Part shown: piece by piece, positions 1 to 64,000 of the stretch | Layout of the letters: each line of letters starts with the position of its first letter | Numbering within the stretch: position 1 is the first letter of the stretch | Assembly (NCBI GenBank): GCA_043797705.1 | Contig: JAZDPJ010000002.1 | Coordinates: forward strand, 20,833-84,832 | Direction of reading: 5' to 3' | Origin: an archaeon | Lineage (GTDB): Archaea; Nanobdellota; Nanobdellia; SCGC-AAA011-G17; GW2011-AR17 | Length of the DNA: 64,000 nt | The notes under the pieces: model-generated | What the model saw: only the letters and a program-made list of their open reading frames with translations | Databases searched by the model: none | Told to the model about the DNA's origin: nothing | Translations under genes and position numbers: made by a program

Positions 1-385
1 AACATCAAGAGGCAAATACCTCTACAAAAAATACCTAGCCATACAAGAACCCTACCAAAAACTTCTCAAAAAAGCCAGAAGCAAAGTTAAAAAAGACAAA
101 CTCCTACTATTTACATACCCCTCGACAAAACTAAGCCTAACTGGAGAGTTATCAAATGAATTACTCTACCTATACCCTGACAAAGTAATTTTAATCGGAA
201 GAGAAAAAGAAGACAGAGTGATAATGAGCATAAGAAGCCAAAAAGGAAAGCTACCAAAAATAGTAAAAAAAAGTATGGAAGGACTTGACGGCTACGGCGG
301 CGGACATGAAAACGCTTGCGGAGGAAGTGTGAGCAAAAATGATTTCAAAATATTCATAGAACGATTCAAAAAAGAGGTGAAATAA
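1..385 (+). CDS. DHH/DHHA1-family phosphoesterase, C-terminal part (5' end lies outside the window)
   Basis: Frame 2 runs open from position 2 to the TAA at 383-385. It encodes ...LDGYGGGHENACGGSVSKNDF..., and the GGGH motif is characteristic of the DHHA1 domain of RecJ/nanoRNase-like proteins. Confidence 0.5.
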   Translation, partial: TSRGKYLYKKYLAIQEPYQKLLKKARSKVKKDKLLLFTYPSTKLSLTGELSNELLYLYPDKVILIGREKEDRVIMSIRSQKGKLPKIVKKSMEGLDGYGGGHENACGGSVSKNDFKIFIERFKKEVK

Positions 386-497
386 CATAAAAAAACTATT
401 ATTCCTAGTATTCCTCCTAGTTATCCCCATAATATCTGCAAGTGAAAGCTACCTAGACCACAGCGGCCTTAAACTAACCTCTGACATTAGCGGAAAA

Positions 498-2345
498 ATG
501 AATGTAATAGAAACAGGCACAAAACCAAACTTGGAATCAATAATAGTAAACATAAGCTTCATACCCCTTGTTTCTGAATACCAAATAGGAAAAATCATAT
601 CAACAGCAATAACCCCTGCAGGACAAATAACTGAAGGCGCCGGATCACTAGTCATAAACTGGGAAAATCCCCGCCACGAACAAGAATTTTCATATCTAAT
701 AAAAACAGAAATAACAACACAGAACACCCTAAAAAAAGTATTAAACACCCAAAGATTCCCAATTTCAAATCTAGACAAAAACTATATCAGCCTCACAGAA
801 CCCACAGAATTTATAGATACAAATGAGGACATAACAAACAAAGCAGTAGAAATAATCGCCGGAGAAACCGATCTATACAAAGTGATGTTCAAGCTTGCAG
901 ACTGGGTAAAAACCAACATTAACTATGAACTAACAACACTTACCGCTGACGCTGTACAAAAATCAAGCTGGGTCCTCGAAAATAAAAGAGGAGTATGCGA
1001 TGAAATAACAAACCTATACATCTCATTACTGAGATCTGTAGGAATCCCTGCAAAATTTGTAGCAGGGCAAGCATACAGCAACATAGGCGACAGCTTCGGA
1101 AATCACGGATGGGCAGAAGCCTACTATCCTGGAAAAGGCTGGATACCCTTTGATGTAACATACGGACAATTTGGATGGGTAGACCCAACACATGTCAAAT
1201 TCAAAGAAGCAGCAGACTCAGGAGCAGCATCAGTAGACTACTCCTGGAAAGCAAGAGATATAGACCTAATATTTGATGACCTCAAAGTAGACACCAGGAT
1301 CCAAGAAGAACACAAAGACCTTGAAACATATGCAAAAATATCTGTTGAACCTATGAAATACAAAGTTGGACCCGGAAGCTATGTCCCAGTACAAGTCATA
1401 GCAGAAAACCCAAATGATTACTATGTGCCTCTTAAGATAATAGTTAAAAAAGCACCAAAACTTCTTGAAACAGAAAGCACAAAAGAAGTTCTCCTAGGAC
1501 CCCATGAAAGTACATCCGTGTTCTGGACAGTAATAATACCTGAAGAAGTTGATCCTAACTCAGTTTACTCAACTATAGTTGAAGTATACAGCCCCTTTGC
1601 CGGAACAGCAGAAAGCACAATAAAATTTGCAGAAAACTATGAAACCGTATCAAAAATGTGGGCCGAAGACATAACCGCCTCCTTAAGTGAAAGAGAAGAC
1701 AAAAGTTTCTTTCCAAACCTAGACTGGAAATGCAGCCTAAATAAAGAAACATACTACCAAGAAGAAATTGCAATACTAACCTGCAACGCAAAAAACATAG
1801 GAAACACTGTTCTGCAAAACATAAAATTCTGCTTTGAAGAAGACTGCAAAACAAAAACATTAGAAAAAGGAGTAGAAGAACAGACTACATGGAACCTCCC
1901 TCTAACAAATGAAGAAACAAGAAAAACAATCGCAACCGCTGAAAGTGAAAGCCTAATACGGTACTCGTACCCTAATCTAAAAATAATACAAGACCCTAAA
2001 GTCGAGTTAATCAATCTAAACCAAAAACCAATACCCTACAACTCAGAAGGTGAAATGACATTCACAATTAAATCAGAACACTATGCAAAAAACATAAAAC
2101 TACTGATAAACAAAGTCATACAATATGACCTCTCAGAACTAGAAGGAGATCATTCTGTAATAACAACATACCAAGGAAGATTCTTCTATACTGGGAAAAT
2201 GACAGTACAAATAATATACGAAGATGAATTAGGCAAACAATACCTAACTAATAAAGTATTTGATGTTATAATAACAGAAATCCCTTGGTATATACAACTA
2301 GTAAACTGGATAAATAACTTATTAGGTATTGAGATCCAAATTTAG
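498..2345 (+). CDS. Transglutaminase-like (Cys-His-Asp) domain protein, probably secreted
   Basis: 615-aa ORF. Core motif CDEITNLYISLLRSVGIPAKFVAG...GNHGWAEAYYPGKGWIPFDVT is typical of the transglutaminase-like cysteine protease fold. The in-frame upstream extension from 387 encodes a signal-peptide-like segment (KKLLFLVFLLVIPIISASES) with no ATG/GTG/TTG start, so the true start is uncertain. Confidence 0.6.
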   Translation: MNVIETGTKPNLESIIVNISFIPLVSEYQIGKIISTAITPAGQITEGAGSLVINWENPRHEQEFSYLIKTEITTQNTLKKVLNTQRFPISNLDKNYISLTEPTEFIDTNEDITNKAVEIIAGETDLYKVMFKLADWVKTNINYELTTLTADAVQKSSWVLENKRGVCDEITNLYISLLRSVGIPAKFVAGQAYSNIGDSFGNHGWAEAYYPGKGWIPFDVTYGQFGWVDPTHVKFKEAADSGAASVDYSWKARDIDLIFDDLKVDTRIQEEHKDLETYAKISVEPMKYKVGPGSYVPVQVIAENPNDYYVPLKIIVKKAPKLLETESTKEVLLGPHESTSVFWTVIIPEEVDPNSVYSTIVEVYSPFAGTAESTIKFAENYETVSKMWAEDITASLSEREDKSFFPNLDWKCSLNKETYYQEEIAILTCNAKNIGNTVLQNIKFCFEEDCKTKTLEKGVEEQTTWNLPLTNEETRKTIATAESESLIRYSYPNLKIIQDPKVELINLNQKPIPYNSEGEMTFTIKSEHYAKNIKLLINKVIQYDLSELEGDHSVITTYQGRFFYTGKMTVQIIYEDELGKQYLTNKVFDVIITEIPWYIQLVNWINNLLGIEIQI

Positions 2346-2465
2346 AACTACTTGGCCTGACGCTTGCGCTTCTCTTTCTTCATTCTTTTACGCTGCCATT
2401 TCCAGCGCATCTGACCTTTCTTCTTCCAACGTCTTGAGCTTCTTTTCATGGTTCTTGATATTTAA

Positions 2466-2540
2466 TGCCTCAGCCGAGATTTGAACTCGGGTCCTCGCCT
2501 CGAAAGGGCGAAATGATTGACCGGACTACACTACTGAGGC
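2466..2540 (-). tRNA. tRNA-Glu (anticodon UUC)
   Basis: 75-nt cloverleaf read on the minus strand: GCCTCAG...CTTTCGA anticodon loop (UUC)...CCGAGTTCAAATCTCGG T-arm...CTGAGGC acceptor with discriminator A. Confidence 0.85.
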
Positions 2541-2776
2541 TCGAATTCTAAAATAAAACCTGCAGTTCTTTTTAAACTTAACTGTTAGAGACTGTTTTAT
2601 TTGTTCCCAATATTTTGCACCAAATAGTAGTATTTGTAGTCTCTTTTAAGTAGTTATAAAACTATGGGTTTATAAAGAAGTAATCTGCAGGAATAATTAA
2701 AATATACAAAAAACAGGAAACTCAAAAAAAGAACAAAAAGAAGAACTAACCCCACACTACTTAGACATACTAAGAA

Positions 2777-3118
2777 ATGCAAAAAGTCAAAACCGTAAGC
2801 ATCCTTGCAAAAGAATCTCGTGAAACATGTTCTGCTTTCCCATCAAGATTAGATACAAGAACATGCCTAAAATTTACAAAACAAAACCAAAAATGCAAAA
2901 TTGATTTCAAAATAGCCTCAACAAGAGATATTGCAACAATCAAAATCAATGAATGTCTAAACATCGACAAACCTTACGAAGAATATTATAACCCCATTTT
3001 CAAAATACCTGCAACTGTAGTAGAACTAGGTCTAATTCTAAATACCAGGCCCAACAACACAGTAAAAAGATTAAATGAAGCTATGATATCCCGCCCAATG
3101 CTATACAGAACTTCCTAA
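2777..3118 (+). CDS. Hypothetical protein (weak call)
   Basis: 113-aa ORF in the gap between the tRNA and the RuBisCO gene. No recognisable motifs, and the top-strand composition bias alone favours long ORFs here. Confidence 0.2.
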   Translation: MQKVKTVSILAKESRETCSAFPSRLDTRTCLKFTKQNQKCKIDFKIASTRDIATIKINECLNIDKPYEEYYNPIFKIPATVVELGLILNTRPNNTVKRLNEAMISRPMLYRTS

Positions 3119-4386
3119 GCAGTTCCCCATTCCTTAATAGCCTTAGCCAATTCAGGATGAGTAGCAGCATACTCCCTTATAGGAACATTTCTAAGACAAG
3201 CATCCAAAGCCTGCCTAACAGCCTTAGCACCAGCTCTCGTACCATCTGGATGCGCATGAATACCGCCACCAAAATTAGCAAGAATATCCTTACCCATCCT
3301 CTTTACAAGCTCAGGAAGAACACCAGGCTGCAAACCACCTGAAGCAGTAGCAAGAACCGGCTTCAAACCATACCATTTCTGCTTTAAAACATGAGACAAC
3401 CCATCAGGCTGAACAACATCCTTTTGGATAACATTCTGTACAGCAGTAACTTCTTCCTCAGAGCCACCCATCTTACCAAGATCAACAGTACCAATATGCA
3501 AGGTATCAACACCAATCATCCTAGCAATCTTAGCCAAGAACAACATTGAAATACCGTGCTTCTCATTCCTTGTCAAAGCTCCATGCATAGCGCGATGCGC
3601 ATGAATAGGCAATGAAGAATTTCTCCTAACAGTCTGCAACGCAGACCACCCAGAAGTCAATATATCAACCATAATATAATTTCCACCCTTATCCTGAACA
3701 TATCTCAACCTCTTAATCATCTCAGAAGTCTCAGCAGTGATATTAGGCATGTAAGCCTTACGCTCACCAGTCTCAAGTTCAGCCCTGTCCTTTAATCTTA
3801 GAGTCAGATCAATACGCTCCTTAAATTTATTAAAATTCATTGAAGTAAGATTCTCATCATCCTTAACACAATCAATACCCCCCATCCAAGCCCCATAAGC
3901 AACCTGTGCATGCTGCTTAGCAGTAAGCCCCAACTTAGGCTTAACGATTGTTCCAACTAATGGCCTACTAGGAATATGAAGCAGCTTCCTTACACCTTTA
4001 ACACCAAGCCTTGGACCGTGAAATGAGGTTACTATCTTCTTGGGAAAAGTAACATCCTGCAATCTTAAATTCCTTATTGCCTTCATACCAAACACATTAC
4101 CAGCAATGCTAGAAAGAATCTGAGGTATGTTTCCAGCCTCAAACAAATCATAATGGTAAGCAATCCTCACCGCATTAGTCTTTGAGTTAATATAGAACAC
4201 ATGAGGCATTAGCTTCTGCCTTATTGTCTCATTCAAAGTATGTATGTCTGACCAAGTATCTATAGAGCTTTCGCCAGCCAAATGATTAGCTGCTTTCTGC
4301 AAAGGAATGCGATTCGGCTCCACATAATACTCACAAACAAGGTCGTTTTTCTGTGGTTCGTAGCTAAAATCAATATAATCTTTCAT
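3115..4386 (-). CDS. rbcL: Ribulose-1,5-bisphosphate carboxylase, large-subunit type III (archaeal form III RuBisCO)
   Basis: 423 aa. The carbamylated-lysine motif GGIDCVKDDENL matches GGxDxxKDDE, and the overall layout matches archaeal form III RuBisCO. Gene symbol is by family. Confidence 0.85.
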   Translation of the reverse strand: MKDYIDFSYEPQKNDLVCEYYVEPNRIPLQKAANHLAGESSIDTWSDIHTLNETIRQKLMPHVFYINSKTNAVRIAYHYDLFEAGNIPQILSSIAGNVFGMKAIRNLRLQDVTFPKKIVTSFHGPRLGVKGVRKLLHIPSRPLVGTIVKPKLGLTAKQHAQVAYGAWMGGIDCVKDDENLTSMNFNKFKERIDLTLRLKDRAELETGERKAYMPNITAETSEMIKRLRYVQDKGGNYIMVDILTSGWSALQTVRRNSSLPIHAHRAMHGALTRNEKHGISMLFLAKIARMIGVDTLHIGTVDLGKMGGSEEEVTAVQNVIQKDVVQPDGLSHVLKQKWYGLKPVLATASGGLQPGVLPELVKRMGKDILANFGGGIHAHPDGTRAGAKAVRQALDACLRNVPIREYAATHPELAKAIKEWGTA

Positions 4387-4492
4387 TATAGTTTTTCTAA
4401 TAAAAACAACTATTTAAAGAATAGGTATAAACTCCCCAGTAGTAACAGAATAGAAAGGTTTAAATACCTGCTAATGGTGTAAAAATCAAGGG

Positions 4493-4864
4493 TTGGAAAC
4501 CAAAATGAACAAAATACTAACAAGCATAATACTAGGATCAACATTACTAACAGGATGTGCAAGCAACTACTTCCTAAAAAGCTATTATATAAATGTTGGT
4601 GGAACAGAAATAACCTACCAAACAGGAACAGTACCAAACACGGGCAGAGAACTATGCATGGCAACCGAAGACAAAGAAAATTCTTATCAAAAACTAATAG
4701 ACTACCAATGTGACGAAACCGTCGAAACCTACAAAACAAGAAGACAGGACAAGACATTAAAAACAGTAAACAAAAACAAAAACAATGCAAACTGGTTTGA
4801 AACAACAATAAATACTCAATTCAAAGAACTCAAAAAAAAGGTGATAAAACAGTTGGAGGACTAA
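4493..4864 (+). CDS. Small lipoprotein (signal peptide plus lipobox LLTGC)
   Basis: N-terminus MNKILTSIILGSTLLTGCASN. Codon style matches the local plus-strand genes. Confidence 0.45.
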   Translation: METKMNKILTSIILGSTLLTGCASNYFLKSYYINVGGTEITYQTGTVPNTGRELCMATEDKENSYQKLIDYQCDETVETYKTRRQDKTLKTVNKNKNNANWFETTINTQFKELKKKVIKQLED

Positions 4865-4869
4865 AAAAA

Positions 4870-5064
4870 ATGCGAAGAAACCCACTATTATTCACCCCAG
4901 AGGAATTCAGTTTCCTACACAGCACCTTCCTGAAAGAAGGCGACGAGACAAAAGTGTTCAAGAAAATAAAATCCAAAAAAGGATACGATCTTGACAAAAG
5001 AGAGATAGACCTGATAAAAAGACGATTCCAAAAATGGAAAGGCGATAATACAGGAATGTTCTGA
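4870..5064 (+). CDS. Hypothetical small basic protein
   Basis: 64-aa ORF with local codon style and no motif. Confidence 0.3.
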   Translation: MRRNPLLFTPEEFSFLHSTFLKEGDETKVFKKIKSKKGYDLDKREIDLIKRRFQKWKGDNTGMF

Positions 5065-5069
5065 TAGAT

Positions 5070-5711
5070 TTAACCCAATAACCCATGCAGTTCAGCGACT
5101 GACTTCAGAATATAATCAGGCTTCTCCTTCTTTAGTTTCGCACGCGAATGATTACCAGTCAGAACAGCAATAACCTTTAACCCCGCACCCTTACCAGCCC
5201 GAATATCATAAACAGTATCCCCCACCATGTAACCATTCTTAATCTTAGTCTTTTTCATAGCAAGCTTCAAAGCATCAGAAGCAGGCTTAGGATGCTTAAC
5301 CTCATCATTACCAATCAGAAACCTAAAAGTAGACTTCTCAATACCAGCAGCCCTCAAAGTAGCAACCATCTCCTTATGCTTAGTATTAGAAATCAAAACC
5401 AAAGCATATTTTTTCTTAAGAAGTTTTAAAGTATGCTTAGCACCGCGAATCACACGCACATACTGAACAGTATCACCAACAACAAAACGATCATGATCAA
5501 CAACAACCTTCTCCACCTGCTTATCAGACAACTCAGGAAAAATATCCCTAACCAAAACCCTACCAACAAGACCAAACAAAGAAATAATCCTCTTAGAAGA
5601 AACTTTCGGCAAACCATTCTTCCTGAAAGCCTTATGAAACGCAGCAACATGCACACGATCAGAATAAACCAAAGTATTATCCAAATCCAAACAAATCAAC
5701 TCTTTTTTCAC
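5070..5711 (-). CDS. HAD-superfamily hydrolase (phosphatase, phosphoglycolate-phosphatase-like)
   Basis: N-terminal motif I LICLDLDNTLV matches DxDxT. Size and layout fit a HAD hydrolase. Confidence 0.7.
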   Translation of the reverse strand: MKKELICLDLDNTLVYSDRVHVAAFHKAFRKNGLPKVSSKRIISLFGLVGRVLVRDIFPELSDKQVEKVVVDHDRFVVGDTVQYVRVIRGAKHTLKLLKKKYALVLISNTKHKEMVATLRAAGIEKSTFRFLIGNDEVKHPKPASDALKLAMKKTKIKNGYMVGDTVYDIRAGKGAGLKVIAVLTGNHSRAKLKKEKPDYILKSVAELHGLLG

Positions 5712-6133
5712 TTCCTCTTCCTCTTCAAACGCTTCCTCAGACCCTTCATATGACCACGCACATACCTCAGATGTTTAGCAAATTGAGACCTGAGACCCTC
5801 AGCCACAACCCAACCTATCAAAAAAATAGCAACCAAACTAAACACAACATAAACAACAGAAGCAGTCTTCCCAACGAGACCAGCCATACGCTCCTCAGAA
5901 TCCTCCTCAGAACCCATATACCCCCTCATAGCACTCTCATTATCAAACATCACATTAACATACGCAACAGAAGGAAAATTATCAATATCAAAACACAAAG
6001 AATCCGCAGAACCTCTATGCTGCGAAACATGATACAACTCATGCGAAACAAGATTGACAAACAACATACCCGGCAACAAAACTAAAACTAGCAAAACCGC
6101 AACCCCAACCGTAATCAAAGTAAGCCTCTTCAT
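5708..6133 (-). CDS. Small membrane protein with an HExxH motif (putative membrane metalloprotease-like)
   Basis: N- and C-terminal transmembrane segments with SHELYHVSQHRG between them. Overlaps the HAD gene by 4 nt (ATGA), consistent with an operon. Confidence 0.4.
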   Translation of the reverse strand: MKRLTLITVGVAVLLVLVLLPGMLFVNLVSHELYHVSQHRGSADSLCFDIDNFPSVAYVNVMFDNESAMRGYMGSEEDSEERMAGLVGKTASVVYVVFSLVAIFLIGWVVAEGLRSQFAKHLRYVRGHMKGLRKRLKRKRK

Positions 6134-6170
6134 GAAAATAAAGGAACGATACCCTCAAAGCACCGTCCCG

Positions 6171-7091
6171 TCACCTCTTATCCCCAGAATCTCCAAGGAA
6201 AAATGATTTCTTAACCTGCCTCACAAAATCAGCAGGCCACAACACACCCAACTCCGAAACAATAGCAGTAATATGCTTCTTATCAACAATATCAAAAGCA
6301 GGATTCAAAACCTTAACCTTCGCAGGAGCATTCTTCCAAACCTCATCAGGACTACGCTGCTCAATCTCCTCCGCCTTATGAACAGTATCTGGATCAAACT
6401 TCCACGAATGAGCACAAACATAAACAGGAACATTCCTAGAAGCAGCAACCCTAGCAAACATGCCACTACCAATCTTGTTAACCACAGAACCATCAGCAGT
6501 AATAGCATCAGCACCGATAAACATAGCACTGCAATTCGAAAGAGCAACAGAAGCAGCAGAATCCACAACATAAGTCACCGGAATGTTAGCTTTACTTAGT
6601 TCAATAGCAGTTCTTCTGCCTTGGAACAAAGGCCTTGTCTCAGTATTGTAAACCCCAAACTTCTTGACACCATAAGCCTTCTTGAAAATATTCATAACAG
6701 TAGAAGCATGACAATGAGTAAACACATTAGTATTATCCCGCATCAACCCAATAGCAAAACCCTCCAGCTTCTCAGAATCAACCTTGTTATCATCAGCAAT
6801 CTTCTTAGCAGTCTCTCTAACAATCCTCTTTAAATCCTGAACCTTCTCCAAGTTAGACTCACGAACACGCTCAAGAGTAAAATTAATGAAATTACGCATC
6901 ATAGGCTCAGTAGCCCTAGTTGCGAAAAGTTCAGACTTCGCAGACCCCAACTGCTTAATAAAAACCTCCTTATTAGAAACATCAATTTTAGATGAGAAAG
7001 AAGCAAAAGCCCCCAAAGCCGCAAAAGCAACATTCTCAGCCCCCTGAATCTTGAGCTCCTTAATTCTTTTGCACACCTCTTTAAACTTCAT
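6171..7091 (-). CDS. Ribose-1,5-bisphosphate isomerase (eIF-2B alpha/beta/delta family, e2b2)
   Basis: IKELKIQGAENVAFAALGAF at the N-terminus and ...FIGADAITADGSVVNKIGSGMFA... are typical of the eIF2B/R15P isomerase family. Start set at the internal Met (MKFKEV...); the ORF track begins at 7136. Confidence 0.75.
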   Translation of the reverse strand: MKFKEVCKRIKELKIQGAENVAFAALGAFASFSSKIDVSNKEVFIKQLGSAKSELFATRATEPMMRNFINFTLERVRESNLEKVQDLKRIVRETAKKIADDNKVDSEKLEGFAIGLMRDNTNVFTHCHASTVMNIFKKAYGVKKFGVYNTETRPLFQGRRTAIELSKANIPVTYVVDSAASVALSNCSAMFIGADAITADGSVVNKIGSGMFARVAASRNVPVYVCAHSWKFDPDTVHKAEEIEQRSPDEVWKNAPAKVKVLNPAFDIVDKKHITAIVSELGVLWPADFVRQVKKSFFLGDSGDKR

Positions 7092-7173
7092 GCATAAAAC
7101 TAAGGCTATAAAGTTTATAAAGATTCTTGAAAGCAAAAATAAAGCTTATAAAATACAGAATAATCAATATAGT

Positions 7174-7578
7174 ATGCAAACGATAAAACTAAAATTCACA
7201 AAAATAGAAGTCCCAGAATTTGAAAGAAAAGGGTTCCTGCCTGTAAGGTTCCATTATGAACAGAATGGAGAAGATAAAATCCTTGAAAAGCAGTATGGAT
7301 ATGTAAAAGAAGATCCAGTAGCCTTTGCTGAAGACCTAATAGCAGAAGTGAGAAACAAATGCCGCAGAAACACAAACTCAAACTACACAGATGATGGAGT
7401 GCTATCCGGATTCATAAATGTACAACTGCAAGAAGACAGAGAAGAACTGACAGCAGAAAGAATAGCAAACGCACTAAAACAATTACGGGATAGAATAAGA
7501 AATATCAAAAACATGGCACACTCAGAGAATTACATGAACAAATATGTAGAAGTAAGAGGGATAGTACTGGAGCTGTAG
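7174..7578 (+). CDS. Hypothetical protein
   Basis: ORF 7051..7578 trimmed to the first Met that does not overlap e2b2. No motif. Confidence 0.35.
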   Translation: MQTIKLKFTKIEVPEFERKGFLPVRFHYEQNGEDKILEKQYGYVKEDPVAFAEDLIAEVRNKCRRNTNSNYTDDGVLSGFINVQLQEDREELTAERIANALKQLRDRIRNIKNMAHSENYMNKYVEVRGIVLEL

Positions 7579-7579
7579 A

Positions 7580-8458
7580 TTGACAAAAAAAATAGCTTAC
7601 ATTTACGTTGCACTAACCGTATTCTTATGGAGCTCAGTTGCAGCTGTTGGAAAAATATTACTAAAAGGCCTGGATAATTTCCAAGTACTTTTTTACATGC
7701 TAATAACTGCAATAATCGGATTGTTTATCATAATCCTATTAAAGAAAAAACTTAAAGAACTACTCAAATACAAACTAAAAGACTACTGGAGCTTCACATA
7801 TATGGGATTCCTTGGAATCTTTCTGTACAGCGCACTATTCTTCGGCGCACTAATGTTCGCACCCGCACAAGAAGCATTCATTGTCAATTATACCTGGCCA
7901 ATATGGGTAGTCATCTTTGCATCAATAATCCTCAAAGAAAAATTCACAGCAAGAAAACTAACCGCGATAATACTGGGGTTCATAGGAGTCTACACAGTAG
8001 TCACAAATGGTAAAATCCTAGAATTCACAATAACAAATGTCAAAGGAAACCTATTAGCTCTTGGAGGAGCAGTATCCTACGGGCTATTCTCAGTATTAGG
8101 GAAAAAAGACAACTATGACAAGCTAAACTCCATGTTCTTCTACCACATTTCCGGACTAATATTTGCAATACCCGCTTTACTGATATTCTCAAAAATAACC
8201 ACAATAAATCTCCCACAACTAGGAGGATTAATCTGGTTAGGAACCTTCACAACAGGAATAGCATTCACATTATGGTTCCTCGCACTAAAATACGGAGACA
8301 CGGCCAAGATGTCAAACATAATCTTCCTAACACCTCTCCTATCACTAGTATGGATATATTTTCTAATCGGAGAAAAAATATTGCCCTCCTCTGTAATAGG
8401 ACTCGTACTCATCGTAACAGGGATAATAATACAATCAGGCGACAAACTCCAGAAATGA
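7580..8458 (+). CDS. EamA/DMT-family transporter (10 transmembrane segments)
   Basis: 292 aa with two repeated 5-TM halves, typical of EamA domains. Confidence 0.75.
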   Translation: MTKKIAYIYVALTVFLWSSVAAVGKILLKGLDNFQVLFYMLITAIIGLFIIILLKKKLKELLKYKLKDYWSFTYMGFLGIFLYSALFFGALMFAPAQEAFIVNYTWPIWVVIFASIILKEKFTARKLTAIILGFIGVYTVVTNGKILEFTITNVKGNLLALGGAVSYGLFSVLGKKDNYDKLNSMFFYHISGLIFAIPALLIFSKITTINLPQLGGLIWLGTFTTGIAFTLWFLALKYGDTAKMSNIIFLTPLLSLVWIYFLIGEKILPSSVIGLVLIVTGIIIQSGDKLQK

Positions 8459-8512
8459 CCCTCAAAGATCTAACAAAAATAGAGAAAACTATTTAAATAC
8501 CCCATTATAATA

Positions 8513-8812
8513 TTGAAGAAAATGGCATATATAAAGTGTAACTACAAAGAAGCACCAGCCCCATATGGCTACTTCGTGACATTAGGACTGCCAGAAAAGG
8601 GAGGATTCTTCAAAGGCATGTTCGTAAGCAAAGAAGAGGTAATACCAACACCACTCAAAGGATACAACGGTCTGGTAAAAGCAGTCCTGCTAAGCACAAC
8701 TAAAGACCACATAGCAGTCGGAGTGAAAGATGCACTACACCATAAGGTAACAAGCATTTACATACCAAGAGACAACCTACTAGAGCATCAGAAAACTATT
8801 TTAACAGCATAA
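8513..8812 (+). CDS. Hypothetical protein
   Basis: 99-aa ORF with local codon style. Confidence 0.35.
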   Translation: MKKMAYIKCNYKEAPAPYGYFVTLGLPEKGGFFKGMFVSKEEVIPTPLKGYNGLVKAVLLSTTKDHIAVGVKDALHHKVTSIYIPRDNLLEHQKTILTA

Positions 8813-8826
8813 ACTTCTAAGAACAC

Positions 8827-9543
8827 ATGACAAAAAGCTTCTGGGAAGCAGTAAACCGAGTAATAAAAGAATCAGATGTGATAATCGAAGTACTAGACGC
8901 AAGATTCCCAGAAGAAACAAGAAACAAAGAACTTGAAGACAAAGCAAAAAAACTCGGCAAAAAGCTAATCATAGTCCTAAACAAATCAGACCTCGTAAAA
9001 AGAAAAAACCACGAAGGCATATATATATCAGCAACAAGAGAAATAGGAATTGGCAACCTAAGAAGAGAGATAAAGAAAAACCTAGAAGAAAAAGAAAGAA
9101 ACGTAATAGGCATAGTGGGATACCCTAATGTAGGAAAAAGCTCAGTCTTAAATGCTCTAGCAGAAAGAGAAGCAGCAAGAACCTCCCCTGAAAGCGGATT
9201 CACAAAAGGCATGCAACTAATAAAAGTGCAAAAAGGACTATACCTGCTGGACACACCAGGAGTAATACCCTACATGGAAAAAGACAAAGCAAAACACGCA
9301 CTAACATCAACAACAGACTTCTCAAAAATAAAAGACCCCGAAGGAGCAGCACAAGACCTAATAGACCAATTCGGCAGAGAAATAAAAAACTACTACAAAG
9401 TCAAAGGAAAAGACCCAGAAGAAATACTAGACGCAATAGCAAAAAAACTAAACAAACTAAAAAAAGGCGGAATACCAGACACAACCAACACAGCCAGAAC
9501 TATACTAATGGACTGGCAACGCGGAAAAATCAAACGCCTATAA
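8827..9543 (+). CDS. Circularly permuted GTPase (YlqF/RbgA-like ribosome-biogenesis GTPase)
   Basis: G4 (LNKSDL) precedes G1 (GYPNVGKSS) and G3 (DTPG), the order expected for a circularly permuted GTPase. Confidence 0.7.
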   Translation: MTKSFWEAVNRVIKESDVIIEVLDARFPEETRNKELEDKAKKLGKKLIIVLNKSDLVKRKNHEGIYISATREIGIGNLRREIKKNLEEKERNVIGIVGYPNVGKSSVLNALAEREAARTSPESGFTKGMQLIKVQKGLYLLDTPGVIPYMEKDKAKHALTSTTDFSKIKDPEGAAQDLIDQFGREIKNYYKVKGKDPEEILDAIAKKLNKLKKGGIPDTTNTARTILMDWQRGKIKRL

Positions 9544-9732
9544 CTTCTTAATAACTATAGCCTGAACAGGACAGATATCAGCAGCCTCTTGATTGCAACC
9601 AACCTCCTCAACTTCTGACTCCTTAGCCTTAGCCTTAGGATTGTCATCAGTAGTCATCTCAAAGTTATCACACTGAGCAGCACAAGCGCCGCAACCAATA
9701 CACAACTGCTTATCAACACTTATCTTAAACAT
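9538..9732 (-). CDS. Single-cluster 4Fe-4S ferredoxin
   Basis: CIGCGACAAQC...CPV cysteine pattern in a 64-aa protein. Confidence 0.75.
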   Translation of the reverse strand: MFKISVDKQLCIGCGACAAQCDNFEMTTDDNPKAKAKESEVEEVGCNQEAADICPVQAIVIKKL

Positions 9733-9736
9733 TCAT

Positions 9737-10048
9737 TCACCTCCCTTTAGCTGGTTTAACCTTATAAAAATTAACTGCGCAGAACAAAACATTGTCACCA
9801 AGACCAGTTCCCCAGGATAACACATAGCCTTCTGCGCCACCATACATCTTTGAATACAACTCCCAATGCTCATCAATCCATGAACCCATACATAAAGTCC
9901 CACTGTGCGCTCTCCCTGAAAGATCAGACATATGCTTATGTAATAACACAGGCTTTTTTGTAAGAAGCTTACCCAAAACCTTCTTGCCTTCAGAATCCTT
10001 AAAAGTATCCCCAGTTATATGTTCAAGCCTTCTTGATTTCATTATACC
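9737..10048 (-). CDS. Hypothetical; possibly a truncated remnant of a metallophosphoesterase-like gene
   Basis: The C-terminal ~100 aa of ORF 9737..10333 (…LHKHMSDLSGRAHSG…GDNVLFCAV…) look protein-like. The upstream part overlaps nrdG in another frame and reads as junk. Confidence 0.25.
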   Translation of the reverse strand, partial: GIMKSRRLEHITGDTFKDSEGKKVLGKLLTKKPVLLHKHMSDLSGRAHSGTLCMGSWIDEHWELYSKMYGGAEGYVLSWGTGLGDNVLFCAVNFYKVKPAKGR

Positions 10049-10091
10049 ACTGGGAAAGGAGTAGATACTGAGAACATATAAAGTTTTTGCA

Positions 10092-10787
10092 TCAAACATT
10101 CCGAACATCACACTTCTGCACAAACTGCCCGGCAAAATGAGCAAACCCCCGAAGCCGCTGCTCAGAAAAAGGCTCAACTGTTTCGTACTTTGAATCAACA
10201 AGCTTAACCTTAGGATTGAACTGCTGAATAAAATACTTCTTGGCACCAACAATCTCCTTGCAAATATGCTGCAACCTCTCCATATCAAACAAACCAGGAA
10301 CAGCAGTAGTGCGGAACTCATAATCAACATCACTCTTCAACAAAATATCAATAGACCTAAGAATATTCTTAGTATCAACATCAGCATTAACAACCTCAGG
10401 ATAACTATCAAAAGAAGACTTAATATCCATAGCGACATAATCAACAAGCTTGCGATCAATAAGATTACCCAACATCCCAGGATTAGAACCATTAGTATCA
10501 AGCTTAACCTTCAAACCCAAAGACTTCAACTCAGCAAGAAACTCAGGAAGATCACCATGAATAGTAGGCTCACCGCCACTAACACAAACACCATCAATAA
10601 ACTTCCTATGCTCCTTCAAATCCTCAAGAACCCTTGGAATCTGAATCCAATCAGAATCACCATTACCAACCAAACCAGGATTATGGCAAAAAGGACAACT
10701 AAAATTACAACCACCAACAAAAACAGTGGAAACTATATTACCTGGATAATCAACAAGCGAAGTCTTCTGAAAACCTTTTATTATCAT
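10092..10787 (-). CDS. nrdG: Anaerobic ribonucleotide reductase activating protein (radical SAM)
   Basis: CNFSCPFCHNP matches the CxxxCxxC radical SAM motif. Lies immediately downstream of nrdD. Confidence 0.8.
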   Translation of the reverse strand: MIIKGFQKTSLVDYPGNIVSTVFVGGCNFSCPFCHNPGLVGNGDSDWIQIPRVLEDLKEHRKFIDGVCVSGGEPTIHGDLPEFLAELKSLGLKVKLDTNGSNPGMLGNLIDRKLVDYVAMDIKSSFDSYPEVVNADVDTKNILRSIDILLKSDVDYEFRTTAVPGLFDMERLQHICKEIVGAKKYFIQQFNPKVKLVDSKYETVEPFSEQRLRGFAHFAGQFVQKCDVRNV

Positions 10788-10789
10788 CT

Positions 10790-11017
10790 TCAGTACTGCC
10801 TCAGAGAAGGAGACACACGCTTAACCTTATCCTTATCGCTCTTCATACTGACCTCAGTATCATAAGCCTTCCTCTGCTTAAACTCCTCGTACTTGCCCTT
10901 GTTCCAGAACTGCACAGGCCTATGGTACCCCACAACCCTGCTATAAACCTCACATGGAACAACTCTCTCGCCAGTTCTCGCCTCAACCTCTTCCTTAACA
11001 TTTTCTATTTCATACAT
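10790..11017 (-). CDS. nrdD: NrdD C-terminal glycyl-radical segment encoded in a +1 frame relative to nrdD
   Basis: EVYSRVVGYHRPVQFWNKGK is the RxxGY glycyl-radical motif of class III RNR. Its ATG overlaps the nrdD stop (GTA TGA A). Confidence 0.6.
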   Translation of the reverse strand: MYEIENVKEEVEARTGERVVPCEVYSRVVGYHRPVQFWNKGKYEEFKQRKAYDTEVSMKSDKDKVKRVSPSLRQY

Positions 11018-14000
11018 TCATATCACCCTTTATATCTCTCACAATACCATACATCTTAAGCTGCTCCTCTGTATGCTCATGAGGACACTCAAAATGTTCA
11101 CCCTTCACATAACCATGAACTGGACAGATACTGAAAGTAGGAGTCAAAGTGAAATAAGGCAGCTTGAAATTAGTAGCAATCTTCCTAACAAGTGCCTTGC
11201 ATGTCTGAATATCATCAATGCGCTCGCCAAGGAAGCCATGCAATACAGTACCACCAGTATACTTTGACTGAATCTCATCCTGCAGCTGCAACGCCTCAAA
11301 AATGTCATCAGTATAATTCACCGGAAGATGAGTCGAGTTCGTATAATAAGGCTCACCTTCGCCAGCAGTGATGATATCCTGGAACTTGCTCTTGTCAGCC
11401 TTCGCAAGACGATAAGTCGCACCCTCAGCAGGCGTGGCTTCCAAGTTATAGTTATTGCCTGTCTTCTTCTGATAATCAGCAATACGCTCAAGCATCGCAC
11501 CCATCACCCTAAGAGCAAACTTACGACCCTCCTCACTAGCGATACTCTTGCCGAACAGGTTCAAACAAGCTTCATTCATGCCAAGAATCCCGATGGTGTT
11601 AAAATGATTGGACCAATAACTACCTGAAGACTGCTTGACACCAGACAAGTAATGCTTAGCATAAGGATAAAGCCCAAATTCAGTGAACTTCTCAACAGAC
11701 TTCCTCTTAATCTCAAGGCTCAAACTAGCGAGATCCATAAGCCTGAACAACCTCTGCATGAACTCATCCTCATTCTCAGAAAGATAACCTATACGAGGAA
11801 GATTCAAAGTAACTACCCCGAGACTACCTGTCAGAGGATGCGCCCCAAAGACACCGCCCTTACGCCTGATCTCACGGTTGTCCAAACGAAGCCTGCAGCA
11901 CATCGACCTCGCATCATCAGGATCCATATCAGAATTCACAAAATTAGCGAAATAAGGCATGCCATACCGAGCAGTCATCTCCCAAATAATATCATACTCT
12001 GGATTATCCCAATCCAAATCCTTAGTCACATTATACGTGGGAATAGGAAAAGTGAAAATCCTCCCATTAGCATCTCCCGCCATCATCACCTCTGCGAATG
12101 CCCTGTTAATCATCTCCATCTCCTTCTGGAACTCGCCATACTTCTCAGGATTAGGCTTGCCTCCAATGATAACAGGCTTGTCAGCCAACGCCTTAGGACA
12201 CTTAAGATCCAAAGTAATATTTGAAAAAGGACACTGAAAACCTACTCGCGTAGGAACATTCATGTTGAACAGGAATTCCTGCATGGCTTGCTTGACTTCC
12301 TTGTAGGACAGATTGTCATAGCGAACGAATGGTGCGAGGAAAGTATCAAACCCTGAGAACGCCTGCGCCCCGGCACAATTACCACACCAACAAGCCTTTC
12401 CGTTCCTCCTAACATACAATGTATGATTAGGCACCTCCAAGCAATAGACATTCCCCGAATACCTTACTTTCTTAATATTAGACTTCGACAGCCTGAAGTA
12501 TTTAGTCCTTGAAACCCCGATGTCGTACCATCTAAATTTGCCTTTCTTCCTTTCATAGATATTAGCATTCCATCCCAGCTTCAAAACTACCTCCTGAAAA
12601 TCATCTGCCAACCTCCTGCTTTTCGTAGAATATTCCACATTTCCATTTGCAATATACCCGTCACCATTCATCATCCAATCAAATAAAATCTTTAATTGCC
12701 TAGAGGACAATGATTTAACATCATTAGGCAAAAACTTGTCTCCAGCCTTGCCAAACTTCTCCAGATAAGAAAACAATTGCTTATCACAGATAACAAATTC
12801 CAGTTTCTTGCTGTCCACAATCTTTTTATTGTAATTAAATGGCAATTTACTAAGAATGTTTTCAAAAGAATCAGCCACCTTACCCTTATTCTGGGTTATC
12901 CTAACCGCATACTCATAGAAAACCTTTTTTCTCCCTTCTCGTTTTCTTTCCCGCTTATACAAACAGCCTTCTGCTATCCAAAAGCCAAAAAAAGCTAACC
13001 AAACATCCATCGGTATCTTTTTAGGCCCTACTCTCTTTAGAACATACTTATCTCCAAAATGTTGATACTGCCTTATCTCAATGCCTGGCAGAACAAAATT
13101 GGCCTTATCCTTGGTTTTCCAGATAGAAACTTTTGGAATCCAGTTAGTATTAGGGTTAAACTCATTTGCCTTAACAAATTTTGTCGAATTATCTTTCTTG
13201 GCATGAAAATACTGCCAAACCAGCATACTATGCTCTGGAGTCACAAGAAGATCAAGTTTTTTTGTCCTAAAATTATACAGCTCCTGAGACCTTTTATATT
13301 TAAAAAATCTTAAGGGCTTATGCAAGCTTATAACCCCCCTATTGTTCCTAGTGAAGACTTTATCCACCTTCTTCACATCATAAAAATATTTCCAGCCCTC
13401 CTCAGTAAGGACTTCTGTGTCCTCTGAATAGCATTCCCCCTGCAAAGTATAAACAAAATTAGTCACCTGCCCCAAAGCAGCACGCAAGTGCTTCGGCGGA
13501 GCACTCTGAAGCTTGCCCGATACTCCCCCGAATCCCCGGATAAGAAGGTCCTGCAAGTCCCACCCACAGCAATAACTCGCAAGAATCTGCAAATCATGCA
13601 AATGGAAATCACCCTCAACATGCGCATCCCTAATCTCAGGAGGATACACCTTATGAAGCCAATAGTTCGAACTCACTATAGAAGAGATATGATTGTTCAG
13701 CCCCTGAAGAGAATAAGCCATGTTGCTGTTCTCCTTCACACGCCAATCAGTCTCACGCAAATAACCATCCATTATATCATTAGAGTTCACAAAAGACCTG
13801 AACTCCCTCAAACGCTTATGCTGCTCACGATAGATTATGAAAGCCTTAGCAGTCTTGGCATGACCCTCCTCAATAAGTATCTTCTCCACCGCATCCTGAA
13901 CATCCTCAACATTAGGCACAACCTTATCAGAGAAACCCTTGTTCTCCAGATAAGCAACAATCTTCCTTGTCAGCTCCTTCGCCTTGTCATAATCCCTTCC

Positions 14001-14114
14001 GCCAACAGACTTCGCAGCACGGAAGATAGCATCGCAAATCTTCTGAGGATTGAACAAAACAACCTCCTTGTTACGCTTCTTAACCTGAGATATTTCCGTA
14101 GATACCATAATCAC
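11010..14114 (-). CDS. nrdD: Anaerobic ribonucleoside-triphosphate reductase (class III) with N-terminal ATP-cone and one intein
   Basis: ATP-cone at the N-terminus, SMCCRLRLD thiyl-radical region, and a C-terminal zinc-ribbon half. 1034 aa, of which about 352 aa is an intein. GTG start. Confidence 0.85.
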   Translation of the reverse strand: MIMVSTEISQVKKRNKEVVLFNPQKICDAIFRAAKSVGGRDYDKAKELTRKIVAYLENKGFSDKVVPNVEDVQDAVEKILIEEGHAKTAKAFIIYREQHKRLREFRSFVNSNDIMDGYLRETDWRVKENSNMAYSLQGLNNHISSIVSSNYWLHKVYPPEIRDAHVEGDFHLHDLQILASYCCGWDLQDLLIRGFGGVSGKLQSAPPKHLRAALGQVTNFVYTLQGECYSEDTEVLTEEGWKYFYDVKKVDKVFTRNNRGVISLHKPLRFFKYKRSQELYNFRTKKLDLLVTPEHSMLVWQYFHAKKDNSTKFVKANEFNPNTNWIPKVSIWKTKDKANFVLPGIEIRQYQHFGDKYVLKRVGPKKIPMDVWLAFFGFWIAEGCLYKRERKREGRKKVFYEYAVRITQNKGKVADSFENILSKLPFNYNKKIVDSKKLEFVICDKQLFSYLEKFGKAGDKFLPNDVKSLSSRQLKILFDWMMNGDGYIANGNVEYSTKSRRLADDFQEVVLKLGWNANIYERKKGKFRWYDIGVSRTKYFRLSKSNIKKVRYSGNVYCLEVPNHTLYVRRNGKACWCGNCAGAQAFSGFDTFLAPFVRYDNLSYKEVKQAMQEFLFNMNVPTRVGFQCPFSNITLDLKCPKALADKPVIIGGKPNPEKYGEFQKEMEMINRAFAEVMMAGDANGRIFTFPIPTYNVTKDLDWDNPEYDIIWEMTARYGMPYFANFVNSDMDPDDARSMCCRLRLDNREIRRKGGVFGAHPLTGSLGVVTLNLPRIGYLSENEDEFMQRLFRLMDLASLSLEIKRKSVEKFTEFGLYPYAKHYLSGVKQSSGSYWSNHFNTIGILGMNEACLNLFGKSIASEEGRKFALRVMGAMLERIADYQKKTGNNYNLEATPAEGATYRLAKADKSKFQDIITAGEGEPYYTNSTHLPVNYTDDIFEALQLQDEIQSKYTGGTVLHGFLGERIDDIQTCKALVRKIATNFKLPYFTLTPTFSICPVHGYVKGEHFECPHEHTEEQLKMYGIVRDIKGDMNV
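12378..13433 (-). mobile_element. Intein with LAGLIDADG homing endonuclease domain inside nrdD (residues ~228-579)
   Basis: Block A CYSEDTEVLTEEG and block B LVTPEHSMLV. Two LAGLIDADG-type motifs (LAFFGFWIAEGC, LKILFDWMMNGDGY). C-terminal ...NGKACWCGN followed by Cys. More AT-rich than the flanking extein. The C-terminal boundary is approximate. Confidence 0.65.
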
Positions 14115-14145
14115 CGCTTTTTCCCCTTTTAGTCCCTTAAATCTT

Positions 14146-14153
14146 ATTTAAAC
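14146..14153 (-). promoter_or_regulatory. Putative archaeal TATA box (TTTAAATA) for nrdD, ~35 nt upstream of the GTG start
   Basis: Exact TTTAWATA-like sequence on the minus strand in the 55-bp nrdR-nrdD spacer, with GGTGA 5 nt before the start. Confidence 0.3.
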
Positions 14154-14169
14154 ATATCTGTGATGCGAA

Positions 14170-14616
14170 CTATTTCTTCAACAACTGCTTTACCTCATCC
14201 TGAAAAGAGGTTATGTCCGCAAATTCCCGATACACTGATGCGAAACGAATGTAAGCCACCTTATCAAGCCTCATCAGATGCTTCATGACCAGCTCGCCGA
14301 CAACCGCGCTCGGAACCTCATTTGACTTATAGTTCCTCAGCTTGGACTCAATCAGGCTTATCGTCTCCCCAATCTTCTCATCAGATATGCCCCTCTTCTC
14401 GCAAGCCCTAAACATGCCCTTCCTTATCTTCTCAGAATCGAAAATCTCCTTGGCACCGTTCTTCTTAACCACAAAAAGATTCAGAAGCTCAACCCGCTCA
14501 TATGTAGTGAACCTCTTCTCGCAGCCATTGCATTCCCTACGCCTGCGCGTCATCCCATTAGCATCCCGCTTATCCGTGACCTTTGTCTCTGATTTTTGGC
14601 AGAATGGACATATCAT
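14170..14616 (-). CDS. nrdR: NrdR-family transcriptional repressor (zinc ribbon plus ATP-cone)
   Basis: MICPFCQ...ECNGCEKRFTTYERVE zinc ribbon followed by an ATP-cone (VVKKNGAKEIFDSEKI...). Directly upstream of nrdD. Confidence 0.8.
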   Translation of the reverse strand: MICPFCQKSETKVTDKRDANGMTRRRRECNGCEKRFTTYERVELLNLFVVKKNGAKEIFDSEKIRKGMFRACEKRGISDEKIGETISLIESKLRNYKSNEVPSAVVGELVMKHLMRLDKVAYIRFASVYREFADITSFQDEVKQLLKK

Positions 14617-14713
14617 CTTGAATACAACCTCTTGTAGCTAACCACTTACGATTATACAAGATGTTGTGCTTTATATACATTTATATATTTCAAAATAGAA
14701 TTCAAAAAACACA

Positions 14714-15454
14714 TCATTCCATCAATATTTTCACAAGACCACTTTGATCCCTGCTGGTATTGACATCAAACACAGTCACATCAAGATCCTCAACAGGCTT
14801 ATTAGAACTCAAAATCGCGATAACACTTTTACCATGAAACCTCAAAGCAGCAACCATCTCAGCATCATAGTTAGCATCGCCCATAACACCATAATACTGA
14901 AAATGCGGACGATCCCTGACAAAATATTCTTCAACAATTGCGGCTTTCCTATATGCATTAGGATAAACACCATCAAAACCTAAAAAATCAGCATAAGCAT
15001 CTGCAACAACAGAAATATTCCCAGTAACATAATACTTCTTAGCAATCTCAACCAAAGAACAAAAATCCTCAACACCAGGATAAAAAGACCCCTTAATAGT
15101 TTCTAGAGTGAACATCTCCCTCAATTCCTCAAGAGCCTCTTCTGTATCAAGGAACCTAGAAACATAATCATCCCACATCCTACACTCAGCATCATACCTA
15201 TTAAAAGCAAGATTATAAAAAGCCTTAGCACACCAAGCAAAATAAGACAAACCAGAACGCCTAGTGCCAACAGCCTTCCTAACAATCAGCTTCGCAGAAG
15301 AAGGAGCATGAGTATCATCAAGATCAAACAACCAAGCATGCGTACTAAAAACCCTTTTTTGTAGTTCGTTACAGATTTGGTCCCGAGACCTGTCCTTGGC
15401 CAACTTGTCGCTTACTGCGACCCAAGAATCACATGAGCGGGATATAACCTTCAT
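14714..15454 (-). CDS. HAD-like hydrolase (putative)
   Basis: WLFDLDDTHAP resembles HAD motif I. Confidence 0.4.
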   Translation of the reverse strand: MKVISRSCDSWVAVSDKLAKDRSRDQICNELQKRVFSTHAWLFDLDDTHAPSSAKLIVRKAVGTRRSGLSYFAWCAKAFYNLAFNRYDAECRMWDDYVSRFLDTEEALEELREMFTLETIKGSFYPGVEDFCSLVEIAKKYYVTGNISVVADAYADFLGFDGVYPNAYRKAAIVEEYFVRDRPHFQYYGVMGDANYDAEMVAALRFHGKSVIAILSSNKPVEDLDVTVFDVNTSRDQSGLVKILME

Positions 15455-15633
15455 AAGCTAACATTTCTGCAAACCATTTTTAAGGTTTACGGAAAAATCA
15501 ACACAATCGGCAATGCCTCATCCACCCAACAGTCCTTACTAGGACATAACAGCGCAGAAACAACACTCATGTATGTGCACATGGGCAGTCCAAAAATGAT
15601 CTCTGTAAAAAGCCCCTATGACAATTAGATAGA

Positions 15634-16269
15634 TTATAACAACTTCTTCAAATCATCTAGATTAATAACCGGCTTAGAAATCCTCCTGCTGTCATCATAG
15701 CCAATCCTCGGACAAGCAGTGTTGACCCAGCACTCAATATCTGGAAAGTTCTCCAGCTCACTGAAATCCAAAGTGTCAAAAAGGAAAATGAAAGTTTCTT
15801 TTTTTGTTTCCTTCTTGAAATCCTCTGCAACTTTCAGATTATTCTGACCAGACTTCAACGATACAAGAATCCCAATCTTATCTGCGTTCATGAATTTCAA
15901 AAAAGCACCACGAGTCTTCTTCTCCTGATTTTCAAGATCAGACTTAGAAATAATCCGAACGGTAAGAGTGTAAGGATCAGCACAATAAACATCCTTGCCA
16001 GTCTCGCGAACAATCTGCAGTGGATGGAACTCTCCAGAACCAATGAAAAGAAAAGCATCAACCTTACTGTTTATCTTCTTGGCAGCAGAAACATCACAAC
16101 CAAGAACCTGCCCACCAACAACACTATCTGGAAAAACTTTCTTAACATCATCCAATGTATGCAGATGCTGAACAGTAGTCAACAAACCAAACTTCTTCTT
16201 AGCTTTGATCTTCTTAATCACCGGCAGAACATCAAGCTTCGACCTTGCATGAACAAAAATAGTCTTCAT
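15634..16269 (-). CDS. Dph2-like / 4Fe-4S-binding protein (putative, short)
   Basis: The NTACPRI motif and conserved Cys positions resemble diphthamide synthase Dph2, but at 211 aa this is shorter than canonical Dph2. Confidence 0.3.
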   Translation of the reverse strand: MKTIFVHARSKLDVLPVIKKIKAKKKFGLLTTVQHLHTLDDVKKVFPDSVVGGQVLGCDVSAAKKINSKVDAFLFIGSGEFHPLQIVRETGKDVYCADPYTLTVRIISKSDLENQEKKTRGAFLKFMNADKIGILVSLKSGQNNLKVAEDFKKETKKETFIFLFDTLDFSELENFPDIECWVNTACPRIGYDDSRRISKPVINLDDLKKLL

Positions 16270-16784
16270 TTTAACTTCTTAATCTCAGCCTTCTCAGAAA
16301 TGATAGCAGAATTGCCAGAAGGATCCTCAATAACTATCTTCAAGGGAACATCACCGCACTTGACCTTCCAAATCTTCTTCAACAGATTCTTAGCATTCTT
16401 CCTAACATCCTCCTCATCAGTACTATCGCGCTCACCCTCAATAATTGACTTGAACCTGTCAATCAAACCCTCAACATTAGAAACAAAACCAATAGAGCTC
16501 GGACCAGGAGTCATAGACATCTTCATCTGAGGAACCAAAACAGTAGCCTCAGAAGACTTAACAACCCTAACCTTAAGATCCTCCTCATTCTCAGCAGTGA
16601 AAGTAACCCTGCAAGGCTCCTTGCTCTCCTCAGCCTCAACATCAGACTTGAAATACTTACAATTAGAACAGCTCATAGAAAAAACATAAGTCTTACCAAA
16701 AAAAGGGATCTCAATCTCATCCTCAGTCAAAGTAAGATTCTTAGTCCTACAAAACGGACACAGTTCATGCTCTATCTTATCCAT
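16266..16784 (-). CDS. ZPR1-type zinc-finger protein
   Basis: CPFC...CSNC C4 finger followed by a ZPR1-like domain, as in archaeal ZPR1 homologues. Confidence 0.55.
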   Translation of the reverse strand: MDKIEHELCPFCRTKNLTLTEDEIEIPFFGKTYVFSMSCSNCKYFKSDVEAEESKEPCRVTFTAENEEDLKVRVVKSSEATVLVPQMKMSMTPGPSSIGFVSNVEGLIDRFKSIIEGERDSTDEEDVRKNAKNLLKKIWKVKCGDVPLKIVIEDPSGNSAIISEKAEIKKLK

Positions 16785-16826
16785 AACCCTAGAAAAAAGC
16801 TGATTTATTTAAAAAGCTTACGATAA

Positions 16827-17423
16827 TCAACCAGGAGAAATCTTCCCGATATGGGAGCGAATAATCTTTCTCTTCTTTTCATACAACTCGCCATAAAGCT
16901 TTCCCTTCTTTCCATCCGAGAGAAACGCCATTACCAATACAGACAAAAGCCCTATTGAAAAGAAAGCTGACCCTGCATAGGTTATCACAGACTTTACGAA
17001 AGCATAAATCTGATAGTTCTCTGTGCCCTTAATTTCATCAAGCTTTATCCCAAGATAACCAGACATATTATCAACAGCCTCACCCTTGATCTCATCGGCA
17101 GACTTTGCGACCCTTAAGCTATCTTCCAAGAACCTAGACTCATAAGGCAACTCATAAACATAAGACTCAAGATTCTTTTTAGCAGTATCAACCTTTCTCA
17201 AACTTCTCTCTAACTTAGCAACTTCTCCTAATGGAACAGACTTGGCATAAGGATTCAAGTAACCTTCAAAACAAAAAGCAGACAACCCTCCTGCAGCCAG
17301 AACGAGAGACACAGCAGCACATTTCACAAACCGCCTCTTAACTGATTTAACTTTCTGAAAATACATATCATCTATGCTTTTCAGGTTCTCGTCAAGGCTT
17401 CCAGAATATTCTTCGTCAGTTGC
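16827..17423 (-). CDS. Hypothetical membrane protein with coiled-coil region
   Basis: Two TM segments. Start trimmed to avoid overlap with the SepF-like gene. Confidence 0.35.
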   Translation of the reverse strand, partial: ATDEEYSGSLDENLKSIDDMYFQKVKSVKRRFVKCAAVSLVLAAGGLSAFCFEGYLNPYAKSVPLGEVAKLERSLRKVDTAKKNLESYVYELPYESRFLEDSLRVAKSADEIKGEAVDNMSGYLGIKLDEIKGTENYQIYAFVKSVITYAGSAFFSIGLLSVLVMAFLSDGKKGKLYGELYEKKRKIIRSHIGKISPG

Positions 17424-17439
17424 CATATAGTAAAAAAAA

Positions 17440-17835
17440 TTATAATGCATCAGTTTGAACTGCTGCATTTCTGTGTATCTGCGCAAATGACGGAGTCACA
17501 ATCAGCCAGTTCTCATCAAAGCCAGCAATATCTCCCTCAATAGCCTCACAAGTCTTTCTCAACTTGTTGACCACACGCTTCAACTCTATAAGATCCTCAT
17601 TCCTTATAGGACCAATATTGATAAGAGCAATAGTATAACCCTCTCTCAGTGCTTCCAAAGGCGCCTTAACATCACTAAACTCGTTAATAACAAAAGGTTT
17701 GACAACAATCTTCTGCTTAGGCTGCTCCTTAGTCTGGTTTGTGTCTATCTCTAAATAATCTTCGCCAAATTCGTCTGGATAATCATTTGTAGAGCCAATG
17801 ATTTTGTCTCTAAGTTTTAATAATCTTTCACGCAT
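17440..17835 (-). CDS. SepF-like (DUF552) cell-division protein (putative)
   Basis: FSDVKAPLEALREGYTIALINIGPI...VNKLRKTCEAIEGDIAG resembles archaeal SepF. Confidence 0.45.
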   Translation of the reverse strand: MRERLLKLRDKIIGSTNDYPDEFGEDYLEIDTNQTKEQPKQKIVVKPFVINEFSDVKAPLEALREGYTIALINIGPIRNEDLIELKRVVNKLRKTCEAIEGDIAGFDENWLIVTPSFAQIHRNAAVQTDAL

Positions 17836-17914
17836 TTTTTAGCCCCCTTTTTCTACTAGGTAGGATATACCTTTGATATATAAGCATTTCTGTAATCCAG
17901 TAGTATTTTCGCTG

Positions 17915-18157
17915 CTAAGCACTCTCAAGCATACTAACAACATTCCAAATCTGAGGTCGGATATAAGAAGGCACATTAGGATTATCAGAGATATCATCAA
18001 GCTCTTGCAAAGCCTTATTTGCCTTGATCTTGAACTCTTTTTCCTCCTCTAAAGCAGCTATAGCCTTTCGGATCTTCTCTCGGATATTACGAGGAACTGC
18101 CGTATCCTCCTCAATCTGAGTAAGATGCTCAATCAAATCAAGAATTCTTTCCTCCAT
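17915..18157 (-). CDS. UPF0147-family small archaeal protein
   Basis: 80 aa; ...DTAVPRNIREKI...DDISDNPNVPSYIRPQIWNV resembles UPF0147. Confidence 0.5.
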   Translation of the reverse strand: MEERILDLIEHLTQIEEDTAVPRNIREKIRKAIAALEEEKEFKIKANKALQELDDISDNPNVPSYIRPQIWNVVSMLESA

Positions 18158-18489
18158 TATTTCTCCTCTTTAAGCTTTTTCACCACTTCCACCTGAATCT
18201 TATCTGCCTTTTCCTTAACACTATCTTCCTGCTTCTGCAGATTCTTAATCCTTAATTCTAAAACTTCCTTCTTCTCTTCAAGATCCTTAATCAACTTATC
18301 ATGATCCGAAGCAATCATAATAGCGCCAACAATTCTATAAGCAGTACCTTTAGAAATCTTCAACTCCTTCAAAGCATTCTCAACCTCAAACAAATGCGCC
18401 TGAAAATTCTGCTTCTGTGAAATAAAACTCTGAAGATTCTGCTCCAACAATTGAAGCTGTGAAATCTGCTGCTCAGTTTCTTTATCCAT
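18157..18489 (-). CDS. pfdB: Prefoldin beta subunit
   Basis: Coiled coil - beta hairpin (TAYRIVGAIMIASD) - coiled coil, about 110 aa. Sits in the conserved position after rpoP. Gene symbol is by family. Confidence 0.65.
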   Translation of the reverse strand: MDKETEQQISQLQLLEQNLQSFISQKQNFQAHLFEVENALKELKISKGTAYRIVGAIMIASDHDKLIKDLEEKKEVLELRIKNLQKQEDSVKEKADKIQVEVVKKLKEEK

Positions 18490-18508
18490 ATCAATTCCCC
18501 CTAAAAAA

Positions 18509-18646
18509 CTATCTTGCCTTAACATGCGTAGGAACAGTTCTTACCTTGAAAAGAATCTTGCTGCCACAATAAGGACACCTTACTTTTTTCCGGACATAAT
18601 CCGGCTTAACTTCCCGCTCGCAATTGAAACATTTATACGCCGCCAT
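18509..18646 (-). CDS. rpoP: DNA-directed RNA polymerase subunit P (Rpb12/RpoP)
   Basis: MAAYKCFNCEREV...RCPYCGSKILFKVR is a zinc ribbon typical of RpoP. The internal Met of ORF 18509..18781 was used as start. Confidence 0.7.
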   Translation of the reverse strand: MAAYKCFNCEREVKPDYVRKKVRCPYCGSKILFKVRTVPTHVKAR

Positions 18647-18647
18647 T

Positions 18648-18860
18648 TTATTCCACCTTGTAAGCTTTGCTAGTAAACTTACTCTCACACTTTCCGCAAT
18701 GCCAAATACCTGCGGACAATCTCTTAACAGTTCTTCTATTACAATAAGGGCATTGCTGCTGCTTTCTCTGAATCTTCTCAACAGTAACTATCTTCTGCCT
18801 CAACCTCTTACCGTAACGTGCGCCGAAACGGCCTGCAGAACCAACTTTCTTAGTAGCCAT
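18648..18860 (-). CDS. rpl37ae: Ribosomal protein L37Ae (L43e)
   Basis: MATKKVGSAGRFGARYG...CPYCNRRTVKRLSAGIWHCGKC matches the L37ae zinc-ribbon protein. Confidence 0.85.
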   Translation of the reverse strand: MATKKVGSAGRFGARYGKRLRQKIVTVEKIQRKQQQCPYCNRRTVKRLSAGIWHCGKCESKFTSKAYKVE

Positions 18861-18989
18861 ATTAAAACTCCTGTTTATGCTTCAAAAAGCTAGTTTATTT
18901 ATAAATCTTTTGATATTATCCCAGTTGATTGGAAAATGTTTTTATATGCTCCCAAACAGTAATACCATTAAATAATTATAATAAAAAAA

Positions 18990-19063
18990 TGGGACTGCCC
19001 GGATTTGAACCGGGATCGTCCGCTCCCAAAGCGGAAAGTATAGCCAAGTTAGCCCACAGTCCC
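18990..19063 (-). tRNA. tRNA-Pro (anticodon UGG)
   Basis: 74-nt cloverleaf on the minus strand: GGGACTG acceptor, anticodon arm TCCGC-TTTGGGA-GCGGA (UGG), T-arm CCCGG-TTCAAAT-CCGGG. Confidence 0.85.
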
Positions 19064-19101
19064 TAATAACCTAATTAGTGACCTTAACTGCTTTATAAGT
19101 T

Positions 19102-19782
19102 TTACTTCTTAACTTCCTCTTTCTTAACAGGGCCAGCAACTTTCTTAGCCTCTTCTTCAGACTTCTTAGCTGCTTCCTTAGCCTCTGTTGCTGCTTCCTG
19201 CTCAGCCTTTCTCTTCGCCGATACACTAGCGTAAGCCAACTGCTCCTTAGCAAGAACCTCTTTCAAAAGAGTTGCTTTCTCAGAAGAAACTTCAGTAACC
19301 TCATTCTTAATAAGACTATCATACTTACCAGAATCAACATCAGCCTCAATTTCCTTAGCAGGCTTACTCTCAACCATGACACCCATAGAATGACAAGAAC
19401 CAATAACAGACTTAACCGCTGACTTAAGATTATTAACAATCATCGCATCTTGCTTCATCAAAGCAATTTTGATAACCTGTTCAATAGCAATATTACCAAC
19501 CTTATTCTCATGAGCAGCACCAGAACCAGTATCAATACCTATCTCCTTCTTAATCAACTGCGAAACAGGAGGAGTACCAACAGTAATCTCAAACTCCTTA
19601 GTCTCAGTATCAACAACCAGCTTAACAGGAACCTTCATTCCTGCAAAAGACTTAGTCTTCTCATTTATCGCCGCAATAACTTCACCAATATTAATCTTCA
19701 ACGGCCCGAGAGCCGGACCCAATGGGGGAGCAGCTGTTGCCTTACCGCCTTCAACCATTACTTCTACCTTTTCTTTGCTCAT
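19102..19782 (-). CDS. rpl11: Ribosomal protein L11 with a Lys/Ala/Glu-rich C-terminal extension
   Basis: MVEGGKATAAPPLGPALGPLKINI... is the L11 N-terminal domain. The last ~60 aa are a low-complexity extension. Confidence 0.85.
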   Translation of the reverse strand: MSKEKVEVMVEGGKATAAPPLGPALGPLKINIGEVIAAINEKTKSFAGMKVPVKLVVDTETKEFEITVGTPPVSQLIKKEIGIDTGSGAAHENKVGNIAIEQVIKIALMKQDAMIVNNLKSAVKSVIGSCHSMGVMVESKPAKEIEADVDSGKYDSLIKNEVTEVSSEKATLLKEVLAKEQLAYASVSAKRKAEQEAATEAKEAAKKSEEEAKKVAGPVKKEEVKK

Positions 19783-20270
19783 TCTTCCTCCTCCTCCTCG
19801 TTTTCCCTTCTAATGACCTTAACAGAATCCAACTTCAAAGTAATCGGTATCGGAACAGCAGCCTCAAGAAGCTCGACAACAACCTCTTCTTTCTGCTCAT
19901 CAATCCTTGAAATCTTAGCTTTCTCCCTCTTGAAAGGGCCTGAAATAATCTCAACAATATCGTTCTTCTTAATGTTAACCTTAACTTTTACCTGCTCCAA
20001 CATTGACTCAATCTCTGCATACCGAACAGGTTTTGAAAGCAAATCCTTAGCATAAGGAACACCATAAAAAGCTTCCTCTGCGCTCTGCCTATCCTTAGCC
20101 TCAACAAAAATATAACCCCTCAAACCATGAGGCCTGACAACACTGTAAACTTCCAATTTTTTCTTGATAGCATTAGCTGTAATAAAATCCATAACCTGCT
20201 CTTCACGATTCGCGGTTGTCTTCAAAGCGAAAATCTGTGATGCTGGTGCCTGCTCTGTTTGTTCTTCCAT
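19779..20270 (-). CDS. spt5: Transcription elongation factor Spt5 (NusG homologue) with KOW domain and acidic tail
   Basis: NGN domain (YIFVEAKDRQ), KOW (KNDIVEIISGPFKREKAKISRI), and an EEEEE tail. In the conserved secE-spt5-rpl11 order. Confidence 0.8.
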   Translation of the reverse strand: MEEQTEQAPASQIFALKTTANREEQVMDFITANAIKKKLEVYSVVRPHGLRGYIFVEAKDRQSAEEAFYGVPYAKDLLSKPVRYAEIESMLEQVKVKVNIKKNDIVEIISGPFKREKAKISRIDEQKEEVVVELLEAAVPIPITLKLDSVKVIRRENEEEEEE

Positions 20271-20271
20271 T

Positions 20272-20463
20272 TTACCAACTAAGCAATTTTCCAAGCATGT
20301 TAATCACGAAACCAATTAACCCAATCAACACCATGCCTGCAGCGGTAACCTTAACTATAATCTTAAACTCCTCTTTTGAAGGTTTCTTTGTCAGTAAAAG
20401 CACTCTTTTACATTCCTTAACAAAGGATTTAGTTTTAATCCCAAGCTCCGCTAACTTACTCAT
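20272..20463 (-). CDS. secE: Preprotein translocase subunit SecE (Sec61 gamma)
   Basis: Single TM helix (VTAAGMVLIGLIGFVINMLG) in a ~63-aa protein in the conserved position. Confidence 0.7.
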   Translation of the reverse strand: MSKLAELGIKTKSFVKECKRVLLLTKKPSKEEFKIIVKVTAAGMVLIGLIGFVINMLGKLLSW

Positions 20464-20509
20464 ATTACAGTCCAAAAACACTAAATCATTTAAAAAGGTT
20501 GTGGTTCTA

Positions 20510-20788
20510 TTAAGAGAATAAACTTGTTAATACATATATGCCTGCCAAAATACCGGAAGCATGAAACATCTGTAAATCCAGCTTTCTTGTTATAACTTTA
20601 TTCCCAATTGAACTAAATTTTTTGAGTTCCCTGTTAAACACGTCTCTATCATCTAAAGTAGTAATATAATCAATATGCTCTTCCAGCTTTTTATCTGTTC
20701 GAGAAACATAATTGAAATACCCATAACCAAGGATGAAATCCTTTGCCTCAAGTTTGTAATAGTCAGTTTTCTGCTCTAAGTTTTCCAT
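20510..20788 (-). CDS. Hypothetical protein
   Basis: 92-aa ORF with a C-terminal TM segment. Confidence 0.3.
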   Translation of the reverse strand: MENLEQKTDYYKLEAKDFILGYGYFNYVSRTDKKLEEHIDYITTLDDRDVFNRELKKFSSIGNKVITRKLDLQMFHASGILAGIYVLTSLFS

Positions 20789-20791
20789 TTC

Positions 20792-21325
20792 TTATTCCCC
20801 TTTAATCCAACGCAACTCATACCCGCCAGTAGCCCTAGAGATATAACTGCCACCTGGTAATTCTAAACAATAAGCAATCTCTTCTTCTCCAAATTTTCTA
20901 AGAATACCTTCAGCTTCTTTTTGAGAAAAATCTAGTTGTATCATTGTAGGGTCCCATGCCCTTTTATGTCTTCCAAGATCTTCAGGAAGCAAACAATCTC
21001 TTAATTTAACTACTTCCTTGCCTTTAGCAGACCAACGAAGAGTCTCATACCAGCAGGCAGTAAACATCTCAGTTTCAAGCCTAACACGAGTCTTCTCCAA
21101 ACCTTCCGGACTAGGAGAACTGAAACTATCGCGGATATCATCCATCAGGATCTTCATGATGCCCTTGTCAGGCTCTACTGAAGAGATTTCCTCTTCAATC
21201 TCCTTAAGTGCACTCTCGTCAATAATATCTACCTGAGGTTCCATCGGCTTCCCTTCCAAAGCAGAGCGAACATAAGGCTCTATCCTTCTACACAAGCTAT
21301 CAAGCTGATCACTGAAATCTTCCAT
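20792..21325 (-). CDS. Hypothetical acidic protein
   Basis: 177-aa ORF with no motif recognised. Confidence 0.35.
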   Translation of the reverse strand: MEDFSDQLDSLCRRIEPYVRSALEGKPMEPQVDIIDESALKEIEEEISSVEPDKGIMKILMDDIRDSFSSPSPEGLEKTRVRLETEMFTACWYETLRWSAKGKEVVKLRDCLLPEDLGRHKRAWDPTMIQLDFSQKEAEGILRKFGEEEIAYCLELPGGSYISRATGGYELRWIKGE

Positions 21326-21374
21326 TAAAAAAGGGATTACTTCGAGGTTGCTTAAAAAGATTGTGGTAATTTAG

Positions 21375-21640
21375 TTTCCGACAAAAGAAACGCATTTAAA
21401 TGATTGGTGCTTTCTATATGTATTCATACTCGATAATGCGGGATTTCACAAAACAGATGTTGTAAAAAGCCTAATAGAAGAACAAAACAAATGGATTGCT
21501 CTTGAATACATCCCGCCATACTCACCAGAACTAAATCCGACTTAAACGAACTGGAAAGTCACAAAAAATGCTGTAACAAAAAATCACAGCATTTCAAAAC
21601 AATCGAATCAATGCAAGAGACACTGGAATCATTTTGGAAA
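21375..21640 (+). mobile_element. IS630/Tc1-mariner-family transposase gene remnant (C-terminal DDE fragment, interrupted by a stop)
   Basis: Translation ...FILDNAGFHKTDVVKSL...WIALEYIPPYSPELNPT*...VTKNAV reproduces the IS630 DDE tail (LDNAxxH ... LPPYSPELNPIE) but is truncated and interrupted by a stop. Confidence 0.55.
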
Positions 21641-21699
21641 GAACATATTTTTATGCAAGACTTTATGCATTATTCATGTCGTTAACTAGTTTAATGGTA

Positions 21700-22299
21700 T
21701 CAGCAGCTTGTGGAGAGTGTGAGGCCGTCCGGTATTTCTGCTTTACTTTTGAAGCACAGCAGGTTCTCTGGTTTTATCTTCTTCGCATATTTGCAGTCGG
21801 GCTTGTAGTAGACTTTGGAGTTTTTGCTTGCTACGTATGCGCATCCTTCTTTCGGATCTTCGCAGGACCATACTCCGAGGTTCTGGCTCTTGGCTATTGC
21901 TTCTGCTTCTTTCAGTTGGTCGTATCTTTTGGTGTCGTCCTTGTATTTGTCGTACACTTTTGCGTAGCCTTCTTTGACTATCTCCTCGTTTATCATCATG
22001 TCGTCTAGGTAGAGGTATCTGAGGTATCTTCCGTACGCTCCTTTGTCTGACTTGTCTCTTTCTGTGTATACTTCCTTGTTTAGTATGAGCTCTTTCAGTC
22101 GGTCTTTGGCTTCTTGGTAGTAGCATTCTCCTGTCTCAGGCGTGTTTATTCCGCTGAATCTTATTCTTTGTCCGTTGTCCAGGTCTAGTGTGTCTCCGTC
22201 TACTACTTTGGTTACTATGTATGGTCCTTCTTTTGTTATGTTACCTGTTGTGCATCCGCTGATTAAAACTATCAACAATAGGAATAGTAGTTTGTTCAT
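21700..22299 (-). CDS. Thermonuclease (staphylococcal-nuclease-like, SNc) lipoprotein
   Basis: Lipobox LISGCTTG, then VVDGDTLDLDNGQRIRFSGINTPE...YGRYLRYLYLD, typical of the SNase fold. Confidence 0.8.
   Translation of the reverse strand: MNKLLFLLLIVLISGCTTGNITKEGPYIVTKVVDGDTLDLDNGQRIRFSGINTPETGECYYQEAKDRLKELILNKEVYTERDKSDKGAYGRYLRYLYLDDMMINEEIVKEGYAKVYDKYKDDTKRYDQLKEAEAIAKSQNLGVWSCEDPKEGCAYVASKNSKVYYKPDCKYAKKIKPENLLCFKSKAEIPDGLTLSTSC
22131..22299. repeat. Direct repeat copy A (5' end of the nuclease gene); partner at 27075-27249
   Basis: About 60 bp are nearly identical (gtttattccgctgaatcttattctttg.ccgttgtccaggtct..tgtgtctccgtcta), followed by ~100 bp that have diverged but still align. Confidence 0.7.
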
Positions 22300-22405
22300 G
22301 TCTTTTGTTTTAGAAATTTGTTCTATATAACTTTAACTTAGTTTTTTTCGGAAGGTTTGCGGTATAGTGAACAATAATCTAAGAAAAATAGTTGGCACAT
22401 AATTC

Positions 22406-23239
22406 TTATCTTACTTTTATTAATTCATTAAGGTTTTCATCAATTTTTTCACAGTCTTTATTTGTTAGTTGGAAATCTGTTGCTTCGTAGTTTTCTCTTA
22501 GGTGATTTACTGATTTAAAGATTGTTACTATATTTTTCTTTGATATTAACCAATTAAGTGTTATTTGTGCTTCTGTTTTTCCGTATTTTTTAGATAGTTT
22601 TGCTAGTATTTTTATTTTTTCTGTGTTTATTTTTCCTCGTCCGAAAGGTTTATGGGCTATAATAAGTATATCGTTGTTTTGGCAGTATTCAATTGTTGAG
22701 AATCTTACACGTTCTGACCAGGGGGAGTAATTTATCTCATTAGCTACTATTTTATTTTTTGTATATTTTTGTGCTTCTTTTATTTGTTCAATATTGAAGT
22801 TACTTACACCTATATTTTTTACTAGTCCTTGTTCTATTAAGAAGTCCATTGATGCCATTGTTTCTTTAAGGGGTATTTCTGGATTGTAATGGTGTATGAG
22901 GTAAAGATCAATATATCCTATCTTTAATCTTTTAAGACTATTTTTGGCTGAGTTAATTACATCTTCGTATTTTAGATTTTTCCCATGTACTTTGGTTGTT
23001 ATTATTAGTTTTGTTCTATCAAATTCTTTGATAGCTTTTCCTAAGAGTTCTTCTGAGTGTCCTCTGCCATATCTTTCTGCTGTATCTATATGTCTAAATC
23101 CTACTTTGATGGCTTTTTTAATTGCACTTATATTTTCTTTATCATGAGCATAATCTGGCTCTCTATTGCCACCCAATCCGTAAGTTCCTATCCCTATTGC
23201 TGGTAGTTTAAAGCCATTTTGGAGTTCTTTGGTTCTCAT
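22406..23239 (-). CDS. Aldo-keto reductase family oxidoreductase
   Basis: LPAIGIGTYGLGG...IDTAERYGRG...IGVSNF are AKR signature blocks. Confidence 0.85.
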   Translation of the reverse strand: MRTKELQNGFKLPAIGIGTYGLGGNREPDYAHDKENISAIKKAIKVGFRHIDTAERYGRGHSEELLGKAIKEFDRTKLIITTKVHGKNLKYEDVINSAKNSLKRLKIGYIDLYLIHHYNPEIPLKETMASMDFLIEQGLVKNIGVSNFNIEQIKEAQKYTKNKIVANEINYSPWSERVRFSTIEYCQNNDILIIAHKPFGRGKINTEKIKILAKLSKKYGKTEAQITLNWLISKKNIVTIFKSVNHLRENYEATDFQLTNKDCEKIDENLNELIKVR

Positions 23240-23371
23240 AGTTTTTAGTTTGTTTGTAATTATATAACTTTTTTGGAGTTGTAAGCGCTTTTTTATCGAA
23301 AAGTTTATAAGCGAGAACTATCGCAAAGTAGTAACAGTTTCTAGCTTTTGAAGCTAGAAGGGAGATAAAAA

Positions 23372-23563
23372 ATGAAACAAATATACCCAAAAAATTCAGA
23401 TAGAAGTTTAGAACCAGTAATTTCCAAGGAAGAACTAAAAGAAGGTCTTAGTAAAAAGGTCAGCAAACTAATAGAGAACGCTACTGAAAAAGTAGGTCTA
23501 GAGTCCAATAGCAAAAACAGACCATATGATTTGAGTTCAGCAGGACCTTATCCGGACTACTAA
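23372..23563 (+). CDS. Small peptide ORF immediately upstream of the rSAM/SPASM gene (candidate precursor peptide)
   Basis: 63 aa with no Cys, ending ...DLSSAGPYPDY. Its stop is 1 nt before the rSAM start. Confidence 0.35.
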   Translation: MKQIYPKNSDRSLEPVISKEELKEGLSKKVSKLIENATEKVGLESNSKNRPYDLSSAGPYPDY

Positions 23564-23564
23564 A

Positions 23565-24614
23565 TTGAATCCGAGAATTGTTTCTGTAATAGCAAAGGTT
23601 ACTGAGAGGTGTAATCTGAACTGCAAGTATTGCCATCTCGATAAAATTAAGTGTAAGGATATGTCAAAAGAAACCCTAAAATCCATACTTGATAATTTTT
23701 CAAGCAAAGATGGTGAATATGTACATTTCAATTGGAGTGGGGGTGAGCCATTGCTCCAAGGAGATCTTTTTTTTGAAGAGGTAAATAGGCTTGTTACTGA
23801 AAAAGGAGCGAATGTTGATTATTCTATCCAAACCAATGGTGTGCTTTTAACAGATGAGAAATTAGAGAAATTAAGAAAGCTAAACTTCAATGTCGGAGTC
23901 AGTTTTGATGGCACCGTAGGTCTGCATGTAAAACAAAGAAGGGTTCCAGAAAAGGTTGCAAAGAGAATTTATGAAACTCTTAAACAAAGGGGCAGGGATA
24001 TGAATAATATAATCTCGGTTTTAACCAGACATGGTCTTGGGATGGAAAAAGAGATATACGATAACCTCAAAGGGTTAGCAAAAAATGCCTCTGTGAATGT
24101 ATATATCCCTACAGGTAATGGCCGTAAGAATTCTTCTGAATTATTGGCTTCTCCAAAAGAAATGGGTAATATGCTTATAAAATTTTATGATTTATGGAGT
24201 CAGGATGAAAGTAATTTTATGTTAAGTCCTTTTACTCGTATTCTCCAGTCTCTAGTTAATCCTAAAGGGAACCATATATGCGAGTATTCTGCAGAGGCAT
24301 GCAATCAAGTTGTAGGGTTGGATCCTGAAGGGAATGTATATTTTTGTGCAAGGGCAACATCTGATCCTAATTTTTATATGGGTAGTTTAAAGACTCAGAG
24401 CTTGGATGAGATATTATCTAATCCCATACGTGAAAAGGTTTATGAGAGGCGTGAGGAGTTGAGAAAAGAATGTAACTGCGAATATTTTGATATTTGTAAT
24501 GGCGGTTGTCCTCAGGAGGCTGCTGTTAATGGAGATTTTTTTAGTAAGACCTACTATTGCGAGTCTAGAAAAATGCTCTTTGATTATATGGTGGGGTCTC
24601 TCAAAAATGAGTAG
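23565..24614 (+). CDS. Radical SAM enzyme with C-terminal SPASM domain (peptide/protein-modifying maturase family)
   Basis: CNLNCKYC matches CxxxCxxC at the N-terminus. The C-terminal Cys-rich SPASM-like region reads C..C...C...CNCEYFDICNGGC...YC. Confidence 0.8.
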   Translation: MNPRIVSVIAKVTERCNLNCKYCHLDKIKCKDMSKETLKSILDNFSSKDGEYVHFNWSGGEPLLQGDLFFEEVNRLVTEKGANVDYSIQTNGVLLTDEKLEKLRKLNFNVGVSFDGTVGLHVKQRRVPEKVAKRIYETLKQRGRDMNNIISVLTRHGLGMEKEIYDNLKGLAKNASVNVYIPTGNGRKNSSELLASPKEMGNMLIKFYDLWSQDESNFMLSPFTRILQSLVNPKGNHICEYSAEACNQVVGLDPEGNVYFCARATSDPNFYMGSLKTQSLDEILSNPIREKVYERREELRKECNCEYFDICNGGCPQEAAVNGDFFSKTYYCESRKMLFDYMVGSLKNE

Positions 24615-25455
24615 AATAGATGATTTAATTGATAGAGAGTCTCTTGAATTTGTTGCAGCTTCAAAAATTTCTTATAATGACTGTTATGTTTTAATGCAAT
24701 CTGGAGAACCAAGGTATTTTTTGAAAAAAACTGGGGAAGCTGAAAAGGAAGCTACTGTATACGAAGTTTTCAAGAAAGCTAAGCTTGGAGAAACTTTAAA
24801 ACTTGTTGATCACGGTACTGATTTTATCTTAACAGAATACTATCCAAACCTTACGGAATACAGCACTGTTTTTGGTACAATCTATGAAATAGCAAGATTT
24901 CATAACGCTGGAATAGAAAATGCAAATTATATAAAAGCAAAGTTGAAAGATTCAAAATTTTTAAATCTTGATAGAACAAGGGCTATTGCCAGAATCAATA
25001 AGCATCCAGAATTGGTTAGAAAATTTTATTCCAACTCAGAGTCTTTAATTAAGTGGATTGAAAAAAATCAAGACCTACCTAAAAATCAAACAAAAATCCT
25101 AGTTCACGGAGATTTTAATGAACATAACCTTGTGAGATCTTCAGATAAAGATTTTATCTTTTTAGATTTTGAATCAGCTATGTATGATTATCCTTCTTGG
25201 GATATTTGCAGACCAATGCTGAATACAGATAGTTTTGAAACTGCAGAAGATCTAGCAAAAGAATATTTAAAGGGCAGAGGCATAAAATCAAACTTAACAG
25301 AAGATTTAGTTAAAATAAAAGTTGATTGTGTACTTAAGTATGTAAGCCTCGGACTTACAGTACTACTGAGAGATACACCTCAGATAAGGGCAAGGAGAGA
25401 TTGGTACCTATCAAAAACAAGTAACTTTATTGGGAGGATAATAGATGAGATTTGA
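24607..25455 (+). CDS. Aminoglycoside/choline-kinase-like phosphotransferase (APH family)
   Basis: Brenner motif LVHGDFNEHNL plus a DFE Mg site. Start taken at the Met overlapping the rSAM stop by 8 nt. Confidence 0.65.
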   Translation: MSRIDDLIDRESLEFVAASKISYNDCYVLMQSGEPRYFLKKTGEAEKEATVYEVFKKAKLGETLKLVDHGTDFILTEYYPNLTEYSTVFGTIYEIARFHNAGIENANYIKAKLKDSKFLNLDRTRAIARINKHPELVRKFYSNSESLIKWIEKNQDLPKNQTKILVHGDFNEHNLVRSSDKDFIFLDFESAMYDYPSWDICRPMLNTDSFETAEDLAKEYLKGRGIKSNLTEDLVKIKVDCVLKYVSLGLTVLLRDTPQIRARRDWYLSKTSNFIGRIIDEI

Positions 25456-26176
25456 AATGTCTAAAATTAAGAATTTTGTATTTTTCTTGTATATCGCTAA
25501 TAAGGACCATAAGGGTTTGAAAGCATGGGAAGAAGCTAGACATATACTTGGAGATTTTTATCTAGATAATTGTAATGTTAAGGTGCTTCCTTATTTGATG
25601 ACTCTTTCAGATGAAGTTCTTGAGTCTGTTTTAGTAGATGACCCTGCTTTGAAGGAGCATTATGATCGCTCTTTTGCTAGGTTTAGTGAGTATTTTGATA
25701 AGAACGTTAGGCTTCTTGAAAAACGTAAGGGGGAACTTAAGAAAGCGTGGTCTAATTTTGATAAGAGCAAACTTGAGGTTATGTACGATTTTTATGGTTC
25801 TGAGAAGAAAGAGCCTAAAGTGGTTTACTTGTTTGCTGGAAACTTTCATGATCAAGGTCTTGGTTACCATTACCATGGACACGCTTTTTTGTTTTGTTCC
25901 AATCTTGGAAAAGAGGGTGTGACTCGGGATTTAAGGATACTTATGCACGAATTCTGCCATCTTATAGAACATAATTTAGGTGTGGAAGATAAAAATCTCA
26001 AGCAGAATATAGCTTTCTGTTTTGCGCCTTACGGGTATTTGTTTGAGGATTTGGAGAAGATACAGAATAAGGAATTATACTTGGTTGTGAAAAAAGCTAT
26101 TCAAAATAGGAAGACTTTCAAAGATATTGAATCAGAGATTGTAAAGATTTACTCTAAGAAGGATGGAACTTATTAA
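25445..26176 (+). CDS. HExxH-motif protein (putative zinc metallopeptidase)
   Basis: RILMHEFCHLIEH. Overlaps the kinase gene by 11 nt. Confidence 0.45.
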   Translation: MRFEMSKIKNFVFFLYIANKDHKGLKAWEEARHILGDFYLDNCNVKVLPYLMTLSDEVLESVLVDDPALKEHYDRSFARFSEYFDKNVRLLEKRKGELKKAWSNFDKSKLEVMYDFYGSEKKEPKVVYLFAGNFHDQGLGYHYHGHAFLFCSNLGKEGVTRDLRILMHEFCHLIEHNLGVEDKNLKQNIAFCFAPYGYLFEDLEKIQNKELYLVVKKAIQNRKTFKDIESEIVKIYSKKDGTY

Positions 26177-26248
26177 TTTAAAAAAAATTTATCTAAATTG
26201 GGTAGAAATTGCATTAGAATCCGGAAAAGATGCTGCTAACCATCAGGT

Positions 26249-26995
26249 ATGAAAATGGAACTAAAGGTAATGACCAATAATATCTGGAGATATTATGAAT
26301 GGGAAAACCGAAAAGAGAAACTAATTAAATTTTTTAAAGAACAAGCTGCTGATGTAGTTTTCTTACAAGAAGTAGTTTTTGATGAAAGAAAGAAGTGGGA
26401 AAATCAAGTTCATGAAATTAACGAAGAATTGAATTACAAATATTTTGCTTTTGGAAAGTTAACTCAATTAACTAATTGGCATAAAGAACCTATTGATTGG
26501 ACTATGTACCTTGGTCTCGGGATACTTTCAAGGCACCCAATAAAACATTCAGGAGTTATTCTCTTACCAATACATAAAGAGCATGGCGATAAAAAGCAAC
26601 TAGGATTTCATCATGTAGTTATTGAGACTCCTGAAGGAGATGTTGATTTAATCAATGTTCACTTTTCTAATAATAACATATCCGCTAAGTTACATTTGAA
26701 AGAAACTTTGAAATGGTGTAAAGAAAAAGGGATTAAACCAATAATTGCAGGAGATTTTAACATAAAAATTGTTAAAGATTTGTTAGGTGAAGCTCAAGAA
26801 GATTATCATATTTCATACTCAATTAAGCATTACAAATCATTCTATCCAACAAAATTTTCTCATGACTCAGTACCAATAACTCTAGACTATATAATTGCAC
26901 ATAAAGGTAAGTTTGAAATGGCCGAAGTGGAATGTATAGATACTGATGTTTCAGACCATAAACCTGTAAAAGCAAATATTGAAATAAAGGAATAA
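26249..26995 (+). CDS. Endonuclease/exonuclease/phosphatase (EEP) family protein
   Basis: Conserved N-terminal Asn/Glu region (MTNNIW...FLQE), internal GDFN, and C-terminal SDHKPV motif. Confidence 0.7.
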   Translation: MKMELKVMTNNIWRYYEWENRKEKLIKFFKEQAADVVFLQEVVFDERKKWENQVHEINEELNYKYFAFGKLTQLTNWHKEPIDWTMYLGLGILSRHPIKHSGVILLPIHKEHGDKKQLGFHHVVIETPEGDVDLINVHFSNNNISAKLHLKETLKWCKEKGIKPIIAGDFNIKIVKDLLGEAQEDYHISYSIKHYKSFYPTKFSHDSVPITLDYIIAHKGKFEMAEVECIDTDVSDHKPVKANIEIKE

Positions 26996-27074
26996 CTCTT
27001 TCCAAAATCTTATAGATAAAACCTGAGGTCTTGGGTTTTAATGGTTACAAAAATCGAGTAGTTCTTTACTTAAC

Positions 27075-27248
27075 TTAGACTATGTTGTTGTTTATTCCGC
27101 TGAATCTTATTCTTTGCCCGTTGTCCAGGTCTGCTGTGTCTCCGTCTATCACATAAGTTACGAGGTATGGCCCTTCCTTAGTGACATTACCTGTTGTGCA
27201 TCCGCTGAGGGATAGTACAAGCAATATTAGTGCTATTATTTTTTTCAT
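27075..27248 (-). pseudogene. Truncated duplicate of the thermonuclease 5' end (signal peptide plus first ~35 mature residues, then stop)
   Basis: Encodes MKKIIALILLVLSLSGCTTGNVTKEGPYLVTYVIDGDTADLDNGQRIRFSGINNNIV*. This parallels 21700-22299 up to ...RIRFSGIN, where the homology ends. Confidence 0.6.
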
Positions 27249-27334
27249 AGAAGCTGTTCTAGAATTTGTTTTTTATAAGTTGTACTTAGAAATTTTCGTA
27301 AGTTTTATAAAATACTGGTTTTTACTTTCGAGGT

Positions 27335-27532
27335 ATGACTGATTTAGAGTATAGGATATGCCCGAAGGATCATGCGGTTTGGTATTCTAGTGAGAATTAC
27401 GCGCAGGACTTTTCTGATGGGAATGTTGATGTTATGACTTTGCAGCCTATGTATGAGCCAGGTTTGTATTGCTCTCAGTGCGGCAGGGCTTATGGCATTA
27501 GCAAGCTGAAGGATCCTGAGATTAAAAAATAA
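27335..27532 (+). CDS. Hypothetical small zinc-ribbon-like protein
   Basis: 65 aa with C..H...CSQC. Confidence 0.3.
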   Translation: MTDLEYRICPKDHAVWYSSENYAQDFSDGNVDVMTLQPMYEPGLYCSQCGRAYGISKLKDPEIKK

Positions 27533-27942
27533 AAAAAAAAGAAGCTGTAAGGTAGGCTTGTGTTTACTTCTTTCCTAAGGTTCTTCTTTGGGAAGCTTTA
27601 CATTTCCTTTTGTTGGCAGTTTCAGCAATATTTGGCTGAAAAGAATGCCGATTGTTTCAAGGTCTACTATTTATCTCACCCCTATTATGTCAGTTCTTTT
27701 AGAAAGATTGGTTTTTCTTTCCAAGGTTTGACTTTTTTTTAGGCAGAACACATAACAAATAATCTTCAGCGGTTATCTGCTCCACCCCCTAATTCTTCTT
27801 TGAGAAAAATTAGTCCAGAGTATTATAGGGGTTAAGGGTATTTAAATATGGCTTTATTCAAAAGCTACTTTCAAAATTTATAAATATTTATAAATGCTAC
27901 TCATAGAAACCTTTAAAAGCTAGTTAAAAAGGGGGTTTATGG

Positions 27943-28653
27943 ATGGAAAGATATTGCAGACAAGCACCAATGATTGGGGGGGAAGGGCAGAAAAAGCTTT
28001 TAGCTAGTACTGTCGCTATTGTGGGTTGCGGAGGCCTCGGATCTGTGTGTGGGGAATTGCTGGCTAGGGCTGGTGTTGGTTCTTTGATTCTTATAGACAA
28101 TGATGTTGTTGATATTACTAATTTGCAGCGTCAGGCTCTGTATAATGATTCGGATATTGGGAAGAGCAAGGCTTTGTGCTTGAAGGATCATCTTGAGTCT
28201 GTGAACAGTGATGTCAAGGTTTCTGCTCATGAGCTTAGATTGGATGATGATAATGTATCTGAAATCCTGAAGGCGGATGTTGTCTTGGATTGCACTGACA
28301 GGGTTGATAGCCGTAGGCTGATAAACAGGTTCTGCGTCAAGAATGGGATCCCTTGGGTGCATGGTGCTGCTGTTCAGAGCAAGGGGGAGGTTATGAATGT
28401 TCTTCCTGGCGGCCCTTGTTTTGAGTGTATCTTCCCAAATATCTCACAGGCGCCTTCTTGCGCTGAGGTCGGCATCTTGAATTCCACCCCTCATGTTGTT
28501 GCTTCTTTGCAGGTTGTTGAGACAATAAAGCTTTTGCTTGGTGAGTCTCCTGAGAGGGATTTGTTGAGGCTGGATGTTTATAACTATTTTATTGATAGGA
28601 TTAAGATAAAGAGAAATCCGAGTTGTTCTGTTTGTGGGGGAGAAAATGTTTGA
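27943..28653 (+). CDS. ThiF/MoeB/E1-like adenylyltransferase
   Basis: Rossmann VAIVGCGGLGS, then CFEC...CSVCGG zinc motif. Overlaps thiI by 20 nt. Confidence 0.8.
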   Translation: MERYCRQAPMIGGEGQKKLLASTVAIVGCGGLGSVCGELLARAGVGSLILIDNDVVDITNLQRQALYNDSDIGKSKALCLKDHLESVNSDVKVSAHELRLDDDNVSEILKADVVLDCTDRVDSRRLINRFCVKNGIPWVHGAAVQSKGEVMNVLPGGPCFECIFPNISQAPSCAEVGILNSTPHVVASLQVVETIKLLLGESPERDLLRLDVYNYFIDRIKIKRNPSCSVCGGENV

Positions 28654-29791
28654 TTCTGTTGTTGTTCATTATGCTGAGATTGCTTTGAAGGGGAATAACA
28701 GGTCTACTTTTGAGAAGCTTTTGATTGATAATATTAGGAAGAAGGTTGATGCGGAATCTGTTAAGAGGGATGATGGCCAGATAACTATTAATTTGAATGA
28801 GGGTTTTGATTATGAAAAAGTTAAAACTTCTTTGAAGAAGATTCCAGGTATTGCTTATTTTTCTTTTGCTAGGAGTTGTGATTCAGAATTAGAAGTTTTG
28901 AAAAAGGAAGTTGTTGATTTCATAAAGGATGAGGATTTTTCTACTTTTAAGATTGATGCGCAGAGACGTGATAAGAGATATGGGGTGAAGTCTACAGAGT
29001 TGAATGCGTTGTTGGGGTCGGTTGTTATTGATGTTTATGGCAAGAAGGTAAAAATGAAGACTCCGGATCTTGTTTTGAGGGTGGAGGTTACAGGCAATGG
29101 GGCATACCTGTCTAAGGAATCTGTTCAGGGTGTTGGCGGTTTGCCTACGAATCCTAAGCAGAAGGTTGTTGCTCTTCTTTCAGGTGGTTTTGACAGTCCT
29201 GTTGCTGCTTACATGTTGATGAGGCGTGGCTGCGAGGTTATTCTTGTTCATTTTAAGAATGAGAATCAGATGGCTTCTTCTGTTGAGGGTAAGATTGTTG
29301 ATCTTGCAGGGCAGTTATCTTGCTTCCAGATTAAGACTGTGCTGTACATTGTGCCGTTCGGTAGAATTCAGAAAGAAATTATCATGCGTGTTAAGGCTGA
29401 GAGTAGGATGCTTGTTTACAGGAGGTTTATGCTTAAGATTGCTTCGAAGGTTGCCGAGGTTAATGGCGCTAGGTTTTTGGTTGTTGGTGATAGTTTGTCG
29501 CAGGTTGCTTCCCAAACAATAGAAAACTTAGAGGCTACTTATGCTGATGCTGGTGCGCATGTGCTTTCTCCTTTGATTGGTTTGAACAAGGAGGAGATAA
29601 TCAATATTTCTAGGGGGATTGGCACTTATGATATTTCTGCGCAGCCTTATGGGGATTGTTGCAGTTATTTCCTGCCTAAGCATCCTTCTTTGAAGGTTAA
29701 TGTTGGGATTTTGAGGGATATGGAGTCTCAGTTTGATGTTGGTTCTTTGGTTGGTGATGCTGTTAAGTCTGCAGAAATAAGGAAGTTTTAG
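28634..29791 (+). CDS. thiI: tRNA 4-thiouridine synthase ThiI (THUMP plus PP-loop ATPase)
   Basis: PP-loop LLSGGFDSPVAAYMLMRRG with an N-terminal THUMP-like region. Confidence 0.8.
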   Translation: MGEKMFDSVVVHYAEIALKGNNRSTFEKLLIDNIRKKVDAESVKRDDGQITINLNEGFDYEKVKTSLKKIPGIAYFSFARSCDSELEVLKKEVVDFIKDEDFSTFKIDAQRRDKRYGVKSTELNALLGSVVIDVYGKKVKMKTPDLVLRVEVTGNGAYLSKESVQGVGGLPTNPKQKVVALLSGGFDSPVAAYMLMRRGCEVILVHFKNENQMASSVEGKIVDLAGQLSCFQIKTVLYIVPFGRIQKEIIMRVKAESRMLVYRRFMLKIASKVAEVNGARFLVVGDSLSQVASQTIENLEATYADAGAHVLSPLIGLNKEEIINISRGIGTYDISAQPYGDCCSYFLPKHPSLKVNVGILRDMESQFDVGSLVGDAVKSAEIRKF

Positions 29792-30124
29792 TTATTTTTT
29801 TTTCTTCGTAATGACGCCCATTTCTCCTTGTCTGTATCTCAGGCCCATTCTTAATAGGTAGGTTCCGCTGATTATCATTCCGAGTATTGAGGCTATGTAT
29901 TCTATTAGGAAGGTTCCGAGTAGGAATGTTATGGCTAATAAGGATATGCTTGGTATTAGTCCTTTTGTTTTGTTGATAAACAGTAATACTATGTTTGCTA
30001 TTACAAGCAGTATGATCAGATATCTAATGAAACTGGAGGCTGTGATGAATACTAGGATTAAGAATGATAGGAATATTGCTCCGATGATTCCTAATTGTAT
30101 TTGTAGTAGTTTTTTTGTTTCCAT
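29792..30124 (-). CDS. Small membrane protein (3 TM)
   Basis: Hydrophobic 110-aa ORF immediately downstream of the Cys-rich protein gene. Confidence 0.35.
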   Translation of the reverse strand: METKKLLQIQLGIIGAIFLSFLILVFITASSFIRYLIILLVIANIVLLFINKTKGLIPSISLLAITFLLGTFLIEYIASILGMIISGTYLLRMGLRYRQGEMGVITKKKK

Positions 30125-30126
30125 TT

Positions 30127-32211
30127 TTATTCATCCTTATCAAAGATTACTTTGCCTGTTGTTTCTATTGCCATTGTTTCTTTTTGGTATTGTACTGGTA
30201 CGGGGCTAGATGTGACTTCTGATTCGCCCATTATGCTTATGAGTGTTTTTGAGTTGAATATTATTTTTAGTAGTGAGTATCTTGGTTTGATTGTTACTCC
30301 TTCTCTCCAGAATTTTGATATTGCTCCAAGTGCGCTGAAGAATTTTCCTGGTCCTCCTTGGTCTGTGTGTACCCAGTGCGGTCCTTGTATGTCTCGTCCT
30401 TCCATTTGGAATGTCATGTAGTTGATGAAATTGTATAGGGAGTCGTAGTCTATTGTTACTGAGATGTCTGGGTTTTCATTTATTTGGTCTGATAATGTGA
30501 ATACTACATCTGGGTTTATTTGCAGGTATTTTAGGATGACTGGTATGTCTTTTTCATTGAGTTCTAGTTTGATGTCTAATGATCCTCCATATTTGTCTGC
30601 TATTCTTTGGACTAGTTCCATTTTTCCTTCGTCTGCTTTGATTGCTGCTATTTCGTCTGCACTTGGTCCGAAGGTTCCGTGTTCTTCTATTTCGTAGAGT
30701 ATCAGGTCTTTCATGAGTTCTTGGTCTGGTATCCAAGAGTATTCGTAGAGTGTTGTCCAGTATTTTGCGTTTTGCCATTCAATTGGTATGAATTTTTCCC
30801 AGACTTCTACGCGTGCGTTGTTTTTGTTGTAGGTTATTTCTATTTTTTCAAATCCTTCTGGCCATGTTGGTGTTTCTGAGCAGTATAGTGTTTCTGAGAT
30901 TTTTTCTTCGTTTTTTATTAGGAGTGCTAGTAGTTTTTTGAATCCTTGGTCTCCGTTTACTATTTTTTCTGGGTCGCTTTTTAGGAATTCTTCAAAGTAC
31001 CATATCGCGAATTCGTTATTTATTGATGGTTGTAGTGCTTTTCTTATAGCTACTAGTGATGTTAGGTCTTCTTCGCACCACCTATCACCATGTTGGAAGT
31101 TGTTTAGTTCGTTGTAGTATTCTAGCCCTTGTCCCCAGGAGTTTATGCGTATGTCTTGGTAGTCTTTTCCGCATCTTCCTTCTATTTGTGCTTCTCCGTC
31201 TGTTCTGTTTTCGCATCTTTGTGAGGGTTGGCAGTCTTGATGGCAGTTAGGACGATCTTTGCATACTTCGCTGCATTCTTGGTCCCATCGGCAGTTTTGT
31301 TTTGAGCATTCTTCGTCGCAGACTTGTTCTGTTTGGCATACTCCGGTTGTGCATAATGTTTCATTTGTGGAGGGATCTAGTGTACAGTTTTCTTCGCATA
31401 CTTCTTCTTCACGGCAGTTTACTTGGTTGCATAGGTCTTCGCATATTTCTTTTGGTTGGCAGTCTTGCCAGCAGTTTTGTTGTGTGTCGCATTTTTCTTC
31501 GCATTTTTGGTCGTCCCAGCATTCTTGTTTTATTGTTTCTTTTAGTTTTGCTCTGTATACTGTTTCGAATATTCTTTCTTCATTTTCAGCCCTATCAAGT
31601 ACTTTTTCCATGAATTCTTCGCATTTTTCTTTGTTTTGCATTTTGTTGACTTGCATTTTTAGTTCTGAGAATCTTTCTTGTAGTGCTTCCCATTCTTCTA
31701 TTGTGGGTTTTTCTTCGAATGATACTGCTTTTAGGTCTTCTATGAACTTAGCAAGTTCTGTTTCTAGGTCTGTTGTTATTGCTATCCCTTTTAGTGGTGC
31801 TATTTCATAGTCTATTTGGTAATATGCTTGTGCTTCGTATTCTCTTTTTTCATAGTATTCTCTGTCGCTTCTGTAGAAGTGCTGTGCGTTGAATAATATT
31901 GTGAAGTCTTTTGTTAGGAATTTTTTTTCATAGCGGTTGCTCCAGTCTTGGTTTTGGTCGTCTTGTGGGGATTTTGTGAATATTGTTTCTATCTCTGATT
32001 CTGTGAATGCTTTTTGGCCTTTTTGCTCCAGTTCTTCGTACATTTTGTTTTTTGTGTATTCAATGTAGACTACCAATTTGGCTGCGTCTAGTTCGCCGTT
32101 GTCGTATTGTGTTGCATATGTCTGCACTTGGTCCATGTGTTCTTGCAGTGTTGCGGAGCATAGGGGGGTTAGTAGTAATAGTGTTGCTAGAATTATTATT
32201 CCTCTTTTCAT
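30127..32211 (-). CDS. Secreted cysteine-rich repeat protein (694 aa), function unknown
   Basis: Signal peptide MKRGIIILATLLLLTPLCSAT. The central region is densely packed with Cys in CxxxC/CxxC-type spacing (CEEKCDTQQNCWQDCQPKEICEDLCNQVNC...). Confidence 0.5.
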   Translation of the reverse strand: MKRGIIILATLLLLTPLCSATLQEHMDQVQTYATQYDNGELDAAKLVVYIEYTKNKMYEELEQKGQKAFTESEIETIFTKSPQDDQNQDWSNRYEKKFLTKDFTILFNAQHFYRSDREYYEKREYEAQAYYQIDYEIAPLKGIAITTDLETELAKFIEDLKAVSFEEKPTIEEWEALQERFSELKMQVNKMQNKEKCEEFMEKVLDRAENEERIFETVYRAKLKETIKQECWDDQKCEEKCDTQQNCWQDCQPKEICEDLCNQVNCREEEVCEENCTLDPSTNETLCTTGVCQTEQVCDEECSKQNCRWDQECSEVCKDRPNCHQDCQPSQRCENRTDGEAQIEGRCGKDYQDIRINSWGQGLEYYNELNNFQHGDRWCEEDLTSLVAIRKALQPSINNEFAIWYFEEFLKSDPEKIVNGDQGFKKLLALLIKNEEKISETLYCSETPTWPEGFEKIEITYNKNNARVEVWEKFIPIEWQNAKYWTTLYEYSWIPDQELMKDLILYEIEEHGTFGPSADEIAAIKADEGKMELVQRIADKYGGSLDIKLELNEKDIPVILKYLQINPDVVFTLSDQINENPDISVTIDYDSLYNFINYMTFQMEGRDIQGPHWVHTDQGGPGKFFSALGAISKFWREGVTIKPRYSLLKIIFNSKTLISIMGESEVTSSPVPVQYQKETMAIETTGKVIFDKDE

Positions 32212-32287
32212 ATGGTAATTGGGTTTTTTTGTCTTTATATAATTTTTTATTGCTCAATTTTAAATACCTCTGTGATATTCCGGTTGT

Positions 32288-32974
32288 ATGCTGTCTGATT
32301 TGAAGGAAGATTTGGAAAAGCTTGCTAGTTCTGAGAAGGCTGAGGTTCTTTCTGGTTTTTTCAAGACTGGTAAGGGTCAGTATGCTGAGGGTGATAAGTT
32401 TATTGGGGTTATGGTTCCTTTTCAGAGGAGGATTGCTAAGAAGTACATGGACTTGCCTATGTTTGATTTGCAGGAGTTGATTTCGAGTGACATTCATGAG
32501 CACAGACTGACTGCTGTTTTTATTTTGATTGCGAAGTATGAAAAGACTTGTGATAGGTCTTTCGTTGATTTTTACTTGAAGAATCTGAAGTACATTAATA
32601 ATTGGGACTTGGTTGACCTTTCTGCTCCTAAGATATTGGGCCATTACCTGTTGGAAGACAAGAGGGATATTCTTTATAGGCTAGTTAAATCCAAAAGTTT
32701 GTGGGAGCGTCGTGTTGCTGTTCTTTCAACATTCGCTTTTATTAAGAAAGGGGATTTTGGAGATGCATTGAATATTTCTGAGTTGCTTCTGAAAGATCGG
32801 CATGATCTTATACACAAGGCTGTTGGGTGGATGTTGAGGGAGGTTGGCAAGAGGAATCAGGAAGTTGAGGAGCAGTTTCTAAATAAGTATTACAAGAGGA
32901 TGTCTCGTACTATGTTAAGGTATTCTATTGAGCGTTTTAGTTCTGAAAAGAAGCAGTTTTACATGAAAAAGTAG
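32288..32974 (+). CDS. DNA alkylation repair enzyme family (AlkC/AlkD-like HEAT-repeat glycosylase)
   Basis: Length and the ...WDLVDLSAPKILG...LWERRVAVLS...HKAVGWMLREVGKR blocks resemble the DNA_alkylation family. Confidence 0.6.
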   Translation: MLSDLKEDLEKLASSEKAEVLSGFFKTGKGQYAEGDKFIGVMVPFQRRIAKKYMDLPMFDLQELISSDIHEHRLTAVFILIAKYEKTCDRSFVDFYLKNLKYINNWDLVDLSAPKILGHYLLEDKRDILYRLVKSKSLWERRVAVLSTFAFIKKGDFGDALNISELLLKDRHDLIHKAVGWMLREVGKRNQEVEEQFLNKYYKRMSRTMLRYSIERFSSEKKQFYMKK

Positions 32975-33020
32975 TTTTTGTAATCATTTTATCTTTTGAT
33001 TTACTTCACGGTTAGTGAGG

Positions 33021-33911
33021 TTATCTTAGTTTTTCGAGTAGTTTAAGAGATTCTTTATCAAATTTGGAGAATGCAAACCATTTCTTGCCCAAATCTTTCA
33101 ATGAGGCTCCGAAATGGTATGCCTCTTTATCATCAACTATTAGAAATCTGTCGTGGGAATTTTTGAATTCCTTAATGACAATTGGAGAATACTGCGAGTT
33201 ATATTTTTTTAAATCAAGGGATAATTGCTTTGAAATTTCTTTGGTAAAAATTGTAACAGTAACATTCTTCTTTCTTTTGTTAAAAAGAATCAAAATAGAG
33301 TCATCTACATAGTTATCCACTAAAACAATTGATTTCTCGGCGTTTCTTATGATATCTGAAACAAAGTTATAGGCGTCAAACACTTGTCCGTCAAAAAATA
33401 TGCCTTTCTTAGGTTTAATATCTCTGCTTTCAAGTGCATCAAAAAGCTGATCAAATCGTTTGTTAGTCTTAATTTCATAGTTTAACTGCTTTTTCTCAAC
33501 ATAGTATAGCTTTTGAAATATCTGAGCATTTGATGCAATGAACCTCCTCATAGCAACGAATGCATCTATTATTTTTATACTTATTTCAACAGCAGTATCA
33601 CTTTTTAGAGTGCCTGAAAGCATAGCAACACCTTGTTCTGTAAAGGCTAAAGGCCTTTTTCTCAAGCCCATTTTGATGGAATTGGATATCACAAATTGTG
33701 ATTTCCAATTTTCAAATTCTTCTTTGTCTAATTTAAACATAAACTTGTCTGGGAAACGATTAATATTTCTCCTAACTGCTTGATTTAAAACTCTTGTTTC
33801 TACTTGATAAAGGGCGGCTAAATCACTATCTATCATTACCTGTAGTCCCCGGATAGTGTAAATCTTATTTTTTATCTGGTTTTCATTTAGGACAGTTAAT
33901 TCATTAGTCAT
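33021..33911 (-). CDS. ORF6N-domain (KilA-N/Bro-N-like) protein with a degenerate PLD/HKD-like C-terminal region
   Basis: N-terminal IRGLQVMIDSDLAALYQVETRVLNQAVRRNINRF... matches the ORF6N domain. C-terminal HDRFLIVDD...GASL resembles an HxK(x)4D...GSxN motif. Confidence 0.55.
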   Translation of the reverse strand: MTNELTVLNENQIKNKIYTIRGLQVMIDSDLAALYQVETRVLNQAVRRNINRFPDKFMFKLDKEEFENWKSQFVISNSIKMGLRKRPLAFTEQGVAMLSGTLKSDTAVEISIKIIDAFVAMRRFIASNAQIFQKLYYVEKKQLNYEIKTNKRFDQLFDALESRDIKPKKGIFFDGQVFDAYNFVSDIIRNAEKSIVLVDNYVDDSILILFNKRKKNVTVTIFTKEISKQLSLDLKKYNSQYSPIVIKEFKNSHDRFLIVDDKEAYHFGASLKDLGKKWFAFSKFDKESLKLLEKLR

Positions 33912-33990
33912 GGCATTCAGTCTATTTCTTTGATTTTATAACTTCTTGCAAGAAAATTCCGAAAAATTTACGGAGAACCTAAAATAGATA

Positions 33991-34109
33991 AGGGTTGCTA
34001 AAGAAGCAGTTTTACATGAGAAGCATTGTCGGGTTATGCCTCGTACCATGTTGCGTTATTTGATTGAGAAGTTCAGCTCTGGAAGGAGGAAGTTCTATAG
34101 GGGTGGTTA
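33991..34109 (+). pseudogene. Displaced duplicate of the 3' end of the alkD-like gene
   Basis: Translates KEAVLHEKHCRVMPRTMLRYLIEKFSSGRRKFYRGG*, which matches MSRTMLRYSIERFSSEKKQFYMKK* of 32288-32974. The first 23 nt are identical to 32948-32971. Confidence 0.55.
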
Positions 34110-34112
34110 GCT

Positions 34113-35813
34113 TCACATGGATATTGAGCCTTGTCTGAAGTTTGTTTTGCCTATTATTGCGTTAATTATGTAGGGGGTTCCTTTTTTTGCTTTTGCTTTT
34201 GCTGTTTTTACGGTTTTGATGAAGTCTTCAATGGTTTCTACTTTTTTTCCGTCGCCGCCATATGCTTTTGCGATTAAGTGATAATCAGAGTGTTTTAGAT
34301 TGGTTGCGACTTCGTCTTTTAGCGCTTTGATTTGGTCTCTGGCTATTTGGGACCAGCATGCGTCATTTCCTATTACTGAGATGATGGGTGTTTTGTGTCG
34401 TACGAATGTGTCGTATTCTTGGAGGCTGTATGCTGAGGATCCATCGCCGTAGATTATCCATACTTCAGATTCTGGGTGGCAAAGTTTTGCTCCTAGTGCG
34501 AATCCTGCGCCTACTCCGAGTGTGCCGAATACTCCTGGGTCGATCCAGCTTAATGGTCTCCGGGGCTGTAGTATGTAAGAGCCTGTTGCGACAAAGTCTC
34601 CTCCGTCAGCTATGATTATGCTGTTGTCTGAGAGTTGTGAGTTTAGTTCTTTGAAGAGGCTGATGGGATTTATTTTTGTTTTTGTTTTTGTCGCTGACAT
34701 TTTTTTGCTCTGCTTGCTATCGCGTTTTTGCAGGTGTTGTAGCCAGTTAGGATTATTGTTTTGCGCATATGTTGCGAGTTCTTGTAGGAATTGGTTTGGA
34801 TCTGCGAGGATTGCTTTGTTGGGTTTTTTGTTCTTGTAGAGGTCTGGTTTGCTTATGTTTATTGATACATATGTGCTTTTGATGTGTTGTCCGTAATTTA
34901 GTCTGAAGTCGCATGGAACGCCTGCCAGGATTACGAGATCTGCTTCTTTGAGTGCATCTTTTCGTTTGTGTATTAGTTGTAAGGGCTGTGTTGGGCCGAG
35001 TAGCCCTCGTGCCATGCCGGATAGGTATACTGGGATGTTTAGTTTTTCAACTTTTTCTGCAAGTTTTTCAACTGCATTTGTTCTCAGCATTGCTTGACTG
35101 CCGATTAAAAGTAGGGGTCGTTCAGATTTTTTTAGGAGTTTTTGTACATCGTTGATGTCAGCATAGGAATGTTGTTGGTATTCAGCAGTTATTTTGTCTT
35201 CTAGTGTGTATTCTTTGCTTGCAAACATGTTGTTTAGGTGGTGTTCTAGGTATTGCTGCTGGATTTTTCCAATTAGTGTGTTCGTGGAGGAGTTCCCGTA
35301 CCATTCGCGTACAGTATACTCGCCATATAGTAGGTCTATTGGGCATTCGATAAACACTGGGCCTGGTACTCCTGATTGGGAGATTCTGAATGCTTTTTCT
35401 ACTTTTGGGGCAATGTCTTTGTATCTTTTTATTGTAGTTGCCCATTTCACATGAGGGTTCATAAGCTTCATCTGGTTGATGTCTTGTAGTGAGCCGCGTC
35501 CTTTCAGGACAGTTGCTGTTGCTCCTCCGAATAGGATTAATGGGGATTGTGCAAGGTGCGCGTTTTTTACTGCTGTTATTGTGTTCGTTAGGCCTGGTCC
35601 TGCTGTTACTGCTGCTACGCCTGGTGTTCCAGAAAGCCTTGATACTGCGTCTGCTGCAAAGACTGCATTTGCTTCATGTCTTACATCGATGACTCGTATG
35701 CCTTCTTGTTTTGCTCCGACCAGAATTGGGGATATGTGCCCTCCGCATAGTGTGAATAGGTATTTTACGCCTTGTTTTTTTAGGATTTTTGATATAAGTT
35801 GTCCGCCGTGCAT
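34113..35813 (-). CDS. Thiamine-pyrophosphate enzyme, acetolactate-synthase-large-subunit-like
   Basis: 566 aa with three-domain TPP enzyme layout. The N-terminal pyrimidine-binding domain reads [17 protein letters not shown]... Confidence 0.7.
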
Positions 35814-36096
35814 TTTAAGGGAGTGTCCGGGAGGTCTTTTATAAGACTTGTGAAGCTTAATTTAAGGGAGGATAGCATCCTTGATTTTAAGCCTGTTTAC
35901 AGCACTTTACTGAACCGGAAGCTTTATAAGTAACCTCACTTGCTGATTGTATATAAAATTGGAAGGCAGAGACAGAGGGTAAAGATTATGCTCATTCTGT
36001 TTCACGTGAATAACCCTCAACCGATGTTATCATTGGAAAAAACTCCTTAGCAAGAGAAGAGAGTAGCACAGTATGTTCCAAAGGAGATAAAAAAAT

Positions 36097-37419
36097 ATGA
36101 GTTTCGAAAAATTAAATGTAAGGCCGGAGACAATTACGGCATTGAAAGAGATGGGGATAGAAGCCCCTACAAAGATACAAAGTGAAGCAATTCCTTTGAT
36201 TAAGGCAGGTGAGGATGTTATTGGTATGTCAAATACTGGTTCTGGAAAGACTGCTGCTTTTGGCATTCCAATTATAGAGAGGATTGTGCCTAGGGCAGGT
36301 GTTCAGGTGTTGATTATGGCGCCTATTAGGGAGCTTGCTGCTCAGATAGCTGAGGAGCTTAAGAAGTTTGGTAAGTACCAGAGATTTAGGGTTACTACTA
36401 TTTTTGGCGGTGTTGGATTTGGTCCGCAGATTAGAAACATGTCTGAGGCAGATATCATTGTTGGTACTCCTGGCAGGTTGCTTGATCATTTAGAGAAGGG
36501 GAATCTTAATTTATCGTCTATTAATTGTATTGTTCTTGATGAGGCTGATAAGATGGTTGAGATGGGTTTCATTGAGGATGTTGAGCGTATAATTCAGGCT
36601 ATGCCTGATAAGAAGCAGGTTCTCCTGTTTGGCGCGACAATTTCTGATGAGATTGAAAAGATAAAGAATAGGTATATGCATGATCCTAAAGTTGCCAAGG
36701 CAGATAAGCTTGTTAAGCAAGAGTTTCTTTCACAATATTATTATGATATTGAGGCGCATGAGAAGTTCTCTTTGCTTGTTCATCTTTTGAGGCAGGAGGA
36801 TATCGGTCGTGCTATTGTTTTCTGTGAGAAGCGTAACACCGTGGATATTCTTATGCGTAATTTAAGAAGTCAGGGTATTAGTGTTGAGATGATTCATGGT
36901 AAATTGAATCAGAATAGGCGTCTTAAGGTTATTAATGATTTTAAGAATGGCAAACCTAAGATTCTTGTGGCGTCTTCAGTTGCTGCTCGTGGTATTGATA
37001 TTAGGGATTTGACTCATGTGTTTAATTATGAGCTTTCCAGGGATCCGCAGGAGTACATACATCGTGTAGGTAGGACTGCAAGAGCAGGGGATAAAGGTAG
37101 GGCTATAACTTTGTTAAGTAGGCAGGATCATGATACATTTAATAGTATTCTTGGGTATTATGATGTTTCTGTTGAGATTCTTCCGAATGGCGAGTTTCCT
37201 AGGTTGAAGTTTGATGCTGGTAGAAGAGATTCTGGCAGAAGGAATTTCCGTGGTCCTCCTAGAGGATTTAATGGGAATAGGGGTGGCCGTTTCAGTGGCA
37301 GGTCTAATAGGAGTAGTGGGTCTGAAGATAATTCTGCAAGGCCTGCTTGGAATAGGAATTCTTCAAGGTCTAACTCTTCGAGACCTGCGTGGAATAAGAA
37401 GCCTGTGTGGAACCATTAA
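36097..37419 (+). CDS. DEAD-box ATP-dependent RNA helicase with RGG/Ser-rich C-terminal tail
   Basis: Q-motif, GSGKTAAF, DEAD, SAT and HRVGRTARAG motifs are all present. Confidence 0.9.
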   Translation: MSFEKLNVRPETITALKEMGIEAPTKIQSEAIPLIKAGEDVIGMSNTGSGKTAAFGIPIIERIVPRAGVQVLIMAPIRELAAQIAEELKKFGKYQRFRVTTIFGGVGFGPQIRNMSEADIIVGTPGRLLDHLEKGNLNLSSINCIVLDEADKMVEMGFIEDVERIIQAMPDKKQVLLFGATISDEIEKIKNRYMHDPKVAKADKLVKQEFLSQYYYDIEAHEKFSLLVHLLRQEDIGRAIVFCEKRNTVDILMRNLRSQGISVEMIHGKLNQNRRLKVINDFKNGKPKILVASSVAARGIDIRDLTHVFNYELSRDPQEYIHRVGRTARAGDKGRAITLLSRQDHDTFNSILGYYDVSVEILPNGEFPRLKFDAGRRDSGRRNFRGPPRGFNGNRGGRFSGRSNRSSGSEDNSARPAWNRNSSRSNSSRPAWNKKPVWNH

Positions 37420-37698
37420 GTTGTGGGGAAATATAAAAAAAATAAAGATGCTGTGTTTTTACGAAGATATTTTTTTATTCTTCGTCGTCTTCATCTTCGT
37501 CATCATCGTAATATGTGCCTTTTCTTTTCATGGGTATTACCTCCTGAAAGTTTTGAATAGCCTGTAGTTTTGCGGGATGTATTTATAAACATTTTGTATT
37601 TTTTTCTATATCTGGTTATTTTAGTGGTTTTTTATCAGTTTTTTGGGTTTTAGGGCTTTTTTATTGGTAGGAGGGTATATTTTATAAATTGTAGAGTA

Positions 37699-38319
37699 AT
37701 GGGTATATTCATGAATAAGGCGATTAAGTATCTGATAATATCGGATATTTTTATTTTCACTGGTTTCGGTTTGATTAATCCGATTTTGGCTATTTTTGTT
37801 AAGGAGAATCTTATTGGTGGTACGATTTTTGCTGCTGGTTTGGCTAGTATGATTTTTATGCTTACTAAGTCTCTTGTGCAGCTTCCGTTTTCAAGGTATA
37901 TTGATAGTCATGATAGTCGAATTAAGTGGCTGATTCTTGGTACTTTTATCATTGCTTTTGTGCCTGTTATCTATCTTCTATCGAGCAATATAAAGCATAT
38001 TTATCTTGCTCAGTTCTTGTATGGTATTGGAAGTGGTTTGGCTTTCCCTGCTTGGCTTGGGATTTGGAGCTTTAATCTTGATAAAGGCCATGAGAGTTTT
38101 GAGTGGAGTCTTTATTCTACGCTTGTCGGTGTTGGCACTGCTGTTAGTGCTGCTGTTGGGGCAACTATTGCTGGGCTTTTTGGGTTTAAGTATACTTTTG
38201 TTTTTGTTGGTGTGATGTCTATGGTTGGTTGTGGTGTGTTGTTTAATTTAGAGAAGAAATACGGTAAGGGTGTTACCCAGTATAGGCATCATCGTCGTAA
38301 GAATCATAAGTCTCATTGA
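37699..38319 (+). CDS. Membrane protein (6 TM, MFS-like half)
   Basis: Hydrophobicity pattern and Gly-rich helices. The C-terminus is basic. Confidence 0.45.
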   Translation: MGIFMNKAIKYLIISDIFIFTGFGLINPILAIFVKENLIGGTIFAAGLASMIFMLTKSLVQLPFSRYIDSHDSRIKWLILGTFIIAFVPVIYLLSSNIKHIYLAQFLYGIGSGLAFPAWLGIWSFNLDKGHESFEWSLYSTLVGVGTAVSAAVGATIAGLFGFKYTFVFVGVMSMVGCGVLFNLEKKYGKGVTQYRHHRRKNHKSH

Positions 38320-38327
38320 TTTTTGGT

Positions 38328-39527
38328 TCACATATATTGTTGTAGGGCATACGCACCTATTCCTGCTGCTACTCCGACACCAAGTGCAAGGAATGCTGTC
38401 CCTCCGGCGCTTGTTCTCTGATCCATGTTTATTGTGGAGTCTGGGAATGATGCTAGGTATGATTCAACTGCTATGTCCAGTGATTTTTGTGCTACTTTTT
38501 TAGATCCGGTTTCAGGAAGGTTTAGGAAGTATTTGGTTTTGTCAATGACTTCGTGTATTGATGAGTCTAGGTTGTGTATATTGCTTGATATCTCTCGGCA
38601 GGTATTTCTTAGTTTTTCTGAGGCTCTATATCCTGCTGGTCCGTTATGGTTTCTTGAAGAGGTATTGAAGTGGTAGTGTGCTTCTGAATTGTTTATTGTG
38701 AAGAATAGTCCTGGTGAGGAGTTTATTAGGTAACTTAGCTGGTTATTGACTTCTCCAAGTGTCACATTTGCTCTTGCTTTGCTTGCCCATTGTGTGAATA
38801 TTTCATTTAGCTCTTCAGGTGTGGCTATTCTGCTCTCATCTTCAAAAACTGTTTTTTGTATTGCTTTTATATCCTGTGAATTGGGGGTTAGTTGGACTGT
38901 GAAGTCTGGGTTGTGTAGGGTTTTAGGAGTGTGTATTTTTAGCATATTTTCAAGCATCTTTTGTGCGACTTCTGCTTTCTCAGAATCAAAATCAAAGTTG
39001 TGGTCAGTATTGCTGTATGTTCTTTTCATGGTAATTTTTGTGCCGCCCTTTCCGTTGGATACAACAGAGGGTACATATATGTAGTTGTCGTGACTGTGAT
39101 AATCCCATGATTGATTTAATGCTTCAGCTGTTTCTGCTACACTATCTCTCAGTTCACAATGCCTTCTTAGTTTTTTAAGGAGTTTGTTGCCTATTTCATC
39201 AATCGCTACTGCATGTATCTCTATTCTTCCCTGTTTTAGTTCGCGTACAAATCCGGAGTATGATTTTGCTTCTCTGGATAAGTTCCATGCATTTGTTACT
39301 GTCATGCATAGGTCATTGATTGTGGAATAGAATCTTAAGGCTTCATTTCTGCCATACACACTCTCTGATTTTGATAGTACTGCTGGAAACACATTTGCTT
39401 CTCTTTGCTGTACATAGTTTGCTATTGTTCCGGTTATGATTGCGGCTGCTGATCCAGAACCTATTGCAATACCTACTGGCGAGGTGATTAGGTGTTGTGC
39501 TTCGTTTATTATTTCTGTGAGGTCCAT
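38328..39527 (-). CDS. Hypothetical membrane-anchored protein (N- and C-terminal TM, large extracytoplasmic domain)
   Basis: 399 aa with no motif recognised. Confidence 0.4.
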   Translation of the reverse strand: MDLTEIINEAQHLITSPVGIAIGSGSAAAIITGTIANYVQQREANVFPAVLSKSESVYGRNEALRFYSTINDLCMTVTNAWNLSREAKSYSGFVRELKQGRIEIHAVAIDEIGNKLLKKLRRHCELRDSVAETAEALNQSWDYHSHDNYIYVPSVVSNGKGGTKITMKRTYSNTDHNFDFDSEKAEVAQKMLENMLKIHTPKTLHNPDFTVQLTPNSQDIKAIQKTVFEDESRIATPEELNEIFTQWASKARANVTLGEVNNQLSYLINSSPGLFFTINNSEAHYHFNTSSRNHNGPAGYRASEKLRNTCREISSNIHNLDSSIHEVIDKTKYFLNLPETGSKKVAQKSLDIAVESYLASFPDSTINMDQRTSAGGTAFLALGVGVAAGIGAYALQQYM

Positions 39528-39638
39528 TGTCTATTCTATCGACCTCTTTTAGCCTCAAAAACTGACAGTTATTTATAAACATTCCTGCCAGAACAAGGTA
39601 TCAAGAGCGGGTTCCGCAAAATCAAGGACAGATTCTGC

Positions 39639-40874
39639 TTAGTTTATTTTTTTTCCATTTTCAAAGACTGCCATATGTCTTTTTCTCAGTTCTTTGAAGA
39701 ACGGTTTTGGTGGTACGGAGATTTCTGGGGCTGTGCTTCCTCTTGCTGTTATTGTCCCGTTTTTTATCATTTGGGCCATTATGCTTGCAGGCATGCCGGT
39801 GTCTATGTTGCATCCTGCGTCTTCCCAGCCTTTTAGTGTGTGGACTATGCATTCCATAAGTATCTTTTTGTTTTTTCCATTTTTCTTTCCTCGGATGTCT
39901 ACCCATAGGTTTTCTTTTTCTTTGTAGCCTTTGGGTTTTTTTATTTTTTTTAGTGCTTCTGTGAGGAATTCTGCGGGTTTTATTTTCTGTCCCATATAGT
40001 CTATGGCTTTTTTGCTTCCCATCCCGGTGTTAATCAGTACAAGTATTGTATTGAATGAGTGTTCTGGGAATCCTGCGTAGAATCTTATGTTTTTTAATCC
40101 TTTGTTCTTGAAGTAGTGGTGGAATGTGTATAGTTCTGGATGTGTTACTGGGAATTCTTTTTGTTTCCCTATGGTCTTGTGGTTTGATACTCTTATGTTC
40201 TCTAATGGCAGTTTGCATTTTATGCGCCCGTTTTCTATTATCGGGGCGAGTTCTATGAATTCTCGGATTATGCTGCTTATTGAGAATGGGACGACAAAGG
40301 TTTTTATGTTTGAATCCCATGCGAATCCTGCCTCTATTGTGTTTATGCTGTCAAATTTTTCTGCGGCGTGTTTTAGCATGACATTACCTATGCCGGGTAC
40401 TGATCCGGAGCTTGTTATGCTTATGAGGTCTTTGCGTTTGAGCATTTTGTCCATGCTTAGTTGCTTTTTTGTTATGGATATATCTGATCCCAGGTCAATA
40501 CAGTTCATGTTGTTTTTTGTGCATGCTTTTAGTATCTGCAGGTTCCAGTCTCCTTCTACGCAGTTGATTGCAGTTTTGGCTCCGCTGTCTTTTAGTGTTT
40601 TGAGCAGGAGTTTTTCGTCTCTGACATCAAGGTGTTTGAATGCGGTTTTCTTGAATTCTTTTAATAGATGTAGCACTTTTGATTTGTCTCTTCCGCACAA
40701 GAGTACTGAGTAATTGTTCTTTAGTAGGTCTTTTGTCGCTATGTTTCCTTGTAGTCCTGTCGCTCCCAGTACTACGAAGTCATATGTCATGTCATAATCC
40801 TTGTTTTTAAGATATTTAAAGTTAGCTCTTTGGGAAGTTTCTATTTTTATTTCTCCAAGTATTGGTTTTGACAT
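39639..40874 (-). CDS. Saccharopine-dehydrogenase-like NAD(P)-binding oxidoreductase
   Basis: N-terminal Rossmann FVVLGATGLQGNIATKDLL plus the ~400-aa two-domain size. Confidence 0.55.
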   Translation of the reverse strand: MSKPILGEIKIETSQRANFKYLKNKDYDMTYDFVVLGATGLQGNIATKDLLKNNYSVLLCGRDKSKVLHLLKEFKKTAFKHLDVRDEKLLLKTLKDSGAKTAINCVEGDWNLQILKACTKNNMNCIDLGSDISITKKQLSMDKMLKRKDLISITSSGSVPGIGNVMLKHAAEKFDSINTIEAGFAWDSNIKTFVVPFSISSIIREFIELAPIIENGRIKCKLPLENIRVSNHKTIGKQKEFPVTHPELYTFHHYFKNKGLKNIRFYAGFPEHSFNTILVLINTGMGSKKAIDYMGQKIKPAEFLTEALKKIKKPKGYKEKENLWVDIRGKKNGKNKKILMECIVHTLKGWEDAGCNIDTGMPASIMAQMIKNGTITARGSTAPEISVPPKPFFKELRKRHMAVFENGKKIN

Positions 40875-40924
40875 TTTTTTAGATTGTATAAACTTACTGT
40901 GGGGAAATGAGTTATACTGATTTT

Positions 40925-41140
40925 TTACTTATTTGAAGATGCCCTGGTTAGAAGAACTATCATGGTTGCTGCAAAGAGAGTTATGCCTATTGAGTATATC
41001 AGCATTCCAAGGATGTTTGTTGGTGTTTCAGAAAAATTATGAATGATCATTTTGATTGTGTCATTCCATGCTAGTGCTGCAATTAGTCCGAATGACGCTG
41101 TTACTATTGTTATTAGTTTTTCTATGACTTCTTTTTTCAT
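40925..41140 (-). CDS. Small membrane protein (2 TM)
   Basis: 71-aa hydrophobic ORF. Confidence 0.3.
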   Translation of the reverse strand: MKKEVIEKLITIVTASFGLIAALAWNDTIKMIIHNFSETPTNILGMLIYSIGITLFAATMIVLLTRASSNK

Positions 41141-41178
41141 ATATACCCTCTTAAAAATATAAATAAAATAAAAAAAGT

Positions 41179-41460
41179 TTATTTTAATAGTTTTTTGACG
41201 AATTTTTTGCCAGTGTCTGTTGCTATCTTGTTTGTGTTGTGTACTGTTTTGACTACTGCTCTTTCAAGGTCTATTGCGCTGACTACTCCGCCTTTTGTTA
41301 GGTTTTTTGCTTCTTTGAATAGATCACCTGTTGCTTTTGTCAGTAGTTTTCCAGTAAATCCTATTCCTAAGAATAGTTGTTTTACTTTTGTCACCGGGTA
41401 TACGATAACTTTTCCGGCTTTTGTTTTTACTTTTAATTTTTTTGTTGCCAAGATGTTCAC
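41179..41460 (-). CDS. Small basic (Lys-rich) protein, possibly nucleic-acid binding
   Basis: 93 aa, about 25% Lys, no motif. Confidence 0.3.
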   Translation of the reverse strand: MNILATKKLKVKTKAGKVIVYPVTKVKQLFLGIGFTGKLLTKATGDLFKEAKNLTKGGVVSAIDLERAVVKTVHNTNKIATDTGKKFVKKLLK

Positions 41461-41576
41461 CTCCGTTACTTTTTTAAAGGGTTTTTCATTTAAAAGTGTT
41501 GTGTTTATATTTTGAAGTAGATTACAAATGTTTAAAAAGTTTTAATGGCTATAAAATTTTCAGGAGGTGAGATATT

Positions 41577-41786
41577 ATGGCTAAGAAAGGTATGAGCACT
41601 CTTGATTGGGTCGCAGTTGTTCTTGTGGTTGTTGGTGGCTTGAACTGGGGTCTTATTGGAGCTTTTGGTTTTGACCTTGTTGAGTTTTTGCTTGGAAGCA
41701 TTCTTGCCTTGCAGAGGGTTGTTTATAGTTTGGTTGGTATAGCTGCTGTTTATAGCATATACAGTCTTGCGAAGGCAAAAGTTTAG
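41577..41786 (+). CDS. DUF378-family small membrane protein
   Basis: LDWVAVVLVVVGGLNWGLIGAFGFDLV... matches the DUF378 signature. Confidence 0.65.
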   Translation: MAKKGMSTLDWVAVVLVVVGGLNWGLIGAFGFDLVEFLLGSILALQRVVYSLVGIAAVYSIYSLAKAKV

Positions 41787-41826
41787 AATATAAGTTTTTT
41801 TTTAATTAACTTTTAGGTTAATCAGA

Positions 41827-42393
41827 TTATTTTGCTTTTCTGCCCATGCTAAATAGTCTTTTTTTTGCTTCGTGGTTCATTGGTTCGTAGGCGTATCTTA
41901 CATCTTCTATTGTGTATACTGCTTTGTGATCGTATTTTTTTAGTAGGTCTATTATATTTTTTACATCTTTTTTTGGCAGCACCATATGGATTATTCTTAC
42001 TTTTCCTGTCATTCCTTCTGCGTATGCGCTTGTTTGTGAGTATTCTGTTTTTTTTAGCTGTTTGGTTAGCTCTTTTGCATCTTTGCTTGCTGTGATTCTT
42101 AGCATTACTTTTCCTAGTGCTATTTTTGATTCGAGTTCTATTCCCACATATGTTCCGAATGCGAATCCTGCTGCGTATCCAAAGTATGCCATGGGGTTTG
42201 TTAGGCTTGATAGTATCTCTCTTATTGCCAGTAGCCAGACTGTTACTTCGAAGAATCCTAGTATTGGCGCTATTTTTTTATGGCCTTTTGATGCAAGTAT
42301 TACTCTTATCGTTCCAAGGCTTACATCTATTATTCTTGCTAGGAATATCAGGAGGGGTATTATGACCCAAGTATAGATGCTTACTGGTTCCAC
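41827..42393 (-). CDS. UPF0316/DUF2179-family membrane protein
   Basis: N-terminal TM region TIRVILASKGHKKIAPILGFFEVTVWLLAI plus a C-terminal soluble domain; layout as in Bacillus UPF0316 proteins. Confidence 0.55.
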   Translation of the reverse strand: MEPVSIYTWVIIPLLIFLARIIDVSLGTIRVILASKGHKKIAPILGFFEVTVWLLAIREILSSLTNPMAYFGYAAGFAFGTYVGIELESKIALGKVMLRITASKDAKELTKQLKKTEYSQTSAYAEGMTGKVRIIHMVLPKKDVKNIIDLLKKYDHKAVYTIEDVRYAYEPMNHEAKKRLFSMGRKAK

Positions 42394-42448
42394 GTCATGA
42401 TAATGTCAGAATCTGTTTATAAATTCTTTTATTTGGGGTCTGTTTGGT

Positions 42449-43381
42449 TTATTGTTTCTTGATATTTTTGATGGCTTCTGTGAGTTCTTTATTTGTGTTT
42501 ATGCTTCCAATTTTTCTTCTTTTATTTGTTGCATTTTTCATGCCTTTGCAAAACCACATTGATTGTTGTTTGAGTTCTGTTAATGTTATTTCATATTTTT
42601 TTTGGAGATTGATAAATGTTTTTAGCTGTTCTTCTTTTTCTTTATCTGTGAGCTCTGGTATCTTCTTGTTGTTCTGTATTAGCTCTGCGCATTGTTTAAA
42701 GATATGGGGGTTTCCTATTGCTGCTCTTCCTATCATTATCATGTCGCATCCTGTTTCTTGAAGCATTCTTTTTGCGTCTTCTGCTGTCCAGATGTCTCCG
42801 TTTCCTATGATTGGTATGTTTGTTTTTTGCTTTAGTTTTCTTATTTTGTTCCAGTCTGCTTTTCCAGAGTATCTCTGTTCTTTTGTTCTTGCGTGTAGGG
42901 TTATTGCTGCGACTCCGGCGTCTTCTGCTGTTTTGCCTATTTTTAGGTAGTTTTGTGTTTTGTCATTCCAGCCGGATCTTATTTTGATTGTTATTGGTTT
43001 GTTTGTTGCGTTTGTTGCTGCGTTTATCATTTGTCTTATCTTGTCTGGGTGTTTTGAGAACCATGCGCCCATTTTTTGTTTTATTATGTTGTGTTCTGGG
43101 CATCCGAAGTTGAGATCTATTATGTTTGCGTGTCTTTCTATTTTTTTTATGGCTTCTTTTATTTGTTTTGGTTCTGATCCTATAAGTTGTATCGATAATG
43201 GTTTGTCTTCTTTTATGAATTTTGGTATTTTTCCTTGTATTATTGGGATTGCATATAGCATCTGGGTTGTTGCTAGTGCTGCTCCTTGTTGTCTGCATTG
43301 TATTCTAAATGCTGTGCAGTTTATTCCGTGCATGGGGGCGAGAATTAGCGGATTTTTTAGTTTTAGGGTTCCTATTTTCAT
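42449..43381 (-). CDS. tRNA-dihydrouridine synthase (Dus family, TIM barrel)
   Basis: LILAPMHGINCTAFR...IDLNFGCPEH...ITLHARTKEQRYSGKADW are Dus blocks. Confidence 0.75.
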   Translation of the reverse strand: MKIGTLKLKNPLILAPMHGINCTAFRIQCRQQGAALATTQMLYAIPIIQGKIPKFIKEDKPLSIQLIGSEPKQIKEAIKKIERHANIIDLNFGCPEHNIIKQKMGAWFSKHPDKIRQMINAATNATNKPITIKIRSGWNDKTQNYLKIGKTAEDAGVAAITLHARTKEQRYSGKADWNKIRKLKQKTNIPIIGNGDIWTAEDAKRMLQETGCDMIMIGRAAIGNPHIFKQCAELIQNNKKIPELTDKEKEEQLKTFINLQKKYEITLTELKQQSMWFCKGMKNATNKRRKIGSINTNKELTEAIKNIKKQ

Positions 43382-44925
43382 GTTGTTTTTCTCAAGGGAT
43401 GGGTTTGGGGGGTATAGATTTTATTTTTGAAGATTATTTCTTTTTGTTTCTTTTTTTCAGAGTAGGTGTATGGTACATATATTTTTTTCTTAGTTTTTGG
43501 GTCAAGTGATGTGTAGTACATGCAGGTTGATACTGTCATTGGTGTTGGTATGAATACTTGTACTGAGTCTGCGTTTTCTAGATGTTTTATTTGTTCTGCT
43601 AGTTCTTCAGCTTCTTTCATGCTTGACCCGGGGTGTGCTGTTATGAAGTAGAATGCAAGTTTTTTCCCTGTTGTTTTGAATTTTTTTATGAATTCTTTTA
43701 GGTTGCCTTGGTCTTTGTTCATTAGTTTTAGCACTTTTTTGTTTACATGTTCTGGCGCTATTTTGAGTGTTCCTGATATGTGGTGTTGTGCTATCTCTTT
43801 TATGTATTTGTCTGTTGTAAGTGAGTAGTGTATTCCGCTCCGTATATAGACTTTTTTTACGCCAGGTACTTTTCTTGCTTGTCTTAGCAGGTTTATCAGT
43901 CTTTCATTGCTTCTGTCGAGTTTGTTGCAGGTGATGCATTTGCCTTGGCATTTGTTGCAGTCCATGCCATACATGTTTGCTGATGGTCCTCCTAGGTCGT
44001 CTATGTTTCCTCTGAAGTGTTTTAGTTTGGTTATTTTTTTTATTTCTTTTAGGATTGATTCTTCGCTTCGGGATATTATTCTGTTTCCTTGTGTTAGTGT
44101 TAGTGAGCAGAAGTTGCATTCTCCTATGCATCCTCTGTGTGTTACTACGCTGAATTCGAATCCTCTTAGGTGTTTGCTGGGTATTTTTCTTGTGAATTCT
44201 AGTTCGTAGTATTCGTCTAGGTCTTTTGGTGTGTATTTTGGGATTTTGTATTGCAGTAGGTATCTGTTGTCTATTTTTTGTGCTAGGTTTTTATTGTTGC
44301 TTAGTTGGTTTTGCATATCGCAGAATTTTTCTTTGGATGTGCTGACTTCTTCATGGCTTGGTAGTTCTGTGAAGTTTTTGGGTAGGTTTTTGCTTGTTAT
44401 GCATGTTCCTTCTATTTCAGTTAGGTCTTCGTTGTTTTTGATTCTTTTTGCTATTTCGAGTATTTGTTTTTCTGCATTTCCGTATGCTAGTATGTCTGCT
44501 CTTGAGTCGAGTAGTATGGGCTTTCTTAGTTTGTTGTCCCAGTAGTCGTAGTGTGTGAATCTTCTTAGTGTTGCTTCTGTTCCTCCAATTACCATTTTTG
44601 TGTCTTTGTATTTTTGTCTTACCCAGTTGCTGTAGGTTATCACTGCTCTGTTTGGTACATTTTCATTGTAATCAAGGTTTTTGTCGTCTTTTCTTAGTCT
44701 TTTTTGTGGCGTGTAGTTTCTGATCATTGAGTCTATGCTTCCGGAGCTTATTGCGAAGAATAGTTTTGGTGTTCCTAGTTGTGTTATGTCTTCGGGTTTT
44801 TGCGGCATTTCTATTATGCCTATATTGTATCCGTTTTTTTCTAGCAGTCTTTTTAGTATTGCTGCTCCGCTTAGTGGATGGTCAAAGAATAATTCTCCTA
44901 GTAGGAATATTATGTCGTATTGCAT
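43378..44925 (-). CDS. Radical SAM protein, YgiQ/UPF0313-like
   Basis: N-terminal B12-like/Rossmann region, then HRGCIGECNFCSLT radical SAM motif. Overlaps the Dus gene by 4 nt. Confidence 0.6.
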   Translation of the reverse strand: MQYDIIFLLGELFFDHPLSGAAILKRLLEKNGYNIGIIEMPQKPEDITQLGTPKLFFAISSGSIDSMIRNYTPQKRLRKDDKNLDYNENVPNRAVITYSNWVRQKYKDTKMVIGGTEATLRRFTHYDYWDNKLRKPILLDSRADILAYGNAEKQILEIAKRIKNNEDLTEIEGTCITSKNLPKNFTELPSHEEVSTSKEKFCDMQNQLSNNKNLAQKIDNRYLLQYKIPKYTPKDLDEYYELEFTRKIPSKHLRGFEFSVVTHRGCIGECNFCSLTLTQGNRIISRSEESILKEIKKITKLKHFRGNIDDLGGPSANMYGMDCNKCQGKCITCNKLDRSNERLINLLRQARKVPGVKKVYIRSGIHYSLTTDKYIKEIAQHHISGTLKIAPEHVNKKVLKLMNKDQGNLKEFIKKFKTTGKKLAFYFITAHPGSSMKEAEELAEQIKHLENADSVQVFIPTPMTVSTCMYYTSLDPKTKKKIYVPYTYSEKKKQKEIIFKNKIYTPQTHPLRKTT

Positions 44926-44984
44926 TGTTTAGACTTAGTTTTTGGTTGTTTTTAATTCTTTTGAAATTGTTTTTTAGATTAGGG

Positions 44985-45518
44985 TTATTCAAGTTCTCTT
45001 TTCAGCATTTTGTGGGCTCTGTTTAATATTTGGAATTTTTCTGTGTTGCCGCCTTTATCTGGGTGGCATTCTTTTGCCAGTTCCTTGTATTTTTTGTTGA
45101 TTTCTTCTAGGTCTGTGCAGTTTTCGTCGATTCCTAGGAGTTCTCTTGCTTCTTTTCTTTTTTCTTCGATGTCTGTGTCTTCTGTGAATTCTCTTATGAA
45201 TTCTTCTTTTGTTTTTTTGTTATTTAGTAGTGCTTGTGTTTCTAGTTCGATTATTTTTGAGACTATGTGTAAGTTTTCGATGAAGGTTGAGTTTTTGTAG
45301 CTGAAGTAGAGGTAGTTGTCCTCCTGGTACCATGAGGCTGATGCTGGGACTTTCTTTATGACGACGGTTTCTAGTGGGATTTCTATGTCGTCTTCTTTTA
45401 CTCCTAGTTTCTTTAGGTTGCTTATTATTTTGTTTTTGAATTGAATTGCTTTCCTTGCAGAGTATCCTTTCTGTTGGAATGAGCTGAATTCGTGCCCTTT
45501 TACGTTTATTATTGTCAT
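44985..45518 (-). CDS. J-domain (DnaJ-like) protein
   Basis: C-terminal KYKELAKECHPDKGGNTEKFQILNRAHKML carries the HPD motif. Confidence 0.55.
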   Translation of the reverse strand: MTIINVKGHEFSSFQQKGYSARKAIQFKNKIISNLKKLGVKEDDIEIPLETVVIKKVPASASWYQEDNYLYFSYKNSTFIENLHIVSKIIELETQALLNNKKTKEEFIREFTEDTDIEEKRKEARELLGIDENCTDLEEINKKYKELAKECHPDKGGNTEKFQILNRAHKMLKRELE

Positions 45519-45563
45519 GATTTTAGCTTAAAACTGGGTTTTGTTTATAAAGGTAGGTATTTT

Positions 45564-46433
45564 TTATCCTGTCTCAGATTTTACATTTGCGAAGTGTTTG
45601 AAGATATTTTTTTGATATTTCGGGTGTGCATTCCTTTCTTTTAGGAGCTTTTCGTATTCTTCTTTTATTTTGCTTGGTGGCGGTGTCTTTAGCCCTTTCA
45701 GTTCGGCGAATATTAATGGGTTTCTTATCGCTTCCCTACCTATCATGACTCCTTTGCAGTCTTTCATTTTTTCAATGTCTTCTTTGGTTTTTATGTCTCC
45801 GTTCGCTATGATGTTCTTTCCTGTTTTCACGCATTCTGGGAAGACGCTCCAGTCTGCTTTGTCTGCATAGGTTTGTTTGCCGTGTCTTGCGTGGACCACG
45901 AAGAATTCTGCGTCGACATTGTTTATCAGGTTGAGATAGGCTTTTTTGTCTTTTTCGTATTTGTTCAGGCCAAGGCGCATCTTTATGCTTGTCTCGTAGC
46001 CTTGGTCCTTGATGATGTTAACCATTCTTTTTATTTTTGTTACTCTTTTGATCATTGCGCAGCCGAGGCCTTCTTTTATGAATCTTGGGTCAGGGCATCC
46101 TAGGTTCAGGTTGAATCCTTTAAATCCTTTTTCTGGTGAGAATCTTGATAGGTATTTGCTGAGCGATTGCTCCTTTTGTCCTATGATTTGTATTGCTGTT
46201 GGTGTGCTGTCGTGGAGCTTTGCTCTTGTCATGGCGGATTCGTTGTTTTTTGCCAGCGCTTCCAGGCTGATCAGTTCTGTGAATGTTAGGTCTGCTCCGT
46301 GGCAGAGGGTTCTGAAGCTTGAGTCGGTCATGCCCTCTATCGGCGCGAGCATGTAGTAGAACTTCTTTTCCATTGTGAATGAAGTGTATTCTTTGGTTTT
46401 TATATTTTCTTGTGAGAGTTCAGCTCGATTCAT
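45564..46433 (-). CDS. Second Dus-family tRNA-dihydrouridine synthase paralogue
   Basis: MLAPIEGMTDSSFR...NLNLGCPD...HARHGKQTYADKADW parallel the blocks of the first Dus. Confidence 0.7.
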   Translation of the reverse strand: MNRAELSQENIKTKEYTSFTMEKKFYYMLAPIEGMTDSSFRTLCHGADLTFTELISLEALAKNNESAMTRAKLHDSTPTAIQIIGQKEQSLSKYLSRFSPEKGFKGFNLNLGCPDPRFIKEGLGCAMIKRVTKIKRMVNIIKDQGYETSIKMRLGLNKYEKDKKAYLNLINNVDAEFFVVHARHGKQTYADKADWSVFPECVKTGKNIIANGDIKTKEDIEKMKDCKGVMIGREAIRNPLIFAELKGLKTPPPSKIKEEYEKLLKERNAHPKYQKNIFKHFANVKSETG

Positions 46434-46815
46434 ATGTGTAGTCGCACATGGTGCTATGGCAGTTGGTGCATATGATGTCGTATCCTCTTCTTCCGGATAG
46501 TGTACCGTTGCTTATTGAGTCCTCATCCTTGAAGTCTGGTGGACCGATGACTATCTTCTTGCATTCTCCGCATTCATAGGCGAGCTTTTGCTCTAGGAAG
46601 TAGCTGTAATTTTTATGGCTCCGGACATATTCTGTATAACCATGCAGGTCTCTGTTGGGTTTTACTGTCTTTCCGGCTCTCACTTTGTAGAACATGCTGT
46701 TCTCTGGGAAGGATTCCATGAGTTCATCGAGCGTGACTACATTTCCTCTCAGTTTGGATGGTATGCTGTCCCATCTTATTCTTTCAAAGTCGCTGTCTTT
46801 TGTGTCAGGCACCAT
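46420..46815 (-). CDS. Hypothetical Cys-rich (zinc-ribbon-like) protein
   Basis: CGEC...CTNC in 131 aa. Confidence 0.3.
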   Translation of the reverse strand: MVPDTKDSDFERIRWDSIPSKLRGNVVTLDELMESFPENSMFYKVRAGKTVKPNRDLHGYTEYVRSHKNYSYFLEQKLAYECGECKKIVIGPPDFKDEDSISNGTLSGRRGYDIICTNCHSTMCDYTYESS

Positions 46816-47223
46816 ATTTCCTTGTTTTTGCGGTAATCATTTATAAGTCTTTCCCATTTCTTTTTTTCTCTGTATGCTGCGGTGGAACTGCACCAGTTGT
46901 GTAGATTGTTTCTGGCTTCAAACACCTATCGAATTTTGTAACCAGTATGGCTCTGAGTGTTCTGTTTATAAGATTTGGGTGTCTGCAAAAATCAGTTAAA
47001 ATGTAGACTTTCGAAATGTGTATCAGACGGTTCTAGCTTCAAAAGAACTTTAGTTTATATTTGTCTTCTAGAAATTCGTGACATTTATCAATTAAATTGC
47101 AAATTTTCTTGGCTTTTGTAAGGGTCTTTCTTTTCCATTTTTGTATAGTTCTCCCAAGAAACCATTTATTATAAACAACTTGTATGAAAGTTGTAATCCC
47201 TGTAATATGCCAAGAATGTTCTA

Positions 47224-47235
47224 TGCGCCGGCTGG
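47224..47235. repeat. Short exact copy (12-14 nt) of the 3' end of tRNA-Gly
   Basis: tatgcgccggctgg at 47222-47235 equals 47855-47868, the 3' acceptor/T-stem of the tRNA-Gly gene. Confidence 0.3.
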
Positions 47236-47387
47236 ATACTTTCAATCTCGCTTCAAATCCCCTACTTGATTTTTGTAACCTGAATAATCCGGAACCCTCG
47301 GTTTCGTTTATAAGTTTTGAGGGGTAGTTGTTCCGGTTTATATACAAAACAATTAAGTTTATTAGTTTTCTAGTATTAAGTAATGCT

Positions 47388-47852
47388 ATGAATATAACTT
47401 GGAAAGTGCTAGTAGTGAGTTTGCTCGTAGTATTTCTTACGGGGTTTTTAGGAACTCTGGCAATGAAGGATAGTGTAAATACGCAATGGTATCTTGATAA
47501 TAAACCGAGTTTCACACCGCCAAATTATGTTTTTGGACCTGTGTGGACAACTCTTTACATTCTTATTGCCGGAGCCTTGTATCTTTCTTGGACAAAAGCT
47601 AAAAAGAAAGAGAAGAAAAAAGTTGCATGGGCTTATGGAACTAATCTGATTTTGAATGCATTATGGAGTTTTCTTTTCTTTGGACTTTTAAATCCTCTTT
47701 TAGCATTGCTTGAGATAGTGATTCTTTGGATGACAATTTTTTGGATGATTAAGGTAAGTTATAAGATAGATAAGAGAGCTGCTTGGATGTTGGTTCCTTA
47801 CTTGTTGTGGGTTGCAGTAGCTATTTTATTGAATGCAGGTTTTTTGTTTTAG
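47388..47852 (+). CDS. TspO/MBR (tryptophan-rich sensory protein) family membrane protein
   Basis: WYLDNKPSFTPPNYVFGPVWTTLYILIAGALYLSW and Trp-rich TM helices. Confidence 0.65.
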   Translation: MNITWKVLVVSLLVVFLTGFLGTLAMKDSVNTQWYLDNKPSFTPPNYVFGPVWTTLYILIAGALYLSWTKAKKKEKKKVAWAYGTNLILNALWSFLFFGLLNPLLALLEIVILWMTIFWMIKVSYKIDKRAAWMLVPYLLWVAVAILLNAGFLF

Positions 47853-47856
47853 AATA

Positions 47857-47928
47857 TGCGCCGGCTGGGATTTGAACCCAGGTCATCGGCTTGGAAGGCC
47901 GAGATACTAACCACTGTACTACCGGCGC
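47857..47928 (-). tRNA. tRNA-Gly (anticodon UCC)
   Basis: 72-nt cloverleaf: GCGCCGG acceptor, anticodon arm TCGGC-CTTCCAA-GCCGA (UCC), T-arm CTGGG-TTCAAAT-CCCAG. Confidence 0.85.
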
Positions 47929-47970
47929 GGTATTACAAGTATTTTTTGCACTTTTTACTTATAAGCTTTT

Positions 47971-48405
47971 CTAAAGTCCGCAGTTTTTGCATTTGGCTGG
48001 GTGTAGTATTTTGGTTTTTTTGCTTATCAAGTAGAGTATCAGTAGGCCTAGTGATCCTCCTAGTACTGTGACTACTATATCGAAGAATCCGTCCCAGAAG
48101 AATATGTCTTGGAGGTATGGAGGGTTTTCTACGACTAGCTCTTCTAGTGTTTCGAGTACTTCCCAGATTAGTGCTCCTGCGAGTGTGAATGTCATTGTGA
48201 GTCCTTGTCTTTTGGGTATGTGTTCTATGTTTAGTATCCAGTAGATTCCTATTCCGAGTGCTATTCCTGCGAATAGGTGGCTTGGCACATCCACTAGTGG
48301 CAGTTCTTTGTATAGGTTGTAGATTCTTATCGTTAGCTCTACGAGTAGGAATACTATGACTGATATTAGTGATATTACGAATAGTTTGTCGCGGTTCCAT
48401 GCCAT
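47971..48405 (-). CDS. Hypothetical membrane protein (4 TM) with C-terminal CxxC
   Basis: Chosen over the overlapping low-complexity frame 47933..48400. Confidence 0.4.
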   Translation of the reverse strand: MAWNRDKLFVISLISVIVFLLVELTIRIYNLYKELPLVDVPSHLFAGIALGIGIYWILNIEHIPKRQGLTMTFTLAGALIWEVLETLEELVVENPPYLQDIFFWDGFFDIVVTVLGGSLGLLILYLISKKTKILHPAKCKNCGL

Positions 48406-48414
48406 ATGTTTATC

Positions 48415-48621
48415 CTATTTATTTTTGGTTTTTAACGGTTTCGTCTTCTTGCTTATTTCTATTGCTTCGCTTGTTATTGCTCTTAGTAGTATGTTGACTC
48501 CTGCGAGTATCCATATTTGCATTTTTTGGCTGAGTGGCAGTCCTAGTCCTGGGATTGCTATTGCTATTCCTGCTAGTATGTTTATCCAGAAGGTTTTTGA
48601 TTTGAATATTGTTTTTGTCAT
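48415..48621 (-). CDS. Small membrane protein (2 TM)
   Basis: 68-aa hydrophobic ORF. Confidence 0.3.
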   Translation of the reverse strand: MTKTIFKSKTFWINILAGIAIAIPGLGLPLSQKMQIWILAGVNILLRAITSEAIEISKKTKPLKTKNK

Positions 48622-48705
48622 GGTATTTTATGTGTATAAACAGGTATTTAAATTTGTTTATGTTCGGGAAATGTTTATATAGCAGCTAATTATATATTTT
48701 TTATT

Positions 48706-49137
48706 ATGAGAACTTTCAAGATTGTGACGGCGTCTGTGTTGTTCATTTTTGCTTCTTTGTTCATTTTTGGTTCTCAGGCTCCTATGACTGGTGCTGTTGT
48801 TGGTGTTGCTGGTAGCGGTTCTTTGTCTATTTTTGGTTTTGTTGTTGCTTTGGTTTCTGGTATTATTTTTGCTTCTGGTTTGGAGGAGAGGGTTAATGAT
48901 AATCCTGCTGCTAAACTTTTGAAGGGAGGTACTGTTTACACGAAGAGTAAGGAGTTGGTGAGCCTTGCTAGAGATTGCGGTTATACTCTTGAACCTGGGA
49001 GGAAGGAGGGCACTGTTGTTCTTAAGGAAGGTAAGATTATTGCTGTTATTCCAAATCATAAGTCTCTTAATAAATATACTGCTAAGGGTATTATGAAGGC
49101 ATATGCTAGTGGCGAGTCTTCTTTCAGGAAAAAATAG
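48706..49137 (+). CDS. Hypothetical membrane-anchored protein
   Basis: N-terminal TM pair with Gly-rich stretch, then a soluble C-terminal domain. Confidence 0.35.
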   Translation: MRTFKIVTASVLFIFASLFIFGSQAPMTGAVVGVAGSGSLSIFGFVVALVSGIIFASGLEERVNDNPAAKLLKGGTVYTKSKELVSLARDCGYTLEPGRKEGTVVLKEGKIIAVIPNHKSLNKYTAKGIMKAYASGESSFRKK

Positions 49138-49220
49138 TTTTTTTACGGAATTTTTAGTTAATTACTGTAAGTTGTTAAAATCGCATCCTTAGCTTTATAA
49201 CTTATCATTTATTATAAAAT

Positions 49221-50120
49221 TTGATGAAAATAAGTAATGGACGTTTTAAAAAAGGAAGTATCCCTTGGAATAAGAACTCCATTAGGAAAGTATGTTTAAA
49301 TTGTGGAAAAGAATTTTTCATTTCTAAAAGTAGGAATCTAGAAGGGAGGGGTAAATTTGATTCAATAAAATGTAAGAAGGGATATAAGTATAAGCTTGCT
49401 AAAGAATTTTTCATTAATGGAGATATGGCAGAACTTATAGGGATTATTATTGGGGATGGTTGCATCAGTAGGGTACGCAATCGGAATGATTATAGGATTC
49501 AAATTTCAGGTAATAAAATTGAAGATAAGTTCTATATGGAAGATTATTTACCAAGCTTGGTATTTAGATGTTTAAAAATAAAGTCTAAACCCTTTTTGGC
49601 AAAGAACGGTGCGTTGATATTGCAATTTCAATCTGAACCATTTAGAATCTTTTTACATTCGTTAGGTATATGTTCACCAAAAGCTAAGACTGTTTGCATA
49701 CCGGAGATTATCAAATCTAATAGATGTCATTTAAAGAGGTGTATAAGGGGTATAGCTGATACGGATTTTACTTTGATATTTACTAAACGGAAAAAAGCGG
49801 GTTTGAATTATTACCCAAGGATTTGTGCACAATTTGCTTCAGAGTCATTAGTTAAGGATTTGGAGACAAGCTTACATATAATGGGATTTACTTTAAATGT
49901 TAAGTATAATTATTTAAGAAATGATAAACGCGGTTTTAAGTACACAACAAATTTTATAAACTTAGACGGCCCAATTAATTTAAATAGATGGATAGATTTA
50001 ATTGGCTTTTCAAATATGAGAATAAAGACAAGGTATCAAGTATGGCAAGAATACAAACATCTAAAACCAAAATCGACTATCTCAGAAAGAATAGCTCTAT
50101 TAGAGGGCGCAAGGGGGTGA
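49221..50120 (+). CDS. Free-standing LAGLIDADG-family homing endonuclease with N-terminal CxxC zinc-finger-like region
   Basis: Two LAGLIDADG-type motifs, LIGIIIGDGCI and CIRGIADTDFTL, about 100 aa apart. Codon style is A-rich, unlike its T/G-rich plus-strand neighbours. Confidence 0.6.
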   Translation: MMKISNGRFKKGSIPWNKNSIRKVCLNCGKEFFISKSRNLEGRGKFDSIKCKKGYKYKLAKEFFINGDMAELIGIIIGDGCISRVRNRNDYRIQISGNKIEDKFYMEDYLPSLVFRCLKIKSKPFLAKNGALILQFQSEPFRIFLHSLGICSPKAKTVCIPEIIKSNRCHLKRCIRGIADTDFTLIFTKRKKAGLNYYPRICAQFASESLVKDLETSLHIMGFTLNVKYNYLRNDKRGFKYTTNFINLDGPINLNRWIDLIGFSNMRIKTRYQVWQEYKHLKPKSTISERIALLEGARG

Positions 50121-50150
50121 GGGGTATATGGGCGGCAATATTTTAGTTTT

Positions 50151-50765
50151 TTGTGCCCATTCGTAGCGGACGATGAGGCCGTTGGGATGGCGGGTACTAT
50201 TGCTAAGTATGTGAAAGAAGGAAAAAATGTAATCAAGGTTGTTTTCAGTTATGGTGAATCTTCTCATCCTCATTTTCAGGAGAGGATAGTTAAGAAGAAC
50301 AGGCTTAAGGAGACTGATAAGGCAAGTAGTTTTCTTGGGATAAAGGAGACTATGTTTTTGGGTATGCGTGATACTAAGGTTACTGAGGATATTTCTAAGA
50401 ATGGTATTGCTAGGGTTGTTACAATTATTAAGAAGTATAACCCTGAAAAAATTTATATCCCTTCTGCGCAGGATCCTCATCCGGATCATCAGGCTGTTCA
50501 TGCTGCGGTTTTGGAGGCTGTGGACGCTTCAAAAAGGGGTTATCATGTTTTTGCTTATGAGGTTTGGAATTTGATGAAAGAGCAGCAGCCGTTCCTTTAT
50601 ATGGATATTACTCCTTATTTCAAGAAGAAGCTTGAATATATTCGCTTTTTCAAGAGCCAATGGCAGTACATGTATGCGTTGTGGCTGCCGGTGCATGTTC
50701 GTTCGATGTTGTATGGTTATAGGGAGGGTTGCAGGTATGCTGAGAGGTTTTATAAGATAAGATGA
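50151..50765 (+). CDS. PIG-L/LmbE-family N-acetylglucosaminyl deacetylase (5' end apparently frameshifted)
   Basis: ...DDEAVGMAGTIAKYVKEG... and HPDHQAVH motifs. The canonical N-terminus MGGNILVFCAHS is in another frame (50128-50166), so the ORF as drawn uses a TTG start. Confidence 0.55.
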   Translation: MCPFVADDEAVGMAGTIAKYVKEGKNVIKVVFSYGESSHPHFQERIVKKNRLKETDKASSFLGIKETMFLGMRDTKVTEDISKNGIARVVTIIKKYNPEKIYIPSAQDPHPDHQAVHAAVLEAVDASKRGYHVFAYEVWNLMKEQQPFLYMDITPYFKKKLEYIRFFKSQWQYMYALWLPVHVRSMLYGYREGCRYAERFYKIR

Positions 50766-51877
50766 GAGTGCTTTTTTTTGTTACTGGTGTTGGGTATGGG
50801 GATGCTACTAGGGAGCATGCCCATATTGAGGCTTTGTTGAAGAGGGAGCCTAAGACTAAGATTATGATTGCTGCTTATCAGAATTCTTATGAGTATTTTA
50901 AGGGTAAGTTTCCGGTTTTTAAGATTCGTGGTTATAATATTAAGGATGTGGCTATGAAGTTCAAGGTTATTCCTTTTATTTTCAATAATATGGTTCTTCC
51001 TTTTTTTTGGATTTCTACTGCTATTAGTATGAGGAAGCAGATTAAGAAGTTTAATCCTGATTTGATTGTTTCTGATTTTGAGCCTGCGGGTATTACTGCT
51101 GCTAAGATTACTGGCAGAAAGTGTATTATGGTTTTTGGTTATGATCCTAAGACTAGGAAGGAGTATTCGAAGAAGAATAAGCTGAGCAAGAAGTGTTGGT
51201 TGGAGGCTAAGTATTTTGAGAGTTTGTATGACAGGGCGGATTTTGTTGTTATCCCTACTTTGTTTGGTGTGAAGGGGCAGAGTGTTTTGTATCATTATGT
51301 GAATCCTGTTGTTAGGAAGATGCCTTCTGATTTGCCTGATAGTAAGAAGTTGATGAAGAAGTGGGGTTTGAGGAGGGCTCCTGTTGTTGTTATGCTTGGG
51401 GGTTCTGATTTTGGTTTGAAGCTTGCTAGGAATTTGCAGAGGGCTGCTCATAGGTTTGATGAGGATTTTCTTGTTTTTGGTTCTAGTCAGCAGTTGAAGT
51501 CAAGCAAGAATTTTAGGCATATTCGTTTTAGTGATAGCTTCTTGGATTACTTGAAGGTTTCTAAGGGAGTTATTACTCTTGGTGGTCAGAAGATGCTTAC
51601 TGAGGCTCTCGCTTTCAAGAAGCCTTTGCTTGTTTTTCCTGTTGAGAATCATGTTGAGCAGTTGATGAATGCTTATAGTATTCGTAAGGTTGCTATTGTT
51701 GGAACTAATACTAATCAGAGGGAGTTTGAGAGGCAGTTGAGGAAGTTTTTGAGGAATTTGCCTGATTTGCAGAGAAGGATGGACAAGTTGGATATTGAGT
51801 TTGATGGTGCTGGGCAGATGGCTAAGCTGTTGATTGATCTTAAGAAGAATCCTTTAGGATTGAAAGCCATGCGTTAG
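50762..51877 (+). CDS. Glycosyltransferase (MurG/GT28- or GT1-like, UDP-sugar dependent)
   Basis: N-terminal MRVLFFVTGVGYGDATREHA and a C-terminal nucleotide-sugar-binding-like region (VVMLGGSDFG). Start overlaps the LmbE stop by 4 nt. Confidence 0.55.
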   Translation: MRVLFFVTGVGYGDATREHAHIEALLKREPKTKIMIAAYQNSYEYFKGKFPVFKIRGYNIKDVAMKFKVIPFIFNNMVLPFFWISTAISMRKQIKKFNPDLIVSDFEPAGITAAKITGRKCIMVFGYDPKTRKEYSKKNKLSKKCWLEAKYFESLYDRADFVVIPTLFGVKGQSVLYHYVNPVVRKMPSDLPDSKKLMKKWGLRRAPVVVMLGGSDFGLKLARNLQRAAHRFDEDFLVFGSSQQLKSSKNFRHIRFSDSFLDYLKVSKGVITLGGQKMLTEALAFKKPLLVFPVENHVEQLMNAYSIRKVAIVGTNTNQREFERQLRKFLRNLPDLQRRMDKLDIEFDGAGQMAKLLIDLKKNPLGLKAMR

Positions 51878-52700
51878 GGTTTTTTCTTTTCATTATTGCG
51901 TCGATAGAATACACTGCTATGTTTTTGAATCCTTTTGATTGTGCGTATTTCATGTCTGTTGCTAATTCTTTTGTGTTGTTATAGTGGGGTTCGTTTCCGA
52001 ATATTCCGGAGTGTATGAGTCCTACTGAGCACATTTTTGCTTTTCTTTTTAGGGCTATGCGGAAGTTCCACCATCTTAGCAGACTTCTGAAGTGTAATAG
52101 TGATGTGTAGCACATTATGTTTTTGTTGTGTGTAGGATAATAGCAGCCCCAGTTTTTCAACATAAACTTTGGTAGTGGGAACTCGTTTATTAGTACATCG
52201 TTATTTTGTGATATTTCTTTTATTGTTTTTAATAGATACTTGCTGTTTTTTCCTTTCTTGAATGCTATTCCGAGTATGTATTTGAGAACTCCTAGGTTGG
52301 AGTATTTGTATTTTGGTAGAGGGGGTTCTAAGTCTATTTTGAGTTTTGTTTTTTTGAACTCCAATAATCTGTCTATGCAGTATCTGCTTGTGAATCCTGA
52401 GAACCAGTATCCTTCAGCTTTTGTGAGCACTGGCCACGCATTCACTTCTGAAATGTTTTTGCATGCTTTCTTTATTTCCCTTACCCACCAGTTATAATTA
52501 GAATAGCTTGTGCAGGCAACATAGATCTCTGGTTTGTAGTTGATTTCTTTCAGTAGTTTGTCTAGTTTTTTCCAGTCTACTTTGTGTGGAAATTCGCACC
52601 AGAGTATTATTCTTTCAAACATATCTATAGAGATAGTGGGGGTATATAAATAAGATTCTGTTTTTTTACAAAATCTTTTTAAATTGCATCTAATTACCAT
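51840..52700 (-). CDS. Hypothetical protein
   Basis: 286 aa, Cys/Trp/Tyr-rich, no motif. Confidence 0.35.
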   Translation of the reverse strand: MVIRCNLKRFCKKTESYLYTPTISIDMFERIILWCEFPHKVDWKKLDKLLKEINYKPEIYVACTSYSNYNWWVREIKKACKNISEVNAWPVLTKAEGYWFSGFTSRYCIDRLLEFKKTKLKIDLEPPLPKYKYSNLGVLKYILGIAFKKGKNSKYLLKTIKEISQNNDVLINEFPLPKFMLKNWGCYYPTHNKNIMCYTSLLHFRSLLRWWNFRIALKRKAKMCSVGLIHSGIFGNEPHYNNTKELATDMKYAQSKGFKNIAVYSIDAIMKRKNPNAWLSILKDSS

Positions 52701-52711
52701 ATCTGATAAAA

Positions 52712-53755
52712 GTGGACGAAGCGCAAAAAGAGGGTTCTAAGCTGGAAAAGATGCTATTTTCAGCAGGTAGGATTACAAAGAAAGGTTTGAGAGCTGGATT
52801 GATATGTAGTGTCCTATTTGGTAATGTCTTTGGGTTATTTAATTTGTATGCAAAATGGGTGTATCAAGTAAAGACTAATTATGGTGTTGTAATTACGCAG
52901 GCTGATGGTGAGAGGGTTGCTATCACAGAGTCAGGATGGCATATGCGGATACCTTTACTTTCAACGTATGAGAATGATAGAGAGCAATATGCTCTGGCGA
53001 ATCAAGTATTATTTTTGGATGGAAAGACTGATATGCATGAGGTTATCGCAAGGGATGAGGTTACTATGGCGGCGGCGGTAACATATTATGAGATAACGGA
53101 TTTGCGTCAATACGCTATAGAGAATGTTAAGGCAGAAATGAGAACATTTGAAGAGACCGAGATGATGCGGGGGGTAACAAAATTTTCTATGACTCCTAGG
53201 GGTATGCTCCAGAAAAAACTTGACTCTATAATAGGCACCAATATCCAAAAAACAGAGCAGGAGGATCTGATTCATAACAGGGGTAAGGTTGAAGATAAGA
53301 TCTTTCAGGATTTACTTGATTCTGATATCTCTAAGAGATTTGGAATAAAATTCAACGGTTTCAATTTTTCTAATACTAGCTATATGCCTGATGTTGTGAA
53401 GGCTAATGCGGAAAAACAAACCTTGCGGGCTATTGCAGAAGGGAAAAATGCTGCGGCAGAGGTGGAGAGGAAAACAATAGAGGTATTGGCGAAAGCTGAT
53501 GCGAATAAGATAGAGATTTTGGCTGAGGCTGATGCTAATAAAATAAAGATATTGGCGAAAGCTGATGCAAATAAATATTATATCCTTGAGAAGGCATTGA
53601 ATCCGCAGACTCCTGAGGAGAAAAAACATGTACAAGACATATTCAGAGCTTTAGTGAAATACAAGACAATTCAAGAAAAAGCTGGTAGTACTGTCTGGGT
53701 AGTTCCAGATTCAGCCAGCCCAATTCCTACATATAACCCCGGATCATTGAAATAA
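52712..53755 (+). CDS. SPFH/band-7 (stomatin/HflK/C/flotillin-like) membrane protein
   Basis: N-terminal TM, SPFH core, and C-terminal repeats ILAKADANKIEILAEADANKIKILAKADANK typical of flotillin/HflC-like tails. Confidence 0.7.
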   Translation: MDEAQKEGSKLEKMLFSAGRITKKGLRAGLICSVLFGNVFGLFNLYAKWVYQVKTNYGVVITQADGERVAITESGWHMRIPLLSTYENDREQYALANQVLFLDGKTDMHEVIARDEVTMAAAVTYYEITDLRQYAIENVKAEMRTFEETEMMRGVTKFSMTPRGMLQKKLDSIIGTNIQKTEQEDLIHNRGKVEDKIFQDLLDSDISKRFGIKFNGFNFSNTSYMPDVVKANAEKQTLRAIAEGKNAAAEVERKTIEVLAKADANKIEILAEADANKIKILAKADANKYYILEKALNPQTPEEKKHVQDIFRALVKYKTIQEKAGSTVWVVPDSASPIPTYNPGSLK

Positions 53756-53757
53756 TC

Positions 53758-56700
53758 ATGCCCATTCACAAGACTCAAGAGCCAATTACTGTAATATTAG
53801 AGAAAGATAGGAAACTTTTATTGGATGAGTTAGCTGATTCTTGGTCTATGGACCATAAAAAGTTTATTCTGCAGTCTTTGAGAAAGTATGCTCCTTCAGT
53901 GATAAAGCCTACAAAAACTAATCTTGATAGTATGCGGGACTTATTGTTTGGTAAGGATAAGAAGGTGGATAAGAGGGAGATCTTGCATCTTGCAAACCCG
54001 GAGATTTTTAAAAACCCTTCGGAGAGGTATAAGATTACTGGGGAGAAGGATCCTACAAAGGCATTGCATAGGATATTTGATGAGGAGATAACTTCAAATG
54101 ATCGGACTTATCTTATTCATTTACTTGACAAGGAGACAGATGATGTTTTTATCCCTCCAGAATTGATAGAAGAGTTTGCGATAGGTCACAGGAGGCATCA
54201 TCAGAATCTTCTTCTTGAGGAAAGAGCTCCTAAGGCTCCTTTTTATCTTTTTCTTGGACCGACTGGTTCTGGGAAAACAAAGACTGTTAATAGGGCAATT
54301 GAGCGTGCATTGTTTAATCAGGAGTTGGAGATAAAGTATAAGGTGGATGAGGACCTTGAGGGGATTATTGAGAGGCATCCTATCATGGCTAGGATTGATT
54401 TGGCTGCAGTTGCCCCTGAGGCTGCTGAGCGTATTGGGAAGGAAAAGCGTAGGAAGAAGTTAAAGTTTTTTTCTACGATTCCGATACTTAAGGATTTTTA
54501 CAAAGAAGAGACAGCAGAGGTGTTAAAGGAAGAGAAAAAAGAGTTTGGAATGTCTATTGATAAGGACCAGATTAATCCGAATAATGTTCAGACAATGTGG
54601 TATGGTGAGACTGGTAACAAGATGATGACTTCATTTGGGTCAAAGGGAGCTATTAGTATAAGGGTGTTGGAGGAGGCGCATGCTTTATTGCGTGTCCATG
54701 AGAGCCGTAGTGCGCAAGTGCAGGAAGATACTTTGGTGTCTACATTTAACATAATTATGGATGAGATAGAAAAGGGTGAACGGAATTGTATGGTTGTTGC
54801 ATTGACTAGGAGGGGTGAAGAGTTTCATGAGGATATTTTTAGACGTTTTCAGGAGAAGGGAAGGATCATTGATATGAGCGACTATTGGAAGAATCCTGAA
54901 ACTATCGAGGAGCTTATCAAGATAGAGGTGAAACAGCAGGATGTTGAGATGCCGGGGGATGTTGAACGTAAGGATCTTGCAAATAAGGTGTTGCAGATAT
55001 TTGAGTATCGTGATTTGGATTTGACGCCTGCGTATGTGCGGAAGCTTTTGGCGTCTATTATTGAGGAGAAGAAACAGTTGCTGAATGAATACTTGGATGA
55101 TGGGGTTCTTGTGCGGCGGGCGTTTGTGAATGTTGCGAGAAATCTTTATCCTGAAATGTTCAAAAAGACGTATAATAAAATGGTGAGGAATGTTGAGTGG
55201 GGTGATTATGTTGGGGATATTAAGGAAGAATTCCAGCGTTCGGCAAATCAGCGTCTTATTCATAACTTATCAACAGAAAAAGGAGTTATATTGGCTGGGC
55301 CTCCTGGATCTGGAAAAACATTTCTTGCAAGGGCTTATCTTTCACGTAACAAGGATATTGCGGATATAACTCTTAGTATTGAGGATTTGCAGGATGATAG
55401 GGATCCTATAGACGGGCCTGTTAGGAAATTGGCTGAGTCGATTGACATAGCGAAGATGTGTGCTCCGAGTGTGTACTTTGTTGATGAGGGGGATACTATT
55501 GCTATGGAGCGTCAGGGTAATTCGATACAGGATAGGATTCCGAATAAGCTTCTTAATGCTATTTCTGGTGAGAATGAGATTAAGGGGGTATTTTTTGCAT
55601 TGACAACGAATAATCCTGAGCGTCTTGCAGAGGCGGCTAAAAGGTCGGGTAGGTTGAGGGTGATGACAATAACTGGAAAGCTTACTGAGCGTGATATCTA
55701 TAAGTTGTTGGGTAATTATTTGAAAGGGGAGGTTGTTTCACCTGAGATAAGTGAGCAGAGGGTTTATTCTATTGCTAGGAAGATTTGTTCTACGCCTGCT
55801 GATTATAGTGCGTTTTTTGAGACTATTGTTAATTTTAAGAATGAGGAGCGTGAGATTATTAAGTTTGCTTCTAAAACTGAAGAGAGGGGTCTTGATGATT
55901 TTATAATTTCTAATTATAAGGCTTTGATAGGGATTGTTGAGAGTCTTGGTTTTTCGTCGGGTTTTGTGAATGATGCGAGGAGGGATATTTCTTTTCTTAT
56001 TAATAATAAGGATGTGTTAATGGTGAAGGTTAGGGAGGCAGTTGAAAAAAATGACTACCCGATAACTATTGCTCATCTGGATAGGGCGCATAATGATAGG
56101 ATGCAGGCGCCTAGGTTGAAGGGTAAGATTAGTTTGGATGATTATCTTGAGAGTCAGCTTTCTTCAGAGCCTCAGGTGGGTATGGTGATTGGTGCTGGGG
56201 CATCTGATACAAGTGGTTTGTTGGTGCCTATAAGGTCGTCTATTATTTATGATGGGGATAACTTGAATGAGAAGACTGTTGTTACAGGGGCTGTTCCTGT
56301 TAATGCTCCGCAGGCCGCAGAATTGAATGCTGCTGTTGAGATGGTGAAGCAGTCAGCTAAGGAGGCTTTGACACTTGTGTTGAATTATTTGGATTCTTTG
56401 TTTCTTGAGAAGGATGTAAAACGTGTTATTGGTACTTATTTGAAGAACAGGCATTTTCATCATCAGTTCCTTACAGCGCAGTATATGAGTGGGGGGCCTA
56501 GTGCGGGTATGGCTTTGGCGATAAATACTTTGTCTTCTATATTGGAGCTTCCGGTGAGGCATGATTTTGGGATTACTGGTGCTCCTTGGAGTGGTGGCAA
56601 GACTAAGAAGGATACTGGTTCTGCTGTTATTATTGGTGGTGCGGATAATAAGTCTCAGATTGTTTTGAGTTATCTTAATAGGATGTATATTCCTGTGCAA

Positions 56701-57054
56701 AATATGAAGGACATAAATCTTTTGACTCTTGAGGGTTTTTGGAAAAATGGGAAGGATATTGTTGGTTATGAGAATTTTCCGTCAATTATTGGTGAGGTGT
56801 ATTGTCTGGATAATTTAGTGACAAATTCGGCTGAGGAACTATTTGAGAAACGTATTGAGGCAAAGAGGCTTGATCTTGTTGCTGTGGATGATGCGAGGGT
56901 GTTGTTCAGTGAGGTTGATGCTCTTAGTGCGATATTAAGAAAAAATGCTGAGAAGGTTATAACCGATCGTGTAGGCTGTATAGAGAGATATATTCGTGAT
57001 GGTAATGCTGATGAGTTTATGAGTTTGGAGGGTATTTTTAAAAAGTATAATTAA
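53758..57054 (+). CDS. Large ATP-dependent protease-like protein: two AAA+ modules plus a C-terminal Lon (S16) protease domain
   Basis: Walker A FLGPTGSGKT (module 1). Module 2 has ILAGPPGSGKTF, Walker B VYFVDEGD and sensor ALTTNNPERL. The C-terminal Lon domain has the Ser motif GGPSAGMA and a Lys (VIIGGADNK) at the spacing of the E. coli Lon S679/K722 dyad. Starts 3 nt after the SPFH gene. Confidence 0.7.
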   Translation: MPIHKTQEPITVILEKDRKLLLDELADSWSMDHKKFILQSLRKYAPSVIKPTKTNLDSMRDLLFGKDKKVDKREILHLANPEIFKNPSERYKITGEKDPTKALHRIFDEEITSNDRTYLIHLLDKETDDVFIPPELIEEFAIGHRRHHQNLLLEERAPKAPFYLFLGPTGSGKTKTVNRAIERALFNQELEIKYKVDEDLEGIIERHPIMARIDLAAVAPEAAERIGKEKRRKKLKFFSTIPILKDFYKEETAEVLKEEKKEFGMSIDKDQINPNNVQTMWYGETGNKMMTSFGSKGAISIRVLEEAHALLRVHESRSAQVQEDTLVSTFNIIMDEIEKGERNCMVVALTRRGEEFHEDIFRRFQEKGRIIDMSDYWKNPETIEELIKIEVKQQDVEMPGDVERKDLANKVLQIFEYRDLDLTPAYVRKLLASIIEEKKQLLNEYLDDGVLVRRAFVNVARNLYPEMFKKTYNKMVRNVEWGDYVGDIKEEFQRSANQRLIHNLSTEKGVILAGPPGSGKTFLARAYLSRNKDIADITLSIEDLQDDRDPIDGPVRKLAESIDIAKMCAPSVYFVDEGDTIAMERQGNSIQDRIPNKLLNAISGENEIKGVFFALTTNNPERLAEAAKRSGRLRVMTITGKLTERDIYKLLGNYLKGEVVSPEISEQRVYSIARKICSTPADYSAFFETIVNFKNEEREIIKFASKTEERGLDDFIISNYKALIGIVESLGFSSGFVNDARRDISFLINNKDVLMVKVREAVEKNDYPITIAHLDRAHNDRMQAPRLKGKISLDDYLESQLSSEPQVGMVIGAGASDTSGLLVPIRSSIIYDGDNLNEKTVVTGAVPVNAPQAAELNAAVEMVKQSAKEALTLVLNYLDSLFLEKDVKRVIGTYLKNRHFHHQFLTAQYMSGGPSAGMALAINTLSSILELPVRHDFGITGAPWSGGKTKKDTGSAVIIGGADNKSQIVLSYLNRMYIPVQNMKDINLLTLEGFWKNGKDIVGYENFPSIIGEVYCLDNLVTNSAEELFEKRIEAKRLDLVAVDDARVLFSEVDALSAILRKNAEKVITDRVGCIERYIRDGNADEFMSLEGIFKKYN

Positions 57055-57057
57055 AAC

Positions 57058-57411
57058 TTATTTCTTTTTTTTCTTGTATATGTAGATGAATGCTATTGCC
57101 ATTACTGTTATGTTTATTAGCATGAAGTATCCGTTTCCCCAGCTCGTTCCGGGGAATTTCCATTCTGATATTGGCCAGAGGAATGGTGTTGGGAGGAATT
57201 CTCTTGTGTGGGTGAAGAGATCCATTGTTATTGCTACTGGCCAGGCTAGCATGTACCAATGTATTTTTTTTAGGTATAGGCTGATAAGTATTATTGCTAT
57301 TGCTGCGAGTATTAGGCTGTGGCTTACATTGTATAGTGTGAACACCCATTCCGGCATATTCGTTAGGTGTGGCTCTCCGAATTCTCGTATGAATAGCAGG
57401 TTGTAGAACAT
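57058..57411 (-). CDS. Small membrane protein (start uncertain; in-frame upstream extension lacks a start codon)
   Basis: Three TM segments. The upstream in-frame sequence WIKKPWKAVAFGLLPDTASWAVY also looks protein-like. Confidence 0.3.
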   Translation of the reverse strand: MFYNLLFIREFGEPHLTNMPEWVFTLYNVSHSLILAAIAIILISLYLKKIHWYMLAWPVAITMDLFTHTREFLPTPFLWPISEWKFPGTSWGNGYFMLINITVMAIAFIYIYKKKKK

Positions 57412-57558
57412 ATAGACTGCCCAGGATGCTGTGTCTGGTAGAAGCCCGAAAGCTACTGCTTTCCATGGTTTTTTTATCCAGTGAAAAAGTATATAGCTTC
57501 AGATTCCGTGTGAAAAATAGTCCATATCCTATCAGGAGGTCTTTTTTTGTATAAATAC

Positions 57559-58020
57559 TTAGTGGATTGTGTCTGCTACTGCTGCGCTCATTGATGCTGG
57601 GAATGTTACTAGTGCTACTCTTTTTAATGCGAGCAGGCTGTCTGTTGCCCATGGTGTTTTTTGTATGAGTGTCAAAATAATCGCTACTACTATGAATGAC
57701 AGCACATAGGTTAGTGCTGTTCTTTTGAAGTATCCTTCCCATGTTTCTTTGATTTTTTCTTTGTGGTAGTTGTAATATACGAATATTGATATGAATAAGA
57801 TGGATAATGCTACGAATCCGAGGACATTTGCGAGGGGTAGTGTTTCTGCTAGCTTCCAGGACTCTTCTGTGAACCCAACAGGTATTGCTAGTATTGATGC
57901 TCCGATTATTACTTGTAAGACATCTTTGAGGTGGAACTCTGTCCTGAGCGGGGACAATAGTTTTACCAGTGCTTTGCCGGTTTGGTCTACTATGATTACC
58001 TCTCTATGTTTTTTCAGCAT
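57559..58020 (-). CDS. Hypothetical membrane protein (4 TM)
   Basis: 153-aa hydrophobic ORF. Confidence 0.35.
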   Translation of the reverse strand: MLKKHREVIIVDQTGKALVKLLSPLRTEFHLKDVLQVIIGASILAIPVGFTEESWKLAETLPLANVLGFVALSILFISIFVYYNYHKEKIKETWEGYFKRTALTYVLSFIVVAIILTLIQKTPWATDSLLALKRVALVTFPASMSAAVADTIH

Positions 58021-58071
58021 GCTATTATTATAGTGTTTGTTATTTTTATTCTTTTGGTTTTAGAAGTTTAG

Positions 58072-58146
58072 CGGACCTGATGGGATTTGAACCCACGACC
58101 TACTGCTTAGGAGGCAGTCGCGCTATCCAGTCTGCGCTACAGGTCC
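58072..58146 (-). tRNA. tRNA-Arg (anticodon CCU)
   Basis: 75-nt cloverleaf: GGACCTG acceptor, D-arm GCGC-AGACTGGATA-GCGC, anticodon arm ACTGC-CTCCTAA-GCAGT (CCU), T-arm GTGGG-TTCAAAT-CCCAT. Confidence 0.8.
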
Positions 58147-58184
58147 ATTAGCTAATCTAATTCAGGAATTCTTTATAAAATTAC

Positions 58185-58946
58185 TTATTTTATCTCGTAT
58201 ACTACTGTTACTGTTGCTGTTATGTCTAGTGTTTGTGGTTCTATGTTTGTTGTTGCTACTTTTGCTTCTGCTACATCTTCCATGACTGCTAGCCCTATTC
58301 CTCTGTATATTGGGTAGGGTGTCCAGCCGAAGTCTGATGATGATACGCTGACTAGGTCTCCTAGTTCTTTTCCTAGTCCGGAGGTTATTGATTCTGCTTT
58401 CATTTTTGCGTCTTGTGATGCTTGTGCTAGTACCATTGCTTTGTATTCGTTTTCTTGTTTGTTTGATAGTTCAAAGTTAATAGAACTAATCAATGCTCCT
58501 TCGTCTGCTCCTGCGTCTATTATTTTTCCTATGATTTCAAAGTTTTCTGTGCTTACTTTGATGTTGTTGGATGCTACGAATCCTTTTGATGTTCTTTCTC
58601 CTTCTTTCCAGTCAAAGTCTTCGTAGATGTTGAAGTTTTGTGTTTCTATGTCTCCTTTTCCTATGCCTATTGTGTCTAGATTTTTAAGAACTGCATCCAT
58701 GATTTTTGTGTTCTCGTTTTTTGCTTGGTCTGCTGAGTCTGCTTTGGTTTCTACATTGAGGTATACTACTGCTTCATCAGGCATTACTGTCATTTCTGCG
58801 TCCCCTACTGATTGTATTGTCTCGCCAGTTAGGCTTCCTCCGAACATTGAGCTTAGAAGCCAGATTCCGGTTAAGATTCCTAGGACAATTATTGTTGATA
58901 CTATGATCGGTGTTGCGTTTAATTTTTTAATCATTATCTTATTCAA
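58185..58946 (-). CDS. SIMPL/DUF541-family secreted protein
   Basis: N-terminal TM/signal anchor. The size and overall sequence pattern resemble the 26-kDa periplasmic immunogenic-protein family. Confidence 0.55.
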   Translation of the reverse strand: MNKIMIKKLNATPIIVSTIIVLGILTGIWLLSSMFGGSLTGETIQSVGDAEMTVMPDEAVVYLNVETKADSADQAKNENTKIMDAVLKNLDTIGIGKGDIETQNFNIYEDFDWKEGERTSKGFVASNNIKVSTENFEIIGKIIDAGADEGALISSINFELSNKQENEYKAMVLAQASQDAKMKAESITSGLGKELGDLVSVSSSDFGWTPYPIYRGIGLAVMEDVAEAKVATTNIEPQTLDITATVTVVYEIK

Positions 58947-59015
58947 TTGCTTTAGTGATATTTAAATATTTCCAACTGAAAAACTATTTAAGTGAACCAT
59001 TCCTTTATGTAGTGT

Positions 59016-61574
59016 ATGCACAGTTATAGTGTAAAAGAGGTTATGAAGAATCTGAAGACTTCTGAGAAGGGTCTTAAGTCTAGTGAGATTGCTAATCGTT
59101 TCAAGAAGTATGGTCGGAATGAGATTAAGAAGAAGGATAGTATTAATGCTTTTAGGATTCTTCTTTCACAATTTACGGATCCTATTATTTATGTTTTGAT
59201 TGCTGCGGTTATTCTTTCTGCGGTTGTGCATGAGACCACTAATGCAATTGTTATTGGTGCTATCATTTTGCTTAACGCGGCTTTCGGGTTTGTGCAGGAG
59301 TACAAGGCAGAGAAAGCTATAGAGCTTTTGAAGAAGTTTGAGACAGTTAGGACGAGGGTTATTCGGAATGGTATGGAGCAGGAGGTTGATGCTGTTGAGC
59401 TTGTTCCTGGTGATATCATTGTTATTAATGCAGGTGATAAGATTCCTGCTGATGCTAGATTGATTTGGAATCTTAATCTTAAGACTAATGAGGCTGTTCT
59501 CACTGGTGAGTCTGAGCCTGTGAATAAGACAGTGAATGTTTTGCCTCCTAAGACTCCTTTGGCTGATAGAGTTAATATGGTTTTTGCTGGTACGATTGCT
59601 GTTGATGGCCGTGCTAAGGCTGTTGTTATTGCGACTAATGAGTATACTGAGATAGGTAAGATTGCTAAATTAGTAAAAGAGACTGTGGATGCTCCTACCC
59701 CTTTGCAAAATAGATTGAAAGAGCTTGGAAAGTGGATTACTATTTTCTCTATCGTGGCTGCGGCGATTATTATACCTGTTGGGTTATTTAGGAATCTTCT
59801 TTTTTATGATGTTTTCATGCAGACTATTAGTCTTGCTGTGTCTGCGATTCCTGTAGGTTTGCCTGCTGTTGTCACTATTTGTCTTGCTCTTGGTGTGAGG
59901 CGTATGATTAAGCGTAAGGCTATTATTAAGAGGTTGAAGTCTGTGGAGACTCTTGGTAGTGTTACTGTTATTTGTTCTGATAAGACGGGCACTATAACTA
60001 AGAATGAGATGACTGTTACTGACATTTTTGCTAATGATAAACTGATAAAGGTTACTGGTTCTGGTTATAAGACTAAAGGAGATTTTCTCGTTAATGGCCG
60101 AAAGGTAAGTGCAAAGAATATTGAGCTTCTTTTGCGTGCTTCTTCTTCTTGTAATAATGCTACTTTGAAGGTTGGTGATCCCACTGAGATTGCTTTGTTG
60201 GTTGCTGCTGAGAAGGCTGATGTGAAGCGAGATGAGAATCGTTTGGATGAGGTGCCCTTTAGTTCTGAGAAGAAGTATATGTTGACTAGGCATGTTGGTG
60301 TTATTTATGTTAAGGGTGCTTTGGAGAAGGTTCTCAGTATGTGTAATTTTATCATTATTGATGGTAAGAAGAGAAGATTGATTAAGAGGGATGTTGAGAA
60401 GATTATGAAGGTTAATGAGGATATGGCTGATAGGGCTTTGAGGGTTTTGGCTGTTGCTTCTGGTAAGTCTGAGAAGGATCTTGCGTTTCTTGGTTTGATT
60501 GGTATGATTGATCCTCCTAGATCAGAGGTTAAGGATGCAATTAAGCTTTGTAGGCTCGCTGGTATAAGGCCTATTATTATTACTGGAGATCAAAAATTAA
60601 CCGCCCTGGCAGTTGCAAAGGGTATTGGTATTGATAGTGGGGCTTTGGTTGGTGATGAGATTGATAAGTTGAGTGATGATAAGTTGAAGAAGGTTGTTAA
60701 GGAGGTTTCTATTTTTTGCAGGACTACTTCTGAGCATAAGGTCAGGATTTTGAACGCATTGCAGGAGAATGGTGAGGTTGTTGCTATGACTGGTGATGGT
60801 GTGAATGATGCTCCTGCTTTGAAGAAGGCTGATGTTGGTGTGGCTATGAATATCAAGGGTACTGATGTTAGTAAGGAGGTTGCTGATATTGTTCTTGTTG
60901 ATGATAATTTTGCTAGTATTGTTAGTGCTGTGAAAGAAGGCAGGGGTATTTATGATAATATTAAGAAGTTCATCAAGTTTCAGTTGTCTGCTAATTTTGA
61001 TGAGATTGCTTTGGTTTTGACTGCTATTTTTTTTGGTCTTCCTTTGCCTTTGTTGCCTATTCATATTTTGTGGATTAATTTTGTTACTGATAGTTTTCCT
61101 GCGTTGGCTTTGGGTGTTGATCCTCCTGAGAGGGATATCATGTCTCGAAAGCCTAGGCCTCCTAAAGAAGGTATTCTTAAGGGTGTTTGGGGTTTCTTGG
61201 TAATAGCAACTATCCTTGCTTTTGTAATCTCGATAGTTACTTTTTTGGTGGGTTTGAAGACTGGTAGTATTGAGCGTGCTAGGACTCTTACTCTTACTGC
61301 TGCTATTGTTGTTGAGATGTTTATTGCCTTTGCTGCTAGGACTGATAAGAGTGTGTTTAAGGTTAGTCCTTTTGAGAATAAGTGGTTGTTGGGAGCAGTG
61401 TTTTTGGCTCTTGCTTTGCATTTCACAGTGGTTTATTCGCCTTTGAACATACCGTTCGGGTTGGTGCCTTTGACTTTTCTAGAAGTGTTAGCAATCTTCG
61501 GAGCTTCTGCTTTGGTGTTCGTTATTTTTGAGTCTACAAAATTATTAAAAGAAATAAAAAAATCAAAGGTTTAG
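59016..61574 (+). CDS. P-type cation-transporting ATPase (Ca2+/Mg2+ type, P2)
   Basis: Phosphorylation site CSDKTGTIT, hinge MTGDGVNDAPALKKADVGVAM, and a 10-TM layout. Confidence 0.9.
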   Translation: MHSYSVKEVMKNLKTSEKGLKSSEIANRFKKYGRNEIKKKDSINAFRILLSQFTDPIIYVLIAAVILSAVVHETTNAIVIGAIILLNAAFGFVQEYKAEKAIELLKKFETVRTRVIRNGMEQEVDAVELVPGDIIVINAGDKIPADARLIWNLNLKTNEAVLTGESEPVNKTVNVLPPKTPLADRVNMVFAGTIAVDGRAKAVVIATNEYTEIGKIAKLVKETVDAPTPLQNRLKELGKWITIFSIVAAAIIIPVGLFRNLLFYDVFMQTISLAVSAIPVGLPAVVTICLALGVRRMIKRKAIIKRLKSVETLGSVTVICSDKTGTITKNEMTVTDIFANDKLIKVTGSGYKTKGDFLVNGRKVSAKNIELLLRASSSCNNATLKVGDPTEIALLVAAEKADVKRDENRLDEVPFSSEKKYMLTRHVGVIYVKGALEKVLSMCNFIIIDGKKRRLIKRDVEKIMKVNEDMADRALRVLAVASGKSEKDLAFLGLIGMIDPPRSEVKDAIKLCRLAGIRPIIITGDQKLTALAVAKGIGIDSGALVGDEIDKLSDDKLKKVVKEVSIFCRTTSEHKVRILNALQENGEVVAMTGDGVNDAPALKKADVGVAMNIKGTDVSKEVADIVLVDDNFASIVSAVKEGRGIYDNIKKFIKFQLSANFDEIALVLTAIFFGLPLPLLPIHILWINFVTDSFPALALGVDPPERDIMSRKPRPPKEGILKGVWGFLVIATILAFVISIVTFLVGLKTGSIERARTLTLTAAIVVEMFIAFAARTDKSVFKVSPFENKWLLGAVFLALALHFTVVYSPLNIPFGLVPLTFLEVLAIFGASALVFVIFESTKLLKEIKKSKV

Positions 61575-61799
61575 TGCTTTTTTTAGTTTTTCTTGATCGA
61601 ACCCGATTATGATTTCTTCGCCGACTTCTATTACTGGCACTCCCATCTGTCCTGATTTCTCTACCATTTCTTTTGCTTTTTCTTGGTCTTTGCTGACATC
61701 AATATGTTCGAATTTTATTTTGTGTTCTTTCAGGAAGTCTTCTGCCATCACGCAGTATGGGCATGAGGGTGTGCTGTATACGATTACTTTTTTTGCCAT
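61563..61799 (-). CDS. Glutaredoxin/NrdH-like redoxin
   Basis: KVIVYSTPSCPYCVMAEDFL carries the CPYC active site in a 78-aa protein. Confidence 0.75.
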   Translation of the reverse strand: MAKKVIVYSTPSCPYCVMAEDFLKEHKIKFEHIDVSKDQEKAKEMVEKSGQMGVPVIEVGEEIIIGFDQEKLKKALNL

Positions 61800-61894
61800 T
61801 TTAGGATTTCAGTAGCTTGTAGGTATAAATAGTTTGTGATGCTCGGGAATATTTTTGCGCAAGATATATAAACGCAGTATTATTACTAGGTTGC

Positions 61895-62521
61895 GTGGCA
61901 GATAATAAGATTAAGATTACGATAGAGAGCTACAACCAAACTGCTTCTGAATATGCGAATAAAACGGCAGATTTGCGTCCTGAGGGTCTTGAGAAATTTC
62001 TTGATTATCTTAAGCCGTGTTCTTATGTTCTTGATTTGGGCTGCGGGGCTGGTAGGGATGCGAGGAGGTTCCTTGATAAGGGGCATAGGGTTGTTGGCAT
62101 TGACTTGTCATCCGGCTTGCTGGGTATTGCGAGGAGAGATGTGCCTGAGGCTGAATTCAAATTAATGGATATAACCAATCTTGAGTTTGCGCCGGATACT
62201 TTTGATGGTATATGCGCTCTTGCTTCCATGGTGCATGTCCCGAAATCCTGTATGTTTTCTGCTTTGCGGGGATGCTATAGGATATTATCTGATAAGGGCA
62301 TTATGTATGTCTCTGTCAAGCGTGGAGACGGCGAAAGTATGACTCCTGATGCGAGGTATGGCGGTGTGCAGAAATTCTGGTCATTTTTTCAGCAGGATGA
62401 GATTGAGGGACTGCTGCATGCAACTGGTTTTGAGGTTGTGGACTCTATGTCTATAAAGAAGCATGATTCTTATGCAACTAATCCTTGGATCGATATTGTC
62501 TGCAGAAAGATTGGTATGTGA
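61895..62521 (+). CDS. Class I SAM-dependent methyltransferase
   Basis: Motif I VLDLGCGAGRD and motif post-I VVGIDLS. Confidence 0.7.
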   Translation: MADNKIKITIESYNQTASEYANKTADLRPEGLEKFLDYLKPCSYVLDLGCGAGRDARRFLDKGHRVVGIDLSSGLLGIARRDVPEAEFKLMDITNLEFAPDTFDGICALASMVHVPKSCMFSALRGCYRILSDKGIMYVSVKRGDGESMTPDARYGGVQKFWSFFQQDEIEGLLHATGFEVVDSMSIKKHDSYATNPWIDIVCRKIGM

Positions 62522-62559
62522 GAAAGATTTTTATAGTATCATATTTATGTTCTGGTTTT

Positions 62560-63258
62560 ATGTTCGATGAATCAATTGTTTGGGCAAAGTTCGCAGAAGA
62601 CTATGATACAAAGGTGTTCTCTTTGACAAGGTTTCCTGAGAGGAGAAAGCAGGTTCTTGATGAGGTTAAGGGAGAAAGGATACTTAATATGGGCACTGGT
62701 TCTGCTGCTTATTTGAATGAGGACTTGGTTGCTGCAGGCAAGCATGTCGTCGCGAGTGATTTTTGCAGGGAGATGCTTGATGTGGCAGAAAAGAATTTCG
62801 TGCATCCGAGCTTGGAGTATGTTCTGGCTGATTCAACCCATCTTCCTTTTGAGACTGGCAGTTTTGACAGTGTTGTTTCAGTGAATTCGATATTGCCTAT
62901 TGAGAGGAAAAATGTGGGCTTGATGTTCAAGGAGGCGTTCAGGGTTTTGAAGCCATTCGGTTTTTTTGTTGCGTTCTTGTGCTCTTATGACAGCGCTGAG
63001 AGGTATGCAAAGACTTTAGCAGGATATCTTAAGTTTGACAAGAAGCAGTTTAGGTTGAATGACACGTCTGGGTGGCAGTGTTTCCATAGTCCTATTAGCA
63101 TAGGAAATGAGATTGTTGATGCTGGTTTCAGGAGTTATTCGTATGAGAGAGTTGATCTTGATACTTCTGCGGAGATTATAGACTTGAAGAGGCTTTATGG
63201 TATTAACACAAGTGCTCTTCCGATTTATGAGTACTTGCTTACGGCGAGAAAGATCTAG
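62560..63258 (+). CDS. Second SAM-dependent methyltransferase (putative)
   Basis: ILNMGTGSAAY (motif I-like) ... VVASDF ... FRVLKPFGFFV. Start set at an internal Met of ORF 62485..63258. Confidence 0.5.
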   Translation: MFDESIVWAKFAEDYDTKVFSLTRFPERRKQVLDEVKGERILNMGTGSAAYLNEDLVAAGKHVVASDFCREMLDVAEKNFVHPSLEYVLADSTHLPFETGSFDSVVSVNSILPIERKNVGLMFKEAFRVLKPFGFFVAFLCSYDSAERYAKTLAGYLKFDKKQFRLNDTSGWQCFHSPISIGNEIVDAGFRSYSYERVDLDTSAEIIDLKRLYGINTSALPIYEYLLTARKI

Positions 63259-64000
63259 ATTCCCCAGACTGGGTTCTCTTTTCTTTTTAGTTCAGCGAAT
63301 TCTTTCAATAGCTCTATGTCTTCTTCTGTTAGGAATTTCTTACTTAATTTTAGAGCTTTGAAATCTCTTTCAGGCACATCAACAATCAAAACATCTTCTT
63401 CTTTGATTTGTCTTCCGGCTGTTATTCCTGGTAGTGAGATTGCTACTTGGTCTCCTCTTTTTGCTTCGTCTACTTCTTTTTGGTTGAGCTGCATTCCTTT
63501 GATGTATCCTGCGTTGGAGCCGTCCATTTTAATCAGTTCAACATCTTTTCTTAGCTTCCCACCCAGGATTTCTACTCCGACTACTGCGGGGTTGTTTTGT
63601 CTGAAGATGCATCCTTGTAGGATTCGTATTTTGGCTGGTTTTGTCAGTTTCTCTAGTTCTTCTTTTTCTTGTCTCTTTTTTTCTGCTTCTTTCCATGCTT
63701 TCAGGGTTTCTATTATTTTGTAGATGATTGGGCTTATTATAATCTTGACTTCGTCTGTTTCTATTTCTTTTATGTTGAATCCGAGTATTACTTTGTTTGG
63801 TTCTTCTGGGTCTGATGATGCGTCTGCTATGTCTTTTTTTGTTATTTCTCCTACTGATGCTTTTTTGACTTGTATCCCTTCTTGTCTTAGCATTCCGGAT
63901 AGCGCTTCTAGTGATCCTAGTGAGTCTGCTTTTATTACTACTCCTTCTTCATCGGTTTCTATGACTACTTCGTCCACTTCTTGTTGTACTTCTTCTTTTG
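63255..64000 (-). CDS. infB: Translation initiation factor aIF5B (IF2-like), C-terminal domains; gene continues beyond the window end
   Basis: VILGFNIKE...KPAKIRILQGCIFRQNNPAVVGVEILGGKLRKDVELIKMDG...GDQVAISLPG matches the domain IV beta-barrel of IF2/eIF5B. The ORF is open at position 64000. Confidence 0.65.
   Translation of the reverse strand, partial: KEEVQQEVDEVVIETDEEGVVIKADSLGSLEALSGMLRQEGIQVKKASVGEITKKDIADASSDPEEPNKVILGFNIKEIETDEVKIIISPIIYKIIETLKAWKEAEKKRQEKEELEKLTKPAKIRILQGCIFRQNNPAVVGVEILGGKLRKDVELIKMDGSNAGYIKGMQLNQKEVDEAKRGDQVAISLPGITAGRQIKEEDVLIVDVPERDFKALKLSKKFLTEEDIELLKEFAELKRKENPVWGI

What the first reader, a model, noticed from the sequence alone, without database searches (positions are those of the whole stretch)
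52712..57054. SPFH/band-7 protein translationally coupled to a two-AAA+-module Lon-protease-domain protein (HflKC/FtsH-like pairing with a Lon catalytic domain)
The SPFH protein ends 3 nt before a 1098-aa ORF. That ORF has an N-terminal region of unknown function, a divergent AAA+ module (GPTGSGKT), a classical AAA module (GPPGSGKTF, hhhhDEGD, sensor-1 TNNPE) and a C-terminal Lon S16 domain with both catalytic dyad residues (GPSAG Ser; Lys in IIGGADNK at canonical spacing).

SPFH proteins classically scaffold and regulate membrane AAA proteases (HflK/C-FtsH) or pair with NfeD/STOPP proteases in archaea. Here the partner is instead a soluble-looking tandem-AAA Lon-like enzyme. Archaeal LonB has one AAA+ module and TM helices; BrxL-like Lon proteins belong to BREX loci, and no BREX genes are seen here.

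This could be a distinct regulated-proteolysis or defence-associated module.
Basis: partly seen in the sequence, partly recalled or inferred. Interest (0 to 1): 0.65.

Follow-up and report, generated by a model that had tools for sequence, protein, structure and literature searches.

The report
SPFH-partnered Cdc48–Lon fusion protease operon
This archaeal window carries a two-gene operon, also found in about 340 bacterial and archaeal species, that pairs a membrane scaffold protein (SPFH) with an undescribed ATP-driven protease built from a Cdc48-type double motor fused to a Lon peptidase, probably a new way of degrading proteins at the membrane.

Summary
ORF 52712..53755 is an SPFH/Band_7 protein with one N-terminal membrane helix. 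Two bases later, ORF 53758..57054 encodes a soluble 1098-aa protein. It has an unassigned N-domain, two classical AAA modules that fold like Cdc48/p97 D1-D2, a helical linker, a Lon S16 peptidase domain and a C-terminal helical hairpin.

Across 88 family members, every ATPase and peptidase catalytic residue examined is invariant.

The pairing is not accidental. The SPFH gene lies immediately upstream on the same strand in 85 of 85 related loci with room to see it. These come from DPANN archaea and Desulfobacterota, including cultured species. No other neighbour is conserved, and the two proteins' divergences track each other (r = 0.92).

Flanks are housekeeping genes. There were no defence-model hits beyond generic AAA, and no full-length copies on plasmids, phages or viral contigs.

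Best reading: a chromosomal, membrane-associated, ATP-dependent proteolysis module analogous to HflK/C-FtsH, but with a Cdc48-Lon chimera that fits neither LonA, LonB, LonC nor BrxL. No description was found in the literature searched.

Charge bias suggests the SPFH domain lies outside the cell while the protease is cytoplasmic, so how they contact each other is unresolved. Function is inferred, not shown.

The parts
52676..52685 (+). TATA-like element (TTTTTAAAT) about 27-35 nt upstream of the SPFH GTG; possible archaeal promoter for the pair
   Evidence: Read directly from the sequence. Inference only; no promoter tool covers archaea.
52712..53755 (+). SPFH/Band_7 membrane scaffold gene (347 aa, GTG start)
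   Evidence: Pfam Band_7 E 9.9e-10. The family profile's best PDB hits are QmcA 8z5g (E 2.7e-8) and P. horikoshii stomatin (E 2.2e-6). The N-terminal extension from the GTG matches the family consensus.
52784..52852 (+). Single N-terminal transmembrane helix of the SPFH protein (aa 25-47), preceded by a conserved basic tail
   Evidence: Kyte-Doolittle maximum 1.61 in the window protein. The family median is 2.24. The 15-aa flanks hold 5.15 K+R on the N side against 3.06 on the C side, with 78/85 loci more basic on the N side.
52877..53467 (+). SPFH (Band_7) domain, aa 56-252
   Evidence: all 13 aligned partners match Band_7.
53486..53587 (+). Coiled-coil segment with three tandem 10-11-residue units (LAKADANKIEI / LAEADANKIKI / LAKADANKYYI), two more than most homologues
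   Evidence: Alignment A2; coordinates.
53758..57054 (+). 1098-aa soluble Cdc48-like tandem-AAA / Lon peptidase fusion gene
   Evidence: There are 29 near-full-length homologues at 37-73% identity.
53758..54207 (+). N-terminal domain (aa 1-150), family-specific, fold unassigned. It starts strand-helix-helix, and its best PDB profile hits are CopG-type RHH proteins at non-significant E 0.04-0.07
   Evidence: No Pfam family. PDB profile search. Secondary structure of the model.
54208..55167 (+). AAA module D1 (aa 151-470): Walker A GPTGSGKT 54256..54279; helical insertion aa 194-262 (54337..54543); pore loop TMWYGETG 54592..54615; Walker B IRVLEE 54658..54675; RR 54841..54846
   Evidence: K173, E306, R362 and R363 are invariant in 88 sequences. 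Foldseek aligns D1-D2 to Cdc48/p97/Rix7 over about 500-750 columns. The insertion is conserved.
55168..55857 (+). AAA module D2 (aa 471-700): Walker A GPPGSGKT 55297..55320; Walker B VYFVDE 55471..55488; sensor-1 N618 55609..55611; arginine fingers RSGR 55642..55653
   Evidence: PF00004 E 4e-25. PDB phmmer: VAT/Cdc48/p97 D2 at E ~1e-26. K520, E577, N618, R629 and R632 are invariant in 88 sequences. The pore-loop position lacks an aromatic residue (PIDG).
55858..56157 (+). Helical linker domain between D2 and the peptidase (aa 701-800), no family assignment
   Evidence: Model secondary structure; no Pfam hit; conserved in the family.
56158..56802 (+). Lon S16 proteolytic domain (aa 801-1015): catalytic Ser915 in GGPSAG 56491..56508; catalytic Lys965 in IGGADNK 56632..56652
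   Evidence: Profile vs PDB hits only Lon P-domains, 1XHK E 1.3e-8. Foldseek top 50 are all Lon proteolytic domains. S915 and K965 are invariant in 88 sequences and align with the LonB dyad.
56803..57051 (+). C-terminal helical hairpin and conserved terminal helix (aa 1016-1098; ...SLEGIFKKYN)
   Evidence: Model; conserved in the family; no Pfam family.
57060..57076 (+). T-rich run (TTTCTTTTTTTTCTT) just after the stop codon; possible archaeal terminator ending the two-gene unit
   Evidence: Read directly from the sequence; inference.

Best explanation
The locus is a conserved two-gene operon for a membrane-associated, ATP-dependent proteolysis machine.

Gene 1 encodes a single-pass SPFH protein of the stomatin/QmcA type. 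By analogy with solved SPFH assemblies, it should form a ring or cage on the membrane.

Gene 2 encodes a soluble protease that should, like Cdc48 and Lon, form a hexamer. An N-terminal recognition domain sits on two stacked classical AAA rings (Cdc48-like D1 and D2). These rings unfold and thread substrates into a covalently attached Lon Ser-Lys peptidase chamber.

The SPFH partner most likely recruits or gates this enzyme at a membrane patch. Membrane or membrane-proximal proteins could then be extracted and degraded there. This is functionally analogous to HflK/C-FtsH and prohibitin/m-AAA.

Shown here:
- the domain identities;
- the intact catalytic residues of all three enzymatic modules;
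- the strict conservation and co-inheritance of the pair;
- its chromosomal housekeeping context.

Inferred, not shown: oligomeric states, physical interaction, substrates, and which side of the membrane the SPFH domain faces.
For: Anatomy:
- Band_7.
- D1-D2 superpose on Cdc48/p97/Rix7, Foldseek E ~5e-18 over about 500-750 columns.
- NCBIfam CDC48 is the best AAA model.
- D2 matches VAT/Cdc48 at E ~1e-26.
- The C-terminal domain is a Lon P-domain by profile and by fold.

Activity-competent: K173, E306 and R362/R363 (D1), K520, E577, N618 and R629/R632 (D2), and S915 and K965 (Lon) are invariant in 88 sequences. The D1 pore loop is TMWYGE in the window's Woesearchaeota clade and TALAGE in most bacteria, the two Cdc48/p97 pore-loop types.

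Pairing:
- The SPFH gene lies immediately upstream on the same strand in 85/85 loci with room.
- It is also present next to a 33%-identical outlier.
- 79/84 gaps are overlaps or 30 nt or less.
- No other neighbour is conserved across the set.
- SPFH and protease pairwise identities correlate at r = 0.92, with 0/500 permutations reaching that value.

Context:
- Flanks are housekeeping genes.
- No full-length relatives were found in viral contigs, phages or plasmids.

Membrane link: the SPFH protein has a strong, conserved TM helix, and the protease has none.
Against: - No direct evidence of interaction. No complex prediction or experiment was possible.
- The positive-inside rule places the SPFH N-tail in the cytoplasm and the SPFH domain outside. 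The protease has no TM helix or signal peptide. Contact would therefore have to go through the short basic N-tail or the TM helix, which has no precedent.
- The D2 pore loop lacks the canonical aromatic residue, so D2 may not grip substrate.
- Model confidence is low around the Lon active site (pLDDT <50 at aa 907-914 and 941-968).
- A distant AAA-AAA-Lon_C protein (P0095) has no SPFH neighbour. The architecture can therefore work without SPFH.
Confidence: 0.62

Rival explanations
1. The SPFH protein is the substrate rather than the scaffold or regulator. The Cdc48-Lon enzyme would grab its cytoplasmic N-terminal tail, extract it from the membrane and degrade or trim it. SPFH cages would thereby be dismantled or remodelled. 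This parallels the archaeal stomatin-specific protease STOPP/PH1510, which cleaves its operon partner stomatin PH1511.
For: - There is an operon precedent for a Ser-Lys protease acting on its SPFH partner (PMC3795559; general knowledge of PH1510/PH1511).
- The SPFH N-tail is basic and conserved, and probably cytoplasmic.
- Cdc48-type motors extract membrane proteins (established knowledge).
- The tight co-inheritance fits an enzyme with a dedicated substrate equally well.
Against: A 1098-aa double-ring unfoldase is heavy machinery for a single dedicated substrate. Known SPFH/AAA-protease pairs (HflK/C-FtsH, prohibitin/m-AAA) are scaffold-enzyme relations. Nothing tested here separates the two readings, and they are not mutually exclusive.
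Confidence: 0.2
2. The pair is an anti-phage or abortive-infection module. A membrane SPFH sensor would activate a Lon-type effector protease.
For: - Distribution is patchy: about 344 of 185,579 species genomes.
- There has been apparent inter-domain transfer between DPANN archaea and Desulfobacterota.
- Lon-like proteases occur in BREX and type III CRISPR systems (PMC7261183; bioRxiv 10.1101/2021.12.06.471393).
- There are weak PADLOC hits to AAA components (mad8, IetA, TRIP13).
Against: - The PADLOC hits cover only P-loop/AAA stretches, and the SPFH protein hits nothing.
- Neighbours are housekeeping genes. Within Desulfobacterales they are syntenic (tRNA methyltransferase, alpha/beta hydrolase, CinA), which indicates vertical inheritance.
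- Bacterial sequences form one clade.
- No copies were found in IMG/VR, phage or plasmid collections.
- No defence genes were seen nearby: Pfam of the window's neighbours (apart from one weak, sub-threshold HicA-toxin hit) and the recorded Pfam annotations of six related loci.
Confidence: 0.06
3. The protein is an ATP-driven remodeller or disaggregase whose Lon-like domain is structural, as in RadA/Sms, and not proteolytic.
For: Lon-fold domains without protease activity exist, for example RadA/Sms (general knowledge; PMC11612176 discusses RadA). The model is poorly confident at the active-site loops.
Against: Ser915 within GGPSAG and Lys965 are invariant in 88 sequences spanning archaea and bacteria. 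They align with the catalytic dyad of solved Lon domains.
Confidence: 0.05
4. The adjacency of the SPFH gene and the protease gene is a chance feature of this locus.
For: None after testing.
Against: 85/85 loci carry the pair. An outlier member does too. The pair is the only conserved neighbourhood element.
Confidence: 0.01

Closest known systems
HflK/C-FtsH (bacteria) and prohibitin/m-AAA protease (mitochondria)
   Same: A membrane SPFH protein is genetically or physically coupled to a hexameric classical-clade AAA protease. The SPFH protein has an N-terminal TM helix with a basic cytoplasmic side, the HflK/C-like topology suggested.
   Different: - The protease domain is Lon S16 (Ser-Lys), not the M41 zinc peptidase.
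- There are two AAA rings instead of one.
- The protease has no TM helices or extracytoplasmic domain.
- There is a single SPFH gene, not an HflK+HflC pair.
- The HflC equivalog model scores 18.6 bits against a 134.4-bit cut-off.
- By sequence the SPFH protein is nearer to QmcA/stomatin.
Stomatin-NfeD/STOPP operons (P. horikoshii PH1511-PH1510; E. coli QmcA-YbbJ)
   Same: A stomatin/QmcA-type SPFH protein in a two-gene operon with a Ser-Lys protease. Best PDB sequence matches of the SPFH profile are QmcA and PH stomatin.
   Different: - The partner has no NfeD domain and no ClpP-fold protease.
- It is ATP-dependent, soluble and about four times larger.
- Gene order here is SPFH first.
Cdc48/VAT/p97 type II AAA unfoldases
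   Same: A tandem D1-D2 of classical AAA modules. The model superposes on Cdc48/p97/Rix7. The D1 pore loops are of the Cdc48/p97 types. CDC48 is the best NCBIfam match.
   Different: - No double-psi-barrel N-domain.
- The CDC48 model scores 66.9 bits against an 802.65-bit cut-off.
- D1 has a ~70-aa insertion.
- The D2 pore loop lacks an aromatic residue.
- The peptidase is fused in cis instead of the motor docking onto a separate 20S proteasome.
Lon proteases LonA, LonB, LonC
   Same: A C-terminal S16 proteolytic domain with the catalytic Ser-Lys dyad. The best fold and sequence matches are the M. jannaschii, A. fulgidus and T. onnurineus LonB and LonA P-domains. The motor and peptidase sit in one polypeptide.
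   Different: - The motor is two classical-clade AAA modules rather than one Lon-type AAA+ module.
- There is no LON N-domain (LonA) and no membrane anchor inside the ATPase (LonB).
- The ATPase motifs are intact (unlike LonC).
- The Ser motif GGPSAG is neither PKDGPSA nor (E/D)GDSA(S/T) (motifs from PMC2605481).
- AAA-AAA-Lon_C is absent from the Lon architectures listed in that survey.
P0095-type AAA-AAA-Lon_C proteins (metagenomic, 1027 aa)
   Same: The same overall order, two PF00004 modules followed by Lon_C. It shares 28% identity with the window protein over D2 and Lon.
   Different: It has no SPFH neighbour and a different N-terminal region. Only one such representative surfaced among 1.84 billion representative proteins.

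Membership tests
Lon (MEROPS S16) peptidase domain | Lon proteolytic-domain fold | tested here: met
   In the Foldseek search of the aa 770-1098 model, the top 50 hits are all Lon proteolytic domains (isolated or within full-length Lon). 1XHK: E 4.4e-9, TM 0.70 normalised by target. The profile search against PDB sequences hits only Lon P-domains.
Lon (MEROPS S16) peptidase domain | Catalytic Ser-Lys dyad | tested here: met
   S915 and K965 align with the dyad of M. jannaschii and A. fulgidus LonB. Both are invariant in 88 sequences.
LonA | N-terminal LON substrate-binding domain plus a single Lon-type AAA+ module; Ser motif PKDGPSA | tested here: not met
   No LON-domain hit appears among the 25 families shown for the whole protein, and scans of the N-terminal 150 residues alone find no LON domain. 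There are two classical AAA modules of Cdc48 type. The motif is GGPSAG: GPSA is kept and PKD is absent (motif definition from PMC2605481).
LonB | Transmembrane anchor inserted between Walker A and B of the single AAA+ module; Ser motif (E/D)GDSA(S/T) | tested here: not met
   No hydrophobic window exceeds Kyte-Doolittle 1.6 in the 1098-aa protein. The D1 insertion at the equivalent place is helical and charged, not hydrophobic. The motif is GGPSAG.
LonC | Degenerate, ATPase-inactive AAA-like module | tested here: not met
   The Walker A Lys, Walker B Glu and arginine fingers of both modules, and the sensor-1 Asn of D2, are invariant.
BrxL / BREX | Lon-like protein embedded in a BREX locus (PglX/BrxX methyltransferase, BrxA/B/C, PglZ) | tested here: not met
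   There is no BrxL hit in PADLOC. Neighbours are GT, PIG-L, SIMPL, P-type ATPase, methyltransferases of the UbiE type, tRNAs and aIF5B. None of the related loci whose neighbours were inspected show BREX genes.
Cdc48/VAT/p97 | Tandem classical AAA D1-D2 | tested here: met
   Foldseek against Cdc48, p97 and Rix7 gives E ~5e-18 over about 500-750 columns. The NCBIfam CDC48 match spans aa 271-636.
Cdc48/VAT/p97 | Double-psi-barrel/beta-clam N-domain and full-length match to the CDC48 family model | tested here: not met
   There is no CDC48_N or CDC48_2 hit. TIGR01243 scores 66.9 bits against a cut-off of 802.65.
HflK/C-FtsH system | HflK and HflC paralogues; membrane-spanning FtsH with M41 metalloprotease | tested here: not met
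   There is a single SPFH gene. HflC TIGR01932 scores 18.6 bits against 134.4. The partner has no Peptidase_M41 domain and no TM helix.
SPFH superfamily | Band_7/SPFH domain with an N-terminal membrane anchor and a C-terminal coiled coil | tested here: met
   Band_7 is found in 13/13 partners, best E 1.1e-20. The TM helix has a median Kyte-Doolittle score of 2.24. The C-terminal region aligns with the coiled-coil region of HflC/QmcA.
SPFH superfamily | Assembly into a multimeric ring or cage | not testable with these tools
   No multimer prediction is available. The ring or cage is inferred from solved QmcA, stomatin and HflK/C assemblies.
Stomatin-NfeD/STOPP operon | Adjacent NfeD-domain protein (with or without a ClpP-fold protease) | tested here: not met
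   There is no NfeD among the neighbours. No third conserved gene appears across 87 loci.

The most novel reading that the evidence does not exclude
This would be a previously unrecognised class of energy-dependent protease: a Cdc48-type double-ring unfoldase fused in cis to a Lon peptidase.

It would work across the membrane with an extracytoplasmic SPFH cage. The cage corrals a membrane patch from outside. Its ring of conserved basic N-terminal tails docks the soluble hexamer underneath. The hexamer then pulls membrane proteins out of the bilayer and degrades them.

That would be a prokaryotic, ubiquitin-independent counterpart of Cdc48-driven membrane-protein dislocation. It appears to have been exchanged between DPANN archaea and Desulfobacterota.
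Probability: 0.25. Interest if true: 0.8.

Novelty: new variant of a known kind. Interest (0 to 1): 0.62.

Why it matters
All characterised Lon proteases use one Lon-type AAA+ ring. All characterised Cdc48-type motors hand substrates to a separate peptidase, the 20S proteasome. A natural Cdc48-Lon chimera with every catalytic residue conserved would add a new architecture to the short list of ATP-dependent proteases.

Its obligate SPFH partner extends the SPFH/AAA-protease theme (HflK/C-FtsH, prohibitin/m-AAA, stomatin-STOPP) to a third peptidase chemistry and to DPANN archaea.

The apparent topological separation, with the SPFH domain outside and a soluble protease inside, poses a concrete and testable question about how SPFH scaffolds talk to their proteases.

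The family occurs in cultured Desulfobacterota: Desulfosarcina variabilis, Desulfosediminicola flagellatus and Geothermobacter hydrogeniphilus. Biochemistry and cryo-EM are therefore feasible.

Tried and rejected
- **Defence reading.** PADLOC gave only P-loop-level hits for the protease and none for the SPFH protein. Scans of IMG/VR, phage genomes and plasmids found no full-length relative. Rejected as the main reading.
- **Third conserved gene.** All-against-all clustering of ORFs in 87 loci found only lineage-restricted synteny: an alpha/beta hydrolase upstream in 25 loci and CinA downstream in 21. The remaining recurrent clusters were shadow ORFs.
- **N-domain identity.** Pfam on single sequences and on 12 members gave nothing consistent. 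The PDB profile search gave CopG RHH proteins at E 0.04-0.07 only. This remains a lead, not a result.
- **Literature.** Nine full-text searches on SPFH, Lon, AAA+, Cdc48, fusion, Woesearchaeota, NfeD and Desulfobacter terms found no description of the pair or of the architecture. The reviews and surveys read do not list it.
- **AFDB fold search.** The library was unavailable.
- **First protein search.** The word-indexed search suggested only about 34 homologues. The genome scan showed this was an underestimate, with 344 species.
- **Full-length structure model.** It was too uncertain in the peptidase region, so the C-terminal 329 residues were modelled separately.

Full report
**1. Observation**

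- ORF 52712..53755 (+, GTG, 347 aa) translates to a protein with one N-terminal hydrophobic helix (aa 25-47). It carries a Band_7/SPFH domain (Pfam E 9.9e-10, aa 56-252).
- Its TAA stop is followed by two bases and then the ATG of ORF 53758..57054 (+, 1098 aa).
- NCBI's call for this protein (P0001, 1068 aa) starts 30 codons later. Residues 1-30 are conserved in the family, with L25 and W29 invariant, so the long ORF and the 2-nt spacing stand.
- The GTG start of the SPFH gene is likewise supported. The extra N-terminal residues match the consensus of its homologues.

**2. The large protein**

Pfam finds PF00004 AAA (E 4e-25, two stretches). Lon_C is just above its gathering score, 21.2 against 21.1 bits.

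*ATPase region.*
- NCBIfam's best model is the CDC48 subfamily, aa 271-636, far below its cut-off.
- PDB sequence search puts D2 nearest to VAT, Cdc48 and p97 D2 at E ~1e-26.
- An AlphaFold2 model from a 29-sequence alignment has mean pLDDT 77.5. It aligns to Cdc48, p97 and Rix7 chains over about 500-750 columns at E ~5e-18.
- The ATPase part is therefore a type II, Cdc48-like D1-D2 tandem, not one good and one 'divergent AAA+' module.

*D1 details.*
- D1 carries a conserved ~70-residue helical insertion between Walker A and strand beta-2 (aa 194-262).
- Its Walker B is hhhhEE.

*Peptidase region.*
- The marginal Lon call was tested three ways.
- The single sequence hits the M. jannaschii Lon P-domain (1XHK, E 1.6e-5), with Ser915 and Lys965 aligned to the catalytic dyad.
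- A family profile hits only Lon P-domains (1XHK 1.3e-8; A. fulgidus about 3e-6; T. onnurineus, B. subtilis, E. coli and human Lon below that).
- A separate model of aa 770-1098 has Lon proteolytic domains as all top 50 Foldseek hits.
- The Lon fold is therefore confirmed.

*Other regions.*
- The N-terminal 150 residues, the linker (aa 701-800) and the C-terminal helical hairpin (aa 1016-1098) have no family assignment.
- The N-terminus begins strand-helix-helix. Its profile's best PDB hits are CopG ribbon-helix-helix proteins, at a non-significant E 0.04-0.07.
- No segment is hydrophobic enough for a TM helix.

**3. Is it an active enzyme?**

An alignment of 88 family members (window plus 87 loci) shows these residues invariant:
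- D1: Lys173 (Walker A), Glu306 (Walker B), Arg362/Arg363.
- D2: Lys520, Glu577, sensor-1 Asn618, Arg629/Arg632.
- Peptidase: Ser915 and Lys965.

The D1 pore loop is TMWYGE in the window's Woesearchaeota clade and TALAGE in most bacterial members. From my own knowledge, these resemble the p97 D2 (MWFGE) and D1 (KLAGE) loops respectively.

The D2 pore-loop position reads P-(I/L/V)-(D/E)-G, without an aromatic residue.

This pattern is what an ATP-dependent, substrate-threading protease would show. It argues against a decayed or purely structural Lon domain.

**4. Is the pairing real?**

- Word-indexed protein search found 34 family members (29 near full length, five shorter), in a 61-73% identity clade labelled Woesearchaeota and a ~37-40% clade.
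- Reading six contigs showed a Band_7 gene immediately upstream every time. These included bacterial contigs with sigma-70 and histidine-kinase genes, and archaeal contigs with aIF2-gamma, aIF5B and S6e.
- A scan of one genome per GTDB species found 344 genomes encoding a relative. The best 80 are all full length. They are mostly Desulfobacterales and Desulfuromonadales, plus Woesearchaeota and Nanoarchaeota MAGs. Cultured hosts include Desulfosarcina variabilis, Desulfosediminicola flagellatus and Geothermobacter hydrogeniphilus.
- With a profile of the SPFH partners, the SPFH gene is immediately upstream on the same strand in 85 of 85 loci that have room. The other two loci are cut at the contig end.
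- With inferred start codons, 79 of 84 junctions overlap or are 30 nt or less apart.
- Clustering of all neighbouring ORFs finds no third gene conserved across the set. An alpha/beta hydrolase upstream (25 loci) and CinA downstream (21 loci) are lineage synteny only.
- Pairwise identities of the SPFH proteins and of the proteases correlate at r = 0.92, with 0 of 500 permutations reaching that value. This shows co-inheritance without partner swapping, though it also reflects shared species history.
- A divergent member (P0057, 33% identity) also has an upstream SPFH gene. It is recognisable by profile comparison (hhalign 99.35%, E 6e-21) and Pfam (E 3e-5).
- An exhaustive HMMER search of 1.84 billion representative proteins found only about ten near-full-length 50%-identity clusters and 40 hits at E 1e-30 or better. 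The family is compact.
- One more distant AAA-AAA-Lon_C protein (P0095) has no SPFH neighbour.

**5. The SPFH partner**

- Its family profile is nearest to E. coli QmcA (8z5g, E 2.7e-8) and to archaeal and human stomatins. The HflC equivalog model scores far below its cut-off.
- The TM helix is strongly hydrophobic across the family (median Kyte-Doolittle 2.24). It is itself conserved, with an L-Y-G motif mid-helix in the bacterial members.
- It is preceded by a conserved basic tail: RRAFVKTxLRR in bacteria and SAGRITKKGxRA in the window's clade.
- In the 15 residues on either side there are on average 5.15 K+R on the N side and 3.06 on the C side. The N side is richer in 78 of 85 loci.
- By the positive-inside rule, this suggests an N-in topology with the SPFH domain outside, as in HflK/C. 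That conflicts with a partner lacking any TM helix or signal peptide. I could not run a dedicated topology predictor or a complex prediction, so this is flagged as unresolved.
- Candidate contact surfaces are the SPFH N-tail on one side. On the other are the protease N-domain or the D1 insertion, which sits where LonB carries its membrane anchor and has a basic centre (KEKRRKKLKFFSTIPI). This is inference only.

**6. Context**

- The window is a low-GC (~38%) archaeal chromosome segment. It contains four tRNAs, RuBisCO form III-like, NrdD, ThiI, two Dus genes, radical-SAM enzymes, glycosyltransferases, a P-type ATPase and aIF5B.
- Nothing near the pair is a recognisable defence gene apart from one weak, sub-threshold HicA-toxin hit at 48706..49137. 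PADLOC hits to the protease are P-loop-level only, and the SPFH protein hits nothing.
- There are no full-length relatives in IMG/VR, INPHARED phages or PLSDB plasmids.
- A TATA-like TTTTTAAAT lies about 27-35 nt upstream of the SPFH GTG. A T-run follows the protease stop. This is consistent with a two-gene transcription unit, by inference.
- A crude NJ tree puts all 78 bacterial sequences in one clade and the archaeal ones on three deeper branches. That is compatible with an archaeal origin and one transfer into Desulfobacterota. The tree is not robust enough to assert this.

**7. Mechanism proposed**

*Shown:* a membrane-anchored SPFH protein and a soluble protein with two intact Cdc48-type AAA modules and an intact Lon peptidase are encoded as a tight, co-inherited pair in chromosomal housekeeping contexts.

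*Inferred from established knowledge of the families:*
- The protease forms a hexamer whose stacked D1 and D2 rings thread unfolded polypeptide into a Lon chamber.
- The SPFH protein forms a ring or cage on the membrane, as QmcA, stomatin and HflK/C do.
- The cage recruits or gates the protease so that membrane or membrane-proximal proteins are extracted and degraded, as in HflK/C-FtsH and prohibitin/m-AAA.

I put about 0.6 on this. The main rival, at about 0.2 and not exclusive, is that the SPFH protein is itself the client, as stomatin is for STOPP. Defence, an inactive peptidase and chance adjacency are each unlikely for the reasons above.

**8. Comparison with known systems, and novelty**

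- The protein has a genuine Lon peptidase domain but fails the defining features of LonA, LonB, LonC and BrxL.
  - LonA: LON N-domain, single Lon-type AAA+ module, PKDGPSA motif.
  - LonB: membrane anchor within the ATPase, (E/D)GDSA(S/T) motif.
  - LonC: dead ATPase.
  - BrxL: BREX context.
- It has a Cdc48-like D1-D2 but lacks the Cdc48 N-domain and scores far below the family cut-off.
- A 2008 survey of Lon_C architectures lists none with two AAA modules (PMC2605481).
- Sources name family members only 'AAA family ATPase', 'SpoVK/Ycf46/Vps4 family ATPase', 'transitional endoplasmic reticulum ATPase' or 'hypothetical protein'.
- Nine full-text searches found no description of the enzyme or of the pairing. 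The library lacks most subscription-journal papers, so prior description cannot be excluded.
- I class it as a new variant of a known kind, an SPFH-coupled AAA protease. It has an unprecedented motor/peptidase combination and an open topological question.

**9. Verdict**

The finding is moderately to highly interesting (0.62). Clear experiments are possible in cultured Desulfobacterota.

Noticed in passing
window 11010..14114 (-): A 1034-aa anaerobic ribonucleotide reductase (NrdD, ATP-cone plus NRDD in two stretches). It carries a LAGLIDADG_3 homing-endonuclease domain at aa 483-531, so it probably contains an intein.
   Followed up: no
window 3115..4386 (-): A RuBisCO large-subunit homologue (RuBisCO_large E 2.5e-91), as expected for the form III enzyme of DPANN-type archaea.
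   Followed up: no
window 53486..53587 (+), inside the SPFH gene: The coiled-coil region has three tandem 10-11-residue units (LAKADANKIEI/LAEADANKIKI/LAKADANKYYI). Most homologues have one, and P0039 shares the expansion. This would lengthen the predicted cage wall.
   Followed up: partly
L006 2674..4863 (+), archaeal contig JAIYMQ010000023.1: In one archaeal relative, an FtsH gene (AAA + Peptidase_M41) lies immediately upstream of the SPFH gene on the same strand. The order is FtsH, SPFH, then the Cdc48-Lon fusion.
   Followed up: no
L002, L003, L007 about 4070..4950 (+): In 25 Desulfobacterales loci, an alpha/beta-hydrolase (Peptidase_S9/Hydrolase_4) gene lies just upstream of the SPFH gene on the same strand. 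It is either a lineage-specific third member or plain synteny.
   Followed up: partly
L088 5001..8084 (+), protein P0095: A separate 1027-aa AAA-AAA-Lon_C protein (Lon_C E 2.4e-11) shares 28% identity with the window protein over D2 and Lon. It has no SPFH neighbour, which points to a second, even rarer tandem-AAA Lon lineage.
   Followed up: partly
window 53758..53847 (+): The public annotation (P0001, 1068 aa) starts the protease 30 codons too late. The missing residues are conserved across the family.
   Followed up: yes
window 51840..52700 (-) and 52712 (+): A 286-aa minus-strand ORF with no Pfam family is listed as starting only 11 nt from the SPFH GTG. That leaves almost no divergent intergenic space, so one of the two starts, or the minus-strand ORF itself, may be miscalled.
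   Followed up: no
window 1..64000: There is strong strand compositional asymmetry. GC skew switches sign near 21-22 kb (about -0.3 to +0.2), and AT skew runs from about +0.36 in the first 2 kb to about -0.5 near 42-46 kb, following the direction of the genes.
   Followed up: no
window 48706..49137 (+): A 143-aa ORF gives a weak HicA-toxin hit (E 2.8e-4, below the gathering score) about 3.5 kb upstream of the pair. It is the only toxin-antitoxin-like signal in the neighbourhood.
   Followed up: no
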